From the IMG/VR virus record IMGVR_UViG_3300025809_001850: a stretch of 64,000 nt of DNA; one strand, 5' to 3'. The DNA is from a virus (taxonomy: Duplodnaviria > Caudoviricetes). Below the pieces are notes generated by a model, which did not search any database, was not told where the DNA came from, and saw only the letters and a list, made by a program, of their open reading frames with translations. Made by a program: the position numbers and the translations under genes. Shown here piece by piece: positions 1 through 64,000 of the stretch. Every line of letters starts with the position of its first letter. Within the stretch, counting starts at the first letter, position 1.

Positions 1-261
1 ATTGCAAGTGTTGATCGTGATGGCAATGCTCGTAGTGTTTATTGCTTCGTTGCTCTTGTTGACGGAAACACCAAGAGTATGGGTTCATATTCCGTTGGTG
101 ACATTCTGAAACCAGCAACTTGGAAGGCACCTGCAAGACACTCAAGAGGTTCAGTTCTTGCTGATGACTTTGGTCTTTCGTGTGTTGGTCCTTACGGAGT
201 TGATTATTTAACTCGTAAGGGTGGTACTTACAAGTTTTCACCTTTAACGGCAACTGCATAA
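1..261 (+). CDS. 5'-truncated conserved phage hypothetical protein (GDILKPAxWKAPA motif)
   Basis: Frame 1 is open from base 1 (IASVDRDGNARSVYCFVALVDG...GDILKPATWKAPARHSRG); I recall this motif from small large-phage proteins. Confidence 0.7.
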   Translation: MASVDRDGNARSVYCFVALVDGNTKSMGSYSVGDILKPATWKAPARHSRGSVLADDFGLSCVGPYGVDYLTRKGGTYKFSPLTATA

Positions 262-277
262 TAAAAGTCGATTTAAC

Positions 278-306
278 TTGACTTTTTATAATAATTTTGG
301 TAATAT
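278..306 (+). promoter_or_regulatory. early sigma70-like promoter (repeat family)
   Basis: TTGACT-17bp-TAATAT with conserved TTTTATAATAATTTTGG spacer. Confidence 0.8.
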
Positions 307-365
307 ACTTGTATTGATGATAAGGAAATACTTCCTTTAAAAACAAAAAAAAGAGAGAAAATAAA

Positions 366-572
366 ATGAGTTTTAATAACGGAGATAGAGTTAGAAGTAG
401 AAATGGAATTGGCTTAGTGGGAATTGTAAGTTACAGAATTGAAGTTCCTCCACCCCGTTGGGAAGAAAACGGAGAAACTCAGATTTCATATGCGATTTCA
501 TATCCCACCATCGGATCACAAACGATTCTTGACGAAACTGATATAGTTCTCGTAGAGAATCCACTAATATAA
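366..572 (+). CDS. small hypothetical protein (KOW/SH3-like FxxGDxV start)
   Basis: 68-aa ORF after promoter and GAGAGA leader; weak similarity to ORFs at 20561 and 53186. Confidence 0.6.
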   Translation: MSFNNGDRVRSRNGIGLVGIVSYRIEVPPPRWEENGETQISYAISYPTIGSQTILDETDIVLVENPLI

Positions 573-588
573 TTTCAGCAGAATATAT

Positions 589-771
589 ATGAGTATGGAT
601 TGGAAAGAATTAGCAGAAGATTTAGTATTACTTGAACAACTTAAAAAAAGATTCGTTGAAATTGGTTGTACAGACGATGATGCGTATACATACGCAACTT
701 ATTTGTATATGACCAATCAACCTATCATAATCAAAACAACAACAATTTCGGACAACAATAATAATAGATAA
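589..771 (+). CDS. hypothetical protein
   Basis: 60-aa ORF in co-oriented gene run. Confidence 0.5.
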   Translation: MSMDWKELAEDLVLLEQLKKRFVEIGCTDDDAYTYATYLYMTNQPIIIKTTTISDNNNNR

Positions 772-774
772 ATT

Positions 775-1215
775 ATGACAATAATCAAAAAAAGAGGACC
801 AGGTCGTCCCAAGGGTAGCAAAAATAAGATTCAAGCAAACAAATCAACAACTTCGGTTAAACGTGGTCGTGGACGTCCCAAGGGTGCTAAAAACAAGGTG
901 GTAGAACAAGTTGTAGTAACTTACGAATTACCATTTCCAAATCCTATACATGAATCTCAGAGAATTGAGAATATTCGTTATATGACATCTTTTTATCAAC
1001 ATCCTGACGGCAGAGCAAAACAATTGGCAAGTAAACCCAAGAAACGAGGAAGAAAGTCCGAACTTGAAAACTTTGATCCAGAAAAACTTCTTAAAGAAGA
1101 CTTGGATTCAGATAAAATGACTTACAAGGAATCTGATATTCAAGACGAGTTGAGTCGTATGGACGGATATCGTGATATGTCCGTAAATTCTGCCAGATAT
1201 TCCGATTCTTTTTGA
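775..1215 (+). CDS. AT-hook-containing putative DNA-binding protein
   Basis: KKRGPGRPKGSKNK, KRGRGRPKGAKNK and KKRGRK motifs; acidic C-terminus. Confidence 0.65.
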   Translation: MTIIKKRGPGRPKGSKNKIQANKSTTSVKRGRGRPKGAKNKVVEQVVVTYELPFPNPIHESQRIENIRYMTSFYQHPDGRAKQLASKPKKRGRKSELENFDPEKLLKEDLDSDKMTYKESDIQDELSRMDGYRDMSVNSARYSDSF

Positions 1216-1249
1216 TGCTTTGCAATATTTATTATTGTGAGACATTAAA

Positions 1250-1663
1250 ATGGGAAACGATAACCAAAATATAAACGGTTACAACAATGATGATGGTGAT
1301 GAAGGTACTGATTACAGAGAGCAAATCTTGCAACTTTGTAAGATGGCACAGGGCAACATAACCACGATTTATTGGTGTAAACAACAAATACGAAAACGAT
1401 TGAAAGTTCTTGATCGTCTCGTCAAACGGTTATCAGATACTAAAGAAGACGATGAATCCCAAAAAAGTCGCATAGAAAACATCATCAAAAAGCAAACTGA
1501 TGCGTGTAAAGAACTTGGTGATAAAATTGAAACTGAAATCGAGAGTTTAGAAGCAATTCGTATAGCAGCTAAATCATTTGGCATTGACATCAAAGCAAGA
1601 TTACTCGAATTGGATGATACATTAGACGGTGAAGATATAGATTCGTTTTTTGAAGACGAGTAA
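1250..1663 (+). CDS. coiled-coil hypothetical protein
   Basis: 137-aa ORF with charged heptad pattern and acidic termini. Confidence 0.6.
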   Translation: MGNDNQNINGYNNDDGDEGTDYREQILQLCKMAQGNITTIYWCKQQIRKRLKVLDRLVKRLSDTKEDDESQKSRIENIIKKQTDACKELGDKIETEIESLEAIRIAAKSFGIDIKARLLELDDTLDGEDIDSFFEDE

Positions 1664-1707
1664 AAAACTTTAGTTTTTATATTTTCTATATATTTATATT
1701 ATATAGA

Positions 1708-1947
1708 ATGAAACGAACTGCTTACAATTGGCAATATGGTGATTGTCTTTATAGAATAGAGCATTGGAGAAATGCACCAAACGATGTATGTCCGTTTACC
1801 GTTTATATGCTTAGTTCTAATAATGGAAACGGACCAGGAAGTTTTATTGGTTACTTTATGAGTAAAAGTGATGCAGAAGATGCAATTCAAAAAAGTACAA
1901 TAAAAACCTTGAAAGTTAAGATGTCAAGTGGTATTATATTACCATAA
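1708..1947 (+). CDS. hypothetical protein
   Basis: 79-aa ORF, stop overlaps next start. Confidence 0.55.
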   Translation: MKRTAYNWQYGDCLYRIEHWRNAPNDVCPFTVYMLSSNNGNGPGSFIGYFMSKSDAEDAIQKSTIKTLKVKMSSGIILP

Positions 1948-2147
1948 TGATGTTTTCAGAACTTTCTAATCGTGCCAAATTAAACTATGTGTTCTTTTGG
2001 ATTAATTTAATTGTTGCTTTTATACTTGCATACGGTGGAAGTTGGTTTTGTATATTCAGTTTGGTTGTATCCTTTTTTTCATGGACGGCATACAAATTTC
2101 AAGATAAAATTGAAGACCAAAATAAAAACATTGACGAAGAAAAGTAA
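1947..2147 (+). CDS. small membrane protein (2 TM)
   Basis: Two hydrophobic segments YVFFWINLIVAFILAYG and WFCIFSLVVSFFSW. Confidence 0.6.
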   Translation: MMFSELSNRAKLNYVFFWINLIVAFILAYGGSWFCIFSLVVSFFSWTAYKFQDKIEDQNKNIDEEK

Positions 2148-2165
2148 TTTATTTAATATAATTAA

Positions 2166-2378
2166 ATGAATAATCGTCAGATAAGCATTGATATAAAATA
2201 CGGAAACGAGATTTATAAGAAAAATTTTTCGGAATACGACAGTATTGCTTACATTTCGTTTTTGGAAGAATTCAAATTGTGGTATGAAATTAACGATGCA
2301 ACGGATGGGGAAACTCCGGTATTTGACGAAGAGTATATAGAAACGGACGATAAAAATGAGCAACAGAAAATATTATGA
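2166..2378 (+). CDS. hypothetical protein
   Basis: 70-aa acidic ORF. Confidence 0.5.
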   Translation: MNNRQISIDIKYGNEIYKKNFSEYDSIAYISFLEEFKLWYEINDATDGETPVFDEEYIETDDKNEQQKIL

Positions 2379-2823
2379 TTACACAGAAATACATGGTTTT
2401 TGTGAAACTTTAGCAAATAGATTAAAACGAAGTAACTTTGATTCGGTAGTGGGTGTAAGTAGAGGTGGATTGATTCCTGCTACTATCATTGCCGAGTGCA
2501 TGAATGTGCGTGAATTAAGAACGGTAGGAGTACGTTCTTATGCGTTAAATGGAATTGGCAAGAGAAGCACCTCCGTTTTGTATCAAAGTTGTTCTCCGTA
2601 CTTAAAGGGTGATGTATTATTGATTGATGATATTGCAGATACAGGTGAAACTTTTAACTTTCTGCTTGATCATTTCAGCAAAAATAAAAACATCAATAGC
2701 ATCACCACTTGTAGTTTGTTTGTTAGACGAAGTTCAAGTTATGTTCCCGATTATTATCATACAGATATTGTAGGAAATGATTGGATTGTGTTTCCTTGGG
2801 AACCTGCTCCACCTTCTAATTAA
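2356..2823 (+). CDS. purine phosphoribosyltransferase (xanthine/hypoxanthine-guanine PRTase-like)
   Basis: VVGVSRGGLIPA, PRPP-binding VLLIDDIADTGET, C-terminal WIVFPWE. Confidence 0.9.
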   Translation: MSNRKYYDYTEIHGFCETLANRLKRSNFDSVVGVSRGGLIPATIIAECMNVRELRTVGVRSYALNGIGKRSTSVLYQSCSPYLKGDVLLIDDIADTGETFNFLLDHFSKNKNINSITTCSLFVRRSSSYVPDYYHTDIVGNDWIVFPWEPAPPSN

Positions 2824-2888
2824 GATTTCCGCAAAAAAAAGTTATTGATTTCATCAACAACTTTTTTTCACTTCAATCAAGTTTTTGA

Positions 2889-2917
2889 TTGACTTTTTAT
2901 AATATTCTTGGTAGTAT
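2889..2917 (+). promoter_or_regulatory. early promoter heading the DPW paralog array
   Basis: TTGACT-17bp-TAGTAT. Confidence 0.8.
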
Positions 2918-2926
2918 GTAAAAAGA

Positions 2927-3247
2927 ATGAGAGATAAAAGAGATAGAGTTTTAATTGATGGTGGAATTTCTTGGCAAACAGATAAATTGCTTGAAAAATA
3001 TCCTATATCAAATGATACAGAGTGGAATGTTGATTTTACAAGCAATCGTTATCCGATGATCGTTTCAAGAATCAAAGAACCTAAACATGATCCTTGGGAT
3101 CGTCCTACTTTGCCTTGGAATTTCAATCAAGGTGATGGCAACAAATATAACTGGACTGCATCATCAATGCACGTCAAAGAATATACTCATTTTCGTTATA
3201 CATCAATCAAAGAAACTGCAATTAAGTTATGGCAAAAGAAACAATAG
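2927..3247 (+). CDS. DPW-family paralog 1
   Basis: KYPISNDTEW / HDPWDRPTLPW / FRYTSIKETAIKLW. Confidence 0.8.
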   Translation: MRDKRDRVLIDGGISWQTDKLLEKYPISNDTEWNVDFTSNRYPMIVSRIKEPKHDPWDRPTLPWNFNQGDGNKYNWTASSMHVKEYTHFRYTSIKETAIKLWQKKQ

Positions 3248-3546
3248 AAATTAATCCGAATGTTGCTTGGTATTCGTTGCAAGAATTATCATTTAGATTT
3301 CCGGTTGTTAATAAACGTTGGCAACGCAATGGAGATTTATTTGAATATTTTTATGATTTAGATGAACAACCTGAAAGTGATCCGTGGGGAAGAAAACTAA
3401 CTCCGTGGACTCGTCTCGGACAAACTGAAATTAATCATTGGGTAAATGCAACTACCAACGGAACATATTATCGGCTAACATCGGTTATGCGAAAAACGGT
3501 TGCATTGTGGATGTATCCTTCACCAAGTCATCCTTTGTATAAATGA
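3229..3546 (+). CDS. DPW-family paralog 2
   Basis: RFPVVNKRW / SDPWGRKLTPW / YRLTSVMRKTVALW. Confidence 0.8.
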   Translation: MAKETIEINPNVAWYSLQELSFRFPVVNKRWQRNGDLFEYFYDLDEQPESDPWGRKLTPWTRLGQTEINHWVNATTNGTYYRLTSVMRKTVALWMYPSPSHPLYK

Positions 3547-3908
3547 CGTTAATTAAAAACGGAATTTTGAATATTGATTTGCTTGCTCCCGGCAACGGAC
3601 TGCACATTCAATCCGAGTATGAACCGAAAAACAAACAATGGTTTCGTTTAGATTCTGAGTGGATTGCTCACGTGCGTCCTGAAACAAACAAAACATCAAG
3701 ATGTCCATTGTTGGAAGAAATTAAAACTGATCCGTGGGAACGGCCACTTATTCCGTGGACTTATGCGTATGCTCAACCTGGTGAAGATTGTTATGGAGCA
3801 CAAAATTGGAAACCAGAAACTAATGATCCTGATGTTCTCAAATTTTATCGGTATGTTACAATAAACGGAAAATATGTAAAACTGAAATTGATTTTCAAAA
3901 ATGATTGA
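3543..3908 (+). CDS. DPW-family paralog 3
   Basis: EYEPKNKQW / TDPWERPLIPW / YRYVTINGKYVKL; ATGA overlap with upstream gene. Confidence 0.8.
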   Translation: MTLIKNGILNIDLLAPGNGLHIQSEYEPKNKQWFRLDSEWIAHVRPETNKTSRCPLLEEIKTDPWERPLIPWTYAYAQPGEDCYGAQNWKPETNDPDVLKFYRYVTINGKYVKLKLIFKND

Positions 3909-4314
3909 ACCTATTACAATTCGTGGAAACCGAAGTATGACTAATTATGGTCAATTGATTTATGATCGTAATCAAGAGCATTTTTATACTTGGCACGAAG
4001 AACTTGATTATATTATCAAAGAGTATCCTATAACGAATCCTGTGTACGATTATTCTCCACATGATATACGATTTAACATAGCAACGAAAACAAATGTAAG
4101 TGTGTTAACGGAGCGGCAAAAAAAGTTTCTCGACTTTGATCCTTGGAATCGTCCACTTCGTAAATGGACTGCAACAGAAACCGCATATCCTGATACAAAC
4201 TTTGCAAGAAAATATGGTCGTGGTCCATACGAATGGTTAGATATTTATGACGGAGTTGATTTTCGTTGGACAACAATAGAAAACAAAGGAATTCGTTTTT
4301 ACAAATATCTATGA
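3901..4314 (+). CDS. DPW-family paralog 4
   Basis: KEYPITN / FDPWNRPLRKW / FRWTTIENKGIRFY. Confidence 0.8.
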   Translation: MIEPITIRGNRSMTNYGQLIYDRNQEHFYTWHEELDYIIKEYPITNPVYDYSPHDIRFNIATKTNVSVLTERQKKFLDFDPWNRPLRKWTATETAYPDTNFARKYGRGPYEWLDIYDGVDFRWTTIENKGIRFYKYL

Positions 4315-4748
4315 AAACAAACAACGATTTTATATTAATTAAGAAATGGCAATTTTATGATGTTTATCCAAAGATTGTGGGTGAGAATGCGTTTCCGATT
4401 ACCAACGAAGATGAATGGGAACGATGGGTTGAACCCATTAATTATCGTAGTCATTTGATTGCACTTGTACCGAATCCTAAATGTGATCCTTGGGGAAGGC
4501 AAATGCTTCCGTATAAAACTGATCACGAAAAAACTCCTTTAATGTGGGGAAAAGTTGGATGGCCACATCCTCCGTTGGATGATATGAATTCCGAAACTTG
4601 CATGACGGTTACTTCAGTAAATGGATTTGCAGTAAAATTGTATCGCAGAAAAGCAGAATGGAATGATCCTTGGCATCGTGCAGAATGCAAAAAACTTGGA
4701 ATAACTTTGAGTGAATATTATGATCGTAAAAAAAATAATAACATTTGA
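4311..4748 (+). CDS. DPW-family paralog 5 (second DPWHR in C-tail)
   Basis: AFPITNEDEW / CDPWGRQMLPY / VTSVNGFAVKLY; start moved to the ATGA overlap at 4311. Confidence 0.8.
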   Translation: MKTNNDFILIKKWQFYDVYPKIVGENAFPITNEDEWERWVEPINYRSHLIALVPNPKCDPWGRQMLPYKTDHEKTPLMWGKVGWPHPPLDDMNSETCMTVTSVNGFAVKLYRRKAEWNDPWHRAECKKLGITLSEYYDRKKNNNI

Positions 4749-4773
4749 CATAATTTTTATAATATCGTAGAAT
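4745..4773 (+). promoter_or_regulatory. internal sigma70-like promoter in DPW array
   Basis: TTGACA-17bp-TAGAAT. Confidence 0.6.
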
Positions 4774-4785
4774 ATAATTAGTAGT

Positions 4786-5028
4786 ATGAGTAAAGAGTGG
4801 GATGTAAATAAATTGATAAACAAATATCCAATCAAGAATATTTGGGAATGGAAATTCACAGGAAATGTTATTACTTCAGTTGTTTGTTTGCATGATATAA
4901 AACAAGATCCTTGGAATCGTGATTTCACAAAAACAAAATCAAACTTTACCGTAGATGAAATGGGATTACTTGTGCATGGATTTACAAAAGTAGATGGAAA
5001 AAAAATAAGATTATGGAGTTGTGTATAA
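4786..5028 (+). CDS. DPW-family paralog 6 (minimal 80-aa form)
   Basis: KYPIKNIWEW / QDPWNRDF / GFTKVDGKKIRLW. Confidence 0.8.
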   Translation: MSKEWDVNKLINKYPIKNIWEWKFTGNVITSVVCLHDIKQDPWNRDFTKTKSNFTVDEMGLLVHGFTKVDGKKIRLWSCV

Positions 5029-5319
5029 ATGAGAACATGGAATAAAGAAAAACTATTATTAAAGTATCCTGTGAGAAATTCATCGGATTATGATGTAAAT
5101 TATGTATTGGGATGTGGCAACGCATATTGGTATCCTGGATTACCAACTAAAATTGTAACTACTGATGGTGATGTTGCATATGATCCTTGGAACCGTGAGT
5201 GGCAAAAAAATACAAAGTGGGAAGCATACAAACCACATAAAGATACATACTTTCGGTGGGTGACCGTTGATAAACAAAAAATTGATGTTTATCTTGTTCA
5301 AAAAAATTATTCAATATAA
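5029..5319 (+). CDS. DPW-family paralog 7
   Basis: KYPVRNSSDY / YDPWNREW / FRWVTVDKQKIDVY. Confidence 0.8.
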   Translation: MRTWNKEKLLLKYPVRNSSDYDVNYVLGCGNAYWYPGLPTKIVTTDGDVAYDPWNREWQKNTKWEAYKPHKDTYFRWVTVDKQKIDVYLVQKNYSI

Positions 5320-5717
5320 TGCCTGTAAAAGAACTTAACATCAATAAAGATACTTGTGGTAAATGGAAATCACGATACATTCTTGATATTCTTGAAAAGT
5401 ATCCACAAATCAATTTCAAAGAATGGGAACTTCTTGAAATGCATCATCAAAATAAACCAAATGAAATTGCAGTTAATATGGTTTGTAAAATATGGTATCC
5501 TAAATTTGATCCGTGGAATAGAGAAATGTGCGATTGGACAATTGGAAATAACAAGTTTTCTGCAAAACACGGAAATCAAGTGAAGCAAGGTGATAACCAT
5601 TCAGTACAACTTCCAAGTATGAAAATCTGGAATACAACGGTTGCAGGACAACTTGTGCGATTGCATGGTCCTGTAAAAAGTTATTTTGTTATTCGTGGAA
5701 CATCTAAAATTTCATAA
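5319..5717 (+). CDS. DPW-family paralog 8
   Basis: KYPQINFKEW / FDPWNREMCDW / WNTTVAGQLVRL. Confidence 0.8.
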   Translation: MPVKELNINKDTCGKWKSRYILDILEKYPQINFKEWELLEMHHQNKPNEIAVNMVCKIWYPKFDPWNREMCDWTIGNNKFSAKHGNQVKQGDNHSVQLPSMKIWNTTVAGQLVRLHGPVKSYFVIRGTSKIS

Positions 5718-5718
5718 C

Positions 5719-6087
5719 ATGAGTTCTTACGCAAATAGTATTCCTCTTTATATTCAACACAACGATATTCAATGGGATGCATTTGATTTGGTAAACAACA
5801 ATTATCCAATTGAAAATGATAATTGGGAAATACAAGAAGGTAATTTTTTGATGCTCAAAGAAAATTCTTCATTTGATCATAATTATGATCCGTGGAATCG
5901 TAAACTAAGAGCATGGAAGTTTCTTGATAAAGATGGTTTTATTGTAGAATGTGATGCGTGGACAATGAAACTTACAAGCAACATTGCAGCTTCACTTTAC
6001 GAAATTCGTTACACCACGGTTGCAGGAAAATCAATTCCATTATGGAGATATTGCGATGAATCAAAATATGTGTGCGTTCCATCCTGA
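5719..6087 (+). CDS. DPW-family paralog 9
   Basis: NYPIENDNW / YDPWNRKLRAW / IRYTTVAGKSIPLW; start moved to ATG 5719. Confidence 0.8.
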   Translation: MSSYANSIPLYIQHNDIQWDAFDLVNNNYPIENDNWEIQEGNFLMLKENSSFDHNYDPWNRKLRAWKFLDKDGFIVECDAWTMKLTSNIAASLYEIRYTTVAGKSIPLWRYCDESKYVCVPS

Positions 6088-6439
6088 AGAAATAATTTTA
6101 GAGAATTTTTCAATGGGTGATCACTGGGGAACCGTTGAACTTATGAAACGATATCCAATTCAAAATCATGAACATTGGTCGTATGTATGTGATCCAATGG
6201 ATGTTGATTGTGATCCTGATGTAGCAAAAAAAATAACTTGTATTTCTGATACAGAATTTGATCCTTGGTTTCGTAAAATGATTCCGTGGAAATGGAGAGG
6301 TCATCAAGAAAGTTGTGAGTGGGATTTTCCTACACCTCATTTGTTTTTAAACGGAAAAAAGAAATATGCACTTGCAGAACGATACACAACAATTCAAGGA
6401 AAGCATACAAAATTGTATAAACGAATATACGATTATTAA
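6068..6439 (+). CDS. DPW-family paralog 10 (start uncertain, 6068 or 6113)
   Basis: RYPIQNHEHW / FDPWFRKMIPW / RYTTIQGKHTKLY. Confidence 0.75.
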   Translation: MCAFHPEEIILENFSMGDHWGTVELMKRYPIQNHEHWSYVCDPMDVDCDPDVAKKITCISDTEFDPWFRKMIPWKWRGHQESCEWDFPTPHLFLNGKKKYALAERYTTIQGKHTKLYKRIYDY

Positions 6440-6507
6440 TACAATTCTATGAATTTACACAAAACAATATTGACTTAGAACCTCTTTTAAAATATATTAT
6501 TATTATT

Positions 6508-6726
6508 ATGAACAAACAAATACCAAAAAACATTCATTCTGCTTTAATTAAAAAATACGAAGCAGAAGCAGATATGGCAAAAGCAAATCTCTCGGTTTAC
6601 GACAACAATATGGTCGGAATAGGAGAACATCAAATTATCGCCGAGACCATTGAAGCAGAATACAAAAAACTTGATTCAGCAATTTCAATGCTTGAAACAC
6701 TAAAAAACAATCCGATTGGTGTATAA
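6508..6726 (+). CDS. small helical hypothetical protein interrupting the DPW array
   Basis: 72 aa, no DPW motif; ALIKKYEAEADMAKANL...VGIGEH pattern recalled from T4-like phage hypotheticals. Confidence 0.65.
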   Translation: MNKQIPKNIHSALIKKYEAEADMAKANLSVYDNNMVGIGEHQIIAETIEAEYKKLDSAISMLETLKNNPIGV

Positions 6727-6741
6727 GCACATAAACTGATT

Positions 6742-7092
6742 GTGGCAACGATGGATAAACCCAGTTTAAACATCAACTTTTATTCAGGTGAACAATGGAG
6801 TGACATCACACTTGTCAAAAAATTTCCACCAAGCAATTCTGTTTGGAATATAGGACTTCACTCTGATGTTGGATACGAACGATATTTCGTATTACCTGAT
6901 GATGCTTTGCATGAAGGACAAGACCCGTGGGAACGATGGATGCTTCCGTGGAGAAAAAACAAAACAGATACAACTACATACGCATGGACTGACACAGAAG
7001 CAGTTTTTGATTTACCTGAGAATCTTGAATATCAATTTCGGTGGACAACTGTAGCAGGTAAAAGAGTGAAGTTGTGGCGTAAAAAACCTTGA
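6742..7092 (+). CDS. DPW-family paralog 11
   Basis: KFPPSNSVW / QDPWERWMLPW / FRWTTVAGKRVKLW. Confidence 0.8.
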   Translation: MATMDKPSLNINFYSGEQWSDITLVKKFPPSNSVWNIGLHSDVGYERYFVLPDDALHEGQDPWERWMLPWRKNKTDTTTYAWTDTEAVFDLPENLEYQFRWTTVAGKRVKLWRKKP

Positions 7093-7117
7093 CTTTTTAT
7101 AAGATTTCAAGTAGTAT
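7089..7117 (+). promoter_or_regulatory. early promoter (repeat family)
   Basis: TTGACT-17bp-TAGTAT-ACTTGTAT. Confidence 0.75.
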
Positions 7118-7123
7118 ACTTGT

Positions 7124-7498
7124 ATGACGATGAAAGAAAAGAATGATGTTTTATTTGTCAATGAAGAATTACCATATGATGGTTGGGTTAAAAAACTTTT
7201 AAAAGAGTATCCTGTTAGAAATGCAGGTTGGAGTATTTTCAAACAAAACAAAGAAACTGCGTTCGTTTGGAACATTGATGATAATTTGATGACAGGTCGT
7301 GAAATTCCTTGTTATTCTAAACGTGATCCTTGGAATCGTCCAATTCGCAATTGGAAGTTTTTTGAAAACGATGAACCAAATGTTTGGTTACCTGTTGATG
7401 ATATGCAACGTCAAAGTTTTGAAGTTCCAACGAACGCAATTCAGTATGCGTGGACAAGCATCAATAATCGTTGCTTTTGTTTGTATTTGATTCAATGA
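7124..7498 (+). CDS. DPW-family paralog 12
   Basis: EYPVRNAGW / RDPWNRPIRNW / YAWTSINNRCFCLY. Confidence 0.8.
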   Translation: MTMKEKNDVLFVNEELPYDGWVKKLLKEYPVRNAGWSIFKQNKETAFVWNIDDNLMTGREIPCYSKRDPWNRPIRNWKFFENDEPNVWLPVDDMQRQSFEVPTNAIQYAWTSINNRCFCLYLIQ

Positions 7499-7857
7499 GT
7501 AATTTAACTGGAATCATGGTTGGAAGTGACTTTTATTCGTATAAAGAATTAAAGCAATTGATAATTGACTTTCCTATTCAAGTAAACGGATGGATTTGTG
7601 ATGTAAATAAAACTCATATGTATTTGTATTACGAAAAAGCATTTGGATTGAGCGATCCACTTTTAACTTTACGTGATCCGTGGAATCGTAGCATTCGTCC
7701 TTGGACTTATTATACAGATGACAATCCCACAATTTGGCAAAGTCGCAAAGCAGAACATCCAAGTCGTAATGCTATGTTTATGCCAACTGCTCCAAAAAAA
7801 GCAAGTCATTATGCGTACACAAGCATAAACAACAAATGGATATTTTTGTATGTTTGA
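7495..7857 (+). CDS. DPW-family paralog 13
   Basis: DFPIQVNGW / RDPWNRSIRPW / YAYTSINNKWIFLY; closest to paralog 12; ATGA overlap at 7495. Confidence 0.8.
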   Translation: MSNLTGIMVGSDFYSYKELKQLIIDFPIQVNGWICDVNKTHMYLYYEKAFGLSDPLLTLRDPWNRSIRPWTYYTDDNPTIWQSRKAEHPSRNAMFMPTAPKKASHYAYTSINNKWIFLYV

Positions 7858-8152
7858 TTTAACAGAAATTGAAGAACGCATTGAACAATCAGAAAAAACG
7901 TTGATTGCGATTACTGATAAAATAAAAGATATGCGAAGTGACTTTGAAGAAATATATTCAGAACTTGAAAATAAAGAGGATGCATATTTTGAAGAACATC
8001 CGAAAGAACGAAAAGCATTAAATGAAAAAATTCGTAAAAGAATGTCGGTGTATGATTTATTAAAAGAAACTGCTGAGAATATTCGCACCAAGACATTTGA
8101 AGATATGCGATTAGTATTTGATGAACTTCAGAAAAACAAATATTACGAGTAA
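7850..8152 (+). CDS. coiled-coil hypothetical protein
   Basis: 100-aa highly charged helical ORF. Confidence 0.6.
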   Translation: MFDLTEIEERIEQSEKTLIAITDKIKDMRSDFEEIYSELENKEDAYFEEHPKERKALNEKIRKRMSVYDLLKETAENIRTKTFEDMRLVFDELQKNKYYE

Positions 8153-8181
8153 GAAAATTATAAAAAAGAAGCATTTAGGTG

Positions 8182-8210
8182 TTGACTTATTATAATAGTT
8201 GTGGTAAGAT
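8182..8210 (+). promoter_or_regulatory. early promoter (repeat family)
   Basis: TTGACT-17bp-TAAGAT followed by TATTGAAAGTGAG. Confidence 0.75.
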
Positions 8211-8247
8211 TACTGTATTGAAAGTGAGAAACGAGAATTTAAAAAAT

Positions 8248-10887
8248 ATGAAAAATATAAGTGATATTACCGGGTATGATTACAATGATAAAGATGGATT
8301 TTTCCCCATATCGAATTCAACAGCTACACCAAACAACCGAACGATTCTTAAAAATGCAAGTGATCGTAAAATCAGTAATGCTATGAATCCTTCACTTAAG
8401 CATCGTTGGGATGCCAAGAAAAAAAGACAGGTTAGAGAAATTTCAGACAAAATTAGTGCAGAAGACATTAAAAAGCAAAAACTCAAGAACGAGTTTGAGT
8501 CTGCCAACTCTGCTATTTCACATAAGCAACTTGAAAAGAAACTCAAAAAGGAATCCAAGAAGAAATCCAAGCATCTTAGAAATATGATGCTGGAACCTTT
8601 CAAGGCAAAAGTTGCGGAAATCGCAAATACTATTGAAAGTCGTAGAATCGCAATGATGTATATAATAAAGGGTGCAACTAACCAAGGCAAAACTTACACA
8701 TCAGCAAAGTTCGCAGTTCCTTATTTAATGAAGAAGCAAGGTGTAGATGTTGTTTTTTATACTTACCCTCAAAATGAAATCTTCAATAAGAACGAGTGGA
8801 GAACCAAAGGTTACAAGATTATTGCTATTGGTGAAAATGATCAAAGAATTTCAAGTCAGATTGATTCACTTTTAGATGACATTGAAAATGATGTTGATCC
8901 TGTCAAATATGTAATCGCAATGACCAACAAAACTCTTGCGTGTGCTAAAAGTAGCACTAATCGTGAATCGCATGGAAAATACCTTGCCAAAAAACTTCAT
9001 TCACTTGGTAAGAAAATGGCATTCATTCTGGATGAATGTCACACATGGACGATCAGCCACATAGATGCTTACACTGATGTCACGGGTAACACGGGTGTAC
9101 CTCCTCAGTATGATGCTTCATTGTTTAAGTTTGTTGCTTGGTTGTCTAAGTACACTAAATTTCTGTTCGGACTTACCGCAACTCCTAACTTTGAGCAAAC
9201 TGGATTACGAGATACAATTAAAAAAGAAGCAAAACTTGATTACTCAGTAATCAACGAGTTTCCTGAACGTGAGGATTTGCTTCACGGACAAGCATGGTCA
9301 AAGAAGTTTGATTTCATGGACATGAAAAATGAAAATGACATTCAGACTAAAATTAGAAATATCACACGGGAGCATCTATCGGACAATATGACTTTGTCAG
9401 CTGCTGGACTTAAGGGAACAATGTTTATTCAGTCTAACACAGAGAAATCCACGAATAATAAAGCATTTGATGTGATGGACAGAATGAAGACTGTTGTCAA
9501 GGATTTACTCATTACTGACGATACCATTGATGATATTTATGATTATCTTAATCCTGAGACTGCTTCATTTGCGATTATATCTTCACATGATGACTGGCAA
9601 GGAGTATATTCCCTTGGGTCAGCATCCCGTCCGTACGACAGATTGGGTGGTTATCTCACCGAAACAGAAATCTACAAAAGGTTGGGTAATCCCAACGACC
9701 CACTTACTTTTTTAATTGCAGTTCAAAAAGGAAAAATGGGATTAAGTGTACACTCGTTCAGAAGTCTTATTTCCTTCAAAAATACCGAAAAGAAAGGCAA
9801 AGACGATGATAACAATTCTATCATAGTAACAACTATGCACGTTCAAACACTTGGACGTATGCCAAGATTGTATGTCCGACCGGACAACAAGAACTATGTA
9901 AAAGAATTCGGATATTCCACATTTGAGTATATAGCAAGAGCAAATGAATCAGAACTTAGTATATTGAAACTCAGTAATTCATATAATGTCCTCGTTGCCG
10001 ACTCGCAGACTTGGAGAGAATCTGTTGCCTGCTTCAACAAGCACTATGGTACTTCTCTTGAAATGGCAGAAAAGGAAATCGATAAAGTTCGTGCTGAATA
10101 CCCAAAGGCAAATCAAATTCCGGTCAATCATAACCTCCCAATAAACGGTGGTATTGTTTCAAACAAAAACGGATTTATTCTTGAAGCAAAGGTATGTCAG
10201 GCACTTATTTTTCAGGTGGAAGAACTCAATGAAAAACTTGGATTAACGGGTAACGATATATACAGAGTTCATTATTTCAAGTACAAGAAACTTCTTCCTT
10301 TGATTGATTCTAAGTATCACTATCTGATTGCGTCCTACCCAACCGATAAAACACCCGGTGGTCACAGAAAAATTCTTTCCAATAAAAATGAAGGTGGTGA
10401 GTATTCTATTGATTTAGATGCTTATATTGCTACACAGAATGATCCATTTGATATAGCAATCGGGTTCACAATTAAGAATGCAACCAAAGATCAAAACGGA
10501 GACGGACTATTAAATGGACTGACAGCAATGGAAGTTGATCTTGGGTTCCCTGGAATCGCAATAGTAAATCTTTATAGTGTAGATGAAAAAAAAACCCAAA
10601 AAAAGTCAAATACCTTTGCAAACAAGAAATCATCAAACACCTACGATAAATTTAAGTTTAATCAACACAAGTATAAGAACTCATTGGAAAGTGAAAACTT
10701 CAAGATCTTTGGTTTGAATGATCGGTCCGACTACGAGAAAATCAATTCAGATTTTCGTGACATGATCGGATATTACTATGATGAAGGAAGTGCTGAAATT
10801 GACCGACTTGTTACGAACCACCACACGGAACTCAAAGAAATACCCACCAAAATACCACGAAGAGGTGTGGATTTAATCTTCAGTTAG
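8248..10887 (+). CDS. SF2 (ResIII/DExH-like) helicase with putative C-terminal restriction-endonuclease-fold domain
   Basis: GATNQGKT (motif I), ILDECH (II), GLTATP (III), QTLGRMPR (VI); C-terminal SNKNGFILEAKV...PFDIAIGFTIK resembles PD-(D/E)xK; track start 8179 lies inside the promoter, so start moved to 8248. Confidence 0.75.
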   Translation: MKNISDITGYDYNDKDGFFPISNSTATPNNRTILKNASDRKISNAMNPSLKHRWDAKKKRQVREISDKISAEDIKKQKLKNEFESANSAISHKQLEKKLKKESKKKSKHLRNMMLEPFKAKVAEIANTIESRRIAMMYIIKGATNQGKTYTSAKFAVPYLMKKQGVDVVFYTYPQNEIFNKNEWRTKGYKIIAIGENDQRISSQIDSLLDDIENDVDPVKYVIAMTNKTLACAKSSTNRESHGKYLAKKLHSLGKKMAFILDECHTWTISHIDAYTDVTGNTGVPPQYDASLFKFVAWLSKYTKFLFGLTATPNFEQTGLRDTIKKEAKLDYSVINEFPEREDLLHGQAWSKKFDFMDMKNENDIQTKIRNITREHLSDNMTLSAAGLKGTMFIQSNTEKSTNNKAFDVMDRMKTVVKDLLITDDTIDDIYDYLNPETASFAIISSHDDWQGVYSLGSASRPYDRLGGYLTETEIYKRLGNPNDPLTFLIAVQKGKMGLSVHSFRSLISFKNTEKKGKDDDNNSIIVTTMHVQTLGRMPRLYVRPDNKNYVKEFGYSTFEYIARANESELSILKLSNSYNVLVADSQTWRESVACFNKHYGTSLEMAEKEIDKVRAEYPKANQIPVNHNLPINGGIVSNKNGFILEAKVCQALIFQVEELNEKLGLTGNDIYRVHYFKYKKLLPLIDSKYHYLIASYPTDKTPGGHRKILSNKNEGGEYSIDLDAYIATQNDPFDIAIGFTIKNATKDQNGDGLLNGLTAMEVDLGFPGIAIVNLYSVDEKKTQKKSNTFANKKSSNTYDKFKFNQHKYKNSLESENFKIFGLNDRSDYEKINSDFRDMIGYYYDEGSAEIDRLVTNHHTELKEIPTKIPRRGVDLIFS

Positions 10888-11777
10888 TGCTTGATATCAA
10901 TCAATCCATTTTCATTGTAAACAACAAACGGCATTGCATTGGTAGTATGAGCAACACCATAATTACCTTTAGAATCAATTCCAATGTACCCATAAAAATG
11001 TTTTCGTTGTTTTGCTTCTACAAAAGTTTTGTTGAATGCTTCTTTCAAAGACATTCCATCACGAATTCTCGTTTCTGTTTTTGAAGCAACTGCATCGTTG
11101 GTAATTTGTTCTCCGATACCTGTGACGGTAACAGCTGCAAACTTACTTGCATAATTTCCTGCGATTGTCCCAGAATCCGAAACTCTTCCTGGCATTTCAT
11201 TTCCGATACCACCGGTTGATGATCCACTTGCTAATTGTCCTTTGCTATCAATGACCACACAACCAACTGTATCATGTTCTGCCGTAGATGGGTAGTTTTG
11301 TTTGTGAAGATTACTTAACCACCTTTTAGATTTATCCTCGGTCAAATTAGAAGCAACGGGTAACTTCATTTCTCTTGCAAGTAATTCAGCACCTGGTGAA
11401 GCAAGAACCTTGGCATTTCTATTTTGAAGTTTTTCCGCAAGTTTACTTGGATTGCTGATGTAAGGAACAGATACAACTCCACTGAAGTTTTGTTTGTGTC
11501 CATTCATTATACTTGAAGTTAATCGTGGAACACCATCAGATTGTAATGCACTTCCGATACCTGCGTTGAATTGTTCATCATTTTCAAGCATTTCAAGACA
11601 TTGAACTACAACCTTAATTGCCGATTTGCCAGACTTTAAATTGGACATACATATATCCGCCATATTTTCTATTGATGCAATTGCTGATTTTAAAGCATTT
11701 CCTTTTGGATCAATCGGACTTGCTCCTCCGTGAATAATGATTAAAGGTAATTGTTCTTTTCCGTAAAATTGATTCAC
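10884..11777 (-). CDS. iaaA: isoaspartyl peptidase / L-asparaginase (Ntn hydrolase)
   Basis: IIHGGA, FNAGIGS, catalytic HDTVGCVVID, STGG, PGRVSDS, TGIGE. Confidence 0.9.
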   Translation of the reverse strand: MNQFYGKEQLPLIIIHGGASPIDPKGNALKSAIASIENMADICMSNLKSGKSAIKVVVQCLEMLENDEQFNAGIGSALQSDGVPRLTSSIMNGHKQNFSGVVSVPYISNPSKLAEKLQNRNAKVLASPGAELLAREMKLPVASNLTEDKSKRWLSNLHKQNYPSTAEHDTVGCVVIDSKGQLASGSSTGGIGNEMPGRVSDSGTIAGNYASKFAAVTVTGIGEQITNDAVASKTETRIRDGMSLKEAFNKTFVEAKQRKHFYGYIGIDSKGNYGVAHTTNAMPFVVYNENGLIDIKH

Positions 11778-11861
11778 ATAATATAAGTATTTAATTATAT
11801 TTATATAAACGCAAACTGAGTATTCTAAACAAAATTAGGACATACAATCGAGAAACAATAA

Positions 11862-14738
11862 ATGAGTGAAATTAAAGTAGGAGATTTTTATAATTCAGAT
11901 GGCGAGATCACGCAAGAGGATATTCAGTATTTTTTACACGGACTGAAGACTACACTCTTTTCGGAGGCAAACACTACAGAATTTGAAAAATCAAATATAA
12001 CACACAAAGAAAACTTTCGTGGTCCTGGATTTTATGAAGTTCTTAAACTTACATTAATTTCGGGTTCAGAAGTTCCAGATCCAACATTCTACACAGAATT
12101 AACAAGCAACAATACAATAACTTGGACTTGGACTAAAATCGATGGAGCAGTAAAATATTTAATTAAAATAAATGAAGAATCTAAAAATCCAGTAACTACA
12201 GAAGAATATACTATTAGTAATTTAACTGATGGTTCATACAAAATAAGTGTCGCAAGTGAAAATAATGCAGGTATAATTAGCAATTATGGTACACATAAGG
12301 TAGAAGTTGATTCTACTGCTCCTGATGTTCCTGCTCCATCACCGACAACAACAACAACTAATACAACTCCAAACTGGATATGGAAACGTGTAACTGATGC
12401 AGTTAACTATGAGGTTAACCTAAATGGAGAAAGCAAAGGTTCTCAAACCGGAAACAGTTATACTGCACCCACTTTGCAAAATGGAGAATACACAATTTCT
12501 GTGATTGCGATTGATGTGGTGGGAAACAGAAGTGTTGCAGGAACTCACACACTAACAATCAATGCAGATGGTGATTCTGAAAATGCTGAGTTTACAATGA
12601 ATACATCAAATGCAACTGATATGCAATATATGTTTAGTGGTTGTTCATCACTCGTTGAGTTAAATGCTACTAATTGGGATACATCAGCAGTTAAAGAAAT
12701 GGATTATATGTTCAATGCTTGTTCATCTTTGACTTTCGTTGATCTTGGAAAATGGGATGTTTCCAACACAACTGGAGGTGATGCAGACGTAAATGGCATG
12801 ACTTATATGTTTAATGGTTGTTTATCGTTAGACAACAATGGAGTAAACTTCTCCAAGTGGTGTGTAAGTCAATACACAGATGAACCAAGAAACTTCCGAA
12901 CAGAAGGTGTTAAGTTTGTAGAAAAACCAGATTGGGGATTTGCTTGTGAAAACAAAACCCCTGGTCCTATTTCTTCTCCTCCGTATGATTACATTGAATT
13001 AAAATACGATAGAGATATTGCACATTTAATCACGGCAGCGTACACAAGTAAGCAAAGAATTTACTTGCCATTCACCGACTATGGAACGGGAACAACGATT
13101 GAATGGGCAGATGGAAATGTAACATACAAAGAAGGAGTAATTGCATCTACTAATACAACAAACGATTCAGATACTACTATACTCACTTCGAAATACACTA
13201 CAGGTTCAACTATTACTATAAAAGTATATGGAGATGTCAAAAAATTCCTTGGAGCAACTGGTCCACATAATTCATATTGGCGATCCAATATGATTTGGCA
13301 TTCAAATACTGCGTTGAAAAGTGTAAAAATTGTGGGAATGTCAAGTATCATCCACTGCCAACGTGCGTTTGCTAATGCAATCAACTTAGAATCAGTTGAT
13401 TTAACTGAGTTTGATTCAAGCAATGTAATTAATATGGATTATATGTTTTACAAATGCAGTAGCATTGAGACACTCGATTTAAGTAACCAAGACGTAAGCA
13501 ACGTAACTAATTTCGGAAATTTCTTTGATGGTTGCTCTGCATTAACTGATCTGAATATAACAACATGGCAAACCACCGAAGCAACCGCAATGAATCATAT
13601 GTTCAGAAATTGTTCAGATTTACCTTATATCGCACCATCATCCGATAACAATCGTGCAACTGCTGAGTTTACATTGAATACATCAAAAGTTGCTGATATG
13701 AATCATATGTTTAGTGGTTGTTCATCACTTGTAAAACTGCATCCAACCAACTGGGATACATCAGCAGTTAAAGAAATGGATTATATGTTCAATGCTTGTT
13801 CATCTTTGACTTTCGTTGATCTTGGAAAATGGGATGTTTCCAACACAACTGGAGGTGATGCAGACGTAAATGGCATGACTTATATGTTTAATGGTTGTTT
13901 ATCGTTAGACAACAATGGAGTAAACTTCTCCAAGTGGTGTGTAAGTCAATACACAGATGAACCAAGAAACTTCCGAACAGAAGGTGTTAAGTTTGTAGAA
14001 AAACCAGATTGGGGATTTGCTTGTGAAAACAAAACCCCTGGTCCTATTTCTTCTCCTCCGTATGATTACATTGAATTAAAATACGATAGAGATATTGCAC
14101 ATTTAATCACGGCAGCGTACACAAGTAAGCAAAGAATTTACTTGCCATTCACCGACTATGGAACGGGAACAACGATTGAATGGGCAGATGGAAATGTAAC
14201 ATACAAAGAAGGAGTAATTGCATCTACTAATACAACAAACGATTCAGATACTACTATACTCACTTCGAAATACACTACAGGTTCAACTATTACTATAAAA
14301 GTATATGGAGATGTCAAAAAATTCCTTGGAGCAACTGGTCCACATAATTCATATTGGCGATCCAATATGATTTGGCATTCAAATACTGCGTTGAAAAGTG
14401 TAAAAATTGTGGGAATGTCAAGTATCATCCACTGCCAACGTGCGTTTGCTAATGCAATCAACTTAGAATCAGTTGATTTAACTGAGTTTGATTCAAGCAA
14501 TGTAACGAATATGAAATATATGTTCTATAATTGCAGTAAAATTGAAACAATGAATTTAACTGGTTTATTTGATGTAAGCAAAGTAACTGATTTCACTAGT
14601 ACATTTTACAATTGCTCTTCATTGACTGATTTGAATATATCAACATGGCAAACCAACGAAGCAATTACTTTTTATAGTATGTTCAGAAATTGTAGTTCAC
14701 TGGAACATATAGCACCAACCGCAGTAACATCTGAATAA
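11862..14738 (+). CDS. large surface/fibre protein with Ig/Fn3-like domains and DUF285 (BspA-type) leucine-rich repeats
   Basis: WTWTKIDGAVKY and WIWKRVTDAVNY beta-sandwich repeats; repeated xDTSxVxxMxxMFxxCxxL units; internal 359-aa duplication. Confidence 0.8.
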   Translation: MSEIKVGDFYNSDGEITQEDIQYFLHGLKTTLFSEANTTEFEKSNITHKENFRGPGFYEVLKLTLISGSEVPDPTFYTELTSNNTITWTWTKIDGAVKYLIKINEESKNPVTTEEYTISNLTDGSYKISVASENNAGIISNYGTHKVEVDSTAPDVPAPSPTTTTTNTTPNWIWKRVTDAVNYEVNLNGESKGSQTGNSYTAPTLQNGEYTISVIAIDVVGNRSVAGTHTLTINADGDSENAEFTMNTSNATDMQYMFSGCSSLVELNATNWDTSAVKEMDYMFNACSSLTFVDLGKWDVSNTTGGDADVNGMTYMFNGCLSLDNNGVNFSKWCVSQYTDEPRNFRTEGVKFVEKPDWGFACENKTPGPISSPPYDYIELKYDRDIAHLITAAYTSKQRIYLPFTDYGTGTTIEWADGNVTYKEGVIASTNTTNDSDTTILTSKYTTGSTITIKVYGDVKKFLGATGPHNSYWRSNMIWHSNTALKSVKIVGMSSIIHCQRAFANAINLESVDLTEFDSSNVINMDYMFYKCSSIETLDLSNQDVSNVTNFGNFFDGCSALTDLNITTWQTTEATAMNHMFRNCSDLPYIAPSSDNNRATAEFTLNTSKVADMNHMFSGCSSLVKLHPTNWDTSAVKEMDYMFNACSSLTFVDLGKWDVSNTTGGDADVNGMTYMFNGCLSLDNNGVNFSKWCVSQYTDEPRNFRTEGVKFVEKPDWGFACENKTPGPISSPPYDYIELKYDRDIAHLITAAYTSKQRIYLPFTDYGTGTTIEWADGNVTYKEGVIASTNTTNDSDTTILTSKYTTGSTITIKVYGDVKKFLGATGPHNSYWRSNMIWHSNTALKSVKIVGMSSIIHCQRAFANAINLESVDLTEFDSSNVTNMKYMFYNCSKIETMNLTGLFDVSKVTDFTSTFYNCSSLTDLNISTWQTNEAITFYSMFRNCSSLEHIAPTAVTSE
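12584..14717 (+). repeat. tandem intragenic duplication, period 1077 bp (about 12584-13637 and 13661-14717)
   Basis: Core 12675-13428 appears identical to 13752-14505; duplicated antisense ORFs at 13079 and 14156 are identical. Confidence 0.9.
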
Positions 14739-14788
14739 AGAATGGAAAAAACTTTAATTGGTAAAACCTAACGGGTATATCATTGAAA

Positions 14789-15496
14789 TTAATCCAACCA
14801 ACGAATTGTAAACAACGTTGATTTGGTATTCGTGTAATTAGTATGTGGTAAATTTGGATACCAATAAACAAAATCTCCTTGAGTATTCATTTCGCATCGT
14901 TTATCTTGAAACTGAATTTTAAACTCCCCGTCAGTTAATACGCACATACTTTTCCAATCTTCGTTTATTATTTCATCATTCAATTTTGGTTGACGAATAT
15001 AAGGAACTTCGTGACGAATTGACCATTTGAATTCAAGATTGTCAGAATAAAATTGTGGATGTTTGTTTTGATCAACAAACGGTCCTATAACCCAATTTTT
15101 ATACAGATTCGTGTAATTAGAAACGTTTCCGTATCGTTTACCTTCGTAGTTACTTTTCCAACGCAAAACAATTGCGACACAATCTATGTTGATGTGAAAC
15201 TTAGGATGACGAACAGAATCGTGAACTGCATAATCACCATAATTAGAAAGCAAAATACTTTCTGATTCGTATTTAACAAACATTTCTCCTTTGATTAAAA
15301 ATACTGCTTCGCACCAATCGTAATCTCTTCCAATTTCTGTTTGATTACGAATTTCACCTGCTTTCCAATTACACCATCTAAAATAAACACTATCGGTGTG
15401 TGTTCTGCACATATTATTTTTAAATGGAGCAAGAACCCATCCGTCTTTATCGGCGATAGATGACACATTATTATTTTGAATATCACTATATTTCAT
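14789..15496 (-). CDS. tandem double-cupin protein
   Basis: Two homologous halves (GWVLAPF..FRW..AVFLIKGEMFV..GDYAVH and NWVIGPF..FKW..CVLTDGEFKI..GDFVYWYPNLPH); AGGAG RBS upstream. Confidence 0.65.
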   Translation of the reverse strand: MKYSDIQNNNVSSIADKDGWVLAPFKNNMCRTHTDSVYFRWCNWKAGEIRNQTEIGRDYDWCEAVFLIKGEMFVKYESESILLSNYGDYAVHDSVRHPKFHINIDCVAIVLRWKSNYEGKRYGNVSNYTNLYKNWVIGPFVDQNKHPQFYSDNLEFKWSIRHEVPYIRQPKLNDEIINEDWKSMCVLTDGEFKIQFQDKRCEMNTQGDFVYWYPNLPHTNYTNTKSTLFTIRWLD

Positions 15497-15582
15497 AGAA
15501 TCTCCTATATTATCATTTGTTGTAACGTAAAGTCAATTCAGAATAAGTATTAAACAAAACTGACTAACGAATATTTATATTT

Positions 15583-18033
15583 GTGACGATATATTTGCAG
15601 ACAGAAACTGATTTAATATCTTATGAACTAGGTGATGATATAAATCCTCCTACAAAGGTATTGTTTTTGGTATCTGATGCCCAATTAAGTGATGTAGACA
15701 GACGGTTTACATTAGAGTATGCGTATGAGTATGCTCAACCGGTTGGTAACACAGAGGATATTCAACTACCATTCGTTGTTGAACTTGAAAACAAGTTTTA
15801 TTATTCACTTCCGTGGAGAACGATTCAATTAATAGATGAAACCTTACCTGGTACAGGAGGAGAAACTCCTACTCCTTCTCCGAGTCCAACTACAACAATT
15901 ACACCGACTTTTTTTGAGGAAGAACCACTTGGAGAATATATTTATGATAGTATGGAAGCAACAAGTATAACAGGAGGATCAGACGGAAACTCTGTTGTTG
16001 GGTACAACGACAGAAGTTTAACTACGATTCAAGGTGTAAACGGAGTAACTGGATTATCTCTTGATAACAATGTTGTTACACTTACAGAAACAGGAAGATA
16101 TTATTTAAAAGCCCGTGGTGATGCTTGGAAACCAAGATATGTAAATACTAGTATTAATTTTATAAGTGGTGATTATGCAGGTGACGTATTTGACGGACCA
16201 CAAAGATGGGCAGATGATTCTGCAAAAGATCTTATTGTTACTGAAAATAGTGTTGTGGTTGATATAACTCAACCCACATCTTTGAAAGTACAAACAAAGG
16301 TGACAATAGGACAAACTTTTGGACTAGGTCACGGAGGAGCAACTTTATTCGTTCAGAAACTTGCGAATGCTGATGGTGGTGGTTCTTCAAGTGGTGTTGA
16401 AATAGGAAATGCAGATGTATTTAAAGACAAAAGTAACTTCAATGGAACGTTGCCAAGTGTTATTTACACAACATACCAAACTTTTATGTTTGCGTTGACA
16501 TTAACCGATATAGATGAAAATCCCGTAACCAATGCACCCACGGGTAGAATTTATTACCGATTTCCATATAGTAATAATGACGGAGGATGGTGGTTAGAGT
16601 TTTCCAACAATTCAGACGGAACTGTAATGTCTGCTTATGGAGTTTCACACCAATCGGTGAATGGTACGCAACTTTCTTCTTTACAAGAATATATTGATAA
16701 TGGATATGCTACGTTCCTTGGAAGTGGTGGAGGTGGTTCTTCTTTAAGTAATGGTTCTTCAACATTTTCATCACTAACAGATACACCATCTGAACTTTCT
16801 GCCGGAAAATACATCAAAGTAAATGATGAAGGGAATGGAATTGAATTTGTGGACGCACCGAGTGGTGATTCTTCTTCAAGTGGTGGTTCTTCAAGTGGAG
16901 GTTCTTCCAACTTTTATGGAGCGAATATATTTTTGACACAAGGGACGTTAGCAATAAAATCACAAACATCTGATTTTATTGAGTCGATCATCATGGTGGG
17001 TAATACGAATAACTTTGATATAACATTCAAGGACGGTATTTTCACAGAGCCACCAATTATGGTTTCCACCGCGGTAAATACGTCCGATAATTATCTTGAA
17101 GGAGTTCTTGTAAAATCAGATGCCTCTAGTGGAGATCTTTACGCTAGTGGTAAGAAGATGACAATAAGGTGGGAGTTGACTAGTGCGATTCGTTCTTATA
17201 TGACCACTGCGATTGACGGGGTTGGAGCAAATTTAGTCTTCATGAAAACCGGAGCCGATTTTGATGCTGGTTCTTCAAGTGGTGGTTCTCCTGCTGGTTC
17301 GGGTGGTGGTTCTTCTGGTGGAGCAGGTAGCTTGCAAGTCATTAAAGATAAGTCAAATTTTTACACAGATTTACCAGATGCAATTGTATGGCCACATTCT
17401 CCGGTAAGCACAGAGGCAGCTGACAGATCAGAAGCAATTTTACATTTAAAATATGTACATGAACCACATCCAACAAATGGGGTTGCAATAGATATATTTT
17501 ATGAATGCAGAGATGTAAATCAAGGAGGTGTATTTTTAGGATTTGGATTCAACAACAACTCAAATGGTGATTACGCACATTTGTATAGTAGTATTGCACA
17601 CTTCCAAGATATCCCAAGTGCTACAAATTCATTAAAATGGTTCATTGAAAATAATCGTGCGATTTATTATGGTGGAGGTAGTGGAAGTACATCAACCTTT
17701 TCATTGTCCAACAAAACTAAAGAAGTTCTGGTTGATACAAGCACTACGTCAATAACAGAATCTTCCGAAGAAACATCCAGTGGATTTTCAAATCCACCAT
17801 ACAAAGTTTTTCACAATGGATACGAATTCTTTTTGGTGTCACATACACAAGATTATATCAAATACCAAGGACTTGATGCAGATGATCTTATTCACACTAT
17901 ATTCTTTGAAAATGATGAAATGGGAACTTTGAAATCAGTTAGTGACGATAATAATACGGTATTTTTTGTGGGTGTATCTGATTTAAAGATTATGATAGAC
18001 AACGGAAATTGTGAATATCTTGATTCTCAATAA
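15583..18033 (+). CDS. putative tail fibre / virion adhesin, modular
   Basis: GTG start after ATATTTAT; PTPSPSP linker; Gly/Ser linkers; fibre-type FSSLTDTP..GKYIKVNDEGNGIEF motif; N-terminal domain shared with 49022. Confidence 0.65.
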   Translation: MTIYLQTETDLISYELGDDINPPTKVLFLVSDAQLSDVDRRFTLEYAYEYAQPVGNTEDIQLPFVVELENKFYYSLPWRTIQLIDETLPGTGGETPTPSPSPTTTITPTFFEEEPLGEYIYDSMEATSITGGSDGNSVVGYNDRSLTTIQGVNGVTGLSLDNNVVTLTETGRYYLKARGDAWKPRYVNTSINFISGDYAGDVFDGPQRWADDSAKDLIVTENSVVVDITQPTSLKVQTKVTIGQTFGLGHGGATLFVQKLANADGGGSSSGVEIGNADVFKDKSNFNGTLPSVIYTTYQTFMFALTLTDIDENPVTNAPTGRIYYRFPYSNNDGGWWLEFSNNSDGTVMSAYGVSHQSVNGTQLSSLQEYIDNGYATFLGSGGGGSSLSNGSSTFSSLTDTPSELSAGKYIKVNDEGNGIEFVDAPSGDSSSSGGSSSGGSSNFYGANIFLTQGTLAIKSQTSDFIESIIMVGNTNNFDITFKDGIFTEPPIMVSTAVNTSDNYLEGVLVKSDASSGDLYASGKKMTIRWELTSAIRSYMTTAIDGVGANLVFMKTGADFDAGSSSGGSPAGSGGGSSGGAGSLQVIKDKSNFYTDLPDAIVWPHSPVSTEAADRSEAILHLKYVHEPHPTNGVAIDIFYECRDVNQGGVFLGFGFNNNSNGDYAHLYSSIAHFQDIPSATNSLKWFIENNRAIYYGGGSGSTSTFSLSNKTKEVLVDTSTTSITESSEETSSGFSNPPYKVFHNGYEFFLVSHTQDYIKYQGLDADDLIHTIFFENDEMGTLKSVSDDNNTVFFVGVSDLKIMIDNGNCEYLDSQ

Positions 18034-18080
18034 AAATATTTGTATTGAAAAATGAATAAAGTTGTGTTATATTCACAACA

Positions 18081-18710
18081 ATGAAATCAAAGGCAAATAT
18101 ATTTCAAGATATTATTCAAGATGCACGTGAAAAACATCGTTTGTTGGTCGTGAACACTCGTTTAAAATTAAAAGAACTTGAAAAACCATTTCTATGCCTT
18201 AGACTTGCCTTCAAACAACCAAAAGTTAAAAACAGAACATACAAAATTAAAGGACTAGAACCACGACATCTCAGCATTTTACCCATCAATTCAAAAAAAC
18301 GAACATCAACTGGTTTCATATCCGTGCATAACAATGCTTCGTTTTTTGGGTACGAACTTTCTAAAGTTAAATTAGATTTTGTAAAAATGCAATCAGATGG
18401 TTACGACAAAGAATTATTAACACTTGAAAGAAAACTACACGAAGAGTTTTCCAACAAAACCAGAGTAATGATAATGTCTGCGGAAATAGATATGGCTGCC
18501 AATGAAATTTTTGAAAGTGATGTAGATTTTTATTTGGCATCAAAAGCATATAAAGTCAACCGACTGCATTCTACACCACGACACACCGGTAAAATTGTAG
18601 GTTTAGAATATAATCCACATATGGCAGAAATAAACGCAAAAGTAAAATCTGAACATCAAGGAGAACAAATTATTGACAACGAACAACATATTGTTAATAT
18701 ATGGGATTGA
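18081..18710 (+). CDS. hypothetical protein
   Basis: 209-aa basic ORF. Confidence 0.7.
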   Translation: MKSKANIFQDIIQDAREKHRLLVVNTRLKLKELEKPFLCLRLAFKQPKVKNRTYKIKGLEPRHLSILPINSKKRTSTGFISVHNNASFFGYELSKVKLDFVKMQSDGYDKELLTLERKLHEEFSNKTRVMIMSAEIDMAANEIFESDVDFYLASKAYKVNRLHSTPRHTGKIVGLEYNPHMAEINAKVKSEHQGEQIIDNEQHIVNIWD

Positions 18711-18711
18711 T

Positions 18712-27934: not shown

Positions 27935-28567
27935 ATGAAAACTGCAAACGCAACAAATGTAACACAATACAAACAACTTCCGAAATCAGAACGAGAAGCT
28001 TTCGGATTTTGGTATCGTTTGCCAAAATTGTATGAATGGGGTGGTGAACGATTTGAAGATTATTGGAAGAAACATTATCCTATTCAATTCAGAATTCGTG
28101 AGGGTATTGAAAATTTGTTGATTTCAATTTCTGTATACAAAGACAAATTGATAGAAAATACTTGGACACGCATTTTTCCAAAAAATGCATGGGCAAGAAA
28201 AATAATTCCACATACATATTCAGATAAACCAGAACTAATTCAAGATTTTCTATTTGCGAGTATAATTGATTTTGTTGAAAATGAACCAACAGAATACACA
28301 GATTGGGAATCTAGTAAAGAACACAAACAAACTTGGAAAACTATAAACAAGTTATACAAATTTGCCAAGCAGACTTTACCTGCAAGACGAAATAGATTAA
28401 ACGAAATGTTGTCTGACTTGTATGATGAAAAAAGTTTAATGGAGTTTGTTGACAATTCTGATGATCCAAGATACGAAGAAATGTCTGCTCTTGAAAAACA
28501 AACAGATAAAGAAATTCAACAAAATCTTCTTGAAATTGTAAAAATCAGACAATATCTTTGGACATAG
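27935..28567 (+). CDS. hypothetical protein
   Basis: 210-aa Trp-rich ORF ending YLWT. Confidence 0.7.
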   Translation: MKTANATNVTQYKQLPKSEREAFGFWYRLPKLYEWGGERFEDYWKKHYPIQFRIREGIENLLISISVYKDKLIENTWTRIFPKNAWARKIIPHTYSDKPELIQDFLFASIIDFVENEPTEYTDWESSKEHKQTWKTINKLYKFAKQTLPARRNRLNEMLSDLYDEKSLMEFVDNSDDPRYEEMSALEKQTDKEIQQNLLEIVKIRQYLWT

Positions 28568-28579
28568 TAATCTTTTTTC

Positions 28580-28608
28580 TTGACTTTTTATAATAATTCT
28601 GATAGGAT
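28580..28608 (+). promoter_or_regulatory. early promoter (repeat family)
   Basis: TTGACT-17bp-TAGGAT..TATTGAGAGTGAG. Confidence 0.8.
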
Positions 28609-28654
28609 TACTGTATTGAGAGTGAGGGAAGAGTCCCTTTAAAAAAGAGAGATT

Positions 28655-29320
28655 ATGGCAAAGATATACAAAGACGGAAAGTTCTTCAAATATTACAAAG
28701 AAACATGGTTCAATCCAAAGGGAATGACCAAAGACGGATACTTCATTCATGTACCTGATGATGACATTTGTAGTGAGTACCACACAGTCAAGGAGCATGG
28801 ACGTTTAAAGGCATTTCATGCATCATCCGAGGTTACTACTCATCCTGTTGCTATAGAACCTTCTGGGTTGTTTAAAACCAAGAATTTTACAGGTCGTTGG
28901 TACTTTATTGATACCAAGGTTACTGATGAAGAAATTCAAAACAAAGTTGATTGGTTTGAAAACAACCAAAAACTAATTGCTGAAGCAGATGAACGCAAAG
29001 CAGACAACATTGCCAAGTGGAAAGCAAAAAGTGCATTTCAAGGTGAAATTGGTGATACTCTTGAATTGGAACTTGGTATTATGTTTCAGAATCAGTTTCC
29101 TACAAGTTGGGGAACAGGACATCTTACCACTTTAAAAGATGATGATGCGAATGTTTATGTTATTTGGAGAGAATTTTGGAACAACGAAAATGACGAACCT
29201 ATGCCAACGGGAACCAAGATCAAAGGAACATTCAAAGTTAAAGATCACAACGAACGCAATGAACAAAAGCAAACCGTTCTTCAAACTAAGATTGAAAATA
29301 CTGAATTTATTTTCAAATAA
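28655..29320 (+). CDS. phage hypothetical protein with C-terminal OB-fold-like domain
   Basis: GEIGDTLELEL..SWGTGHL..DDDANVYVIW..KVKDHNERNEQKQTVL. Confidence 0.6.
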   Translation: MAKIYKDGKFFKYYKETWFNPKGMTKDGYFIHVPDDDICSEYHTVKEHGRLKAFHASSEVTTHPVAIEPSGLFKTKNFTGRWYFIDTKVTDEEIQNKVDWFENNQKLIAEADERKADNIAKWKAKSAFQGEIGDTLELELGIMFQNQFPTSWGTGHLTTLKDDDANVYVIWREFWNNENDEPMPTGTKIKGTFKVKDHNERNEQKQTVLQTKIENTEFIFK

Positions 29321-29333
29321 ATGCACTTTGGGG

Positions 29334-29362
29334 TTGACTTTTTATAATAATTTTGGTAGTAT
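29334..29362 (+). promoter_or_regulatory. early promoter (repeat family)
   Basis: TTGACT-17bp-TAGTAT-ACTTGTATTGAGAGTGAG. Confidence 0.85.
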
Positions 29363-29423
29363 ACTTGTATTGAGAGTGAGTTAATAAAGAGTTAAAAAAA
29401 CAAAAAAAAAGAGAGAAAAAATT

Positions 29424-30044
29424 ATGCCATTATTTACACCAGTTTATTCAAAAGAACGTGACGGAGGTCATGCTGAAATTATTGAAACCAAGGAAACTTA
29501 TGTAGGACGAGTTTTAGAAACCTACGAAGAAAACGGATATAACGATTCTGATTTTTATGCGATTGTTTGGGATGACGAAACGAATTCTCTTATTCACAAG
29601 CAGTTTGCTACCACTCGTTTTTACTCTAATGGTTACGGAGCAAAAATTGATGCGACTCCTGAGATTATTGAAAAAGCAACTGCTGAACGCAAAACAAGGT
29701 TTTTGAAGTCTGCAATTGAAGCAGATGAAGAAACTGCAAAAACGGTTGCAAAAGGCAAGATGGTTGAAATCAATCGTGGTCGCAAGAATCGTGGAATTAT
29801 CGGTGAAGTATTTTGGGTTGGAAATCCTGATAAGTTTTCTTATTATGCAAAAGAGCATCGTTCAGTTGGAATCAAGTTGGATGATGAACGTGATGACAAC
29901 GGAAAGTTCAAGAACATTGTTTTTGCTTACGACTATAACTGCGACGTTATCAACTTTGAATCACATTTAACCAATACAAAGGAACTTGAAGAAACTGCAA
30001 CGAATAAAGCAAACACTTATTCTTATTCTTATCCTGTTTCCTAA
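29424..30044 (+). CDS. phage hypothetical protein
   Basis: 206 aa; NGYNDSDFYAIVWD and KOW-like GKMVEINRGRKNRGIIGEVFW. Confidence 0.7.
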   Translation: MPLFTPVYSKERDGGHAEIIETKETYVGRVLETYEENGYNDSDFYAIVWDDETNSLIHKQFATTRFYSNGYGAKIDATPEIIEKATAERKTRFLKSAIEADEETAKTVAKGKMVEINRGRKNRGIIGEVFWVGNPDKFSYYAKEHRSVGIKLDDERDDNGKFKNIVFAYDYNCDVINFESHLTNTKELEETATNKANTYSYSYPVS

Positions 30045-30057
30045 AACTTAAATTATC

Positions 30058-30336
30058 ATGAAAAATAATCCAAAAGATATTCCTTATGTGCTTGTTCAGC
30101 ACAAAAACACCGGTAAAGCATTTGCGTTAAGTCGTGGTTATCGTTTGATGAGTGCAGATGTTCCTACTGCCGTTAAGTCGTGGATGATCAACAATCAAAA
30201 TCAATCAGATACAGGATGGTTTCCTACCAACGAAAATCAAAGTCCAAGATGGGCAAAAGAATTTGTTGCGGAAGATTTTACTGCATATTGGATTGATTAT
30301 AGTAAGCATTATCAGAAACTTGTTGTTAACGGATAA
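30058..30336 (+). CDS. hypothetical protein
   Basis: 92-aa ORF. Confidence 0.55.
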   Translation: MKNNPKDIPYVLVQHKNTGKAFALSRGYRLMSADVPTAVKSWMINNQNQSDTGWFPTNENQSPRWAKEFVAEDFTAYWIDYSKHYQKLVVNG

Positions 30337-30473
30337 TTTTAATTAAACATAAATAATACAAAATAGAGAGATACAGATATGAATAAGAATACAATTAAAC
30401 AACTAAAGAAAAAACTTAAAGGCCTGAGTCCTGAAGAACGTATGCTTGCGTTGATGGTAGCACTTGCAAAAGG

Positions 30474-30818
30474 ATGAGTTCACGAACTCAGAGTTCAACA
30501 CTTCGTTACGAAACTCATAACGATTCTGAAATTGATGTTAATGGAACATCACATCAAGGAGAAATTTCCACGACCTTTGAAAATTTGTTGAAAATCTTTG
30601 GAACTCCTATGGGTGCATCTGATGATAACAAAGTTGATGTTGAGTGGAACATAATGTTCAATGACGGAGTGGTTGCAACAATTTACAATTGGAAGAATGG
30701 TCCTGCAAGCATGGGAGAAACAGGCACAAATCCAGTTGATATTGAAACTTGGCACATCGGTGGAAAAACTATAAGTGCAGTATTGGATACAAAGCAAATA
30801 CTTGAAGATAATGCTTGA
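30474..30818 (+). CDS. conserved phage hypothetical protein
   Basis: GTSHQGEISTTFENLLKIFG..KVDVEW..ATIYNWK..WHIGG pattern recalled from phage ORFs. Confidence 0.7.
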   Translation: MSSRTQSSTLRYETHNDSEIDVNGTSHQGEISTTFENLLKIFGTPMGASDDNKVDVEWNIMFNDGVVATIYNWKNGPASMGETGTNPVDIETWHIGGKTISAVLDTKQILEDNA

Positions 30819-30843
30819 CTTTTTATAATAAATTTGGTAAGAT
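30815..30843 (+). promoter_or_regulatory. early promoter (repeat family)
   Basis: TTGACT-17bp-TAAGAT-ACTTGTATTGAGAGTGAG. Confidence 0.85.
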
Positions 30844-30892
30844 ACTTGTATTGAGAGTGAGTTTTAACTATATAAAAAAAAAGATAAAAAAG

Positions 30893-33865
30893 ATGAAAAG
30901 AGAGATGAAAAAAATAATGTTGTTTTTGTTGTTGTTCAACTATGTATCAGGTCACGGACCACATGGTCATAGTGGACAACACGCAGAGTCTGAACAGTCA
31001 ACTAATCCAAATCACCTTGTCAACTACATTGGTGATTTTACTGATACTGATACTGATGGCATGACTGATGTTGCCGAAATCAAGTACGGATTTGATCCAT
31101 CGGATGCAAATAGTGTTCCTAATAAATCAACCGGATATTTTCTTGATGATCTTGGATTGTCTAAATCAGATATTGTAGATGATTCTCAAATAAGTTCCAA
31201 GAGTGATCGTGTTTATTTTTACTTTTCTAACTTTACTCCTGAGATTGAAGAAAAAACACGAAACTTTATGATCAAGTTGTTTCCAATTTTGTATGATCGT
31301 TTAGGTAATCCATCACGAAATATTGTGTGTAAGTTGCACAATCGTGGTGGTAATCGTGGGTCGTGGATGGCAAGTTCAAGTGGCACACGAATTTACACAG
31401 ATGATACATGGAATCCTCGTTTGCTTGTTCATGAAATTACTCACGTATGGGCAGGTAGATACAAATTCGCATCCAATTCAGATTGGAATTATGATGCTAT
31501 GCTAAGTGGGTTTGAAGAAATTGCCGAAGGAATCGCATATGAAATAATCAACGATTACATTATGGCATATCCAAATGATATAAACTCTATTAATTTTGTT
31601 AAAGGTGGAGCATGGGATGAATGGTCAGGTAGATTCAGTAACTACGATTTAGTTAAACATCAAAGATGGACCGGTGGTGGTGACTTTTGGATTTGTCCTA
31701 TAACTACCAATGACAGATACAGTATTTCTGCGGTATTATTTCAAGTGCTTGTGTCGCATGACAAAGACTTCTATAAGAATGTAATGACCAAGTTTTATGA
31801 AACTATTAATACTGATCCTACGTTTCGTCCGAATCGTGAAAATCTTATTGATTTATGGGCAAGTGTATTACCTGAAGTAAATGGAATACCAACCAAGCAT
31901 TATTTAAAGGCAATGCCAATTCTTAATGGTCACAAACTTGATAACGAGTTTTACGCAGTTGCATTACCCAACGGAAGACTTTCAAGTGGTGGTTCTCAAA
32001 AAATATTCTGTGCGTTTTCTGATATCAAACGAGGAGAATTTTGGTGGTCATCAAGTATTTATGATTCTAATCTAAATGAGTTTGGAATTCCGTCTTGGTT
32101 TGGAAAATTCAAAGCAGATGACAATTACTATTACACAGACAATCGCAAGCAACCTTATATTGTTAATGTTCACAATGGCAATGGAGAATTTGTAACAAAA
32201 TTAGATGGTGAACTTTCTAATCCTACTCGTTCTGATGGAGGTCCTTCAACGATTGCTACAACAAGTCCAAGTGGTTTGTTTGGTAAAAATTATGATTTGG
32301 GACTTTATAGAATGACATTGGAATTTCCTTCATACAAAGATTACACAAAGCATTACAAAGAGGATTCATATTTCTTCGGTTACAAAGATTTCGTACAAGA
32401 CAAATCAACCGAAAGAACGATCATCATTGGAATTGATTGTGATTCCAAAACTGACTCTGTGGAAATGTTGTTAAACGAAAAAAGTTATTCGGGAGTGCTT
32501 CAAAATGGTGCGGTTATATTTAAGATTTCATCATTCAATGATACGGGAGTAGCAGATATTCTTATTCATTCAGTTTCTCGTAACAGAACCAACACTTACA
32601 AACGAGCAATCATAATCGGTGGTACTGCGGATAATTACAGACACCAACCTGTTCTTATTATTGATAAAGATTTTGACGGAGTTGAAGACTTATATGAAAC
32701 TTATCGTGAAGTTGTGGCATTTGATTCAACTGATTCAACTGACTCAAATGATACTAATGTGGTTGTGACAATCAATACGGAGTCTAATGCAACATCTACC
32801 GATGACGAAAATGCAACCTTGGTTGTTGATGTGGTTGACGATTCTAATACAACTTCTACCGATGACGAAAATGCAACCTTGATTGTGGTAGTTGATACAG
32901 ACGATCAAGTTGAAGTTATACAGACTTACACTGTAGATGTTAATGCTTCATGGGAAGATGGAAGTGTTAAGATTTCTTGGAACGAACATCCGACGTCTAC
33001 TTTGTATCTTGAATTGCTTCACGGTCAAACTAGAATCATATATGGTGGTCACTTTACAGACAGAGCAAGTTTCGTTCTTGCTGATCACAATCTATCAGGA
33101 AACGAAACACTCGAAGGTCGTTTCTTGGAATACTCATCCAAACAGAAATTTATTGCTAGTATCGGTGACTTTGTATTAGACTTGCAAAATGTTGTTCCAG
33201 TTGAAACCGTTGATGTTGCAGTAGAAACCAACGGAACTACGATAATTGTAGAGAATGTAGTTTCTATTGAGATTGACGATTCAAATACCACCATTATTAA
33301 TACTACTGATAATGTCGTGTTGATTGCAAATACCGAGACAATCACAGACGTTACTGATGACAACTCTTCAATTTCGTCTGACGATAATGTGGTTGTGGTT
33401 ACTGATGACAATGTTACATTGATTACCACCAACAACGAAACATATGAAGCAAACGCAACCAACTCTGTAATTACGGTTACTGAAGAAGAAATTACGATTG
33501 AAGATGATTCATCTAAAAATGTTGAATTTGGTGGTGATGTCCCGTTTGCTCCTCCTGTTGTTAAAAGTGCTTGGGACAAAGCAATATCAGTTGGTAACAA
33601 TTGGTATCATTTAGAATGGTTCGGATACTTCTTTAAAATAGAAGGTAATAACTGGATTTACCATGAAACTTTAGGTTGGATGTACACCGAGTGGACCACC
33701 ACATTTGAAAGTATTTGGTTGTACCACGACACACTTGGTTGGGTTTGGACTAAACATGATTTGTTTCCTTATCTTTACAATCCAACCAATGCATCTTGGG
33801 TATACCTTGTAAAAGGTGGTCATTATGATTTCGCAAAAAATGCATGGATTGCACAAACAAACTAA
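30893..33865 (+). CDS. secreted zincin-like metalloprotease with acidic linker and Trp/Gly-rich C-terminal domain (Verrucomicrobia/Opitutales type)
   Basis: Signal MKKIMLFLLLFNYVSG; DTDTDGMTDVAE Ca-binding-like motif; LLVHEITH; C-terminal WFGYF..WIYHETLGWMY..LGWVWT..FPYLY; start 30893 or 30905. Confidence 0.75.
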   Translation: MKREMKKIMLFLLLFNYVSGHGPHGHSGQHAESEQSTNPNHLVNYIGDFTDTDTDGMTDVAEIKYGFDPSDANSVPNKSTGYFLDDLGLSKSDIVDDSQISSKSDRVYFYFSNFTPEIEEKTRNFMIKLFPILYDRLGNPSRNIVCKLHNRGGNRGSWMASSSGTRIYTDDTWNPRLLVHEITHVWAGRYKFASNSDWNYDAMLSGFEEIAEGIAYEIINDYIMAYPNDINSINFVKGGAWDEWSGRFSNYDLVKHQRWTGGGDFWICPITTNDRYSISAVLFQVLVSHDKDFYKNVMTKFYETINTDPTFRPNRENLIDLWASVLPEVNGIPTKHYLKAMPILNGHKLDNEFYAVALPNGRLSSGGSQKIFCAFSDIKRGEFWWSSSIYDSNLNEFGIPSWFGKFKADDNYYYTDNRKQPYIVNVHNGNGEFVTKLDGELSNPTRSDGGPSTIATTSPSGLFGKNYDLGLYRMTLEFPSYKDYTKHYKEDSYFFGYKDFVQDKSTERTIIIGIDCDSKTDSVEMLLNEKSYSGVLQNGAVIFKISSFNDTGVADILIHSVSRNRTNTYKRAIIIGGTADNYRHQPVLIIDKDFDGVEDLYETYREVVAFDSTDSTDSNDTNVVVTINTESNATSTDDENATLVVDVVDDSNTTSTDDENATLIVVVDTDDQVEVIQTYTVDVNASWEDGSVKISWNEHPTSTLYLELLHGQTRIIYGGHFTDRASFVLADHNLSGNETLEGRFLEYSSKQKFIASIGDFVLDLQNVVPVETVDVAVETNGTTIIVENVVSIEIDDSNTTIINTTDNVVLIANTETITDVTDDNSSISSDDNVVVVTDDNVTLITTNNETYEANATNSVITVTEEEITIEDDSSKNVEFGGDVPFAPPVVKSAWDKAISVGNNWYHLEWFGYFFKIEGNNWIYHETLGWMYTEWTTTFESIWLYHDTLGWVWTKHDLFPYLYNPTNASWVYLVKGGHYDFAKNAWIAQTN

Positions 33866-33889
33866 TTATTAATTACAGAGAGAACTAAA

Positions 33890-34465
33890 ATGACAAAGAA
33901 AAAACGTGAATTAGAAATCGGTGACAATGTTAAAGAAATTGTAACCACTCGTGGCAGAAAAAAAAGAATCGGAGAAATTGTTTCTATTCTTAGTGATAAT
34001 GTGGGTGATCCTACAATTGAATGCATTGAAGTTGATCCAAAAGAATTGACTCCCATTGAAGGCACATCTGGTCAACACAAAACATTTAAAGCAAAACGAA
34101 GCAAACTTAAACATTACATTCCCCGTAAAAGTCTTTTTAAGAAAGAAACATTTGAAATAGGAAAATGTGTTGCTTGTAAAAGTGGTTCCCGAATGAGATA
34201 CGGAAGAATCATGGGATATCTGAATCAAGAAGAAGGATTATATCCTCATTCATACGATGCAGGTGAGTATAATGGACATGATTTGCTGGAATGTGTTCAG
34301 ATTGATCCTAAACCAGGATTGCATAGAATCATTGAAGCAGATGGAACTCCAAAAAAGTTCGTAGGATATCCTGACAAGTGTAAACTTGTAAAGGTAATTG
34401 ATGTTGATAATCAAGGAAATCCAACTACTAAACTTAGATTAGATATTCCAACACAAGAAGATTGA
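33890..34465 (+). CDS. hypothetical protein with two SH3-like repeats
   Basis: LEIGDNV..GEIV..IECIEVDPK and FEIGKCV..GRIM..LECVQIDPK. Confidence 0.6.
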   Translation: MTKKKRELEIGDNVKEIVTTRGRKKRIGEIVSILSDNVGDPTIECIEVDPKELTPIEGTSGQHKTFKAKRSKLKHYIPRKSLFKKETFEIGKCVACKSGSRMRYGRIMGYLNQEEGLYPHSYDAGEYNGHDLLECVQIDPKPGLHRIIEADGTPKKFVGYPDKCKLVKVIDVDNQGNPTTKLRLDIPTQED

Positions 34466-34522
34466 GTTTTTATAGCAATTATTTGTTTGAATTATTAACC
34501 AAACAAATATATATTTATTGTT

Positions 34523-35893
34523 ATGGAAAATTTAAAATCTATTGTTGAACGAATTGATAAGTCTGAAAAAATGAAAATCATCAAGGTGATGAGAAAAAAG
34601 TCTTTTCTTAATTATCGTGATGATCTTGAAAAACTTGGTATGAAAGTCGACTTTGCAACGAGTCCGTTTGCTTACTATAAAATCACATCACGTAAGTGGG
34701 GAAGTGATAGCATTTACATCACAAGCAAACAGAATGTAGGTGATGATGCGGAATACATCAGCAACGATAACATCGCAATGGGTGAATTAACTGAAATTGT
34801 ACAAGAAACAATGTTTAGTAAAATGAAAGCAAAAGAAGAACTTAAAGAAATCGTAAGAGAAGTTGTTTCAGAAATTATGACGGAAAATCACAAATTCAAA
34901 GTCGGTGACGAAGTAAAATTTAATGGTAATTATGATGGTGTGGTTGTCAAGGTTCATACTGATGGTAAACTCAAAGGAATGATTGATGTACAAAAGAAAG
35001 GTCGTTCATCAACCGTGACACTATCTGCTAGTAACAAAAAAGAAGTTAGACCAATCAAAGAAGATTTATTTCACTGCATTCAAGATTTAATGAAGTCTGG
35101 AGATGCCCGTAATGTTGCTGATAAAAAATGCAAACGTTGGGGAGTAAGTGAATCAGACGAAGAACTTACCGAAGATGATGGTACTAACATCAATGTCCAT
35201 GCGTTGAATTCAAGTGAAATTCAACTTGCAGTTGGTGCAATCAATTTCTTTGGCACAGGATCACATCCAATGGCAGATGCCAAGGGACTCAAGTATTTCA
35301 AGGTTGAGTATCTTGCCGACATCATTGCAAAAAATAAAAGCAAGTTATCAGGAGACGCAAAAAAGCATTTGGCAAATTTGTTAAAGAAACTTCAAAAATC
35401 AATCAAAGAAGATTCGGTAACTGAAAACAAAGACATTAACTTTGTTTTAGACCAACTTGCAAATGCAGTTGATTTGTATCCAAGAGATGAATTTGCTCAA
35501 CATATGGCAAAAAATACCAAGTACAATGAAAAAGATTTTGAAAAGTTGTATGATGCGTATTTCAAAATGAAAGCAATGGATCGTTTTCATATGGCAATTG
35601 ATATTGGAAAATCCAAAAAGTTTCTTTCTAAGTTTGGAATCAAAGAAGAAGTTGAATCTATAAACGAAAATATGAGTGACTTGGAATTTGTGGTTGACCA
35701 ACTTGCAAACTCAATGGAACATTATGACGAAAAAGAGTTTGTTAAACATATGTCAAAAGAAACCAAATACAATGCCAATTCATTAAAGAAGGTATTCAAC
35801 GCATATTGGGATTTGGGTGCAAGAGAACGAGATGATACATTTACAAGAGTTAATACTGCAAAACCTTGGTTGAAGAAATTTGGAATCAAGTAA
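34523..35893 (+). CDS. modular (polyprotein-like) putative internal virion protein
   Basis: Domains separated by I/L/V-x-E sites; internal KAKEELKEIVREVVSEIMTE; two tandem about 75-aa DQLAN..KFGIK repeats; ATATTTAT upstream. Confidence 0.6.
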   Translation: MENLKSIVERIDKSEKMKIIKVMRKKSFLNYRDDLEKLGMKVDFATSPFAYYKITSRKWGSDSIYITSKQNVGDDAEYISNDNIAMGELTEIVQETMFSKMKAKEELKEIVREVVSEIMTENHKFKVGDEVKFNGNYDGVVVKVHTDGKLKGMIDVQKKGRSSTVTLSASNKKEVRPIKEDLFHCIQDLMKSGDARNVADKKCKRWGVSESDEELTEDDGTNINVHALNSSEIQLAVGAINFFGTGSHPMADAKGLKYFKVEYLADIIAKNKSKLSGDAKKHLANLLKKLQKSIKEDSVTENKDINFVLDQLANAVDLYPRDEFAQHMAKNTKYNEKDFEKLYDAYFKMKAMDRFHMAIDIGKSKKFLSKFGIKEEVESINENMSDLEFVVDQLANSMEHYDEKEFVKHMSKETKYNANSLKKVFNAYWDLGARERDDTFTRVNTAKPWLKKFGIK

Positions 35894-35894
35894 A

Positions 35895-36257
35895 ATGAAA
35901 ATTACCAAATCAAAATTAAAAGAAATGATTCAAGAAGAACTTGAATCACTCAAAGAAGGAATGAACAAACGAGAAGGAGCAGAAGTTATTGCTCAACTCG
36001 GTGGTGGTCGTTTCATCGCAATGACAGGAGCAAAAGACTTTTTCATTGGACCAAAAGGTGTTGTATTTAAAATTGGAAGAAATTCAAAAAATGTAAATTA
36101 TGTTCGTATCAATTTGAATAGTATGGACACTTATGACATTGAGTTTCTTCAAGTCAGAAAATTTAAAGAGAAAGTAAAAAGTCAAGCAAAGGGAGTTTAT
36201 GCAGATACACTTCGTGGTGCATTTGAACAACACACAGGATTAAGAACATCATTATGA
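35895..36257 (+). CDS. EEL-leader protein with conserved phage domain (QLGGxRFxAMTGA..FEQHTGL)
   Basis: Leader MKITKSKLKEMIQEELESLKE; start moved to 35895. Confidence 0.75.
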   Translation: MKITKSKLKEMIQEELESLKEGMNKREGAEVIAQLGGGRFIAMTGAKDFFIGPKGVVFKIGRNSKNVNYVRINLNSMDTYDIEFLQVRKFKEKVKSQAKGVYADTLRGAFEQHTGLRTSL

Positions 36258-36547
36258 AAATATCAAAAGAACATCTTAAACAAATCATTCGCGAAGAACT
36301 CAATGAAATGCGTCCTCATACTTCCAAAGATTTACCAACACAAACTATTATTGACACCATCAAAAAAAATCTTGATTGGGAAGATGAGTATCTTGGTTCA
36401 AAAGGAATGAAACAACTTGAAAAAGATTTAAAAAAGAAAAAAAGAATGTCCGCTAATGATTTAAGCAAACTTCTTCCTGGATATATTCCAAGTGATGAAA
36501 TTTTCGGAATATTCAAAAACCATCTTGCGATAGGACCAACAGAATGA
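36254..36547 (+). CDS. EEL-leader hypothetical protein
   Basis: MKISKEHLKQIIREELNE; ATGA coupling. Confidence 0.7.
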   Translation: MKISKEHLKQIIREELNEMRPHTSKDLPTQTIIDTIKKNLDWEDEYLGSKGMKQLEKDLKKKKRMSANDLSKLLPGYIPSDEIFGIFKNHLAIGPTE

Positions 36548-36891
36548 AAATAACAAAAGAAAAACTCAAACAAATAGTTCGTGAAGAACTTCAAGATTTA
36601 AAAGAAACCTCAGAACAAGAAGTAGGTGAAAACAACGCATTGGATAATGCTATTGCTAATCGTGATGATAATCGTGCAAATCGTGATTCACAAGAAAGAT
36701 ATGAAGATTTGTATTTGGGATTACAAAAACTTATCAGTAAAGTATCCAAGAACAATAAGGTAAAAGGATACGGAGGTGAATTAACTCACGCATTTGTTGA
36801 TTTGCTTTATGCAGTAGAAACTGATCGTCTTGGAGTTGGTGAAATTTTTAATGGACTTAAAAAGATTAATAGTAAGATTTCCAAAAAGTGA
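36544..36891 (+). CDS. EEL-leader hypothetical protein
   Basis: MKITKEKLKQIVREELQDLKE. Confidence 0.7.
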   Translation: MKITKEKLKQIVREELQDLKETSEQEVGENNALDNAIANRDDNRANRDSQERYEDLYLGLQKLISKVSKNNKVKGYGGELTHAFVDLLYAVETDRLGVGEIFNGLKKINSKISKK

Positions 36892-37364
36892 AAATAACTA
36901 AGCAAAAACTCAAAGATATTATTCGTGAAGAACTTGAAACATTGACCGAAGAACACCACGGTGATGTTTCGTTTTCTCGTAGAAAACTTAAATTAGCATC
37001 TGAAGATGCCGAGTGCGTATTACAATGTTTGGCAGATAAAGCAGAAGACGAAGAACTTCCTAATTGGTGGATTGATAAAGTAAGTAAAGCAGCCGATTAT
37101 CTTAATGTATGTCGTGATTATATCAAAACCGATGATTTAAACGGAATACACGAAGATACAGAAAAAGAATATCCGATTTGGGGAATTCCACCGGGAAAAA
37201 ACTCCGAAGAACTTTTATACACAAAAGCAACAAGTAAACGACAAGCATCAAAAATTGCAAAGATTTTAACCGACAAACATAAATGTAAAAAGGTTAGAAT
37301 ACAAACATTAGACTTAGCACAAAATCCATCTGATATTTGGGATTCAGAAAAACTATTCAAATAA
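36888..37364 (+). CDS. EEL-leader hypothetical protein, two modules
   Basis: MKITKQKLKDIIREELETLTE; LPNWWIDKVSKAADYL motif; internal IHE|D. Confidence 0.7.
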   Translation: MKITKQKLKDIIREELETLTEEHHGDVSFSRRKLKLASEDAECVLQCLADKAEDEELPNWWIDKVSKAADYLNVCRDYIKTDDLNGIHEDTEKEYPIWGIPPGKNSEELLYTKATSKRQASKIAKILTDKHKCKKVRIQTLDLAQNPSDIWDSEKLFK

Positions 37365-37369
37365 ATGTG

Positions 37370-37398
37370 TTGACTTTTTATAATAACTTTGGTAAAGT
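37370..37398 (+). promoter_or_regulatory. early promoter (repeat family)
   Basis: TTGACT-17bp-TAAAGT. Confidence 0.75.
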
Positions 37399-37407
37399 AT
37401 ATAAAGA

Positions 37408-38472
37408 ATGAGATACATGAGAATAGTAAACGAGATAAAATTATCTCAAGTGGTAGGACCCAAACATAAAGATTCTGTTGAGTTTGTGCAAAAGTGGAAA
37501 CCTGGTGAAAAAATTCCTAATCCAAAATTTCTACAAATTAAAAGTGATGTATCAAGAGCATTTGATATTGCAACAAATAGCACAAAGTTGAAAGGTGCAA
37601 ACGAGTTCACCGTTTGGGGACTACAAAAACAAGATGGAGAAACCGAAGAATACAAATACTCATTTCCAAATTCGGTGTTGCACGTTGCCGGTTATCTTAA
37701 AAGAACCAAAAAGCAATTAAAAAGAACAATCACAAGTCCCAACGCAACCAAGTTGGTGAAGGCCGCAATGACTGCGTGTGAACCTTGGGTAGAAATTGCG
37801 GAAAAACTAAAAGCAATGAAAGGTGATGTGGTTAAACGTCAGATTGGTGTTGGAACTAAAAAGAATCCTGTTCCTACTGGAGTGCTTAACAAAGAAATTG
37901 AACAAGAACTTGAAAAAATTGGAAAAGGATTTGCAAAAGAATTAGAAGAAAACTTTGAAGATCATTATCACAGATTAATCAAGAATTATCAAGCAGCTGC
38001 AAAACGAAAAGGTTCAACAAGCACTTACGATTTGTATAAAAGTCGTGATGATTATCATTTGAACAAAATTCTCAGTAACTTTCTTGATAGTGAATATGAC
38101 CACACCGAACGAGGTGGATATGCTTATACACTTAAAAAAGATTACGTTAGCATCATTGACAAAATGGCAAAGCAATCAGCAAAAGATGCAGTTGAAAGTT
38201 TTGTACTGAAAATGAAAAATAAATTAAGTGTGATTGTAGGAAGTCGTGGTATTGGAGTTGATGTTAGTGGAAATAGCAATCGCAATACCATTTCGTTTGA
38301 ATTTGAAGATAGCAGTAAATTCACGGTGCAAAACTCAATTGTGTTAAGTTATAGTGTTTATGGAAAACCATTTTATCGTTATCCTACCACTTTTCACAAT
38401 GTTATTTTGCCAGACGGCAAGAAATTGAATAGTCCATCTGAAGCAAAAATCAAAAAAGAGTTTGTGAAGTAG
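37408..38472 (+). CDS. phage hypothetical protein
   Basis: 354 aa; C-terminal GKPFYRYPTTFHNVILPDG motif recalled from large-phage proteins. Confidence 0.7.
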   Translation: MRYMRIVNEIKLSQVVGPKHKDSVEFVQKWKPGEKIPNPKFLQIKSDVSRAFDIATNSTKLKGANEFTVWGLQKQDGETEEYKYSFPNSVLHVAGYLKRTKKQLKRTITSPNATKLVKAAMTACEPWVEIAEKLKAMKGDVVKRQIGVGTKKNPVPTGVLNKEIEQELEKIGKGFAKELEENFEDHYHRLIKNYQAAAKRKGSTSTYDLYKSRDDYHLNKILSNFLDSEYDHTERGGYAYTLKKDYVSIIDKMAKQSAKDAVESFVLKMKNKLSVIVGSRGIGVDVSGNSNRNTISFEFEDSSKFTVQNSIVLSYSVYGKPFYRYPTTFHNVILPDGKKLNSPSEAKIKKEFVK

Positions 38473-38550
38473 TTCTATGTTGTCGCAAACTGACAATAAA
38501 AAACTTGCAAAATTGTCATAATAATATATATTTAAGTTATTGGATATATT

Positions 38551-40680
38551 ATGAAAAACGTAAGTTTTGTGCTAGTGGGGCTCTTTTTGAGTATTTCTGT
38601 CGGGTTAACCGCACAGGAAAAAATTAATGCCGAAGAACTAAAAGAGATTTCTTTAGAACGAAAAGTTGTTACTATTATTAGTAGCAATGGAAAAGAACAA
38701 ACTGGTAAAGTTCTTGAGTACGATGGAGAAAGTGTGCTATTTCAACGACAACAAGATTTACAACTATTTCGTTTGAAACTTGAAGCACTTGCATTGCAAT
38801 CTCAACGTATGATCAAAGATGATTATATGACTGCTGATTATAATGTACCAAAACTTGAAAGACCATTAAAAGAAGCAACCATTAAAAAGTTGGCAAGATA
38901 TGCTGATAATCTTGTGCTTGAAAAACTTCGTAGTGAACGGCAAAGACCAACCAGTGATACAGATGATTATACTTTTATGCGTAGAGCATATCTCAAGATA
39001 ATTGGTCGTATTCCTGGTAAAGCAGAAATTGATGAATTCAAAACAGAAATGCGTGGAAATAAACTTAAATTAATCAACAAGTTGTTAGACACTGAGGGTT
39101 ATGTTAGTCATCAGTTAAATTATTTTGCTGATATTCTTCGCATTCAAGACAAACTTAATAATACCAACATTAATAGTGGATTTCGTTATCGTGAATTTGT
39201 TCGTACTGAAATTCGTAATAATACTCCGTTTGATGAATTCGTGCAAAAACTAATTGCGGTGGAAGGTGCTTATTATGAACCTGGTAACGAAGCAATAGGA
39301 TTTTATTTGCGTGATCGTGGTATGCCATTAGATAATCTTGCAAACACCGTACAAGTGTTTTTAGGAACTCGTTTAGAATGTGCGATGTGTCATGATCATC
39401 CATTTGATAAATGGACACAAAAGCAGTTTTATGAAATGTCTGCATTCACAGACGGAGTTGGTCGTGTTCGTGGACCAAAAGAGTTTCAAACAATTGTTAA
39501 TGAATTCAATAAACTTGTTCGTGCTGATAAATCACCCGAAAATAACACACTTCAACAATATCGTAATTATATTCGTGATATTATGGGATACGGATTAGCA
39601 GATGAATTAGGCAAAGGAACAATCAAACTCACAGATGCATTTATGGAAGATGATGCAAAACCAGGTGACACACTTCATGCAAAAGCAATTTTTGCACCAC
39701 CATTGAAAATTGAACAAGGAGCAAAACTTCCACAAAGTCGTAAGCAGTTTTCTGAATGGATTACATCAGAAGCAAATCCAAGATTCACCACCGTTATTGT
39801 AAATCGTTTATGGAAACGAGCATTTGGAATTGGGTTGATTGAACCTGTGGACGATATGAATGATATGACCGAATCTAGTAATCCTAAGTTGCTTGCGTAT
39901 CTTGAAAAAATTATGGCATCAGTTGATTATGATGTTAAAGAATTTATGCGAGTGCTTTATAGCATGGATTTATTTACACGTGATAGTGTTAAAGATGATT
40001 ATGAAAGTATGGAAACATTTTACTTTGCAGGACCTCCACTTCAACGAATGACAGGAGAACAAATTTGGGATTCATTGGTAACATTAGTTTACAACAACAT
40101 TGATTCACCTGAACGAGTTCCTTCAAATTACGATGAAAAGTATCAAGCAGTTTATGAACGATACAAAGATAAAACTGCTCAAGAAATTTTTGACGAATTA
40201 AAAGTGTATATCGCCGAGACCGAGAAACCAGCCCGAAATCTTGCAGATGTTGTTGCTCAGTTGAATAAAGCAGAAGGAACAACATACGAACTAAAAAAGA
40301 TACCTGCACGTGATTTGATACGAAGCAGTTACATAGGATATCCCGCAAGAGGTGGACACCTCATTCGTCAGTTTGGTGGAAGTGATAAACAACTCATTGA
40401 AAACTCAAACTTTGAAGCAACTACACCTCAAGTTCTTAATATGCTCAATGGATTCGTTGAGCAAAAAATCGTAAACAATAAAAATGCCGACTTTATGAAA
40501 CAAATGGCACAAGAAAAACGTGAAACCGGAAAAATTGAAGATGTTTTTATGAGCATTCTTAATCGTGAACCAAACGCAAAAGAAATGAAACTTTTGAAAA
40601 AATACATTGATCAAAAAGACGGAGCAAAACATATTGCATGGATTCTTATGAACTCCCATGAATTTATTTTTATTCGTTAA
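38551..40680 (+). CDS. SHD1-DUF1549-DUF1553 protein (PVC-type)
   Basis: Signal peptide; SHD1-like TIISSNGKEQTGKV; DDYTFMRRAYLKIIGRIP; FLGTRLECAMCHDHPFDKWTQ (CxxCH); NPRFTTVIVNRLWKRAFGIGL; AWILMNSHEFIF. Confidence 0.9.
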   Translation: MKNVSFVLVGLFLSISVGLTAQEKINAEELKEISLERKVVTIISSNGKEQTGKVLEYDGESVLFQRQQDLQLFRLKLEALALQSQRMIKDDYMTADYNVPKLERPLKEATIKKLARYADNLVLEKLRSERQRPTSDTDDYTFMRRAYLKIIGRIPGKAEIDEFKTEMRGNKLKLINKLLDTEGYVSHQLNYFADILRIQDKLNNTNINSGFRYREFVRTEIRNNTPFDEFVQKLIAVEGAYYEPGNEAIGFYLRDRGMPLDNLANTVQVFLGTRLECAMCHDHPFDKWTQKQFYEMSAFTDGVGRVRGPKEFQTIVNEFNKLVRADKSPENNTLQQYRNYIRDIMGYGLADELGKGTIKLTDAFMEDDAKPGDTLHAKAIFAPPLKIEQGAKLPQSRKQFSEWITSEANPRFTTVIVNRLWKRAFGIGLIEPVDDMNDMTESSNPKLLAYLEKIMASVDYDVKEFMRVLYSMDLFTRDSVKDDYESMETFYFAGPPLQRMTGEQIWDSLVTLVYNNIDSPERVPSNYDEKYQAVYERYKDKTAQEIFDELKVYIAETEKPARNLADVVAQLNKAEGTTYELKKIPARDLIRSSYIGYPARGGHLIRQFGGSDKQLIENSNFEATTPQVLNMLNGFVEQKIVNNKNADFMKQMAQEKRETGKIEDVFMSILNREPNAKEMKLLKKYIDQKDGAKHIAWILMNSHEFIFIR

Positions 40681-40707
40681 ATTTAAAACAGAACAGGAAA
40701 CTATAAA

Positions 40708-41991
40708 ATGGAACATTTATTAACAGACGAATTATCAAGAAGAAAATTTATTAAAGGAATGGCCAAGACTTGTCTTGGAGTAAGTGCAATTATGGGAGCA
40801 AGTGATTTGAACGCATATGAAATACCTGGCAAACCTGCATCTGCACGACACGTCATATTTTTGTATATGTCAGGTGGAATGACTCACATTGATACATTTG
40901 ATCCGAAACCAGAAAACGCAGAAGTAATGGGTGAAACCAATGCAATTGCTACAAGTGCAGATGGAATTCAAATTGGTCATTGGTTACCAGAAACTGCAAA
41001 ACAAATGCACAACGCATCTTTGATTCGTAGTTTAACAAGCAATCAAGGAGCACACCAACAAGCAAATTATTTGCTTCATACTTCATATCAACGAAGAGGA
41101 ACAATCAAACATCCTACGTTGGGAAGTTGGGTAAGTCGGTTGTCAGGTAAATTGAATAAAACTTTGCCTGCACAAGTTCGCATCAACGGAGGAAGTGATG
41201 TTCTTGGTGCAGGATTTCTTGAAAGCAAACACGGACCTCTTCCGTTGGGAAATCCTTCAAGTGGAATTCAGAACTCAAAGGCTGCGAAGTATCTTGATGA
41301 AACTATGTATGACGGCCGTTTAAAAACTGCACAAGAATTCAACAAAATGTTTCTTGGTGAATATTCACAAAAGCAAGTTCGTGCTTATACAGATTTGTAT
41401 AACGATGCAGTAAAATTAATGAGCAGTAAAGATTTGGAAGCATTTGATTTAACAAAAGAAACTCAAGAAACACGTGATATGTACGGAGATGATAATTTTG
41501 GCCAAGGATGTTTGCTTGCACGAAGATTGGTAGATACCGGTGTTCGTTTTGTTGAAGTTCAACTTGGTGGTTGGGATATGCACAACGATGTATTCGGAAA
41601 CATGGAAACACGTGGTGCAACACTTGACCAAGGATTATCAGCATTATTAAAAGACCTTGAACGAACCGGTAAATTAAGCAACACAATGGTTGTGGTTGCA
41701 AGTGAGTTCGGAAGAAGTCCTGAAGTTAAAGCAGGTCGTATTGGTCGTGATCATCATCCTACTGCTTTTAGTGCGTTTCTTGCCGGTGGAGGAATCAAAG
41801 GTGGAACTGTTTATGGAGTAAGTGACAAACGAGCACATTATGTTGAAGAAGAAGGAGCATCAGTTGAAGACCTCAACGCAACAATTGCTCATGCTCTTGG
41901 ACTTAAACTTGAAGAAATACATTACTCTCCGAGTGGAAGACCTTTCAAGGTCGCACATGATGGTAAGATTCTAAACAAGATTCTTGCGTAA
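40708..41991 (+). CDS. DUF1501 protein (Tat-exported, sulfatase-like fold family)
   Basis: LSRRKFIKG twin-Arg; VIFLYMSGGMTHIDTFDPKP; GCLLARRLVDTGVRFVEV; GWDMH; SEFGRSP; RDHHP; AGGGIKGG. Confidence 0.95.
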   Translation: MEHLLTDELSRRKFIKGMAKTCLGVSAIMGASDLNAYEIPGKPASARHVIFLYMSGGMTHIDTFDPKPENAEVMGETNAIATSADGIQIGHWLPETAKQMHNASLIRSLTSNQGAHQQANYLLHTSYQRRGTIKHPTLGSWVSRLSGKLNKTLPAQVRINGGSDVLGAGFLESKHGPLPLGNPSSGIQNSKAAKYLDETMYDGRLKTAQEFNKMFLGEYSQKQVRAYTDLYNDAVKLMSSKDLEAFDLTKETQETRDMYGDDNFGQGCLLARRLVDTGVRFVEVQLGGWDMHNDVFGNMETRGATLDQGLSALLKDLERTGKLSNTMVVVASEFGRSPEVKAGRIGRDHHPTAFSAFLAGGGIKGGTVYGVSDKRAHYVEEEGASVEDLNATIAHALGLKLEEIHYSPSGRPFKVAHDGKILNKILA

Positions 41992-42284
41992 TGCGTTTAT
42001 TTAGCATCATTTGTTTGTTGTTGATGTTTCCGTTGCTATTGCTCGGAAACACCATCTCTGTACACGTAAAGGGTCTTGTATGCCCTTCGTGTGCAATAGG
42101 CATAACAAAGCATCTATTAAAGACCAACAAAATTAAAAAGGTTACTTTGAATGTTCAAACATCATATACTCATATAATACTATTAAAAAACAAAACATTA
42201 TCTGATGTTGAAATAAAAACTGCCATTGAAAATGCAGGTTACGAACTCGGTAAAAAAGGAATTCAGCGAAAATCTAATTCATGA
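41991..42284 (+). CDS. exported heavy-metal-associated (HMA) domain protein
   Basis: Signal peptide; VKGLVCPSCA metal-binding motif; IENAGY. Confidence 0.85.
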   Translation: MRLFSIICLLLMFPLLLLGNTISVHVKGLVCPSCAIGITKHLLKTNKIKKVTLNVQTSYTHIILLKNKTLSDVEIKTAIENAGYELGKKGIQRKSNS

Positions 42285-43822
42285 ATAATTTAGTGTTTGA
42301 GTTGTACAATTCACTTCGTACAAATTCTTCAAATGTATGTGTTACTGATTATAGTCTTGATAAACCAATTCATATAACCAAAAAGCAAATTTTGATAATG
42401 GCAACTGCGTTGTCAAAAGATATTGCTAAATCTACAAATTCCGATAGAGTTGGTGTTGTAATTCCAAGTTGTGGTGTAGGTATCATTGCTAATGTTGCGG
42501 TATTGCTTGCAGGTAAAATACCTGTGAATTTAAACTTTTCAGTTACAAATGATGTTGCAAGACATTGTTTAGCAAAATCGGGAATCAAGTTGATATTAAC
42601 AGTTTCTGCAATGCGTTCCAAATTTAAAGATTATCCGTTTACTGATAATACAATTGATTGTGATACACAATTAAAAGCATACAAATTTAACAAATGTAAA
42701 TTAATTTCAAATTACATTCTGCATTCACTTCCCACGTTCATTTCACGAAAAATACTGAGCATTTCACCAACCACACAATCAAAAGAATTAGCAGTTTTAT
42801 TTACAAGTGGAAGCAGTGGAAGTCCAAAAGGAGTATCATTATCTCATGCGAATATTCTTAGTAACATTGAGGGTATATGCCAAATGCAAAAGTTTCCACG
42901 TGATAGTAAACTGCTTGCCAATTTACCTTTATTTCATAGTTTTGGATTCACTGTTACAATGTGGTTACCGTTGATTAAGGGCATTCCGATTGTTACAATA
43001 CCAAGTCCCTTGGAAATAAATAAAACCATCACAGCGATTGAAAATGAGCAAGTAAGCATACTTCTAGGAACTCCCACCTTTTTGCGTGGATATCTTAAAA
43101 AAGGATCAAGCAATAAATTCAAAAGTTTGCAATATGTTGTTGCTGGGGCAGAAAAAAGCAATATAGATTTTATTAAACAATGGGAAACTTTAGCAGAATG
43201 CAAATATCTTGAAGGATATGGTCTTACAGAAACATCTCCTGTGATTTCATTGAATACCACCACCCACGGAATCAAACATGGATCAGTTGGAAAGTTGTTA
43301 CCGAATGTAATAGTTAAAACTATACATCCCGAAACAAAACAAGATTTAAGAAGACATGACAGTGGAATATTATGCTTTCAAGGCAACAACATATTCACAG
43401 GATATATCATGGATCGTTCAAAAACCAATTCATCATTTGAAAATGGTTGGTTTGTTACAGGTGATATAGGTAAACTTGATGAAGAAGGATTTCTTTTTAT
43501 TGAAGGAAGATTATCAAGATTTTCCAAAATTGGTGGGGAAATGATTCCACATGAAACAATTGAAGAATGTGCAGTCAAAATACTTGAATGGGAATCAAAC
43601 GAAGCAACCAACTTGGTGGTGGTCGGAAAGCCTCACGCAACAAAGGGTGAAGAATTGATTTTAATTACCACACAATCAATTGATTTTGATAATCTCAGAA
43701 GTAAACTATCCAAGCAACTTGGTAATTTATTCGTTCCCAAAAAACACCAAATCGTAAATGAAATACCTGTGCTTGCCACAGGAAAATTGGATTTACACGC
43801 AATAAAATCACTTGTAAACTAA
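42281..43822 (+). CDS. aas: acyl-ACP synthetase (Aas AMP-binding domain)
   Basis: VLFTSGSSGSPKGV, LPLFHSFG, EGYGLTETSP, FVTGDIG, GRLSRFSKIGGEMI, TGKLD; no acyltransferase domain. Confidence 0.85.
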   Translation: MNNLVFELYNSLRTNSSNVCVTDYSLDKPIHITKKQILIMATALSKDIAKSTNSDRVGVVIPSCGVGIIANVAVLLAGKIPVNLNFSVTNDVARHCLAKSGIKLILTVSAMRSKFKDYPFTDNTIDCDTQLKAYKFNKCKLISNYILHSLPTFISRKILSISPTTQSKELAVLFTSGSSGSPKGVSLSHANILSNIEGICQMQKFPRDSKLLANLPLFHSFGFTVTMWLPLIKGIPIVTIPSPLEINKTITAIENEQVSILLGTPTFLRGYLKKGSSNKFKSLQYVVAGAEKSNIDFIKQWETLAECKYLEGYGLTETSPVISLNTTTHGIKHGSVGKLLPNVIVKTIHPETKQDLRRHDSGILCFQGNNIFTGYIMDRSKTNSSFENGWFVTGDIGKLDEEGFLFIEGRLSRFSKIGGEMIPHETIEECAVKILEWESNEATNLVVVGKPHATKGEELILITTQSIDFDNLRSKLSKQLGNLFVPKKHQIVNEIPVLATGKLDLHAIKSLVN

Positions 43823-43831
43823 AAATAATGC

Positions 43832-43860
43832 TTGACTTTTTATAATAATTTTGGTAAGAT
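43832..43860 (+). promoter_or_regulatory. early promoter (repeat family)
   Basis: TTGACT-17bp-TAAGAT-ACTTGTATTGAGAGTGAG. Confidence 0.85.
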
Positions 43861-43903
43861 ACTTGTATTGAGAGTGAGTTTTAACAACGTTAAAAATAAA
43901 AAT

Positions 43904-44071
43904 ATGAGTGAAGTAAATAAGAATGACATTCTTGCGGAAAAGATTGCAAGAAGAATTGAAGTAAAGAATGATATCAAGGAAATGAGGTCGGTTGGAAATT
44001 ACGATGGTGCTGAGTTTTTATTGAATGAATTGAAGAGTTTGAACAATACAGTCAAGTTGTTCAGCAAGTAA
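43904..44071 (+). CDS. hypothetical protein
   Basis: Start moved to ATG 43904 because the track start is the promoter TTG. Confidence 0.55.
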   Translation: MSEVNKNDILAEKIARRIEVKNDIKEMRSVGNYDGAEFLLNELKSLNNTVKLFSK

Positions 44072-44268
44072 TGATTTCTTGGGAAGTAGCAGAAGCAAAA
44101 AAGGCTGCGAAGGTATATCGGTCGTTTAACATCAAGTGTCGTGTTGTCGTTTGCAAGCATTATTCCTCGTATCTGAGGGTGTATGATGATGCTTCTGATG
44201 ATTACTCAGAACGATACAACAAAGCACGAAAGAAGTGCAATACACTCGGTATAGAAGCATGGTATTAA
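44071..44268 (+). CDS. hypothetical protein
   Basis: 65-aa ORF, TAATG coupling. Confidence 0.5.
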   Translation: MISWEVAEAKKAAKVYRSFNIKCRVVVCKHYSSYLRVYDDASDDYSERYNKARKKCNTLGIEAWY

Positions 44269-44280
44269 TGAAAACAATGC

Positions 44281-44309
44281 TTGACTTTTTATAATAATTC
44301 TGATAGTAT
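44281..44309 (+). promoter_or_regulatory. early promoter (repeat family)
   Basis: TTGACT-17bp-TAGTAT..TATTGAAAGTGAG. Confidence 0.8.
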
Positions 44310-44346
44310 TACTGTATTGAAAGTGAGAGAAAAGAAACAAAAAATT

Positions 44347-44583
44347 ATGAGAGAAACAGAAATTAGAAACAAAATCAAAGAAATCGTTAACGAAAATATT
44401 CGTTATGCTGATCCTAAAGATTCCATTAACACAAGTAAGTTTCATGGATGGGAAGCAAAGGAGTTTGCCGGAAAAGAAGGATACTGCATTCAATCAGCAG
44501 AAGAAGTGCTTGATGATATCATACACGACTTGAAGTCTTTGCAAAGAGAAATTACAACTTCACTATCACCCACAACAATATAA
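44347..44583 (+). CDS. hypothetical protein
   Basis: Start moved to ATG 44347. Confidence 0.55.
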   Translation: MRETEIRNKIKEIVNENIRYADPKDSINTSKFHGWEAKEFAGKEGYCIQSAEEVLDDIIHDLKSLQREITTSLSPTTI

Positions 44584-44587
44584 TATT

Positions 44588-44827
44588 ATGAGTTTAAATC
44601 AACATATACAAGAATGTGCATCCGAATGTGGAGTTGACCTTGAGGTTAGCAATTCCAACGAAGAAAACATTGAATACAAAGGTCATGTCATTGAGGTGTG
44701 GTACGATGAAAATTCCAATTCACCTCTTGCATGGAATGCGTTCGTTAAAGGATTCGGAACTTATTCAGAGTATGGACGTGACCGAGTTGTTCATGTCGCA
44801 AAACGAAAAATAGACGGACTATGTTAA
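44588..44827 (+). CDS. hypothetical protein
   Basis: 79-aa ORF. Confidence 0.55.
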   Translation: MSLNQHIQECASECGVDLEVSNSNEENIEYKGHVIEVWYDENSNSPLAWNAFVKGFGTYSEYGRDRVVHVAKRKIDGLC

Positions 44828-44971
44828 ATGTTATCAAAAACATCGTTGGTGTAGCACTTACTTTATACGGTGCATTACTTGCTATCAACTTGATTTATTG
44901 TTTGATTGGTGAACTGAAGTGGAATAAAATTTTTTATTTGTGATTAAGAGTTTGGTTGATATATATACTGT

Positions 44972-46249
44972 ATGGATAAATTGACCACAGAAGATAAAAA
45001 TATCATCATTGAAGGAGTTGTTGGTGGTTCAAATAATCTTGAGTTTTTAAGCAAAAAATCTTCGTCACGAATCCACTTGTATAAAATCATGGTGTCAGGT
45101 GAACGAGCAGCTGCCAGACGAAAAATGCAAACGAACTTGCGTAAATATAAAATCAGATTTTCTGAGAAACGAATAAATAGTCTTTCGAGTGAACCAATTA
45201 CAGAGTTTGTAAAAAGTGGAGTTACGGTTAGAGTATTATACAAACCAGCATCTGGTGGAATGAATGAAACAACATTAAATTCTACAATAACTGAACTCGT
45301 ACCTTGTTTGATGTTTCACAATAATATTAAAGCAACTGATGTAAACAAGTTGCAACAAGAATTATATAAAATAAAACACTCAACTCAAAAGTGCTATGTA
45401 GATGTATCTGACTCTCGCACAGGACAAGAATTTGTTGAAAAGTTTGAAACATCTTCAAAGTATGCGGAGAAAATGAAAAACGCAATCGCAATCAATAAGT
45501 TTTTGATCGAGACTAATCGGCGGAAACCAATTAAAACGGTCTATTGGACATACAGAAAAAAACCATCAGGTATTCCATCTAATTCACCTGCTGATATTGT
45601 GATTTCATTTACTGATGGTGAAATGTTAGGAGTTAGTTTAAAAGCAGGAACAAGTTCAAGTAAAGAACCTTTGTTAAACACATACATCAATCCTGTGTTT
45701 GAATTTTTTGGTGGAAGTTCTCGTGTTGCAACGTTGCGTAAAAAGTTATACAACTCGGTTTATAGTAAAATAGAAAATATACCATCCTCACAAAATTACG
45801 ACAAACTAGAAAAAAACATTACCATTGAAAATCTAGAGTTGTTAAAAAGCACAGATGAAACTGAATACAATAAATTATACGATGATGCGTTGCAAATCAT
45901 TCGTGATGCTTTGGTGAAAACTTTGACGGAAAACAAAACCAAGTTTTTGAAGTATGTAAGAAGTGAAATATTAAGAGAAAGCAATGTAGCAGTAATTTTG
46001 ATCAAAGCAACTGGAACTTCATATGAAGAAAAACGAGATTCAAACAAATTAAAAAAACTTCTTCCTCAGACCATCAGTATTGATGCAAAAGTTTCATCTT
46101 CCAGCAAGCAAAACTTTTGTATAGAGTTAAAAGGAAAACAAGGATGTATAGGCAAAATGAATTGGTCGGTAAGAACAAACAAAGTTGCACCTTTAAATAA
46201 ACTTGGTCAGTTTTTCAATATGGCAGTTAAATACAATGGATTAGATTAA
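44972..46249 (+). CDS. putative PD-(D/E)xK restriction-endonuclease-fold protein
   Basis: NSTITELVPCL helix and SPADIVISFTDGEMLGVSLKAG catalytic-like motif. Confidence 0.6.
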   Translation: MDKLTTEDKNIIIEGVVGGSNNLEFLSKKSSSRIHLYKIMVSGERAAARRKMQTNLRKYKIRFSEKRINSLSSEPITEFVKSGVTVRVLYKPASGGMNETTLNSTITELVPCLMFHNNIKATDVNKLQQELYKIKHSTQKCYVDVSDSRTGQEFVEKFETSSKYAEKMKNAIAINKFLIETNRRKPIKTVYWTYRKKPSGIPSNSPADIVISFTDGEMLGVSLKAGTSSSKEPLLNTYINPVFEFFGGSSRVATLRKKLYNSVYSKIENIPSSQNYDKLEKNITIENLELLKSTDETEYNKLYDDALQIIRDALVKTLTENKTKFLKYVRSEILRESNVAVILIKATGTSYEEKRDSNKLKKLLPQTISIDAKVSSSSKQNFCIELKGKQGCIGKMNWSVRTNKVAPLNKLGQFFNMAVKYNGLD

Positions 46250-46250
46250 G

Positions 46251-46649
46251 TTAATCTGACAATTTCCATTCGTCACCATCTTCAAAATCTTCAAAATCTT
46301 CAACTTGATCAAAATCTTGATTATCTGCATAAGAATCGAGAAACTTGCTTTCATCTGATGTGAAGTGGTTTATGTCGTGCAAATACATATGACCATCAAA
46401 TGTAGGATACTTTTCACGAAATTTCTTTTCAAAGTCCATAAACTTTTCTAATGTTAATGTTTCGTGAGGAAAATCTATACAGGCCTCCATTTCTTCACCA
46501 AATGTTCCTCCTGCCGAACCTTTATATGAATCTACAAACAACAACATATCATCAACACGATGATCTATTTCATCTTCGGTAATGCCCACAAATCCGAACT
46601 CGTTTCCTCGGATCGTTATTCCATGTTTTATGTCAAATAAACCTTCCAC
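46251..46649 (-). CDS. acidic hypothetical protein
   Basis: 132-aa ORF, GTG start, convergent with 44972 gene. Confidence 0.6.
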   Translation of the reverse strand: MEGLFDIKHGITIRGNEFGFVGITEDEIDHRVDDMLLFVDSYKGSAGGTFGEEMEACIDFPHETLTLEKFMDFEKKFREKYPTFDGHMYLHDINHFTSDESKFLDSYADNQDFDQVEDFEDFEDGDEWKLSD

Positions 46650-46713
46650 TTGTATATGTAAATATGGAATACTACATGAAATGTATAGTTTTTTGATTTT
46701 ACGAAAAATGATG

Positions 46714-46742
46714 TTGACTTTTTATAATAGTTATGGTAAGAT
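46714..46742 (+). promoter_or_regulatory. early promoter (repeat family)
   Basis: TTGACT-17bp-TAAGAT. Confidence 0.75.
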
Positions 46743-46751
46743 AAAAACACA

Positions 46752-47435
46752 ATGAGAGAAACAATTATACCAAAAACTGCAATAACAGAATATAAAAAAG
46801 GTGTGATTATGCACTTTGTTAAAAGCAAATATGATAATTGTACATGGAATAAAAATCTCAGTACTTGGAAAATGCTTCAAAACCGATACGACAACGGAAC
46901 ACGTGATTCTCAGCAAAGCAAATTGTATGATGGTGAGTATAATTTACTTCCAAGTCGTGATGAAGATTATCTTGAGTTTGATGCAGTAATTTTAAAAATT
47001 GCAGAAGTTGTAAATGATACATGGTTTCGCAAAAAGTTTGGTCGTTTGTTTTCAGATACTGAACTAAAAGTAGAAAATACGAGTTCTCGTCAAAATATGG
47101 CATATGCGTTGGGAACAGACTTTTTGTCGTTACCACCTCAATTTTGTAATGTTCCTATTATTTTGCACGAATTAACTCATATCATTGTTGATAGATTATC
47201 TCATGTGGTTTACTTTAAAAAGAATTATACAACTCATGGCAGAATGTTTGCTTTTATTTATTTGGAATTAGTTAAAAAATATATGGGTACACGTTCACAT
47301 ACAATACTTAAAACGGGATTCAAAAACTATAACGTTAAGTATCACAACAGAATTGCTCAAACTAGTATTCGTAGAAAACTGCAACGAGAGCAACTTGTTC
47401 GTAATTTAAGCAAATGTGAAAAAGTTTCTAATTGA
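46752..47435 (+). CDS. SprT-like / zincin metallopeptidase-motif protein
   Basis: IILHELTHII..THGRMF. Confidence 0.65.
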   Translation: MRETIIPKTAITEYKKGVIMHFVKSKYDNCTWNKNLSTWKMLQNRYDNGTRDSQQSKLYDGEYNLLPSRDEDYLEFDAVILKIAEVVNDTWFRKKFGRLFSDTELKVENTSSRQNMAYALGTDFLSLPPQFCNVPIILHELTHIIVDRLSHVVYFKKNYTTHGRMFAFIYLELVKKYMGTRSHTILKTGFKNYNVKYHNRIAQTSIRRKLQREQLVRNLSKCEKVSN

Positions 47436-47778
47436 CACACATTCAGTTGTGTTTGGTTCAAATGCTCAAGAAAACAGTGACTTGGTATCTGAATATAAAG
47501 AATCACATCCAACTGCAACTTGGTTTCATTTAACAAATAGAAGTTCAAGTCATGCTTTTTATTTAGGTGATGATATTCTTGATACATCTGAAATTAACAT
47601 CATTGGCAATATATTATTGGCATTAAGCAACGAAGATGGTAAAAACCATAAAATTACAATGTGTCAATTAAACAATGTCAAAATAACCAAGACACCTGGA
47701 TTGGTTAACATCACCAATGATAAACAAAAACGGATTAGGAAAATAAACAATTTTGATTTAACAGATTATAAAAACTAA
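47416..47778 (+). CDS. NFACT RNA-binding (DUF814-like) domain protein
   Basis: FGSNAQENSDLV..WFHLTNRSSSHAF..NNVKITKTPGLV. Confidence 0.65.
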   Translation: MKKFLIDTHSVVFGSNAQENSDLVSEYKESHPTATWFHLTNRSSSHAFYLGDDILDTSEINIIGNILLALSNEDGKNHKITMCQLNNVKITKTPGLVNITNDKQKRIRKINNFDLTDYKN

Positions 47779-47799
47779 CATTAATAATATTTATATAAT

Positions 47800-47928
47800 G
47801 TGTTAGAAAAAATATGGGATAAAATTACTTGGGCAGTTGCATATGCATTGCTACCAATTACTTATCCAATTATGCTTATACAAGAACGATCAGAACGTAA
47901 AAACAAAAAACGTATAAGAAAAAAATAA
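47800..47928 (+). CDS. 42-aa single-pass membrane peptide with basic tail (not in ORF track)
   Basis: GTG LEKIWDKITWAVAYALLPITYPIMLIQERSERKNKKRIRKK after ATATTTAT. Confidence 0.4.
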   Translation: MLEKIWDKITWAVAYALLPITYPIMLIQERSERKNKKRIRKK

Positions 47929-48255
47929 TAGTTGACACACTCTTTTATTTTCCATATATTTATTACTTGTGAAAATAAAAAGAAATAAACAAACATCAGC
48001 AACATTAGATTGCACACTATTTTGGGAAAAAAGTGATTTGGTGTTTGTGGCGGACAACAATAACGCAATACACGATAATGATCATTATACGTGTTTTTCA
48101 CATATAGAAAAGAAAATAGTTTAATCTAACAATTTTTATAAAAACCTCTTTAATTGTAATAAAGTTTAATATTTATTATAATTATAAAAAGTCCTTTAAT
48201 TCAGAAGGCACGTTCTTGAAATAAAGAACATAGATTAAAATAAGGAAATAGCAAA

Positions 48256-48489
48256 ATGAAAGCAATATTCGAAAAAGTAAATGGATTCGTTAAGGGCTTG
48301 ACAGGTGTATTCTTGGCTGTAGTAGGTCTTGGAGTAGCAGGTCAAATCGTCCTCGGTGATAAAGTTGGATTCGACGTAATTGGTAACCTTCAGGGTATCG
48401 TAGACGGATTCGTTGGCGAAGGTGCAAGCCTTGCTGGTTTAATTACTCTTCTTGTTGTTCTTGCGTTGATCGCAGGTGACAAAGAGTAA
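48256..48489 (+). CDS. 77-aa hydrophobic membrane protein (holin/toxin-like)
   Basis: Two TM segments plus amphipathic N-terminus; TAAGGA RBS at 48241; structured UTRs. Confidence 0.7.
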   Translation: MKAIFEKVNGFVKGLTGVFLAVVGLGVAGQIVLGDKVGFDVIGNLQGIVDGFVGEGASLAGLITLLVVLALIAGDKE

Positions 48490-48492
48490 AAC

Positions 48493-48570
48493 TCTAGGTA
48501 ACACCTAGAATATGTCTGAGTAATCAGGCTTTAGTTTTGTACCCCTTTCCTTATGGTTTGGGGTACATTT
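48493..48570 (+). terminator. three consecutive 3' hairpins; the last (TGTACCCC/GGGGTACA) is terminator-like and carries an anti-RBS loop
   Basis: TCTAGGT-AAC-ACCTAGA; GTCTGA-GTAA-TCAGGC; loop TTTCCTTAT is the reverse complement of ATAAGGAAA at 48240-48248. Confidence 0.7.
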
Positions 48571-48582
48571 CGTTTATAAACA

Positions 48583-48611
48583 TTGACATTGTTTTTATGA
48601 GTTTCTATAAT
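48583..48611 (+). promoter_or_regulatory. consensus sigma70 promoter
   Basis: TTGACA-17bp-TATAAT. Confidence 0.75.
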
Positions 48612-48617
48612 AATAAC

Positions 48618-48782
48618 ATGAATTTATACAAAGAAGTAGTAACTGCGATAAAAATTGTTCAAAATGACCGAGAAGACTTTTTAGCACGATCACTTGCACA
48701 CGAAGATTTAATCAAGATAAAGAAACTTTTGGATGAGCAACTTAAGGATTCTGTGCTTGCAATGGAAAAAAATGAAACCTAA
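48618..48782 (+). CDS. hypothetical protein
   Basis: Start moved to ATG 48618 downstream of promoter. Confidence 0.5.
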   Translation: MNLYKEVVTAIKIVQNDREDFLARSLAHEDLIKIKKLLDEQLKDSVLAMEKNET

Positions 48783-49005
48783 AAGATTCTTTTTTCATTA
48801 CAATAAACCTGAGAGTCGTAGACAAGGTCGCAATGTGCTAACGGTGCATTGGAAAAATGCTTGCATTCCTGTGAATCATTTGAAGATTAATGTTCCAATT
48901 GAATCTCATACTCAGAAATCACAACCACATTGCGTTATGCGTGGATTCGCAAATTCTGTGGAAATACTTGAAGATAATAATCAAAAAACTGCTATTATAA
49001 TATAA
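48772..49005 (+). CDS. conserved phage hypothetical protein
   Basis: RFFFHYNKP..TVHWKNAC..QPHCVMRG. Confidence 0.6.
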   Translation: MKPKRFFFHYNKPESRRQGRNVLTVHWKNACIPVNHLKINVPIESHTQKSQPHCVMRGFANSVEILEDNNQKTAIII

Positions 49006-49021
49006 TCTTATATTTATATGA

Positions 49022-51481
49022 ATGGCAACTTATTTATATAATGATGGTGAATTAACTGAGTATACACTTGGTGATGACTTGAATGCTCCAGTTCGTTCTT
49101 TATTTTTAATTTCTGATGAAGAAACAATATTTGATGTAACAATCGAATTTACTGACGATGAAATCGTAGATTTGACATTACCGTTGATTGCATCTTTAAA
49201 TGGTAAACATTATTATTCTCTTCCACGAAAATTATTTAATTTTATAGAACTTACAGGTCCCCAAGGACCTATCGGAGATGGTTTTGTATTTTCAACAAAA
49301 CAGGAACTTCAAGATGCGGTTGATGCTTGGAACACAGATTCAATCTCTGCAACAGAAACTTACGGAGATATCAGCACATGGAATGTAAGTGCGATAACGG
49401 ATATGTCTTATTTGTTTGCCTATAAAAGCAACATTACAACTCTTGATCTTAGTGGGTGGGACATAAGTAATGTGACCAATATGTTTAGTATGTTCGATAA
49501 TTGTAATGCTTTAACTTCTTTGAATACGAGCAATTGGGATACAAGCAGTGTGACGAATATGAGGCGGATGTTCAATCGTTGTTCATCTTTAACTTCTTTG
49601 GATACTAGCAGCTGGAATACAAGTAATGTGACCAGCATGGAGAATATGTTCTATAATTGTACGTCTTTAGCTCCCCTTAACGTGAGCAACTGGAATACAA
49701 GTAATGTGACCAGTATGAGGTTTATGTTCTATAATTGTACGTCTTTAGCTTCTCTCAACGTGAGCAGCTGGAATACAAGTAATGTGACCAATATAGGTGG
49801 TATATTCAATAATTGTACGTCTTTAGCTTCTCTTGATGTGAGCAACTGGAATACAAGTAATGTGACCAATATGCATCAGATGTTCGGTTATTGTACATCT
49901 TTAACTTCTCTTGATGTGAGCAATTGGGATACAAGTAATGTGACCGATATGTTTAGTATGTTCGGTGGCTGTCCAGTTGCTTCTCTTGATGTAAGCAATT
50001 TTGACACAAGTAATGTGACTATTATGACTCAAATGTTCAACAATTGCTCTGCTCTATCTTCTCTCGATGCGAGCAACTTTGACACTAGTAATGTAACCAA
50101 TATGGATCAGATGTTCGATTATTGTACATCTTTAACTTCTTTAGATTTGAGTAGTTGGTGCGTAACTAATATTGCACCAGAAAATTGGGGTCCCCAAGCC
50201 AATAGCTTCGCACAATCTGCGTCATTTGCAAATACCCCAAGCAATCTTCCTGTTTGGGGAACTTGTCCAGATGTACCATCACCAACTCCTTCTCCGAGTG
50301 TCACTTTAGATTCAGGACCTCAAGGACCTACCGGAGATGGTTTTGTATTTGAAACAAAAGCAGACTTACAAACTGCGGTTGATGATTGGAACACAGATTC
50401 AATCTCTGCGGAAGCAACTTACGGAGATATCAGCAATTGGAATGTAAGTGCGATAACGGATATGTCTTGGTTGTTTGGCTGGAAACAGAATATTAACTCT
50501 CTTGATCTCAGTGGTTGGGACACAAGTAATGTGACGAATATGAGTTTTATGTTCACCACGTTACCCACGTTATCTTCTTTAAATGTAAGTTCTTTTAATA
50601 CAAGTAATGTGACGAATATGAGGTATATGTTCAGTGGGTGTCAGTCTTTAACTTCTTTAAATGTAAGTTCTTTTAATACAAGTAATGTGACCGATATGTA
50701 TGCGATGTTCAGTGAGTGTCAGTCTTTAACTTCTTTAAATGTAAGTTCTTTTAATACAAGTAATGTGACCATTATGACTGAGATGTTCAAAAGCTGTCGT
50801 GATCTAACTTCTATAACTTTCGGAGACAATTTCGATACAAGTAGTGTGACGAATATGAGTAGTATGTTCTACCAGTGCAGTAACCTAACTTCCCTTGATG
50901 TGAGCAATTGGGATACAAGCAATGTGACATTTATGTACCAGATGTTCAGACAATGCGACACCCTAACTTCGTTAAATGTAAGTTCTTTTAATACAAGTAA
51001 TGTGACGGATATGAGGTATATGTTCTGGGAGTGTAAAGGGTTAACTTCTTTAGATTTAAGTTCGTTTGTTACAAGTAGTGTGACGGCTATGAGTGAGATG
51101 TTTAATAATTGTTCTGCTCTAACTTCTTTAGATTTGAGTTCTTTTGATACAAGCAATGTGCCGAGTATGCTGAATATGTTCGCTGGGTGCTCATCTTTAA
51201 CTTCTTTAACTTTCGGAGACAATTTTGATACAAGTAACGTGACGGATATGAGGTATATGTTCGCTACGTGCTCATCTTTAACTTCTTTAAATGTAAGTAA
51301 TTTTGATACAAGTAGTGTGACACAGATGGATAAGATGTTCTGGATGGGTTCTGCTCTAACTTCTCTTGATATAAGCAATTGGTGTGTAACGAATATAACT
51401 GAAGAACCGAAGGATTTTGCAGACTGGTCTCCTTGGTATGCAACCGAGTCAAATCGTCCTGTTTGGGGAACTTGTCCGTAA
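49022..51481 (+). CDS. DUF285/BspA-type leucine-rich-repeat surface or fibre protein, two modules
   Basis: About 24 units of LTSLxVSxxxTSNVTxMxxMFxxC; two modules GPQGPxGDGFVF..WNVSAITDMS..WCVTNI..PVWGTCP; N-terminal domain shared with 15583. Confidence 0.85.
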   Translation: MATYLYNDGELTEYTLGDDLNAPVRSLFLISDEETIFDVTIEFTDDEIVDLTLPLIASLNGKHYYSLPRKLFNFIELTGPQGPIGDGFVFSTKQELQDAVDAWNTDSISATETYGDISTWNVSAITDMSYLFAYKSNITTLDLSGWDISNVTNMFSMFDNCNALTSLNTSNWDTSSVTNMRRMFNRCSSLTSLDTSSWNTSNVTSMENMFYNCTSLAPLNVSNWNTSNVTSMRFMFYNCTSLASLNVSSWNTSNVTNIGGIFNNCTSLASLDVSNWNTSNVTNMHQMFGYCTSLTSLDVSNWDTSNVTDMFSMFGGCPVASLDVSNFDTSNVTIMTQMFNNCSALSSLDASNFDTSNVTNMDQMFDYCTSLTSLDLSSWCVTNIAPENWGPQANSFAQSASFANTPSNLPVWGTCPDVPSPTPSPSVTLDSGPQGPTGDGFVFETKADLQTAVDDWNTDSISAEATYGDISNWNVSAITDMSWLFGWKQNINSLDLSGWDTSNVTNMSFMFTTLPTLSSLNVSSFNTSNVTNMRYMFSGCQSLTSLNVSSFNTSNVTDMYAMFSECQSLTSLNVSSFNTSNVTIMTEMFKSCRDLTSITFGDNFDTSSVTNMSSMFYQCSNLTSLDVSNWDTSNVTFMYQMFRQCDTLTSLNVSSFNTSNVTDMRYMFWECKGLTSLDLSSFVTSSVTAMSEMFNNCSALTSLDLSSFDTSNVPSMLNMFAGCSSLTSLTFGDNFDTSNVTDMRYMFATCSSLTSLNVSNFDTSSVTQMDKMFWMGSALTSLDISNWCVTNITEEPKDFADWSPWYATESNRPVWGTCP
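49440..51400 (+). repeat. about 75-bp coding tandem repeats (LRR units)
   Basis: For example TTCTTTAAATGTAAGTTCTTTTAATACAAGTAATGTGAC recurs at 75-bp spacing around 50575-50770. Confidence 0.85.
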
Positions 51482-51504
51482 TAATTCATAACTGAAATTA
51501 ATGC

Positions 51505-51535
51505 TTGACTTTTTATAATATTTATGGTTTACTAT
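51505..51535 (+). promoter_or_regulatory. early promoter variant (19-bp spacer)
   Basis: TTGACTTTTTATAATA..TGG-TTTACT. Confidence 0.55.
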
Positions 51536-51539
51536 AGGT

Positions 51540-51860
51540 ATGCTTGAGAGAGAAGTAGTATTAGAGAAATTAAAATCTGCATATTCCCAAAAATGGAATT
51601 CCAACAAATCGGTAAGATGCCCAAGACTTAAAACTCTTGCGAACATCATTAACGAGTTTATTGATGGATATACTGCCAAAATTCGCAGTAGTTATCACAC
51701 TTCAAGCACACGCACCGGTAGATACTGCATTGATGGTGCAACTCGTTCTGCTACTATGCTAACGATACAAGGAGCAAATGGGTACATTAAACGACACAAT
51801 AGTGCTGAAGCATATCGTAGCAATTACGACATCGTAGATTGGATTCTGAATCACGTATGA
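51540..51860 (+). CDS. hypothetical protein
   Basis: 106-aa basic ORF. Confidence 0.6.
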   Translation: MLEREVVLEKLKSAYSQKWNSNKSVRCPRLKTLANIINEFIDGYTAKIRSSYHTSSTRTGRYCIDGATRSATMLTIQGANGYIKRHNSAEAYRSNYDIVDWILNHV

Positions 51861-52108
51861 AATTTTTAATTAAAAATCACAAATCAGTAGGTGGAAAATA
51901 CAACAATCAGTATCATGGTTCGTATTCCAAGATATTCAATATTTTAGAAGCAGACTCACTTGGATTCGTTCAAGAGTATTATGAAGTATCTTTTGTCAGG
52001 ATTTCCACCGAAAACAACGATTGGATACTGAAATTGAATACAGAACCTGACGGAAACAAGTTGGAAAAAATTCTTGCATTAAAGAACATTGAAGAATTTA
52101 GTGCTTGA
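51857..52108 (+). CDS. hypothetical protein
   Basis: ATGA coupling at 51857. Confidence 0.5.
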   Translation: MKFLIKNHKSVGGKYNNQYHGSYSKIFNILEADSLGFVQEYYEVSFVRISTENNDWILKLNTEPDGNKLEKILALKNIEEFSA

Positions 52109-52133
52109 CTTTTTATAATAATTTTAGTAGAAT
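52105..52133 (+). promoter_or_regulatory. early promoter (repeat family)
   Basis: TTGACT-17bp-TAGAAT-ACTTGTAT. Confidence 0.8.
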
Positions 52134-52139
52134 ACTTGT

Positions 52140-52385
52140 ATGATGATGAGAGAAGATGAAGTGAATATTACAATTAAACATTTTACACAAACCGGTTCAT
52201 CAACTTGGGTTCTTGTGAACGAAAACAAAGAACTGATGTATGATAAAAACAACAATGCTTTGTTTGGTTATACTCGCAAAGATGCAGAAGCACTTGCTCT
52301 TAGGATTGCTGATAATATGAATTTCAATAATATTCAGACCGAATACTTTTATGGTGGAAAACGCAAATATAAAACAATAAAATAA
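52140..52385 (+). CDS. hypothetical protein
   Basis: 81-aa ORF. Confidence 0.5.
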   Translation: MMMREDEVNITIKHFTQTGSSTWVLVNENKELMYDKNNNALFGYTRKDAEALALRIADNMNFNNIQTEYFYGGKRKYKTIK

Positions 52386-52401
52386 CGAGAGAACATATAA
52401 T

Positions 52402-52605
52402 ATGAAATTATCCAACTTATTTGGAAAAACTATTAACGCAGATAACAACAAATTTGTTATCAGGGGTACATTGCTTGAAATGGTCAAGTATGCTCAAGAC
52501 AATAAATTAAACTTTAATCAAGTTCCAACTCATCTTGTGGGTGGATATTTTAAGTCAATATCAACTACCAACTTGCAACCAATTCCAGTTCTTGTTGGCA
52601 ACTAA
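52402..52605 (+). CDS. hypothetical protein
   Basis: 67-aa ORF. Confidence 0.5.
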   Translation: MKLSNLFGKTINADNNKFVIRGTLLEMVKYAQDNKLNFNQVPTHLVGGYFKSISTTNLQPIPVLVGN

Positions 52606-52613
52606 ATAAAAAT

Positions 52614-52892
52614 ATGAGAACATTCAAATTAATAAAATGGGTAGGCAGAAACTTCAAAGAAGAAGATTCAGAAGTTTTATACGAAAATGCAACAGAATCA
52701 GAAATCAATGAAATTGCAAAAACTCACAATTTGAGTTTCACGACAATTGGCAAAAAAACAATCAAAAGTTTTGCACGAATGAACACATCTGATGTATCTG
52801 ATACTGCAATATCACACGAACTTGTTTATATAAGTGGTGAATACGAAACACTTTATCCTGAATATGATGATGACGATTCATCAGATGAGTAA
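52614..52892 (+). CDS. hypothetical protein
   Basis: 92-aa ORF with acidic tail. Confidence 0.55.
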   Translation: MRTFKLIKWVGRNFKEEDSEVLYENATESEINEIAKTHNLSFTTIGKKTIKSFARMNTSDVSDTAISHELVYISGEYETLYPEYDDDDSSDE

Positions 52893-53102
52893 ATGAATAA
52901 AACTCAAGCAAGACAACGCATTCGTAATTTAAAGAAAATTATACACGATTCTACTGAAAAGTTCGCAACTGCAATGTCCCACAATTATTACGATAAAGCA
53001 GATATTCAACTGATTATCATCTCAGGAAATCTTAAAGAATTAAACAAATCAAGATCTCAAATAAAAGCAAATAAAAGCACGATTTCGCAAAATAATGCTT
53101 GA
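52893..53102 (+). CDS. hypothetical protein
   Basis: 69-aa ORF abutting upstream stop. Confidence 0.5.
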   Translation: MNKTQARQRIRNLKKIIHDSTEKFATAMSHNYYDKADIQLIIISGNLKELNKSRSQIKANKSTISQNNA

Positions 53103-53127
53103 CTTTTTATAAGAAATTTGGTAAGAT
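53099..53127 (+). promoter_or_regulatory. early promoter (repeat family)
   Basis: TTGACT-17bp-TAAGAT-ACTTGTATTGAGAATGAG. Confidence 0.8.
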
Positions 53128-53185
53128 ACTTGTATTGAGAATGAGAAAAGAGAACAATAAAAAAACAAAAAAAGAGAGAAAAAAT

Positions 53186-53395
53186 ATGTTGATTGCAGAA
53201 TATAATGTCGGTGAAACTATTAACGTTGATGGTCAAGATGCCATCATTACCAAGACTGACACTCAGTCATGGGTGACCGGTGGTAAGCAACCTTATTACT
53301 TCGTGGAACTACTTTCTGATGGAAGTAAAGAACTTCACGCAGAAGAAGACATCAACTCAGGTGAGTTGCTTTCAGTTATTTCGTTTAACTCTTAA
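53186..53395 (+). CDS. small SH3/KOW-like hypothetical protein, paralog of 20561
   Basis: EYNVGE..QPYYFVEL..KELHAEE; start moved to ATG 53186. Confidence 0.6.
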   Translation: MLIAEYNVGETINVDGQDAIITKTDTQSWVTGGKQPYYFVELLSDGSKELHAEEDINSGELLSVISFNS

Positions 53396-53413
53396 TAGAA
53401 AGAACAACTTAAA

Positions 53414-53857
53414 ATGGCATACATAACACAAGAAGGCAAAAAAGAACTCGCAGTAGGAATCAAAAAGGTTCTTAAAAAGTATAACGTCAAAGGAACTATC
53501 GGAATTCATCATCATAGCACCATCGTTGTTAGATTAAAAAGTGGTGATTTAGACATTCTCGGAAATTATTGGGACAATTATACCAATAAAGTTGAAACTG
53601 GAAGAATCGAACAATGGAATTTACGCACCGAAAAACCCACTTCTATTTCAGTAAATAATCATTTCGTGGATAGCAGTTATTCTTCAGAAGTTGCAAACTT
53701 TCTAAATGAACTTCTTGTGGAAATGAAAGGTGAACGATATTTTAATGATACTGATATTATGACCGATTATTTTCATTGCTCACATTATCTTGACATTGAA
53801 GTCGGCAATTACGACAAACCTTACATCTATAACCAAGAACTTGCTCAAGCAGCTTAA
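53414..53857 (+). CDS. conserved large-phage hypothetical protein
   Basis: MAYITQE..KKVLKKY..KG..DIMTDYFH..DIEVGNYDKPY pattern recalled from large phages. Confidence 0.7.
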   Translation: MAYITQEGKKELAVGIKKVLKKYNVKGTIGIHHHSTIVVRLKSGDLDILGNYWDNYTNKVETGRIEQWNLRTEKPTSISVNNHFVDSSYSSEVANFLNELLVEMKGERYFNDTDIMTDYFHCSHYLDIEVGNYDKPYIYNQELAQAA

Positions 53858-53859
53858 TT

Positions 53860-54090
53860 ATGAAACTAACAAACTACAACGGAACGAAGGCAACTGAAAA
53901 GGCCTACAATATACAAGAAAGCATCAATACAATTCGCAATGAAACGATACCAAGATTGCAAGAAAATTACTTTGATTTATCAGACGAGGAAAATGCTGAA
54001 CGAATTGCTAATTTGAGAAATTATGTCAAGAAATTGCAATATGATCTCGGAATTGAACTTGGCAATGATCAAGCATATGAAAATCTTTAA
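53860..54090 (+). CDS. hypothetical protein
   Basis: 76-aa helical ORF. Confidence 0.5.
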   Translation: MKLTNYNGTKATEKAYNIQESINTIRNETIPRLQENYFDLSDEENAERIANLRNYVKKLQYDLGIELGNDQAYENL

Positions 54091-54390
54091 ATGACAGGAT
54101 TTGATTACAATGTAGACTTGCACCAAGTAAGCACCGACAATCCCAATCATCTTATTGTTGATTCGTCTAAAATTGGATTACCACACGGATTTTTTCCAAA
54201 CTGGATCAGCACCAATGATATTGGAAATGGTTCTCCATTTTACTCAGACCGAATTCTTCGTGAGATTTCAAATGCGGATGTTGCGGATGTGGATCAACTT
54301 GAATACGGAGATGTTGAAGGATACATTTACAGACAAAACGGTGGTCAAACCCGTTTGCTTGTTTTAACCGATTACGAAGATAAAACTTGA
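54091..54390 (+). CDS. hypothetical protein
   Basis: 99-aa ORF. Confidence 0.55.
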   Translation: MTGFDYNVDLHQVSTDNPNHLIVDSSKIGLPHGFFPNWISTNDIGNGSPFYSDRILREISNADVADVDQLEYGDVEGYIYRQNGGQTRLLVLTDYEDKT

Positions 54391-54415
54391 CTTTTTATAA
54401 TAATTGTGGTAGTAT
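54387..54415 (+). promoter_or_regulatory. early promoter (repeat family)
   Basis: TTGACT-17bp-TAGTAT..TATTGAGAGTGAG. Confidence 0.8.
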
Positions 54416-54451
54416 ATTTGTATTGAGAGTGAGAAACAAGAACAAGAAAAA

Positions 54452-54835
54452 ATGACATTTGAATTAGTAAAAACACGCAAAGCATATGCAGTTCAATTTT
54501 GGGGAACAATAACACACGTTACGTCTCCTATTTTCAAAAGCAAACAAGCAGCTGCCAACTATGTAGTTCGTGAAGGTTACAGGGTAGTTGAAGATTTGCA
54601 TCTTCTTGAAATTGACTTGGACAAAATTGCAAACAATGAAAATGCAGTAGTTGAACAATATCATATCAGCACGGCAAAGGTAGGTTTTCGTATGAGTGAA
54701 GGTGATGACCCCAGCGAATTTGTGTTTGATTCAATCGGTCAAAGTGATCGTGGAGAAAATACATTTTATTCTATGAATGCTTTCAATATTCCATTTCCTA
54801 CAATAGATAAGTTAAAGCAACTTGCAAACAATTAA
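54452..54835 (+). CDS. hypothetical protein
   Basis: 127-aa ORF. Confidence 0.6.
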   Translation: MTFELVKTRKAYAVQFWGTITHVTSPIFKSKQAAANYVVREGYRVVEDLHLLEIDLDKIANNENAVVEQYHISTAKVGFRMSEGDDPSEFVFDSIGQSDRGENTFYSMNAFNIPFPTIDKLKQLANN

Positions 54836-54873
54836 TGCTTGCACTATTATTATTAAATTGATTTAATTGGGAA

Positions 54874-55092
54874 ATGAAAAAAGTAACAATGATTGATCCT
54901 GACGAAGGATGGAAATATGGATTTCCAAAGATGCTACCAAACGAACTTGAAGGTAAGGATGTTACCGAATGGTTAATTGAAAATGGATATCCACGTGAGG
55001 TAATTGACAAATGGAAACAATCTGACTTGGGATATCTCCCGTGCAGATATTGGGAAACGGATATAATAAATGTCACACAAGAAAACAAGTAA
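54874..55092 (+). CDS. conserved phage hypothetical protein
   Basis: MIDPDEGWKYGFPK..WLIENGYP motif. Confidence 0.65.
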   Translation: MKKVTMIDPDEGWKYGFPKMLPNELEGKDVTEWLIENGYPREVIDKWKQSDLGYLPCRYWETDIINVTQENK

Positions 55093-55250
55093 TTTTCATC
55101 AGATTCTTCGTAATTTAACGATTGAACTTAAACAAGGTGATCAGATTTCAATTTGGCATGATGGATATCAAGTTTCTTTTAAAAATGTAGGAACAAGTAA
55201 TTTTAAAACAAAACCACCACAAAAACAAAAGCAAAAAATCAAGAATTAAC

Positions 55251-55279
55251 TTGACTTTTTATAAGAATGATGGTAAAGT
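55251..55279 (+). promoter_or_regulatory. early promoter (repeat family)
   Basis: TTGACT-17bp-TAAAGT. Confidence 0.75.
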
Positions 55280-55313
55280 TATAACATAACGAAATTGAGT
55301 TAAGAGAAAAAAT

Positions 55314-56483
55314 ATGAGTGAATTAAAAACATTATACAAAGTAGATACTAAAGGAAAGATTCGTCAATGGACGGTCAAAGTCAAAAACAATTCTTTTTGG
55401 ACAGAACAAGGTCAAATAGACGGAAAAATTGTTGTAAACAAACCTACCATCACCAATACCAAAAACGAAGGTCGTAGCAACGAAACTTCTCCTGAACAAC
55501 AAGCATTAGCAGAAGCATCTGCAAAGTACACCAAGCAACTTGATAAAGGATATGTTGAAAACATTGAAGATGTTCATAAAATCACTTTGTATACTCCAAT
55601 GCTTGCTCAGAAGTTTGAAGACAGAGTAGATGGACTTGAATTTCCTTTATATTCACAACCCAAATTAGATGGAGTTCGTTGTGTGGTTTATATGCAAGAT
55701 GGTGAACTTGTTGCCAAATCTCGTCAAGGTAAACCCATTGATTCAGTTGTTCATATTCTTGAAGAGTTGCAACCTTTCTTTGCAGAAAATCCAAACGCAA
55801 TTTTAGACGGAGAACTTTACAACCACGATTACAAAAATGATTTCAATAAAATCATTTCACTTGTTCGTAAAATGAAACCTGTTCGTAGTGAAAAGGATAC
55901 TGATAAAACTTTCGCAAAGAAACAAGAAAAGTTTGCAGTTGCATTAACTGAAGCAAAAGAAAAAATTCAGTATTGGATTTATGATGTTCCAAGATGTGGT
56001 GGTCTCGGCGAATCTGATGATTTTCATCCAAGGTTCTTTGGATGTGATTTTCCTGAATTGAAGTCATGTGTTATCGTTAAAACTGCAATCGTTAATGATA
56101 TGAAACAACTTGACGAATACTACGACACTTATATGGAGTTCGGATATGAAGGTCAAATCGTTCGTGTGAATGGTCCTTACGAAAACAAACGAAGCAAACT
56201 ACTTCTTAAACGCAAAGATTTTACTGATGCAGAATATCTTGTTATTGGAATTGAAGAAGGTGACGGAAATCGTGCCGGAACTGCAAAAAATCTTACTTGT
56301 AAAAACGAAGCAACGGGACAAACCTTCAATAGCAACATCAAAGGAACGCATGAATATCTTGCGGAAATTCTTAAAAATAAAGATCACTATATTGGCAAGC
56401 AAGCAACCATCAAGTATTTTGAATTGACACCTGATGGAATTCCTAGATTTCCATATGCAATCGCATTTCGTGATTACGAATAA
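55314..56483 (+). CDS. lig: ATP-dependent DNA ligase
   Basis: Motif I QPKLDGVRC, ILDGELY, GYEGQIVR, LLKRK, OB-fold TIKYFELTPDGIPRFP. Confidence 0.95.
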   Translation: MSELKTLYKVDTKGKIRQWTVKVKNNSFWTEQGQIDGKIVVNKPTITNTKNEGRSNETSPEQQALAEASAKYTKQLDKGYVENIEDVHKITLYTPMLAQKFEDRVDGLEFPLYSQPKLDGVRCVVYMQDGELVAKSRQGKPIDSVVHILEELQPFFAENPNAILDGELYNHDYKNDFNKIISLVRKMKPVRSEKDTDKTFAKKQEKFAVALTEAKEKIQYWIYDVPRCGGLGESDDFHPRFFGCDFPELKSCVIVKTAIVNDMKQLDEYYDTYMEFGYEGQIVRVNGPYENKRSKLLLKRKDFTDAEYLVIGIEEGDGNRAGTAKNLTCKNEATGQTFNSNIKGTHEYLAEILKNKDHYIGKQATIKYFELTPDGIPRFPYAIAFRDYE

Positions 56484-56486
56484 TCC

Positions 56487-56515
56487 TTGACAAACCATTA
56501 TTAAAATTATATTAT
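56487..56515 (+). promoter_or_regulatory. sigma70-like promoter
   Basis: TTGACA-17bp-TATTAT. Confidence 0.55.
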
Positions 56516-56524
56516 ATAAGAATT

Positions 56525-56758
56525 ATGATTATTATGAATGAAACTCAATTATCCATCGTAAGCAAACTTGAAAATATTGCCGAACGAGAAGAAGCAAAAG
56601 CAGACAATTTTTTAGCAAATGCTTTAAGAACTGCAACTGAAGAAGGTCGTTCCGAAATTCTTAATTGCGAAAAATCAGAATACGAACTTCTACACGAAAA
56701 ATCAGAATTGCTTGCAGATGTTTTAACTGAAATTAAATCTGATCTACAAGCACAGTGA
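56525..56758 (+). CDS. hypothetical protein
   Basis: 77-aa helical ORF. Confidence 0.5.
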   Translation: MIIMNETQLSIVSKLENIAEREEAKADNFLANALRTATEEGRSEILNCEKSEYELLHEKSELLADVLTEIKSDLQAQ

Positions 56759-56985
56759 ATATACACGAAATTGTTGACCGAGTTGCAAAAGACCCATATT
56801 CTGAAAATGTTAATCACGGTGGTCTACATCCAAGTTCTATTTTAAACATTATCAACGAAGTATTTTGGTCACCAAGTAATTCGTGCGACAAAGTAACTCT
56901 TGAAATTGCAAAAGAACAAGATGATCATCACATTTCAGTTAGAGTAATTAAAAAAGAATCAAATATAAACAATGCTAGTACTTGA
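56755..56985 (+). CDS. hypothetical protein
   Basis: 76-aa ORF, GTGA coupling. Confidence 0.5.
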   Translation: MNIHEIVDRVAKDPYSENVNHGGLHPSSILNIINEVFWSPSNSCDKVTLEIAKEQDDHHISVRVIKKESNINNAST

Positions 56986-57274
56986 GGAACCAGTATTTAA
57001 GATGAACAAGAAAAGGTATAGTCAAACTCCGATACACGAATATCGGATTAAGTATTTGACTACAGGAAACACAATTCCTAATTATCATTATTATATGTGT
57101 GAGGATGCCAACCAAGCACTTACATTTCAAATCGAAATGGCAAAACATAAAAAGTGGCAATTTGAGATTTTGAAAATAGAAAAGTTTTTCAAATACGCAG
57201 GTAAGTGGATTGATGAAAGTGATGTACTTACCGATAAAAATAAATATGTAACGAAAGATATGCACGATGAGTAA
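56972..57274 (+). CDS. hypothetical protein
   Basis: 100-aa ORF. Confidence 0.55.
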   Translation: MLVLEEPVFKMNKKRYSQTPIHEYRIKYLTTGNTIPNYHYYMCEDANQALTFQIEMAKHKKWQFEILKIEKFFKYAGKWIDESDVLTDKNKYVTKDMHDE

Positions 57275-57572
57275 TTTATATGAAGTTAATATACAAGAAG
57301 ATCAAGATACAAAAGATTTGTTTTTTGAACTTCCACCAGTTTTAATGAAGAATCTTGGATGGAAACCAGGTGACGAATTAAAGTGGGAAGAAACTGAGGA
57401 AGGTGGATTTCGTTGTCGTAAAATTAAATACGAAACCGTTGAACTAGATTTTGATGATGAAGAATATTTTAAGTTTCTAAGATTCGCACACGAAAGAAAT
57501 ATGAGTTTCAATGAACTTGTAGAAGAATCAGTAAAAGAAGCAATAAAAAACAATGAAAATGGAACAATTTGA
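57267..57572 (+). CDS. AbrB/MazE-like DNA-binding protein with C-terminal RHH-like part
   Basis: FFELPPVLMKNLGWKPGDELKW; AHERNMSFNELVEESV. Confidence 0.7.
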   Translation: MSNLYEVNIQEDQDTKDLFFELPPVLMKNLGWKPGDELKWEETEEGGFRCRKIKYETVELDFDDEEYFKFLRFAHERNMSFNELVEESVKEAIKNNENGTI

Positions 57573-57780
57573 ATCAGATATGTCAGATACTCATAATATC
57601 TTCAATGAACTTGAAACGATATTGTACAAGGTAGGAGATGCTCCAACGCAACCTACTGAAGATGAACTTATGAATATGCTCATTGGAGTAATTGATTTGC
57701 ACAAAGTTCGTTACGAAAAAATGTGGGCATCTTGGAACGAATTTCAAAAGCAGAATACCAAAATTGATATTACGGTATGA
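57553..57780 (+). CDS. hypothetical protein
   Basis: 75-aa ORF. Confidence 0.55.
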   Translation: MKMEQFESDMSDTHNIFNELETILYKVGDAPTQPTEDELMNMLIGVIDLHKVRYEKMWASWNEFQKQNTKIDITV

Positions 57781-57980
57781 ACAAATTGCCAACTTACACC
57801 GAGTTTACTAAAACATGGAATCTGGTTGACAAAATTAAATTTCATTATGATGTTGATCTTAATTTATTCAAAGGCAATTTATCAGAAACAATTTCGGAAA
57901 TAAAAAACGATGCTAAATCATTAAAAGAGTTTGAACAAGAATTCAAATTAAACCTACAAGAACGAGAATACATAAAATGA
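57777..57980 (+). CDS. hypothetical protein
   Basis: 67-aa ORF, ATGA coupling. Confidence 0.5.
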   Translation: MNKLPTYTEFTKTWNLVDKIKFHYDVDLNLFKGNLSETISEIKNDAKSLKEFEQEFKLNLQEREYIK

Positions 57981-58130
57981 GTGAAACAGAGACTGAAGAA
58001 GAAGTAACAATTAAACTAAGTTCATATACCGATCAATTTGGTGGAACACAATACAATTGGGATGCTATCATTGAAGAAGCAGAACAACAAATCAGAAACA
58101 CCACAGGTCGTGATGTCGGTGTGTGGATGA

Positions 58131-58406
58131 GTGAATAACATGAACGGAGATGCAATATCGGATTCTGTTCATTACGAACGTGGATACAACAAAGGAATTG
58201 ATGAAGGATTTATCAATGGACTAAAACGAGCATTTGAACTAGTTGGACAACTTGGTGACTTTTATGGCAATCAGGTTATAGTGGATGCTCCACCTGAAGA
58301 ACTAAGACAACACGCACATGATCGTAAACAACAAGCAAATGCTTGTCGTTATGCACAACACGTCATTCGTAAAAATGACTTTAACAATGAAGATTTACCT
58401 TGGTAA
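58131..58406 (+). CDS. hypothetical protein
   Basis: 91 aa; YERGYNKGIDEG Yae1-like repeat. Confidence 0.5.
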   Translation: MNNMNGDAISDSVHYERGYNKGIDEGFINGLKRAFELVGQLGDFYGNQVIVDAPPEELRQHAHDRKQQANACRYAQHVIRKNDFNNEDLPW

Positions 58407-58645
58407 TTATGGACACGATAATAAAACAAAAATATAAAACTACATTGAACCACCGTCTTGAATGTATTCAAGAAGATGTCGCAGTTCTTGTTGATTTTAT
58501 TGAAAAGCAAAATTTAACAGAAACATTTAAACAAATGACAACATTCGCAGATGAAGCATGGCATCACATCAGCAACATTGAAATTGCTTGTGATTTAAAA
58601 GATGATGCTCCAAACGACTGGAGTTGTGCTTCTTCGTGTAAGTGA
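58400..58645 (+). CDS. hypothetical protein
   Basis: 81-aa ORF. Confidence 0.5.
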   Translation: MVIMDTIIKQKYKTTLNHRLECIQEDVAVLVDFIEKQNLTETFKQMTTFADEAWHHISNIEIACDLKDDAPNDWSCASSCK

Positions 58646-58802
58646 ATAAAGTCGTTTCAATATTTGCGTGTGCTACAATCTACGGATTAGGATTTCTGCA
58701 CGGTACTAGTTCTGATAGCAAAATGGTGAGTTATATCATCTGTGCAATTGTCGGATATTTCGTGGGAACTAGCATCTACGAATATATCAAACGAAGTTAA
58801 TT

Positions 58803-59069
58803 ATGAAAATAAAACTTGGAGTGCGTGGTTCTTCTGATACGGTTAATTCGATTATCATAAAAATGGATGATCTTATACTTGTTACTGCTGATAACTTATT
58901 TCTTGTTGGTGATGAAGGCCGAAATAAGATGGGAAAGAACATAGTTGCTTTGCTTGATTCTTTGAGCAAAGAACATGAAATAGAAATCGGAGAAACGGTA
59001 GCACCCATGATAGAATTTGAACTGAATTTACAAGAAGGAATTTTAAATAAATTTATAAACAAAGAATAA
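58803..59069 (+). CDS. hypothetical protein
   Basis: 88-aa ORF. Confidence 0.55.
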   Translation: MKIKLGVRGSSDTVNSIIIKMDDLILVTADNLFLVGDEGRNKMGKNIVALLDSLSKEHEIEIGETVAPMIEFELNLQEGILNKFINKE

Positions 59070-59103
59070 ATTATGAACAAACTGTTAAATCTGAAAATAG
59101 TAG

Positions 59104-59631
59104 ATGAAGAAGAATAAAGAAGTCGGATTATTGCACGGAAATTTATTAGATTTTCCATATGGAATAAATGTTATTGCACATAGTTGCAACACTTTAAATG
59201 TAATGGGTGCAGGAATTGCACAACAAATTGCGGAAAGATATCCTGAAGCAAAACACGCAGATGATGTTGCTGACAAAGCAGGACGAAATGATTTAGGAGA
59301 TTTCAGTGTTGCTGACATTGAAATTGAAAATACCTCAAGTTTTCCACATCAAGAATTTGGAACAGATACACGAAAATGTAGCATTTACAATTTATATACG
59401 CAAGATAGATGTGGTCATGGTCGTGAAGTAAATTACGAAGCACTTTATCGTAACTTTCATTTGATGCGAAATCATCTTAACAATGATCCTGCTTGTATTT
59501 TAGGTTTACCACATGGAATTAGTTGTGGACTTGCCGGGGGAAGTTGGGAAATTGTATCAGCAATGATCAATACAATTTTTGCTACACCTGCAACTTATTT
59601 TCCAACATACATCGTAAAATACGAACCATAA
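59104..59631 (+). CDS. macro domain (ADP-ribose binding/hydrolase) protein
   Basis: HGNLLD, IAHSCN..MGAGIAQQIAERYP, NLYTQ, GISCGLAGGSWEIV. Confidence 0.9.
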   Translation: MKKNKEVGLLHGNLLDFPYGINVIAHSCNTLNVMGAGIAQQIAERYPEAKHADDVADKAGRNDLGDFSVADIEIENTSSFPHQEFGTDTRKCSIYNLYTQDRCGHGREVNYEALYRNFHLMRNHLNNDPACILGLPHGISCGLAGGSWEIVSAMINTIFATPATYFPTYIVKYEP

Positions 59632-59657
59632 ATTGATTTGCCAAATATATATATTTT

Positions 59658-60251
59658 ATGAAATTAACTGAATTAAAATCTGTTATCAAAGAAGAAATTA
59701 AATCTCTTCTTACGAATGTTAAAGTATCTAAACATCTTGAGTATCATCTTGAGAACCACTCTACTTTGGTTGAGGGGGTTTTCCGTTACGGATCAGACTC
59801 GTACCTTGATTTGTTCGTAGAAGCAAGAACTCTGTATTCACAGGGTAAAATTCAGTTGAGTGAGATTGATCAACATTTGATTGAAAATACTGATATTGGA
59901 TCATGGGGTGAATACAACGAAATGCGTGTTCCACTTGATTGTCCATTTCAAATTCACGAATCTGAATATCAAGGCAAAGATGTGGAACTCAATAAACCAA
60001 AACGAGGTGGAGACAAAAAGTTTTATGTGTATGTTAAAGACCCAAAAACTAAAAATATTCGTAAGGTATCATTCGGTGATACCACAGGATTAAGTGTTAA
60101 GTTTAAAGACCCGGTAAGAAGAAAAGCATTTGCTGATCGTCATAATTGTTCTACCAAGAAAGATAGAACCAAAGCAGGATATTGGTCGTGCAATTTACCA
60201 CGTTATGCAAAGCAACTTGGTATGGGAGATAATCAAAATACCTATTGGTAA
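59658..60251 (+). CDS. EEL-leader protein with conserved EYQGKDVELNKP..FADRHNC..YWSC domain
   Basis: Leader MKLTELKSVIKEEIKSLL; C-terminal basic domain recalled from large phages. Confidence 0.75.
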   Translation: MKLTELKSVIKEEIKSLLTNVKVSKHLEYHLENHSTLVEGVFRYGSDSYLDLFVEARTLYSQGKIQLSEIDQHLIENTDIGSWGEYNEMRVPLDCPFQIHESEYQGKDVELNKPKRGGDKKFYVYVKDPKTKNIRKVSFGDTTGLSVKFKDPVRRKAFADRHNCSTKKDRTKAGYWSCNLPRYAKQLGMGDNQNTYW

Positions 60252-60530
60252 ATGAATCCGTATACTGAGCAGAAAATTTGGGATAATACTTACCTTCGCA
60301 CATTCTCTGCGGCCACTCCTGAAACAGATTTGATATGGCATCTAGATAAAGAAGACCGTGTCATAGAAGCAACTCATTTTACTGATTGGAAATTTCAGTT
60401 TGATGATCAACTTCCGGTGTCGTTGAATAACTTGATTACAATACCAAAAAATAAATTTCATAGAATCATCAAAGGAACAGATGATTGCACAATTAGAATA
60501 ACCAAATATGCAAACGCAGGAATTTCTTGA
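60252..60530 (+). CDS. small cupin-like phage protein
   Basis: LIWHLDKEDR..WKFQFDDQLP..HRIIKG. Confidence 0.7.
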   Translation: MNPYTEQKIWDNTYLRTFSAATPETDLIWHLDKEDRVIEATHFTDWKFQFDDQLPVSLNNLITIPKNKFHRIIKGTDDCTIRITKYANAGIS

Positions 60531-61464
60531 AGAATTTGAAATCGCATTAGCAAACGAAGTAAATTCGTTTGAAAATAAAGTGCAGTATATGATAAAGTTT
60601 GTTCTTGGTAACAAAGGCAAACGACTTCGTCCGTTGCTTGTTCATAGTTGTTGCAACATCAAGTATCAATCAATGAAACTAGATATTATCAAAGCAAGTG
60701 TGATTGTTGAACTTATTCACATTGCTACTTTGATTCACGATGATGTAATTGATGATGCAACGACTCGTAGAAATAAATCAACATTGCACACTGTTGTTGA
60801 TACCAATGAAGCAATTTTGGTTGGAGATATTTTATTGTCCCACGCACTTGCCATAGCATCATCATTTTCAGATACAATGGTGTGTCGTGAAGTATCTACT
60901 GCAACTAAAGCAACTTGTATTGGTGAAGTCACCCAATCATTCGCACAAAAAAACTATTCAACATCATATACAGAATACGAACAAATTCTTGTGGGCAAAA
61001 CAGGAAAGTTGTTTTCGTGTGCGTGTCGTTTAGGTGCAAAACTTTGCAATGCAGATGAAAGTGTTGTGAGTTATGTTACACGATTTGCAGAAAATCTCGG
61101 AGTTGTATATCAGTTGTATGACGATGCAATTGATGTCTTTGGATCAGAAACGAATTCTCATAAAACATTAAAAACTGATTTGAAAACAAACAAAGTTACT
61201 TTGCCTGTTATTTTGTTGCTTGAAAGTTGTTGCGAAGAAGAACGTAAACCTATAATTGAGATGCTAACAAATTACGATACCAATGCACAAAAACTCAATG
61301 AAATATTCAACGCATACAATATCAAGCAAAAATGTTGTGAAATTATTGCCGACAAACTAACTGACATGAACACTTGCATTGCAAATGTAGGTTATTTACC
61401 AATTGCAGATAAACTAAAAAATATATCAGAAAAGATTTGCAATAAAATCAAATTAACTCTATAA
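60508..61464 (+). CDS. polyprenyl (octa/heptaprenyl-like) diphosphate synthase
   Basis: GKRLRP, first Asp-rich IHDDVIDDATTRR, GKTG, second QLYDDAID. Confidence 0.9.
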   Translation: MQTQEFLEEFEIALANEVNSFENKVQYMIKFVLGNKGKRLRPLLVHSCCNIKYQSMKLDIIKASVIVELIHIATLIHDDVIDDATTRRNKSTLHTVVDTNEAILVGDILLSHALAIASSFSDTMVCREVSTATKATCIGEVTQSFAQKNYSTSYTEYEQILVGKTGKLFSCACRLGAKLCNADESVVSYVTRFAENLGVVYQLYDDAIDVFGSETNSHKTLKTDLKTNKVTLPVILLLESCCEEERKPIIEMLTNYDTNAQKLNEIFNAYNIKQKCCEIIADKLTDMNTCIANVGYLPIADKLKNISEKICNKIKLTL

Positions 61465-61476
61465 TGGATTAATAAA

Positions 61477-61782
61477 ATGAGTAACTTAATTATACCAAAG
61501 ACAAACAAAGTTGAACAAACAATGCGTGACTGGATTGCCAAGCATAATCCGGATGCAATTATGATCAAAGGTTATGATCATTGTATCACAGGTCTGTCTA
61601 AAGAAGGTCGTGTTATTTACGAAGTATCGGACATCTTAAAAACTTTAGTGGGAATGGAACATTCGTGGAATTACAACGATGCAATAGAATGGTTTGAATA
61701 TAACATTCAGGGATCATTTTGTGATAAAGAAAATGAACCAATTTTTACATCAACCTCATTTACTTACGATTTTATAGATTAA
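61477..61782 (+). CDS. conserved phage hypothetical protein
   Basis: GYDHCITG..VIY..DAIEWFEYNIQGS..PIF. Confidence 0.7.
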   Translation: MSNLIIPKTNKVEQTMRDWIAKHNPDAIMIKGYDHCITGLSKEGRVIYEVSDILKTLVGMEHSWNYNDAIEWFEYNIQGSFCDKENEPIFTSTSFTYDFID

Positions 61783-61789
61783 AAATATT

Positions 61790-62221
61790 ATGACAACAGG
61801 AACAATAACTACAAATGCAGGCTCAATGAAACTTGAGTTTTTTGATAACGATGCACCTAACACGGTCAAGAATTTTACCGATTTGGCAAACAAAGGATTT
61901 TACGAAGGATTAACTTTTCACAGAGTTATTCCAGGATTTGTTGCTCAAGGTGGATGTCCAACTGGAACAGGATCAGGTGGACCAGGTTATACAATTGACT
62001 GTGAAACGCAAGGTGGTAATCAATACCACGACAAAGGAGTGCTTAGTATGGCACACGCAGGACCCAACACAGGAGGTTCTCAGTTCTTTCTTGTACACAC
62101 ACGTCAAGCAACTGCTCATCTTGACAGAGGGCATACGTGCTTTGCCAAGGTAACTGAAGGTTTAGATGTCATTGAGCAAATTCGTCAAGGTGACACTTTC
62201 AGTGTAACCATTGATAGCTAA
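61790..62221 (+). CDS. cyclophilin-type peptidyl-prolyl isomerase
   Basis: APNTVKNF, FYEGLTFHRVIPGFVAQGGCP, LSMAHAGPNTGGSQFF. Confidence 0.95.
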   Translation: MTTGTITTNAGSMKLEFFDNDAPNTVKNFTDLANKGFYEGLTFHRVIPGFVAQGGCPTGTGSGGPGYTIDCETQGGNQYHDKGVLSMAHAGPNTGGSQFFLVHTRQATAHLDRGHTCFAKVTEGLDVIEQIRQGDTFSVTIDS

Positions 62222-62336
62222 TGTGGCATGAAGCATTTTTCTATATCAGCATTGCGTTTACTTTGTTGATATTTTTGATGGCATTCATTTACTATTTAGA
62301 TGATGAATCGTAATTTTTTTTAAAACATATATATTT

Positions 62337-62792
62337 ATGAATATGGATATCAACGAACAATTTGAAAAACTAGTAGCATCTGATCTTACAGAAGGATCAA
62401 AGTGGTTAAAGTATAGTGATTTGCTTTTGGCAAAAATCCACGCAATAGAAAAAAATGGTGCAAAGTCGGCAGAAGTTAAAAAACTTGATAAAGAAATCAA
62501 AAAAGAAATGGATAAACTTGGCATCACCGAGGCAGTATCAAGAACCGGATCATCTGGAACAATAGACCTTGATGAATTAGAAAGAAAACCTCGTGTTAGT
62601 ATAAAATATTGGGAAAAACTTTTTAAAGGAAAAGCAGAAGAAGTATTTGATGGAATTCATGGATACATTGTATTGATCAGAGTATCTTCTGTTGTTACTC
62701 GCCATCAATCAAGTACATTTGAATATTTAACAAAAGGTCCTGATTACCGTTGGATTGAGTTTGATGACAAGTATATCAAGATAGGATTCTAA
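62337..62792 (+). CDS. hypothetical protein with I/L-x-E sites (putative processed cargo)
   Basis: DINE|Q, DLTE|G, GITE|A; ATATTTAT upstream; start may be 62343. Confidence 0.6.
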   Translation: MNMDINEQFEKLVASDLTEGSKWLKYSDLLLAKIHAIEKNGAKSAEVKKLDKEIKKEMDKLGITEAVSRTGSSGTIDLDELERKPRVSIKYWEKLFKGKAEEVFDGIHGYIVLIRVSSVVTRHQSSTFEYLTKGPDYRWIEFDDKYIKIGF

Positions 62793-63121
62793 TGAACAAA
62801 TCAGATTTAAAACAAGTTATTCGTGAGGAACTCAAATCGTTACTTGAAGGACAATACGAACTTTATCACAAGTCATTTACATCAGCAGCTGAAACTGCAC
62901 GTAAAGTTGCCGAGAAAAAAGGATTTGAAATTGACGAAGAAAATTGGACAACCGAAGTTGCATTCGGTGGAAAATACAGACGAGCAAGACCAAGTGTAGG
63001 TAAAAGTAATTCGTTTAGTGTTGCTTTAATTAAAAACGGAAAACCACAACGCAAACATCTTCACTTTCAAGTATACGGAATGGAAAGTGGTAGTTTTGAA
63101 TTAAACGCATACGTTTCGTAA
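62792..63121 (+). CDS. EEL-leader hypothetical protein
   Basis: MNKSDLKQVIREELKSLLE|G. Confidence 0.7.
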   Translation: MNKSDLKQVIREELKSLLEGQYELYHKSFTSAAETARKVAEKKGFEIDEENWTTEVAFGGKYRRARPSVGKSNSFSVALIKNGKPQRKHLHFQVYGMESGSFELNAYVS

Positions 63122-63333
63122 TGTCTAAACGATGCAAGGCACGAAACAAGGTCATTGCGGAATTAGACTTTATTACCAGCATGGCACAAAATCTGCGTGA
63201 AGTTGTAGATGATGCAGACTGGCCAAAAGAAGTGTGGGAAGAAAAAGCAAAAGTTCTTAAAGAAGTTCAGAACACAATTGTTGATTTTTTGAAAGATATA
63301 GATGATTTTGAAGCAGATTCACCTTCAAAATAA
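63121..63333 (+). CDS. hypothetical protein
   Basis: 70-aa ORF coupled to upstream stop. Confidence 0.55.
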   Translation: MSKRCKARNKVIAELDFITSMAQNLREVVDDADWPKEVWEEKAKVLKEVQNTIVDFLKDIDDFEADSPSK

Positions 63334-63372
63334 AAAAAAAATAAGTTTGTTTTGTAAAAACGATAAAAAATG

Positions 63373-63401
63373 TTGACAATTATGAATTATTTTCATAGTA
63401 T
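63373..63401 (+). promoter_or_regulatory. sigma70-like promoter with ATGAA-N5-TTCAT inverted repeat
   Basis: TTGACA-17bp-TAGTAT; TATGAA-TTATT-TTCATA in spacer. Confidence 0.7.
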
Positions 63402-63404
63402 ACA

Positions 63405-63479
63405 TATATATATTCTTTATATCACCATCATCTCCCAGAGTTGCCATTAAGATTCGTTCTGATGGCAACTCTTTTTTTT
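63405..63479 (+). ncRNA. candidate small RNA (about 70 nt)
   Basis: No ATG-initiated ORF between promoter and terminator AGAGTTGCCAT/ATGGCAACTCT plus T7. Confidence 0.5.
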
Positions 63480-63540
63480 ATAAACTAAATGAATCAGAAA
63501 TGAATTGATAACTTGGTTATATTCATATATATTTATTGAT

Positions 63541-64000
63541 ATGAACAAAAATAAACTGATTGATATTATATTAGATGTGATTACAGAGGAATGGGGTGCG
63601 GATGTAGACATCAAATCAACAGGTACTCATGCAGATAAAAGCATCACTAAGATTAAGAAAGAACTTGGATCATTAAAAGGCAAAAAACCTTTTAACCGTG
63701 AACGATTTTCAGAGTTAATGTTTGCTCTTCGTGCCAAGCAAGGATGGAAAACGGGTAATGGTGCAACAGGAACTAAAGAAGAAATTACTAAAATTGATAA
63801 AGAAGAATTAAGAGAATTGATTGAAACGGAATTAAGTGAGTTGATGTCGGAAAGCACCAATACACTTGATAGAGCATACAAAGTTTATTCATCAAGTTTA
63901 ACTGCATTCAGAGAAATTGCCATTAAACTTAAAGACAACAAACTTCAAAAGTTATGGCGTGAACTAGATAAGTTGCATCAAAAAATTACAAAACATCTTG
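63541..64000 (+). CDS. 3'-truncated EEL-family modular protein (not in ORF track)
   Basis: MNKNKLIDIILDVITE|EWG..KIDKEELRELIETELSELMSE|S; open to window end; ATATTTAT at 63529. Confidence 0.7.
   Translation, partial: MNKNKLIDIILDVITEEWGADVDIKSTGTHADKSITKIKKELGSLKGKKPFNRERFSELMFALRAKQGWKTGNGATGTKEEITKIDKEELRELIETELSELMSESTNTLDRAYKVYSSSLTAFREIAIKLKDNKLQKLWRELDKLHQKITKHL

What the first reader, a model, noticed from the sequence alone, without database searches (positions are those of the whole stretch)
2927..7857. Array of 13 hypervariable DPW paralogs, a candidate undescribed diversified effector family
Thirteen of 14 consecutive ORFs (about 80-145 aa) share three collinear motifs: (Y/F)P-x-x-N-x2-3-W, DPW-x-R-x3-W, and (Y/W)-T-(T/S)-(V/I)-x-(G/N)K-x-(I/V)-x-L-(W/Y). 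The loops between motifs are unrelated in length and sequence. Most genes are translationally coupled (ATGA/TAATG) and driven by early promoters at 2889, 4745 and 7089. Paralogs 12 and 13 are the most alike, suggesting ongoing duplication. A fixed aromatic scaffold with variable loops suggests a binder library, for example inhibitors of different host defence proteins or host variants. I do not recognise the family; function is inference.
Basis: partly seen in the sequence, partly recalled or inferred. Interest (0 to 1): 0.88.

Follow-up and report, generated by a model that had tools for sequence, protein, structure and literature searches.

The report
Old 13-gene family in marine phage
An uncultured marine jumbo phage carries 13 back-to-back genes for very different versions of one small tryptophan-rich protein that matches no known family or fold; the copies are old and conserved rather than hypervariable, and their function is untested.

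Summary
Window 2927-7857 (+) carries 13 genes of 80-145 aa that share the collinear motifs YPxxN..W, DPWxR...W and R.TTV.GK..L. A 72-aa non-member interrupts the array. A profile built without any one copy still finds that copy (E 4e-8 to 1e-20); no other ORF in the window scores better than E 0.02.

"Hypervariable" and "ongoing duplication" are not supported:
- Each paralog has a collinear ortholog in related 200-500 kb marine contigs, at 34-82% identity (most 60-80%).
- Pooled dN/dS is 0.18-0.37 in core and loops alike.
- All duplications predate the divergence of these genomes.

What varies is gene content: 12-17 copies per genome, an apparent exact loss of p12, and allele swaps in ocean populations.

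A conserved terminator plus a sigma70-type promoter precedes the array.

The function is inferred: most likely cytoplasmic, target-specific binders used in host takeover or counter-defence. The scan has met the same kind of array in other jumbo phages, but not this family.

The parts
2834..2868 (+). Terminator-like hairpin (A8, stem-loop, U7) after the phosphoribosyltransferase gene
   Evidence: RNA fold -9.5 kcal/mol, z -4.2, 0 of 200 shuffles as good. The spacer 2821-2932 is 91% identical across 5 genomes, although the flanking proteins are only 60-78% identical.
2889..2917 (+). Promoter P1 (TTGACT-17-TAGTAT, extended motif). The p1 ATG lies 9 nt after the -10 element, so the leader is very short.
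   Evidence: Conserved in L001, L003, L008 and L013.
2927..3247 (+). DPW paralog p1 (106 aa)
   Evidence: leave-one-out E 1e-20. AF2 model pLDDT 75.5, pTM 0.68. Orthologs in L001, L003, L008, L013.
3229..3546 (+). DPW paralog p2 (105 aa)
3543..3908 (+). DPW paralog p3 (121 aa). This slot has two allele classes about 41% identical.
3901..4314 (+). DPW paralog p4 (137 aa)
   Evidence: In the orthogroup alignment the loops are conserved, with 82% mean column identity.
4311..4748 (+). DPW paralog p5 (145 aa), with a second W-x-DPW-x-R-A-E motif in its C-terminal tail
4745..4773 (+). Promoter-like site P2 (TTGACA-17-TAGAAT), overlapping the p5 stop codon
   Evidence: 11 of 12 consensus matches. A looser variant of the extended motif; a similar site is present in L013.
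4786..5028 (+). DPW paralog p6 (80 aa, shortest)
5029..5319 (+). DPW paralog p7 (96 aa)
   Evidence: (weakest leave-one-out, E 4e-8).
5319..5717 (+). DPW paralog p8 (132 aa)
5719..6087 (+). DPW paralog p9 (122 aa)
   Evidence: One metagenome contig replaces this gene with 389 other letters.
6056..6439 (+). DPW paralog p10 (127 aa; ATG at 6056, 32-nt overlap with p9)
   Evidence: The start matches P0101 and the N-terminus conserved in L001.
6508..6726 (+). 72-aa non-member ORF inside the array
   Evidence: No family HMM hit. Its ortholog lies next to the asparaginase gene in L001, L003 and L008, but inside the array in L013.
6742..7092 (+). DPW paralog p11 (116 aa from GTG 6742, or 113 aa from ATG 6751)
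   Evidence: AF2 model pLDDT 81.9, pTM 0.75.
7089..7117 (+). Promoter P3 (TTGACT-17-TAGTAT, extended motif). The p12 ATG lies 6 nt after the -10 element.
   Evidence: An equivalent site lies before L008_16.
7124..7498 (+). DPW paralog p12 (124 aa)
   Evidence: The joint 7123->7495 removes exactly this gene in contigs of two metagenomes.
7495..7857 (+). DPW paralog p13 (120 aa; ATGA overlap with p12)
7850..8152 (+). 100-aa helical ORF that overlaps p13 by 8 nt and follows the array in every relative. It is a likely operon partner, not a family member.

Best explanation
This is an old, lineage-specific multigene family of a clade of uncultured marine jumbo phages. The window has thirteen copies; relatives have 12 to 17.

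SHOWN
- Each copy encodes a small, soluble, tryptophan-rich alpha/beta protein. The shared scaffold runs strand, helix ending in YPxxN, two strands, an ordered DPWxR...W loop, then a C-terminal hairpin R.TTV.GK..L.
- The segments between these elements are specific to each paralog.
- The copies arose by duplications that predate the divergence of the sampled genomes. Each has since been kept under purifying selection.
- The array is remodelled by loss or gain of whole genes and by swapping of divergent alleles between co-circulating phages.
- It appears to be transcribed from host-type (sigma70-like) promoters in three or four short, translationally coupled units. It starts just after a conserved terminator.

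INFERRED
- The proteins act inside the infected cell as a panel of target-specific binders.
- The shared scaffold, and possibly the DPWxR motif, provides the fold or a common docking point. The paralog-specific surfaces each recognise a different host protein, for example a defence or takeover target.
For: Family reality.

Orphan status:
- No Pfam, PHROG, NCBIfam or PADLOC family.
- No PDB sequence hit.
- No tblastn hit in 50,697 phage records.
- Only 60 clusters in 1.84e9 proteins.
- 129 of 154 hits are at least 60% identical to members of four sampled arrays.

Fold: two models at pLDDT 82 and 76 share the same element order. They have no neighbour in PDB, AFDB, BFVD or ESM Atlas.

Age and constraint:
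- Collinear orthogroups with long between-paralog branches.
- Pooled dN/dS 0.18-0.37.
- Identity 0.64 within orthogroups against 0.23 between paralogs.
- Loops conserved in the p4 orthogroup.

Content variation:
- 12-17 copies per genome.
- Allele classes at the p3 slot.
- Loss of p12 and replacement of p9 in metagenome contigs.

Cytoplasmic and soluble: no hydrophobic segment; pI 4.7-9.4.

Regulation: recurring promoter motif and conserved terminator-promoter spacer.

Presence in RNA libraries: contigs from four RNA-seq runs of three studies cover most of the array.

Analogy (established knowledge): tandem, deeply diverged small-protein families with copy-number variation in large DNA viruses are usually host-interaction genes. 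Jumbo phages are known to carry lineage-specific expansions (PMC7824862).
Against: - No partner, ligand, phenotype or timing has been measured.
- The same promoter motif also precedes genes of many other kinds in the window, so it does not by itself mark an early class.
- RNA-library contigs cannot exclude DNA carry-over.
- dN/dS shows no positive selection of the kind an arms race might leave. dS is near saturation, however, and no site-level test was possible.
- The invariant Asp and Arg could mark a shared ligand pocket or active site rather than a scaffold.
- No model coordinates were available, so it is unknown whether DPWxR is buried or exposed.
Confidence: 0.4

Rival explanations
1. This is a family that binds small ligands, either a nucleotide-signal sponge or a lectin-like glycan binder. 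The invariant Asp, Trp, Arg and second Trp would form a shared pocket: aromatic stacking plus charged contacts. The variable segments would tune which nucleotide or sugar is bound.
For: - The only invariant polar residues across 147 sequences are the D and R of DPWxR, flanked by conserved Trp. Purely structural cores are usually hydrophobic or Gly/Pro.
- The p5 orthologs keep a second copy of the motif outside the domain.
- Both models give weak but recurrent similarity to the ligand-binding beta-alpha-beta-beta-beta modules of the VOC/bleomycin-resistance superfamily.
- According to unchecked earlier notes, the genome invests heavily in glycan synthesis.
Against: - No known sponge or lectin family is matched by sequence or fold.
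- Thirteen to seventeen different ligands would be an unusually large set.
- A DP-W-x-R turn with a salt bridge is an equally good structural explanation.
Confidence: 0.15
2. These are virion-associated or assembly proteins: decoration proteins, internal or ejected proteins, or chaperones or adaptors for the phage's many fibre-like proteins. On this reading, different paralogs serve different structural partners.
For: - The neighbourhood holds large surface-type proteins (DUF285/BspA LRR, Ig-like) and a ClpP-like head-maturation protease at 21256-21897.
- T4-type phages are known to carry variable arrays of small internal proteins (established knowledge).
Against: - The N-termini are not conserved between paralogs, so no shared capsid-targeting or cleavage sequence is visible.
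- The genes are not interleaved with fibre genes. They always sit between a nucleotide-salvage enzyme and a helical ORF, helicase or asparaginase.
- The operon structure resembles small non-structural gene blocks.
Confidence: 0.12
3. These are nucleic-acid-binding or transcription-modulating proteins, for example a set of factors that redirect host RNA polymerase or bind phage DNA or RNA.
For: - Several paralogs are basic (pI 9.0-9.4 in p1, p6, p7, p8, p13).
- One distant member (P0153) has an N-terminal extension that looks like a helix-turn-helix (judged by eye only).
- The phage G zinc-ribbon expansion was proposed to be transcription factors (PMC7824862).
Against: - Other paralogs are acidic (pI 4.7-6.1).
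- No known DNA- or RNA-binding fold or motif was matched.
- The helix-turn-helix reading of P0153 was not tested, and its contig is only 1.1 kb long.
Confidence: 0.08
4. These are functionless or decaying duplicates, or artefactual ORF calls.
For: No function is known. Copy number varies and single genes can be lost.
Against: - All 13 frames are open, and their orthologs are open in several genomes.
- dN/dS is well below 1.
- Paralog-specific segments are conserved.
- The regulatory spacer is conserved.
Confidence: 0.03

Closest known systems
Lineage-specific tandem expansions in jumbo phages
   Same: Head-to-tail, same-strand arrays of small, deeply diverged paralogs of one fold in a very large phage genome. 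They have no characterised function, and host-interaction or regulatory roles have been proposed for them.
   Different: The sequence family and predicted fold are unrelated. This array is smaller (12-17 copies). The phages are uncultured and marine. Here 1:1 orthology across relatives and purifying selection on each copy were shown directly.
Multigene families of large eukaryotic DNA viruses (ASFV MGF110/360/505; poxvirus terminal host-range families)
   Same: Tandem, ancient paralogs with gene-level presence/absence variation between strains. They are interpreted as panels of host-interaction proteins. This is a comparison of kind, from established knowledge.
   Different: The hosts are different and there is no homology. 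Here the array is internal to a phage genome, is polycistronic with overlapping start and stop codons, and no phenotype is known.
T4-type internal protein (IP) loci
   Same: Variable sets of small phage proteins that differ between related phages. At least one (IPI*) is a counter-defence protein (established knowledge).
   Different: IP proteins share an N-terminal capsid-targeting sequence and otherwise unrelated bodies. DPW proteins show the reverse pattern: variable N-termini and a shared domain core.
VOC / glyoxalase / bleomycin-resistance beta-alpha-beta-beta-beta module
   Same: It is the only fold class that recurs among the weak structural matches of both models. Some members are small proteins that bind a ligand by sequestration.

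Membership tests
Viral lineage-specific tandem multigene family (a kind, not a homologous family) | Three or more homologous genes, adjacent and on the same strand | tested here: met
   13 members in 4.9 kb, all on the + strand. Leave-one-out HMM E 4e-8 to 1e-20.
Viral lineage-specific tandem multigene family (a kind, not a homologous family) | Restricted to one viral lineage | tested here: met
   60 clusters in 1.84e9 proteins, one of them a spurious ankyrin-repeat match. 129 of 154 hits are at least 60% identical to members of four syntenic arrays. None found in INPHARED or in the IMG/VR scans.
Viral lineage-specific tandem multigene family (a kind, not a homologous family) | Copy-number or content variation between related genomes | tested here: met
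   Window 13 copies, L003 12, L001 15, L008/L009 17; the partial L013 contig has two members the window lacks, and a related record lists 15 family-sized genes. Exact loss of p12 in metagenome contigs.
   Pooled dN/dS 0.18-0.37 in match and insert positions. Ortholog identity is 34-82%, most 60-80%, against 42-77% for flanking small ORFs. No site-level test was possible, and dS is near saturation.
   The closest paralog pair is 33% identical. No short between-paralog branch in 57 sequences from four genomes.
Ankyrin repeat (raised by hit P0122) | 33-residue helix-turn-helix repeats | tested here: not met
   P0122 is a 1340-aa ankyrin protein whose repeats happen to contain KYPDMIN and GLDPWCR. 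The DPW models place beta strands between the two motifs, and the spacing varies between paralogs.
VOC / glyoxalase / bleomycin-resistance superfamily | Paired beta-alpha-beta-beta-beta modules with significant structural similarity | tested here: not met
Pol-beta-type nucleotidyltransferase / Gad2-like (raised by an ESM Atlas row) | Conserved hG[GS] and [DE]x[DE] catalytic motifs on the NTase fold | tested here: not met
   TM 0.46 over 82 residues, for the p1 model only. The family's conserved columns hold no G[GS] or DxD pattern.
T4-type internal proteins | Shared N-terminal capsid-targeting sequence cleaved by the prohead protease | tested here: not met
   The first ~15 residues are not conserved between paralogs. 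Presence in virions is not testable here.
Known anti-defence protein families | Homology to a characterised counter-defence protein | tested here: inconclusive
   No hits in PHROGs, Pfam or BFVD. No dedicated anti-defence library was available. Function is not testable with these tools.

The most novel reading that the evidence does not exclude
The DPW proteins are a new fold that serves as a modular binder scaffold. A pan-array of about 20 distinct, individually conserved specificities would be shuffled gene by gene among abundant ocean jumbo phages, each one neutralising a different host defence or takeover target. The DPWxR motif would act as a common docking element.
Probability: 0.25. Interest if true: 0.75.

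Novelty: new variant of a known kind. Interest (0 to 1): 0.5.

Why it matters
Jumbo phages are widespread in the ocean, and most of their genes have no known role (PMC9123017). This array is a clean, well-bounded case. It combines one apparently new small fold, a dozen or more old and separately conserved versions, defined regulatory signals, and gene-by-gene presence/absence in natural populations.

If the copies prove to be host-protein binders, they would give a ready-made panel for finding the defence or physiology targets of an uncultured host. They would also give a new small scaffold for binder design.

If they prove to be ligand binders or virion parts, that would change how such arrays in large phages are read. 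In either case the family deserves a database entry.

Tried and rejected
- **Nucleotide search.** Megablast of the array against GenBank phages found nothing.
- **Protein-level search of phages.** tblastn of p4, p11 and a 1016-aa neighbour found nothing.
- **IMG/VR scans.** A scan with p8 and one with the p4 orthogroup found no relatives. The 13-paralog alignment was too diverged to seed a scan.
- **Whole genome.** None is held for the window. The long metagenome records behind L001 and L003 could not be searched whole. I therefore could not check for DPW copies elsewhere in the genome.
- **ESM Atlas by features.** No usable hit.
- **Ankyrin hit P0122.** Rejected as a motif coincidence.
- **VOC and NTase/Gad2 structural rows.** Rejected as noise-level.
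- **phrog_37794 and phrog_15821.** These hit single members over about 35 residues at E 5e-4 to 1e-2 and were judged insignificant.
- **Generic promoter scan.** It is not enriched over shuffles (27 found against 29 expected). Only the extended recurring motif carries weight.
- **Distant members.** The contigs of P0153, P0155, P0121 and P0108 are too short (0.6-2 kb) to give new context. L014 again places the family right after the phosphoribosyltransferase gene.
- **Model coordinates.** The tools do not give them, so burial of DPWxR could not be assessed.

Full report
**1. What is there**

Window 2927-7857 holds fourteen consecutive + strand ORFs. Thirteen align into one family. Its consensus runs I....W....L...YPIxNxxW, then a variable segment, then P..DPWxR...(P)W, then a second variable segment with one Trp, then R.TT(V/I).GK.(V/I).L.

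D-P-W-x-R is invariant in the 13 copies. In a 147-sequence family alignment R is invariant, and D, P, W and the downstream W are at least 90% conserved.

Pairwise identity between copies is only 20-33%. The paralogy is nevertheless beyond chance. A profile built from any 12 copies finds the thirteenth among all 414 stop-to-stop ORFs of the window at E 4e-8 to 1e-20. The best non-member never scores better than E 0.02.

I refined two starts. p10 begins at ATG 6056, supported by the conserved N-terminus in relatives. p13 begins at ATG 7495, in an ATGA overlap with p12. The 72-aa ORF at 6508-6726 is not a member.

Within the array, eight of twelve junctions overlap or lie at most 1 nt apart.

The proteins have no hydrophobic segment. 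Their pI ranges from 4.7 to 9.4, and they contain 4-7% Trp.

**2. Genome context**

The window is AT-rich (about 34% GC), and nearly all genes are on one strand. It encodes:
- a ClpP-like head-maturation protease, an ATP-dependent DNA ligase, a CobS-like AAA protein, and a protein shared with T4-like cyanophages;
- large DUF285/BspA-LRR proteins and planctomycete-type DUF1549/DUF1553 proteins.

Earlier unchecked notes from this scan place the window at least 70 kb inside a phage genome that continues at least 195 kb beyond it.

Family members occur on marine metagenome contigs of 200-495 kb, from Tara and JGI. The array DNA itself is held by at least 14 marine metagenome runs.

There is no nucleotide or protein match to any of 50,697 GenBank phage records. 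Two IMG/VR scans also found none.

I read this as an uncultured marine jumbo phage. Its host is unknown, but the canonical -35/-10 promoters argue for a host with a standard sigma70.

**3. Regulation**

A generic promoter scan is not enriched over shuffles. However, an extended motif, TTGACTTTTTATAATAATTTTGGTAGTAT (often followed by ACTTGTATTGAGAGTGAG), occurs 16 times in the window. All copies are on the + strand and in gene spacers. They include 2889 (before p1), 7089 (before p12) and 8182 (before the helicase). The site at 4745 (before p6) is a looser variant.

The spacer between the phosphoribosyltransferase gene and p1 is 91% identical in five genomes. Its flanking proteins are only 60-78% identical. 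The spacer contains two elements:
- an A8-hairpin-U7 terminator-like element (-9.5 kcal/mol, z -4.2);
- the promoter.

The p1 and p12 start codons lie 9 and 6 nt after the -10 element, so their leaders are very short. No Shine-Dalgarno sequences are evident.

The array is therefore a set of three or four short polycistronic units. That they are 'early' is an inference from the promoter type. The same motif also precedes genes of many other kinds.

Contigs from four RNA-seq libraries of three studies cover 16-28 of 30 bins of the region. This is compatible with transcription but is not proof of it.

**4. Evolution**

The family HMM counts:
- 13 members in the window;
- 15 in L001;
- 12 in L003, as 9 + 3, split by an inserted block of glycosyltransferase, sulfotransferase and kinase genes;
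- 17 in L008 and L009.

L013, the closest relative, is a partial contig that carries two members the window lacks. A related record without DNA lists 15 genes of family size in the same layout.

In every case, including the most distant fragment (L014), the array begins right after the phosphoribosyltransferase gene.

A maximum-likelihood tree of 57 members from four genomes resolves each window paralog into a well-supported orthogroup, collinear with the others. Between-paralog branches are about 1 substitution per site or longer. Within-orthogroup branches are mostly 0.05-0.4.

Even p12 and p13, the most alike, have separate orthologs in L001. The extra members in relatives branch as deeply as the rest. 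Copy-number differences therefore look like differential retention, or exchange, of old genes rather than new duplication. Counting these extras by eye from the tree and from L013 gives about 20 orthogroups in all.

Ortholog identity is 34-82%, mostly 60-80%. That is similar to the flanking small ORFs (42-77%) and lower than the flanking enzymes (73-78%).

Nei-Gojobori dN/dS, pooled over orthologs, is 0.24-0.31 for profile match positions and 0.18-0.37 for paralog-specific insert positions. dS is near saturation, so these are rough values.

Column by column, identity is 0.64 within orthogroups against 0.23 between paralogs. Only 17 of 112 columns act as a shared scaffold.

The p4 orthogroup shows the 'loops' conserved almost residue for residue, apart from one segment that occurs in two or three haplotypes.

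So the family is diverse between paralogs but not hypervariable over time.

What does change is content:
- The p3 slot has two allele classes about 41% identical. L013 is 84-96% identical to the window in its other window-type members (73% in p4), yet it carries the other class at p3.
- DNA contigs from two metagenomes join 7123 to 7495, which removes exactly p12.
- One contig replaces p9 with 389 unrelated letters.
- Other contigs place the 72-aa ORF next to the asparaginase gene, as in L001, L003 and L008.

These joints come from contigs laid at 85% likeness with sides of 40-53 nt, so they are suggestive rather than proven.

**5. Structure and homology**

No member hits Pfam, PHROGs, NCBIfam or PADLOC above noise. 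The family profile finds no PDB sequence.

The exhaustive profile search of 1.84 billion representatives found 60 clusters. Fifty-nine are small metagenomic proteins of 49-181 aa. The sixtieth is a 1340-aa ankyrin-repeat protein, discussed below.

AlphaFold2, run with the 147-sequence alignment, gives:
- p11: pLDDT 81.9, pTM 0.75;
- p1: pLDDT 75.5, pTM 0.68.

Both models have the same order of elements: strand, helix ending at YPxxN, two strands, an ordered non-regular DPW segment, short strands, and a C-terminal hairpin. This agrees with one common fold, judged at the level of secondary structure only.

Neither model has a structural neighbour:
- Foldseek against PDB, BFVD and AFDB clusters: no E-value below 0.3.
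- ESM Atlas: best TM 0.39 and 0.46.

Two weak resemblances were considered and rejected as membership:
- The only recurring one is to VOC/bleomycin-resistance modules, at noise level.
- One Atlas row of phage nucleotidyltransferase/Gad2-like proteins reached TM 0.46. It is not backed by the NTase motifs.

The ankyrin hit comes from repeats that happen to contain KYPDMIN and GLDPWCR. The DPW models are beta-stranded between the two motifs, so I reject homology.

**6. Mechanism**

Shown:
- an old, conserved, cytoplasmic-type small-protein family with a fixed core and paralog-specific conserved surfaces;
- co-transcribed genes;
- gene content shuffled in natural populations.

Inferred (about 0.4): the proteins form a panel of target-specific binders used inside the infected cell for host takeover or counter-defence. 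This is by analogy with other viral multigene families and jumbo-phage expansions (PMC7824862).

The invariant D and R, and a second W-x-DPW-x-R-A-E in the tail of four of five p5 orthologs, leave open that the motif is functional, as a docking element or a ligand pocket, rather than purely structural.

The rivals are listed with their tests: a ligand sponge or lectin, a virion or assembly role, and nucleic-acid binding.

**7. Novelty and verdict**

I found no description of this family. Searches for DPW with phage terms returned nothing relevant, and the comparative jumbo-phage papers do not mention it.

The kind of thing, a lineage-specific tandem array of small diverged paralogs in a jumbo phage, is known. 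This scan has also met it in 121Q/RaK2-type coliphages. The family and its predicted fold are new.

I score it as a new variant of a known kind, of moderate interest. Its 'hypervariable, ongoing duplication' reading is not supported, and its functional idea remains plausible but untested.

Noticed in passing
window 278, 2889, 7089, 8182, 19900, 22984, 25679, 28580, 29334, 30815, 43832, 44281, 46714, 52105, 53099, 54387 (+ strand): An extended promoter motif of about 29-47 nt occurs 16 times: TTGACTTTTTATAATAATTTTGGTAGTAT, often followed by ACTTGTATTGAGAGTGAG. All copies are on the + strand and lie before genes. It is shared with the close relative L013, and the copy before p1 is conserved in all five genomes.
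   Followed up: partly
window 2821-2932: The spacer between the phosphoribosyltransferase gene and p1 is 91% identical in five genomes whose coding sequences are far more diverged. It holds an A8-hairpin-U7 element and the promoter.
   Followed up: yes
window 6508-6726: The 72-aa ORF inside the array lies next to the asparaginase gene in L001, L003 and L008, but inside the array in the window and in L013. This is a local rearrangement.
   Followed up: partly
window 4311-4748 (p5), residues about 117-125: A second W-x-DPW-x-R-A-E motif follows the domain in the C-terminal tail. It is kept in four of five p5 orthologs and is degenerate in L013.
   Followed up: partly
window 8179-10887: The ResIII-type helicase after the array is very variable. 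It is only 30% identical to its L001 counterpart, absent from L003 and L008, and missing from contigs of metagenome run X12.
   Followed up: no
window 38551-40680; L001 19397 onward: The phage carries planctomycete-type DUF1549/DUF1553 (PSCyt2/PSD1) and DUF1501 proteins, plus two large DUF285/BspA-LRR proteins at 11862-14738 and 49022-51481. This may be a clue to host or habitat.
   Followed up: no
window 2900-7900, gene starts: No Shine-Dalgarno-like sequence lies before the DPW genes. The p1 and p12 start codons lie 9 and 6 nt after the -10 element, so their mRNAs are nearly leaderless.
   Followed up: no
L003 12840-17654: In one relative the array is split by an inserted block of GT2, sulfotransferase, protein-kinase-like and GT25 genes.
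   Followed up: no
window 3901-4314 orthogroup (alignment A4), residues 50-68: One segment between YPxxN and DPW occurs as two or three distinct haplotypes that are combined with otherwise near-identical backgrounds. This suggests recombination within the gene.
   Followed up: no

Follow-up and report, generated by a model that had tools for sequence, protein, structure and literature searches.

The window analysed in this study, the whole of a stretch of viral DNA of 64,000 nucleotides, has a GC content of 34% and carries nearly all of its genes on one strand. Its genes include those for a DNA ligase, a helicase and an AAA ATPase, for DUF285/LRR proteins and for one 425-aa protein that it shares with T4-like cyanophages, a content that would suit an uncultured marine T4-like phage. 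Between positions 33890 and 37364, genes on the plus strand are densely packed, and the last four, designated here by their first coordinates as 35895, 36254, 36544 and 36888, overlap by four bases (ATGA or GTGA) and are translationally coupled (Table 1). The four products share the start MKI(T/S)K-x-x-LK-x-(I/M)(I/V)-x-EEL, which precedes bodies that are unrelated, as reflected in PHROG and Pfam matches that differ or are absent. In 35895, the leader gives way to a ~94-aa domain of the type 'QLGG..RFIAMTGAK..TGLRTSL' (phrog_9437), the bodies of 36254 and 36544 belong to no known family in Pfam or PHROG, and 36888 contains a first body module that is common to relatives, where it is followed by different modules. 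A first-pass annotation of the DNA had described four coupled genes with a common EEL leader and unrelated bodies, and both parts of this description are borne out. It had also let all four leaders end in L-x-E, which holds for three of them and fails in 36254, where the leader MKISKEHLKQIIREEL carries EMRP in place of a hydrophobic-x-Glu junction.

Table 1. Leader genes, further genes with proposed leader copies and their positions in the window
Feature	Coordinates	Strand	Length (aa)	Start or leader sequence	Remarks
Leader gene 1	35895..36257	+	120	MKITKSKLKEMIQEELESLKE	leader comprises residues 1-21 (35895-35957) and ends in LKE, followed by G
Leader gene 2	36254..36547	+	97	MKISKEHLKQIIREELNEMRP	
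Leader gene 3	36544..36891	+	115	MKITKEKLKQIVREELQDLKE	leader ends in LKE, followed by T
Leader gene 4	36888..37364	+	158	(V/M)KITKQKLKDIIREELETLTE	GTG start; leader ends in LTE, followed by E
Leader variant	62792..63121	+	109	MNKSDLKQVIREEL / MNKSDLKQVIREELKSLLE, followed by G	unrelated protein; HMM E = 1.5e-5
Marginal leader variant	59658..60251	+	197	MKLTELKSVIKEEI / MKLTELKSVIKEEIKSLL	HMM E = 0.04
Multi-module protein	34523..35893	+	456		same gene cluster as the leader genes, upstream of them

The relationship between the leaders was quantified with an HMM built only from leaders found in IMG/VR, with the window excluded, which was run on a six-frame translation of the window. It detects 35895 with an E-value of 8e-8, 36254 with 4e-10, 36544 with 1e-8 and 36888 with 1e-7, and since the model was derived from other phages, matches in the range of 4e-10 to 1e-7 exclude a chance resemblance. 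Among codons that specify the same residue in the four leaders, 48 of 73 are identical compared to 37.7 expected from codon usage, and the differences at synonymous codons thus point to selection on the peptide rather than to a recent repeat in the DNA. The same search bears on the copies of the leader that had been claimed elsewhere in the window. Besides the four genes, the match at 62792 is significant, which sustains the recurrence of the leader at this position, and the one at 59658, whose protein contains a phrog_7595 domain (residues 101-179), is marginal. The two proposed internal copies gained no statistical support, as a leader-like helix within 34523 (at 34832, MKAKEELKEIVREVV) is weak and with E = 0.5 not significant alone, and no leader match was found in 63541 in the six-frame search. 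In 34523, this helix is succeeded by a KOW-like module, which in the relatives P0022 and P0029 also resides between two leaders. Nine marine metagenome runs, which may include the source sample of the window, contain the complete leader locus (98-100% of sampled words), and a protein identical to the product of 36544 occurs in 90 blocks of a metagenome assembly collection. Contigs from metatranscriptome libraries span the leader cluster, an observation that constitutes no proof of its transcription or of the timing thereof.

The distribution of the leader extends far beyond this locus. A back-translated degenerate DNA pattern retrieved at least 120 stretches from IMG/VR and the leader HMM, used to harvest the fetched loci, provided at least 335 distinct matches among those listed, of which 315 begin exactly at the Met, with a median length of the leader proteins of 110 aa. 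When clustered by their bodies (BLASTP, E < 1e-4), the full-length proteins among the listed matches, at least 297 in number, fall into at least 235 clusters including 215 singletons, and the sole large 'cluster' consists of mosaic proteins, assembled from short shared modules that connect them into a network. Pfam searches of 60 long leader proteins identified pentapeptide repeat, LRR, YkuD and GNAT domains as single cases only, and the leader itself corresponds to no Pfam or PHROG family. In some relatives, the motif is found at both ends of the same protein, as in a 327-aa protein of contig L013 and a 209-aa protein of contig L001. These numbers, together with the leaderless homologues of the 35895 body described below, strongly bear out the earlier proposal of a portable tag on diverse cargo, and the leader is established as a separate portable module that is conserved at the protein level and placed on hundreds of unrelated bodies.

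The same module is essentially absent from cellular genomes. In 185,579 species genomes of bacteria and archaea, the DNA pattern was detected in only eight stretches, all within five marine MAGs, and the two MAGs that contain long multi-copy leader contigs also have, at the level of the whole MAG, a gene for gp21, the S77 prohead protease of T4-like phages (Peptidase_S77, PF03420). The presence of gp21 suggests that these contigs are probably mis-binned phage. Among phages, the HMM found no match in the whole records of T4, S-PM2, Syn9, P-SSM2, HTVC008M, P-TIM40, pT24, the 485-kb record LR745208 and the Microcystis phage Mel-JY01, which is the closest cultured relative tested, and a scan of the record of Flavobacterium phage immuto returned one weak internal match. 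A megablast search of the leader locus against phage records gave no match, and a full-text literature search for the motif strings of the leader found no paper.

The features of the leader are illustrated in the consensus of 271 canonical examples from the listed matches, which reads M1 K2 I3 T4 K5 x Q7 L8 K9 Q10 I11 I12 K13 E14 E15 L16, with most positions conserved to 90-100% and the triplet I12-x-E14 present in 99%. This core continues into a less conserved helix end of the form x x [VL] L E E and, from about residue 23, into a linker-like region with a composition of acidic residues, Gly, Ser and Pro. A corresponding organisation is predicted by AF2 for the product of 35895 (pLDDT 90.7, based on a 46-row alignment), where the leader forms a helix encompassing residues 5-20, the sequence LKEG at positions 21-24 is non-helical and a folded body follows. 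A Foldseek search of this model against the PDB found no match at E <= 0.001. In case of the 36888 protein, the pLDDT of 49 restricts the use of the model to its secondary structure, which consists of a helix at residues 5-17 and a break at residues 18-26.

The end of the leader frequently carries a sequence motif. A triplet [LIVM]-x-E ending at positions 19-26 is contained in 64% of the 297 leader proteins among the matches listed, compared to 25.5 ± 2.6% (maximum 32%) in composition-matched controls, where residues 17-30 were shuffled 200 times, and to 15% in equal windows of the bodies. The motif is missing from these positions in 36% of the listed proteins, as it is in the product of 36254. 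Its placement is best appreciated in the QLGG body of 35895, which is a frequent stand-alone gene in many kinds of phages, with matches starting at query residue 28-31. A comparison of 115 metagenomic homologues has revealed this body in several forms, namely without leader (P0101, P0113 and P0067, the last starting with MDKRQAGE), with the long leader, with a leader of only ten residues of the form MIKLK[DE]L[LI]xE (P0059, P0064, P0074, P0087 and P0091), and behind other modules, which in P0022 and P0029 are arranged as leader, KOW-like module, second internal leader and body. Where an N-terminal extension is present, the original start Met of the body has been retained, and in 33 of 35 distinct contexts this vestigial Met is preceded by a hydrophobic-x-Glu triplet in the arrangement [LIVM]-x-E-x-M (such as LKEG-M, LNER-M, VSES-M or ITEG-M). 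Such a junction is expected if a protease cuts after hydrophobic-x-Glu and leaves a product that resembles the leaderless protein. Similarly, L19-x-E21 is invariant in six sequences related to 36888, and further L-S-E or I-H-E triplets are located between the shared first module and the differing modules downstream. In contigs L133 and L030, the ten-residue leader likewise precedes unrelated proteins.

A candidate for such a protease is encoded in the phages that carry the leader. The gene for gp21 is present in all four leader contigs of at least 90% completeness, in 19 of 25 long leader contigs, in all five members of the first contig set and in 12 of 20 fragments. In 16 leader fragments of 11-31% completeness, it was found ten times, where an absence of linkage would predict 3.2 (P = 2e-4). 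Measured in 36 contigs, the leader gene closest to gp21 is at a median distance of 9.4 kb, and six contigs have one within 0.5 kb of gp21, in the place that is occupied by the core genes 67 and 68 in T4. In contig L053, a leader array is positioned immediately upstream of the TerL-portal genes. In larger relatives (G007, G009, G017, G018 and G027), the leader arrays are separated from gp21 by 69-142 kb. Motifs that resemble the junction are also contained in presumed protease substrates of the clade, whose major capsid protein (MCP) carries a conserved LLRE followed by A or Q that was aligned by eye to FLTE followed by A in T4 gp23, and whose gp21 starts with ..LL[RTQ]E, which resembles LIE-9 of T4 gp21. 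A likeness between the first residues of T4 gp23 and the leader was not seen in the MCP of the clade and was dropped.

Searches in the head module itself gave weaker signals. Near gp21, we found a conserved protein of ~135 aa starting with MNKSELKKILKPLIKECI, or with MPKKVTRSLLKEIVKECL in G009, whose N-terminus is the best non-leader match in the head-module loci, although with weak scores (HMM E = 0.007-1), and a comparison of the leader with the N-terminus of the conserved protein beside gp21 by hhalign gave a probability of 13%. Co-folding of gp21, this conserved neighbour and the adjacent leader protein of G014 resulted in a score of 0.00, which has no bearing either way, and the neighbours of gp21 in the head module obtained no annotation in a PHROG search. 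With respect to expression, the late-promoter signal TATAAATA is absent from the plus strand of the window, and since the head-module loci of relatives lack it as well, it carries no information on timing. An element ATATATATTTAT, which is located before 34523, 62337 and 63541, precedes leader clusters and likewise an operon of exported proteins, so that it does not assign the leader genes to an expression class.

A short N-terminal peptide that targets proteins to the capsid is a known principle, as in the capsid targeting sequence (CTS) of bacteriophage T4. This sequence is reportedly described for the internal proteins IPI, IPII and IPIII by Mullaney and Black in 1996. Among the internal proteins, IPI* is an anti-restriction effector. 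A change of the junction Glu to Asp abolishes processing in T4 and leaves targeting intact. In T4, gp21 removes the CTS of ten residues from the internal proteins (PMC9026906; PMC9958956; PMC3012670), where residues 4 and 7 chiefly determine targeting, processing requires residues 8 and 10 of the CTS, which form I-x-E, and Alt is processed at both of its termini (PMC9026906). The CTS, read by us from ipII and ipIII as MKTYQEFIAE followed by A, is similar to the N-terminus of the scaffold protein gp22 (MLKEQLIAEA compared to MKTYQEFIAEA). Both ipII and ipIII are surrounded by small genes and share the strand of regB, denV and e, opposite to the head genes, and a position of the leader genes outside the head module thus provides no objection to packaging.

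The leader shares several properties with this system. In both cases, a short conserved N-terminal peptide is found on unrelated small proteins encoded by tandem genes among small accessory genes, its end conforms to hydrophobic-x-Glu, which is the rule for gp21 sites, and an S77 prohead protease is encoded in T4 and in relatives of the window phage. In the T4 literature, the CTS has already been proposed to serve evolution as a means of loading varied proteins. In contrast, there is no sequence similarity between MKTYQEFIAE and MKITKxQLKQIIKEEL apart from the terminal hydrophobic-x-Glu, the HMM finds nothing in T4, and the leader is an analogue rather than a homologue of the CTS. With 16-22 residues, the leader is longer than the CTS with its ten, although the MIKLKDLLxE form of ten residues is also present in relatives, the arrays contain up to 17 or more leader genes with hundreds of body families instead of three, and polyprotein-like forms with internal leaders exist. 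Whereas the internal proteins of T4 are basic, the bodies behind the leader are not, and their median pI of 5.1 among the listed matches ruled out the idea of a basic internal protein. Finally, the function of the CTS was shown by experiment, whereas the leader system is known here from sequences and models.

Two further systems are instructive. In the giant phages phiKZ, 201phi2-1 and SPN3US, with their ejection or inner-body proteins, many proteins inside the head are cut by a gp21-related protease at x-x-Glu, and paralogues share identical N-termini, for which a CTS-like role was suggested (PMC5694885). Their head-internal propeptides, related protease and Glu-ended motif parallel the leader, although these propeptides mostly exceed 100 residues with a motif S/A/G-x-E (PMC5694885) and belong to paralogous families, whereas the EEL leader is one short tag on unrelated bodies. 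The cargo-loading peptides of encapsulins illustrate that a short portable peptide suffices to load diverse cargo into a shell with HK97 fold but, in contrast to the leader proposed here, they are usually C-terminal, bind the shell directly, are not removed by a protease and belong to a non-viral system.

Based on these properties, we think that the leader is a portable N-terminal propeptide in a lineage of uncultured marine T4-like phages, and we lean, with modest confidence, towards a role akin to that of the T4 CTS, which would comprise targeting to the prohead and removal by a gp21-type protease. In such a process, the amphipathic helix of the leader would bring the protein into the scaffolding core as the prohead assembles, where the gp21-type protease would cut after the hydrophobic-x-Glu junction, with a second cut possibly occurring after the invariant I-I-K-E within the leader. 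The leaderless body would then remain in the head together with the DNA and enter the next host, and multi-module forms would likewise be split into their parts. Attachment to the prohead core, cleavage, incorporation into the head and ejection are inferred, as is any function of the cargo. The evidence for a CTS-like role is circumstantial but coherent and drawn from several independent lines. The parallel to the T4 CTS and its removal by gp21, already drawn in the first-pass annotation, is in this sense supported by the junction, the restriction of the leader to phages with gp21, the linkage to head genes and the helix followed by a break in the models, and it does not extend to sequence homology. 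The first-pass annotation had further envisaged the cargo as a putative arsenal of injected anti-defence proteins; almost all of the bodies belong to no known family, and unlike the internal proteins of T4 they are not basic. Against a CTS-like role count the distance between the arrays and gp21 in larger relatives, the lack of an assigned late-promoter signal, the missing junction in 36254 and in about a third of all leaders, the bodies that are not basic, the lack of sequence similarity to the T4 CTS, the weak resemblance of the leader to the conserved neighbour of gp21, and the absence of the leader from T4, cyanophages, HTVC008M and Mel-JY01. The tendency of Glu-rich amphipathic helices to yield hydrophobic-x-Glu, as observed in ~25% of the shuffled sequences, should be counted in the same way.

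Some of these points would be readily accommodated if the leader served the infected cell stage as a helix for docking or oligomerisation in general and had no relation to the capsid, an alternative that we consider rather unlikely. The helix could in this case bind a hub protein of phage or host or serve as a degron or adaptor signal, and its Glu-rich end would be the mere end of a helix, which would agree with the internal and C-terminal occurrence of the motif, the location of the genes among those of replication and metabolism (ligase, helicase and AAA ATPase), the lack of a detected late promoter and the on average acidic bodies. However, a docking helix would not account for the hydrophobic-x-Glu-x-Met junction in 33 of 35 contexts before a body that is elsewhere leaderless, for leader genes being linked to, and in part adjoining, gp21, TerL and portal genes, and for the presence of the same motif at the expected processing sites of the MCP and gp21 of the clade. 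The proximity to gp21 could alternatively reflect a role of the leader proteins as minor scaffold or core components similar to gp67 and gp68 of T4, which would gain access to the prohead by means of their common helix and would there be degraded and expelled instead of being delivered as effectors. Although leader genes adjoin gp21 in six contigs in the place of genes 67 and 68, a conserved ~135-aa neighbour shows a leader-like N-terminus and many bodies are small, helical and modular, the diversity of at least 235 unrelated body clusters, including pentapeptide repeats, YkuD, GNAT, LRR and the well-folded QLGG domain, and thus of folded domains and enzymes, is hard to reconcile with scaffold roles. 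Bodies that are common as stand-alone genes in non-T4 phages are likewise unlikely scaffolds, and we regard this explanation as distinctly improbable. Least probable is a conservation of the shared 5' end at the level of the nucleic acid, as an enhancer of translation initiation or a patch of homology for the swapping of cassettes, since the A-rich codons after the ATG (AAA ATT ACA AAA) typical of efficient starts and an array variant from an RNA library with deletion ends inside two leaders (36268 to 36912; weak, with 24 nt on one side) stand against freely varying synonymous sites, by which this view is largely refuted, the conservation over 16 residues with conservative replacements and the existence of internal and C-terminal copies.

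If the CTS-like role of the leader was correct, it would extend to the manner in which these phages acquire and deliver proteins. What is new relative to the T4 CTS is a non-homologous and longer candidate tag, with far more putative cargo and with polyprotein-like forms. It is conceivable, though we advance it only tentatively, that abundant uncultured marine T4-like phages equip their heads with hundreds of unrelated proteins and polyproteins as injected effectors by means of one or two short, portable and protease-removable tags, for which the long MKITK..IIKEEL leader and the ten-residue MIKLKDLLxE would be the two candidates. The vestigial start Met after the junction suggests a recruitment of cargo by the addition of the tag ahead of an existing gene, and an ocean-wide repertoire of effectors would then evolve by fusion of the tag ahead of the start codons of existing genes. 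A plain sequence tag would in this case mark, from metagenomes alone, the proteins of a large group of abundant marine phages that travel in the capsid and enter the host, and hundreds of genes now listed as 'hypothetical' would become a defined class of candidate first-strike effectors. The tag would also provide a natural short tag for the loading of cargo into non-coli T4-like capsids, and the principle of the T4 CTS would be general, having evolved again with a different sequence.

The most extensive array of leader genes among the loci seen resides on L170, an IMG/VR contig of 288,697 bp that is 96% complete, where at least 17 such genes follow each other consecutively. Every gene of this array begins with M[KR][IL]TKRQLKRIIREE.. 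and in most of them the helix ends in a hydrophobic-hydrophobic-x-E motif (LIRE|S, LLKE|S, LLTE|N). A second portable leader, MIKLK[DE]L[LI]xE, is carried by unrelated proteins, and it equals the capsid-targeting sequence of T4 in its length of 10 residues, with both terminating in hydrophobic-x-E.

Several leader genes were found on contigs assigned to a Methylococcaceae MAG and a Halobacteriovorax MAG, both of which contain the prohead protease gp21, as scored per MAG. The two contigs are most likely large phage contigs that were mis-binned. On the marine phage contig L053, of about 146 kb, a gene for a GTPase of the tubulin/FtsZ family (PF00091, E = 6.5e-8) is directly followed downstream by an array of leader genes and the TerL-portal block. 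In the head module, a small basic protein is encoded two genes past gp21, and its positional counterpart in the Microcystis phage Mel-JY01 bears the annotation ribosomal protein S21 (RpsU). This arrangement is kept throughout the leader-bearing clade.

Coordinates of sequence elements, contigs and genes
Feature	Position or size	Strand	Sequence or protein
ATATATATTTAT	34507-34518, 38524-38535, 62327-62338, 63525-63536	+	window
TATAAATA	11798-11805, 15572-15579	-	window
MAG-filed leader contig (L160/L163/L165)	305,838 bp		NHDW01000006.1
MAG-filed leader contig (L162)	101,404 bp		PBIO01000025.1
MIKLK[DE]L[LI]xE leader	L133:3549, 11209, 11427; L030:274, 741		P0059, P0064, P0074, P0087, P0091
Tubulin/FtsZ-family GTPase	1009-2145		L053
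Small basic protein	L009:2481-2723; L146:5032-5280		
RpsU-annotated counterpart	4155-4382		L020 (Mel-JY01)

In the window, ATATATATTTAT is matched seven times at no more than one mismatch, compared to 1.3 expected occurrences. It is located up to about 15 nt 5' of the ATG of genes 34523, 38551, 62337 and 63541. The intervening bases lack a Shine-Dalgarno sequence, and the element could be a promoter or initiation element of unassigned temporal class. TATAAATA, the late-promoter consensus of T4, is in the window confined to the minus strand, where it is found just upstream of the two minus-strand genes. Of these, 10884-11777 encodes an asparaginase, and the product of 14789-15496 is cupin-like.

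In two metatranscriptome libraries (X17 and X18), contigs fuse position 36268 of the window to 36912, thereby leaving out two genes and joining codon 5 of the leader of gene 36254 to codon 9 of the leader of gene 36888. This junction, one side of which comprises only 24 nt, weakly suggests that array variants may arise by exchange inside leaders. Among 60 aligned long leader proteins from IMG/VR, single proteins contain a pentapeptide-repeat, a YkuD L,D-transpeptidase, leucine-rich repeats or a GNAT acetyltransferase domain, the first of which is possibly a DNA mimic.

Follow-up and report, generated by a model that had tools for sequence, protein, structure and literature searches.

A terminator loop complementary to the Shine-Dalgarno-like region of its own gene in an uncultured marine giant phage: a candidate 5'-3' mRNA contact

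Do the two ends of the mRNA of a small phage gene contact each other, and what would such a contact do? The question is raised by a locus within a stretch of 64,000 nucleotides (hereafter the window), at which the Shine-Dalgarno (SD)-like region of a gene for a 77-aa membrane protein is complementary to the loop of the last hairpin in the 3' UTR. In our best reading, the locus forms a cassette of its own for the strong expression of a single gene, carried by an uncultured marine giant phage. Its features are compiled in Table 1.

Table 1. Features of the cassette, with positions counted from the first nucleotide of the window
Feature	Position	Strand	Remarks
Predicted sigma-70-like promoter	48154..48182	+	TTGTAA, 17 nt, TATAAT; score 10/12
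5'-terminal hairpin 1 (CCTTT / AGAAGG core)	48193..48208	+	MFE fold; almost at the predicted mRNA 5' end
5' UTR hairpin 2 (GTTCTT / AAGAAC)	48212..48229	+	MFE and centroid folds
SD-like purine block ATAAGGAAA	48240..48248	+	AAGGA core, 9-nt spacer to ATG; 5' partner of the complementarity
Gene of the 77-aa membrane protein	48256..48489	+	ATG at 48256; two hydrophobic helices; conserved uncharacterised viral family
3' UTR hairpin A (TCTAGGT aac ACCTAGA)	48493..48509	+	MFE and centroid folds
3' UTR hairpin B, GUAA (GNRA) loop	48514..48529	+	MFE and centroid folds
Intrinsic-terminator-like hairpin	48538..48575	+	8-bp stem, 14-nt loop 48546-48559, then TTTCGTTT
Loop segment TTTCCTTAT	48546..48554	+	first nine bases of the 14-nt terminator loop
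Next-unit promoter, consensus TTGACA-17-TATAAT	48583..48611	+	serves a 54-aa ORF starting at 48618; marks the cassette end

The predicted promoter is unlike the stereotyped early promoter of the phage, and its -10 block, TTATTATAATTATAA, is near-invariant across 28 relatives (pi 0.06). Transcription would be expected to start near 48189-48190. In hairpin 1, compensatory changes were found in three of five pairs, and 98.6% of the cells are paired. Hairpins at the extreme 5' end of transcripts are known as mRNA stabilisers, and hairpin 1 may act as a 5' stabiliser of this mRNA. In hairpin 2, all six pairs vary on both sides among the relatives, for example to GTTTTC/GAAAAC, CTCCC/GGGGG or ATCCC/GGGAT. 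The SD-like block ends 7 nt upstream of the start codon; it is unpaired in the ensemble, and its opening costs 0.4 kcal/mol. Lineages with different flanks still have an AGGAA at about -13 to -9. SD-like motifs occur at background level genome-wide (9% versus 8%), and the gene for the 77-aa protein carries one of the few. At the other end of the cassette, many relatives also have a TTGACA or TTGATA downstream of the terminator.

Among 28 window-like relatives, the diversity of the ORF is coding-like (0.10, 0.04 and 0.29 at the first, second and third codon positions). In the window, it comes first of the 93 ORFs both in GC content and in its use of C-ending two-fold (pyrimidine) codons. Large amounts of the membrane protein would be made from such a cassette. 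The product is a small 2-TM protein, as a preliminary description of the locus had proposed: it has two hydrophobic peaks with an acidic connecting loop, N- and C-terminal ends that are basic on family average, and, in addition, a conserved amphipathic segment. The AF2 model contains three helices (pLDDT 74.5). The protein, small and strongly conserved, is probably located in the inner membrane; both of its ends are predicted to lie inside (N-in/C-in), and its acidic periplasmic loop would be glycine-zipper-like. At 90% identity the family falls into 426 clusters and at 50% into 79, and its core is almost invariant.

Database searches did not yield a characterised relative in the collections covered. 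The sole result in Pfam was a sub-threshold DcuC hit, neither the protein nor its distant relatives had a match in PHROGs or NCBIfam, and a profile search of the PDB as well as Foldseek comparisons with PDB and BFVD returned nothing. The ESM Atlas contained unnamed viral clusters only, the INPHARED collection gave neither a DNA nor a protein match, and IMG/VR yielded no relatives. In distant phages the gene lies directly downstream of a gene for a porin-like outer-membrane protein. Because of this coupling, the host envelope is the probable site of action; in the window itself, the porin-like partner was absent in a tblastn search. The locus thus flags a very widespread, wholly uncharacterised family of small membrane proteins of large marine phages, which in many genomes occur together with a porin-like protein encoded by the phage.

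The GTTCTT/AAGAAC hairpin in the 5' UTR and three stems in the 3' UTR, including one with a GNRA loop, had been noticed previously, and all of them were recovered in both the MFE and the centroid fold. Hairpin A is found in most window-like relatives and is partly deleted in those of the L006 type. In hairpin B, one pair is changed from UA to CG in 10 sequences; most relatives have GTAA, GAAA or GCAA as the loop, and three have a longer one. The loop of the last hairpin is closed by TGTACCCC (48538-48545) and GGGGTACA (48560-48567), with five GC pairs in the stem. Because TTTCGTTT follows directly 3' of the stem, the hairpin 48538-48567 looks like an intrinsic terminator. The GC-rich stem, the U-tract and the position at the end of the unit are features of a Rho-independent terminator, and a new promoter lies beyond it. 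In relatives, the tract after the stem is TTTCTTTT or TTTTTTTT. The stem is invariant in the 28 relatives, and the same stem is present in a sister lineage. A loop of 14-18 nt is uncommon in a terminator, and already 14 nt is atypically large. The hairpin (GTACCCC...GGGGTAC) occurs once in the window, so a repeated recombination cassette (PeSL-like) was rejected; a scan of IMG/VR with the palindromic stem pattern retrieved unrelated hairpins and was set aside.

The exact complementarity between the ribosome binding region and the loop of the final 3' hairpin, which the preliminary description had put forward, was confirmed: TTTCCTTAT (48546-48554) is the exact complement of ATAAGGAAA (48240-48248), and in most relatives the match grows to 10 nt (CATAAGGAAA / TTTCCTTATG). 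As in the icaR mRNA, a 3' UTR motif complementary to the gene's own SD region is thus present in an accessible position. In 2.6% of dinucleotide shuffles, the initiation region matched the 3' UTR over a run of at least 9 nt; the figure was 1.3% when the loop alone was compared. Typical null runs between such sequences are 5-6 nt long, and 0 of 239 non-cognate initiation regions of these phages reach 9 nt with the loop. By duplex energy, the gene's own pairing ranks third of 93 in the window. Taken at this locus by itself, such a match is no more than mildly unusual (P about 0.01-0.03) and would not be significant for one of about 90 genes in the window; it gains its weight because it is conserved in relatives. 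The SD/loop duplex was calculated to have -7.9 to -10.5 kcal/mol, and opening of the loop, which is able to form a 2-bp apical helix of its own in the MFE fold, costs 3.8 kcal/mol. For the pairing as a whole, the net comes to about -4 to -6 kcal/mol, a figure that leaves out the strain in a 14-nt loop. A nested alternative fold is 7.3 kcal/mol worse than the MFE fold.

In the 28 sequences of the window-like lineage, four-fold sites have a pi of 0.318 and 80% of them are variable, whereas the SD-like 9-mer and the terminator stems have a pi of 0. Within the loop, pi is 0.024 for the 9-mer and 0.13 for the rest. These values indicate that the loop 9-mer is under purifying selection in the lineage of the window. 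One of two loops that differ solely outside the 10-mer is present in 35 of 38 loci, and the 10-mer survives in L048, in which the 5' UTR hairpins are replaced and the protein has 78% identity. Two of the three natural changes within the 9-mer retain pairing as wobbles (UA to UG, GC to GU). The variant L034 breaks one pair, and L023 has three loop changes. Double, compensatory changes in SD and loop were not found among the relatives. The entire terminator element of about 40 nt is frozen, including the 9-mer, and therefore another constraint, such as a protein binding site, is possible.

The sister lineage with the same stem serves as a natural control. There, the pi of the loop is 0.328, compared with 0.138 for four-fold sites, and thus terminator loops are not constrained as such. 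Three of the five loop types in the sister lineage match their own leader in other registers, with runs of 9, 8 and 7 nt (P 0.008, 0/239 and 0.03, respectively). The commonest type is without a match and is common to seven loci (L039, L203-L208); additional sister-lineage loci yielded only loop types that were already known. The expectation that the complementarity is kept in homologs was borne out for the lineage of the window, but it failed for the close 'ADKSE' lineage, for all distant relatives and for two of the five sister loop types. Two other lineages have ordinary short-loop terminators without a match. In relatives without the pairing, the gene simply follows another one in a shared transcript. 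Among 16 loci with other large-loop terminators, no excess of matches to the initiation region of the adjacent gene was found.

Starting from the observed match, the structures, the selection and the restriction to certain lineages, we infer that the two segments may pair physically and that this would have a consequence for the mRNA. The reading that we prefer, and to which we give about an even chance, is a weak 5'-3' contact like those of icaR and hbs, which would tune the translation or the stability of the mRNA for an abundant membrane protein. In the finished transcript, the terminator loop would most likely form 9-10 bp with the SD-like region, which lies 300 nt further upstream, in a kissing contact. 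This could damp ribosome loading on the full-length mRNA, as in icaR, or it could shield the leader from RNases when it is free of ribosomes, as in hbs. Because the contact would be weak, it would modulate expression and not lock it. We lean towards tuning or stabilisation because all other features maximise output, namely the host-type promoter, the two covarying 5' hairpins, the rare SD-like site, the optimal codons and the three 3' hairpins.

A less probable, but still quite possible, explanation is that the complementarity is incidental: a T/C-rich loop happens to face an A/G-rich initiation region, and the terminator is conserved for another reason, either as a structured loop for termination or 3'-end stability or as a site for a phage or host protein. 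The structured loop would consist of a 3x3 U-rich internal loop, a CC/GG mini-helix and a UUAU cap. The 2-bp helix inside the loop in the MFE fold agrees with this explanation, as do the sister loops, which can form apical helices of 2-3 bp from other sequences (CTG/CAG, TTG/CAA). The length of typical null runs, the freezing of the element beyond the 9-mer, the lack of compensatory changes and the several lineages without a match point in the same direction. However, no non-cognate initiation region equals the 9-nt run, and the drift of the sister loop beyond the rate of silent sites implies that a particular sequence is not required by the structure alone. Moreover, a double change in L023 destroys the apical helix while the SD pairing persists as a wobble, and the commonest polymorphism falls outside the 10-mer. 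A neighbouring gene with an NFACT-R-like RNA-binding domain does not co-vary with the loop; as its presence or absence is independent of the loop type, it was rejected as the loop-binding partner. It is also conceivable, at a far lower probability, that the stable 3' end (hairpin B and the terminator) acts in trans, and that its pyrimidine loop pairs with other phage or host leaders, the acting RNA being either the tail of the abundant mRNA or a small RNA processed from the 3' UTR. The loop is exposed and selected, ATAAGGAAA recurs at 320-328 in the leader of another early transcript, and pairing of the icaR type works in cis or in trans (PMC3868564). Yet the best match of the loop is the gene's own leader, the 9-mer at 320-328 is already paired in a local hairpin, and two copies on the + strand per 64 kb are about what is expected by chance from the base composition according to our own estimate. 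The rarity of SD-like motifs in the genome also implies few targets in trans.

The preliminary description had favoured a membrane-damaging toxin or holin, with a 3' loop that silences the full-length mRNA until 3' processing and thereby sets a timer for lysis or killing. We regard this as the least probable of the explanations. It is in line with the small two-TM product, which would resemble class II holins in its modelled N-in/C-in topology, with the SD/3' complementarity conserved in one lineage, and with the hairpins at both ends. Silencing by a fold-back like that of hok or aapA appears improbable, since nothing at the locus resembles their extended fold-back and the contact comprises only 9-10 bp in a loop at the small net energy given above, and since it is lost in close and distant relatives with a co-transcribed gene; in addition, the 8-bp GC-rich terminator would be expected to block 3' trimming. 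Type I toxins usually have fewer than 60 aa, a single hydrophobic helix, low-level expression and, as antitoxin, an antisense or divergent small RNA that overlaps their mRNA. The protein encoded here differs in its length of 77 aa and in having two hydrophobic helices plus an amphipathic segment, and in codon bias its ORF surpasses all others in the window, which fits a highly expressed gene. A scan for minus-strand promoters of the sigma-70-like type, the one type covered, gave no result between 47954 and 48994. Rfam had no match in the window at the gathering score and none in 48100-48650 at E values up to 1. The almost invariant core throughout a very large viral family also argues against a toxin or holin. 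Holins have at least one TM helix, are encoded in a lysis cassette, and carry a charged, usually basic C-terminal cytoplasmic tail and often a dual-start motif. The 77-aa protein agrees with them in size and TM helices, but not in the cassette and the tail: the tail is merely GDKE (net -1), with a single Met start and no dual start, and in the family it is very short, with a mean charge of +1.3. The claim of a lysis timer fared no better, as endolysin and spanin genes and other lysis-type domains were missing among the neighbours in five genomic contexts, the window and four others; contigs too short for this comparison excluded the distant homologues P0126 and P0143. The neighbours encode an HExxH protein, fibre-like proteins, enzymes for sugars and sulfate, or an outer-membrane protein.

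A broader proposal is speculative, and we consider it rather improbable: oversized terminator loops that kiss their own leader might be a recurrent, evolvable 'closed loop' of marine giant phages, which would determine how strongly certain early or abundant transcripts are translated or how long they last, and the 77-aa protein and its porin-like partner might form an unrecognised envelope module. This proposal draws on the frozen SD match and on the matches in shifting registers in the sister lineage. To our knowledge, pairing between the ends of bacterial mRNAs has been demonstrated in few cases (icaR, hbs). A phage case would be new in three respects: the anti-SD would be the terminator loop itself, it would be held by measurable purifying selection, and the sister lineage with its drifting loop on the same stem would provide a built-in natural control. 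If true, the locus would offer a compact and easily mutated model for communication between the 3' end and the ribosome binding site.

Several known systems can be compared with this locus. The small early inner-membrane proteins of T4-type phages, Imm among them, offer a tentative comparison; they have about 80 aa and two TM helices and are expressed from a host-type promoter. The 77-aa protein shares the size, the two helices, the host-type promoter and a plausible envelope-directed role, but there is no sequence or fold similarity in Pfam, PHROGs, NCBIfam, PDB or BFVD. Fold-back inhibition is described for the type I toxin mRNAs hok and aapA1 (PMC6733600, PMC9841398). These share with the locus the complementary mRNA ends, the small hydrophobic protein and the idea that the full-length RNA is less translatable. 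In those systems, the antitoxin is an antisense RNA, the fold-backs are extended and consist of several helices, the 3' end is trimmed, and the toxic products have one TM helix and are made at low level. Here, a 2-TM protein with optimised codons is kept in many phages, while some relatives have lost the pairing. In the hbs mRNA of Bacillus subtilis, a 14-bp interaction of the 5' and 3' UTRs modulates cleavage by RNase Y (PMC5737220). As in hbs, the gene is small and has a strong SD-like site and a structured 5' UTR, its expression is probably very high, and a long-range end-to-end contact is proposed to tie stability to translation initiation. The hbs contact covers 14 bp and coincides, within the leader, with a site for RNase Y and not with the SD, whereas 9-10 bp in the SD region would be involved here. 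In the icaR mRNA of Staphylococcus aureus, the anti-SD motif UCCCCUG in the 3' UTR pairs with the gene's own SD, as gel shifts, compensatory mutations and cleavage by RNase III demonstrated (PMC3868564). The 3' UTR of icaR has about 390 nt, with the motif far from the terminator, and the gene encodes a low-level repressor; here, the motif is the terminator loop, and the gene is of phage origin and laid out for high output. In both cases, a short pyrimidine motif of the 3' UTR, here UUUCCUUAU(G), faces the gene's own SD region, and pairing, in cis or possibly in trans, would be expected to hinder binding of the 30S subunit.

The purine block ATAAGGAAA in front of the small gene, which encodes a two-helix membrane protein, is exactly complementary to part of a downstream terminator loop at the coordinates reported in the preliminary description. 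The hairpins claimed there for the 5' and 3' UTRs, including one with a GNRA-type loop, were recovered by folding. The terminal hairpin is intrinsic-terminator-like, with an unusually large loop. The unit is monocistronic, because the next gene has its own promoter immediately downstream. A different promoter type, stereotyped and some 29 nt long (TTGACTTTTTATAATAATTTTGGTAGTAT), was found at window positions 278-306, 2889-2917, 7089-7117, 19900-19928, 22984-23012, 29334-29362, 43832-43860, 54387-54415, and others. The window contained 27 matches to the pattern TTGAC-N17-19-TANNAT (25 on the plus strand), with 4 expected. This type looks like the phage's early-promoter class, and it is not used by the 77-aa gene.

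Features of the small-gene unit and its neighbours (window coordinates unless a metagenome locus, L, is named)
Feature	Position	Strand	Remarks
HExxH protein, 227 aa in window	46752-47435		weak TIGR04338 match
120-aa protein	47416-47778		sub-threshold NFACT-R RNA-binding-domain match
Promoter-like site TTGTAA-17-TATAAT	48154-48182	+	promoter scan, 5' of small gene
5' hairpin 1 (core)	48193-48208	+	fold
5' hairpin 2	48212-48229	+	fold
SD-like purine block ATAAGGAAA	48240-48248	+	7 nt 5' of ATG at 48256
ORF, 77 aa	48256-48489	+	translation
First 3' hairpin	48493-48509	+	fold; between ORF and terminator
3' hairpin B, GUAA loop	48514-48529	+	fold; between ORF and terminator
Terminator-like hairpin, stem TGTACCCC/GGGGTACA, then TTTCGTTT	48538-48567 (hairpin)	+	sequence reading and fold
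Loop 9-mer TTTCCTTAT	48546-48554	+	perfect complement of ATAAGGAAA; bases 1-9 of 14-nt loop
Consensus TTGACA-17-TATAAT promoter of next gene	48583-48611	+	3' of terminator
214-223-aa upstream gene of lineage D	L007:5325-5996; L010:5325-5996; L011:5340-5990; L012:5339-5983; 5' flanks of L060-L081

The flanks of relatives were read at 68 metagenome loci and on additional contigs, and four situations were told apart. The window-like lineage A (38 loci, 28 distinct full sequences, protein identity 78-100%) has cATAAGGAAA 5' of the ATG together with the loop TTTCCTTATGGTyT in every member, and in most members the match between the SD and the loop comprises 10 nt. The sister lineage B (84-87%) shares the window's stem, GTACCCC/GGGGTAC, but has five 18-nt loops, each different, and a leader ending in AGAAGGAACTAAA. 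Lineage C ('ADKSE'; 86-90%), which takes in a 529-kb contig, has ordinary short-loop terminators without a match to the leader. In the distant relatives of lineage D (about 50-60%), the start of the gene lies 4-25 nt 3' of a preceding gene, a separate leader is lacking, and a plain terminator without a match follows.

In lineage A, pi was 0.318 at four-fold sites, 80% of which were variable, and 0.38 in 5' hairpin 2, 0 in both the SD 9-mer and the terminator stems, 0.024 in the loop 9-mer, and 0.13 in the remainder of the loop. In lineage B, the pi of the loop (0.328) exceeded that of the four-fold sites (0.138), and therefore terminator loops are not constrained as such. The loop is frozen only where it is complementary to the SD region, and this contrast between the two lineages is the strongest evidence for a functional loop sequence in the window's lineage. 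Three of the lineage B loop types matched their own leader in other registers, with runs of 9, 8, and 7 nt (P 0.008, 0/239, and 0.03, respectively, versus non-cognate leaders). The other two, including the commonest (seven loci: L039, L203-L208), had no own-leader match, and other large-loop terminators, in 16 loci of these phages, showed no such tendency.

Pairs varying on both sides were found in 5' hairpin 2 (six of six), 5' hairpin 1 (three of five), and 3' hairpin B (one pair), indicating that these structures are real. The candidate SD-loop helix contained six invariant pairs, two with one-sided, wobble-keeping changes, and one that was broken; double changes were absent among the relatives. 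The pairing therefore agrees with the data, but is not proven. In the ensemble, the SD region stands open (0.4 kcal/mol), opening of the terminator loop costs 3.8 kcal/mol, and the duplex yields -7.9 (9-mer) or -10.5 kcal/mol (10-mer), resulting in a net energy of about -4 to -6 kcal/mol, strain not counted. A nested alternative fold with an opened terminator was 7.3 kcal/mol worse than the MFE. As modelled, the contact would modulate and not lock.

Pi at codon positions 1/2/3 of the small gene was 0.10/0.04/0.29, and the gene is coding and under purifying selection. It ranks first of the 93 plus-strand ORFs in GC content and in the fraction of C-ending two-fold pyrimidine codons (75% versus a median of 28%), which is a common sign of translational selection. 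Of the 65 plus-strand ORFs of at least 90 aa in the whole window, 9% have an SD-like motif in front, compared with 8% of random positions, so that the purine block is exceptional. Start regions in the window are A-rich instead of SD-like, and the host probably makes little use of SD pairing. AGGAA at -13 to -9 is retained in lineages A-C and part of D. In codons 1-15 (48256-48300), silent-site pi was 0.059, in contrast to 0.343 later in the gene, and this near-invariance holds across lineages A-C (loci L001, L006, L039-L046) despite differing UTRs, which indicates that the beginning of the coding region is constrained at the nucleotide level. The structure model of the protein has helices at 2-37, 41-53, and 59-74 (pLDDT 74.5). 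Judged from hydropathy and charge, its topology would be N-in/C-in, and the acidic loop on the outside bears the invariant core NVIGNLQGIVxGFVGEGASLAG. Codon bias, SD block, frozen start, and topology together point to an abundant membrane protein. In P0128, a metagenomic protein of 2458 aa, 11 separate stretches match family profile positions 37-67; possible explanations are a repeat protein assembled from the conserved loop motif and an artefact of low complexity.

The window has a GC content of 34%, carries nearly all genes on one strand, and yielded no tRNA or Rfam matches. Marine metagenome contigs of 510-529 kb carry this gene among the same neighbours, and therefore the source is an uncultured marine giant phage. 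In a 90%-identity collection, 426 relatives of the protein were found at E <=0.01, in Tara, JGI, and ENA marine samples; the family forms 79 clusters at 50% identity, and its Atlas clusters are mostly viral. Searches of Pfam, PHROG, NCBIfam, PDB, and BFVD with the protein yielded no relative. In lineages A-C, an HExxH protein of about 225 aa is encoded 5' of the small gene (35 loci), and at many loci, but not all, the NFACT-R-like gene lies between the two. The 3' neighbours encode collagen-like or DUF285 fibre-like proteins. A further 77-aa ORF downstream (48772-49005, MKPKRFFFHYNKP...) is 77-97% conserved in the window-like and sister lineages and had no family match. In lineage D, the small gene directly follows the gene for a 214-223-aa protein with a signal peptide and a C-terminal F-x-F, which scored 24.8 bits against Gcw_chp (cut-off 24) and had sub-threshold matches to TIGR02001 (TorF-type putative porin family) and an OMP beta-barrel domain. 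The two look like a conserved pair of outer- and inner-membrane proteins of phages. Around the porin-like gene lie genes for enzymes of nucleotide, sulfate, and sugar metabolism; the window has no homologue of the porin-like protein. DUF1501 (374 bits) was found within 38551-43822, adjoining an AMP-binding enzyme, and PSCyt2/PSD1 proteins occur in loci of distant relatives (L011:11379-12234, L012:7713-9767). Such families typically occur in Planctomycetota and Verrucomicrobiota, a hint at the host group.

In dinucleotide shuffles, the initiation region and the 3' UTR had a complementary run of at least 9 nt in 2.6% of cases, and in 1.3% for the terminator loop alone; runs of 5-6 nt were typical of the null for the loop, since the leader is rich in A and the loop rich in T. 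The match at this single locus is only mildly more than chance and, for one gene among about 90 per window, would not suffice by itself. We regard it as somewhat unlikely that the match is incidental, with the loop kept for another reason. By duplex energy, the gene's own leader ranked third of 93, and none of 239 non-cognate initiation regions from these phages reached a 9-nt match to the loop; action of the 3' end in trans appears very improbable. A second copy of ATAAGGAAA lies within 319-338, where it is part of a different early leader (promoter 278-306, ATG 367), and pairs locally with TTCCTTT three bases 3' of it. At a further locus (26979-27061 and 25714-25760), twin near-identical terminator hairpins with ACTCTCTC loops lie 3' of an AAA-ATPase-like gene, the leader of which contains TGAGAGAA. 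This locus is only a lead, because testing the loops against their own leader gave weak values (P 0.2 for a run of 8 and P 0.03 for the duplex), as did the comparison with non-cognate leaders (0.076).

The preliminary description had proposed that the 3' loop silences the full-length mRNA of a type I toxin or a holin-like lysis timer. Fold-back control is a reasonable idea for the window's lineage, but the toxin, holin, or lysis-timer frame was not supported. Complementarity, on the persistence of which the proposal had been staked, was lost in lineages C and D and in part of B, and the suggested search for an antisense RNA revealed no sigma-70-like antisense promoter at the locus. For a type I toxin, the product is too large and probably too abundant. 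The protein in the window ends in GDKE and has no dual start, and the family is far more conserved than is usual for holins. Neither an endolysin nor a spanin gene was found near the small gene in any context examined. We regard a toxin or holin timer as very improbable.

We give an about even chance to a cassette for high output of a small, conserved membrane protein of the phage, in which a selected contact between terminator loop and SD would tune translation or stability. Among demonstrated systems, the nearest is S. aureus icaR: pairing of a UCCCCUG motif in the 3' UTR with the SD prevents initiation and gives rise to a site for RNase III (PMC3868564). [quoted passage not shown] Unlike these two, the phage case is viral, uses the terminator loop itself, and is restricted to one lineage. 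The proposed phage contact would be a variant of this type of 5'-3' pairing.
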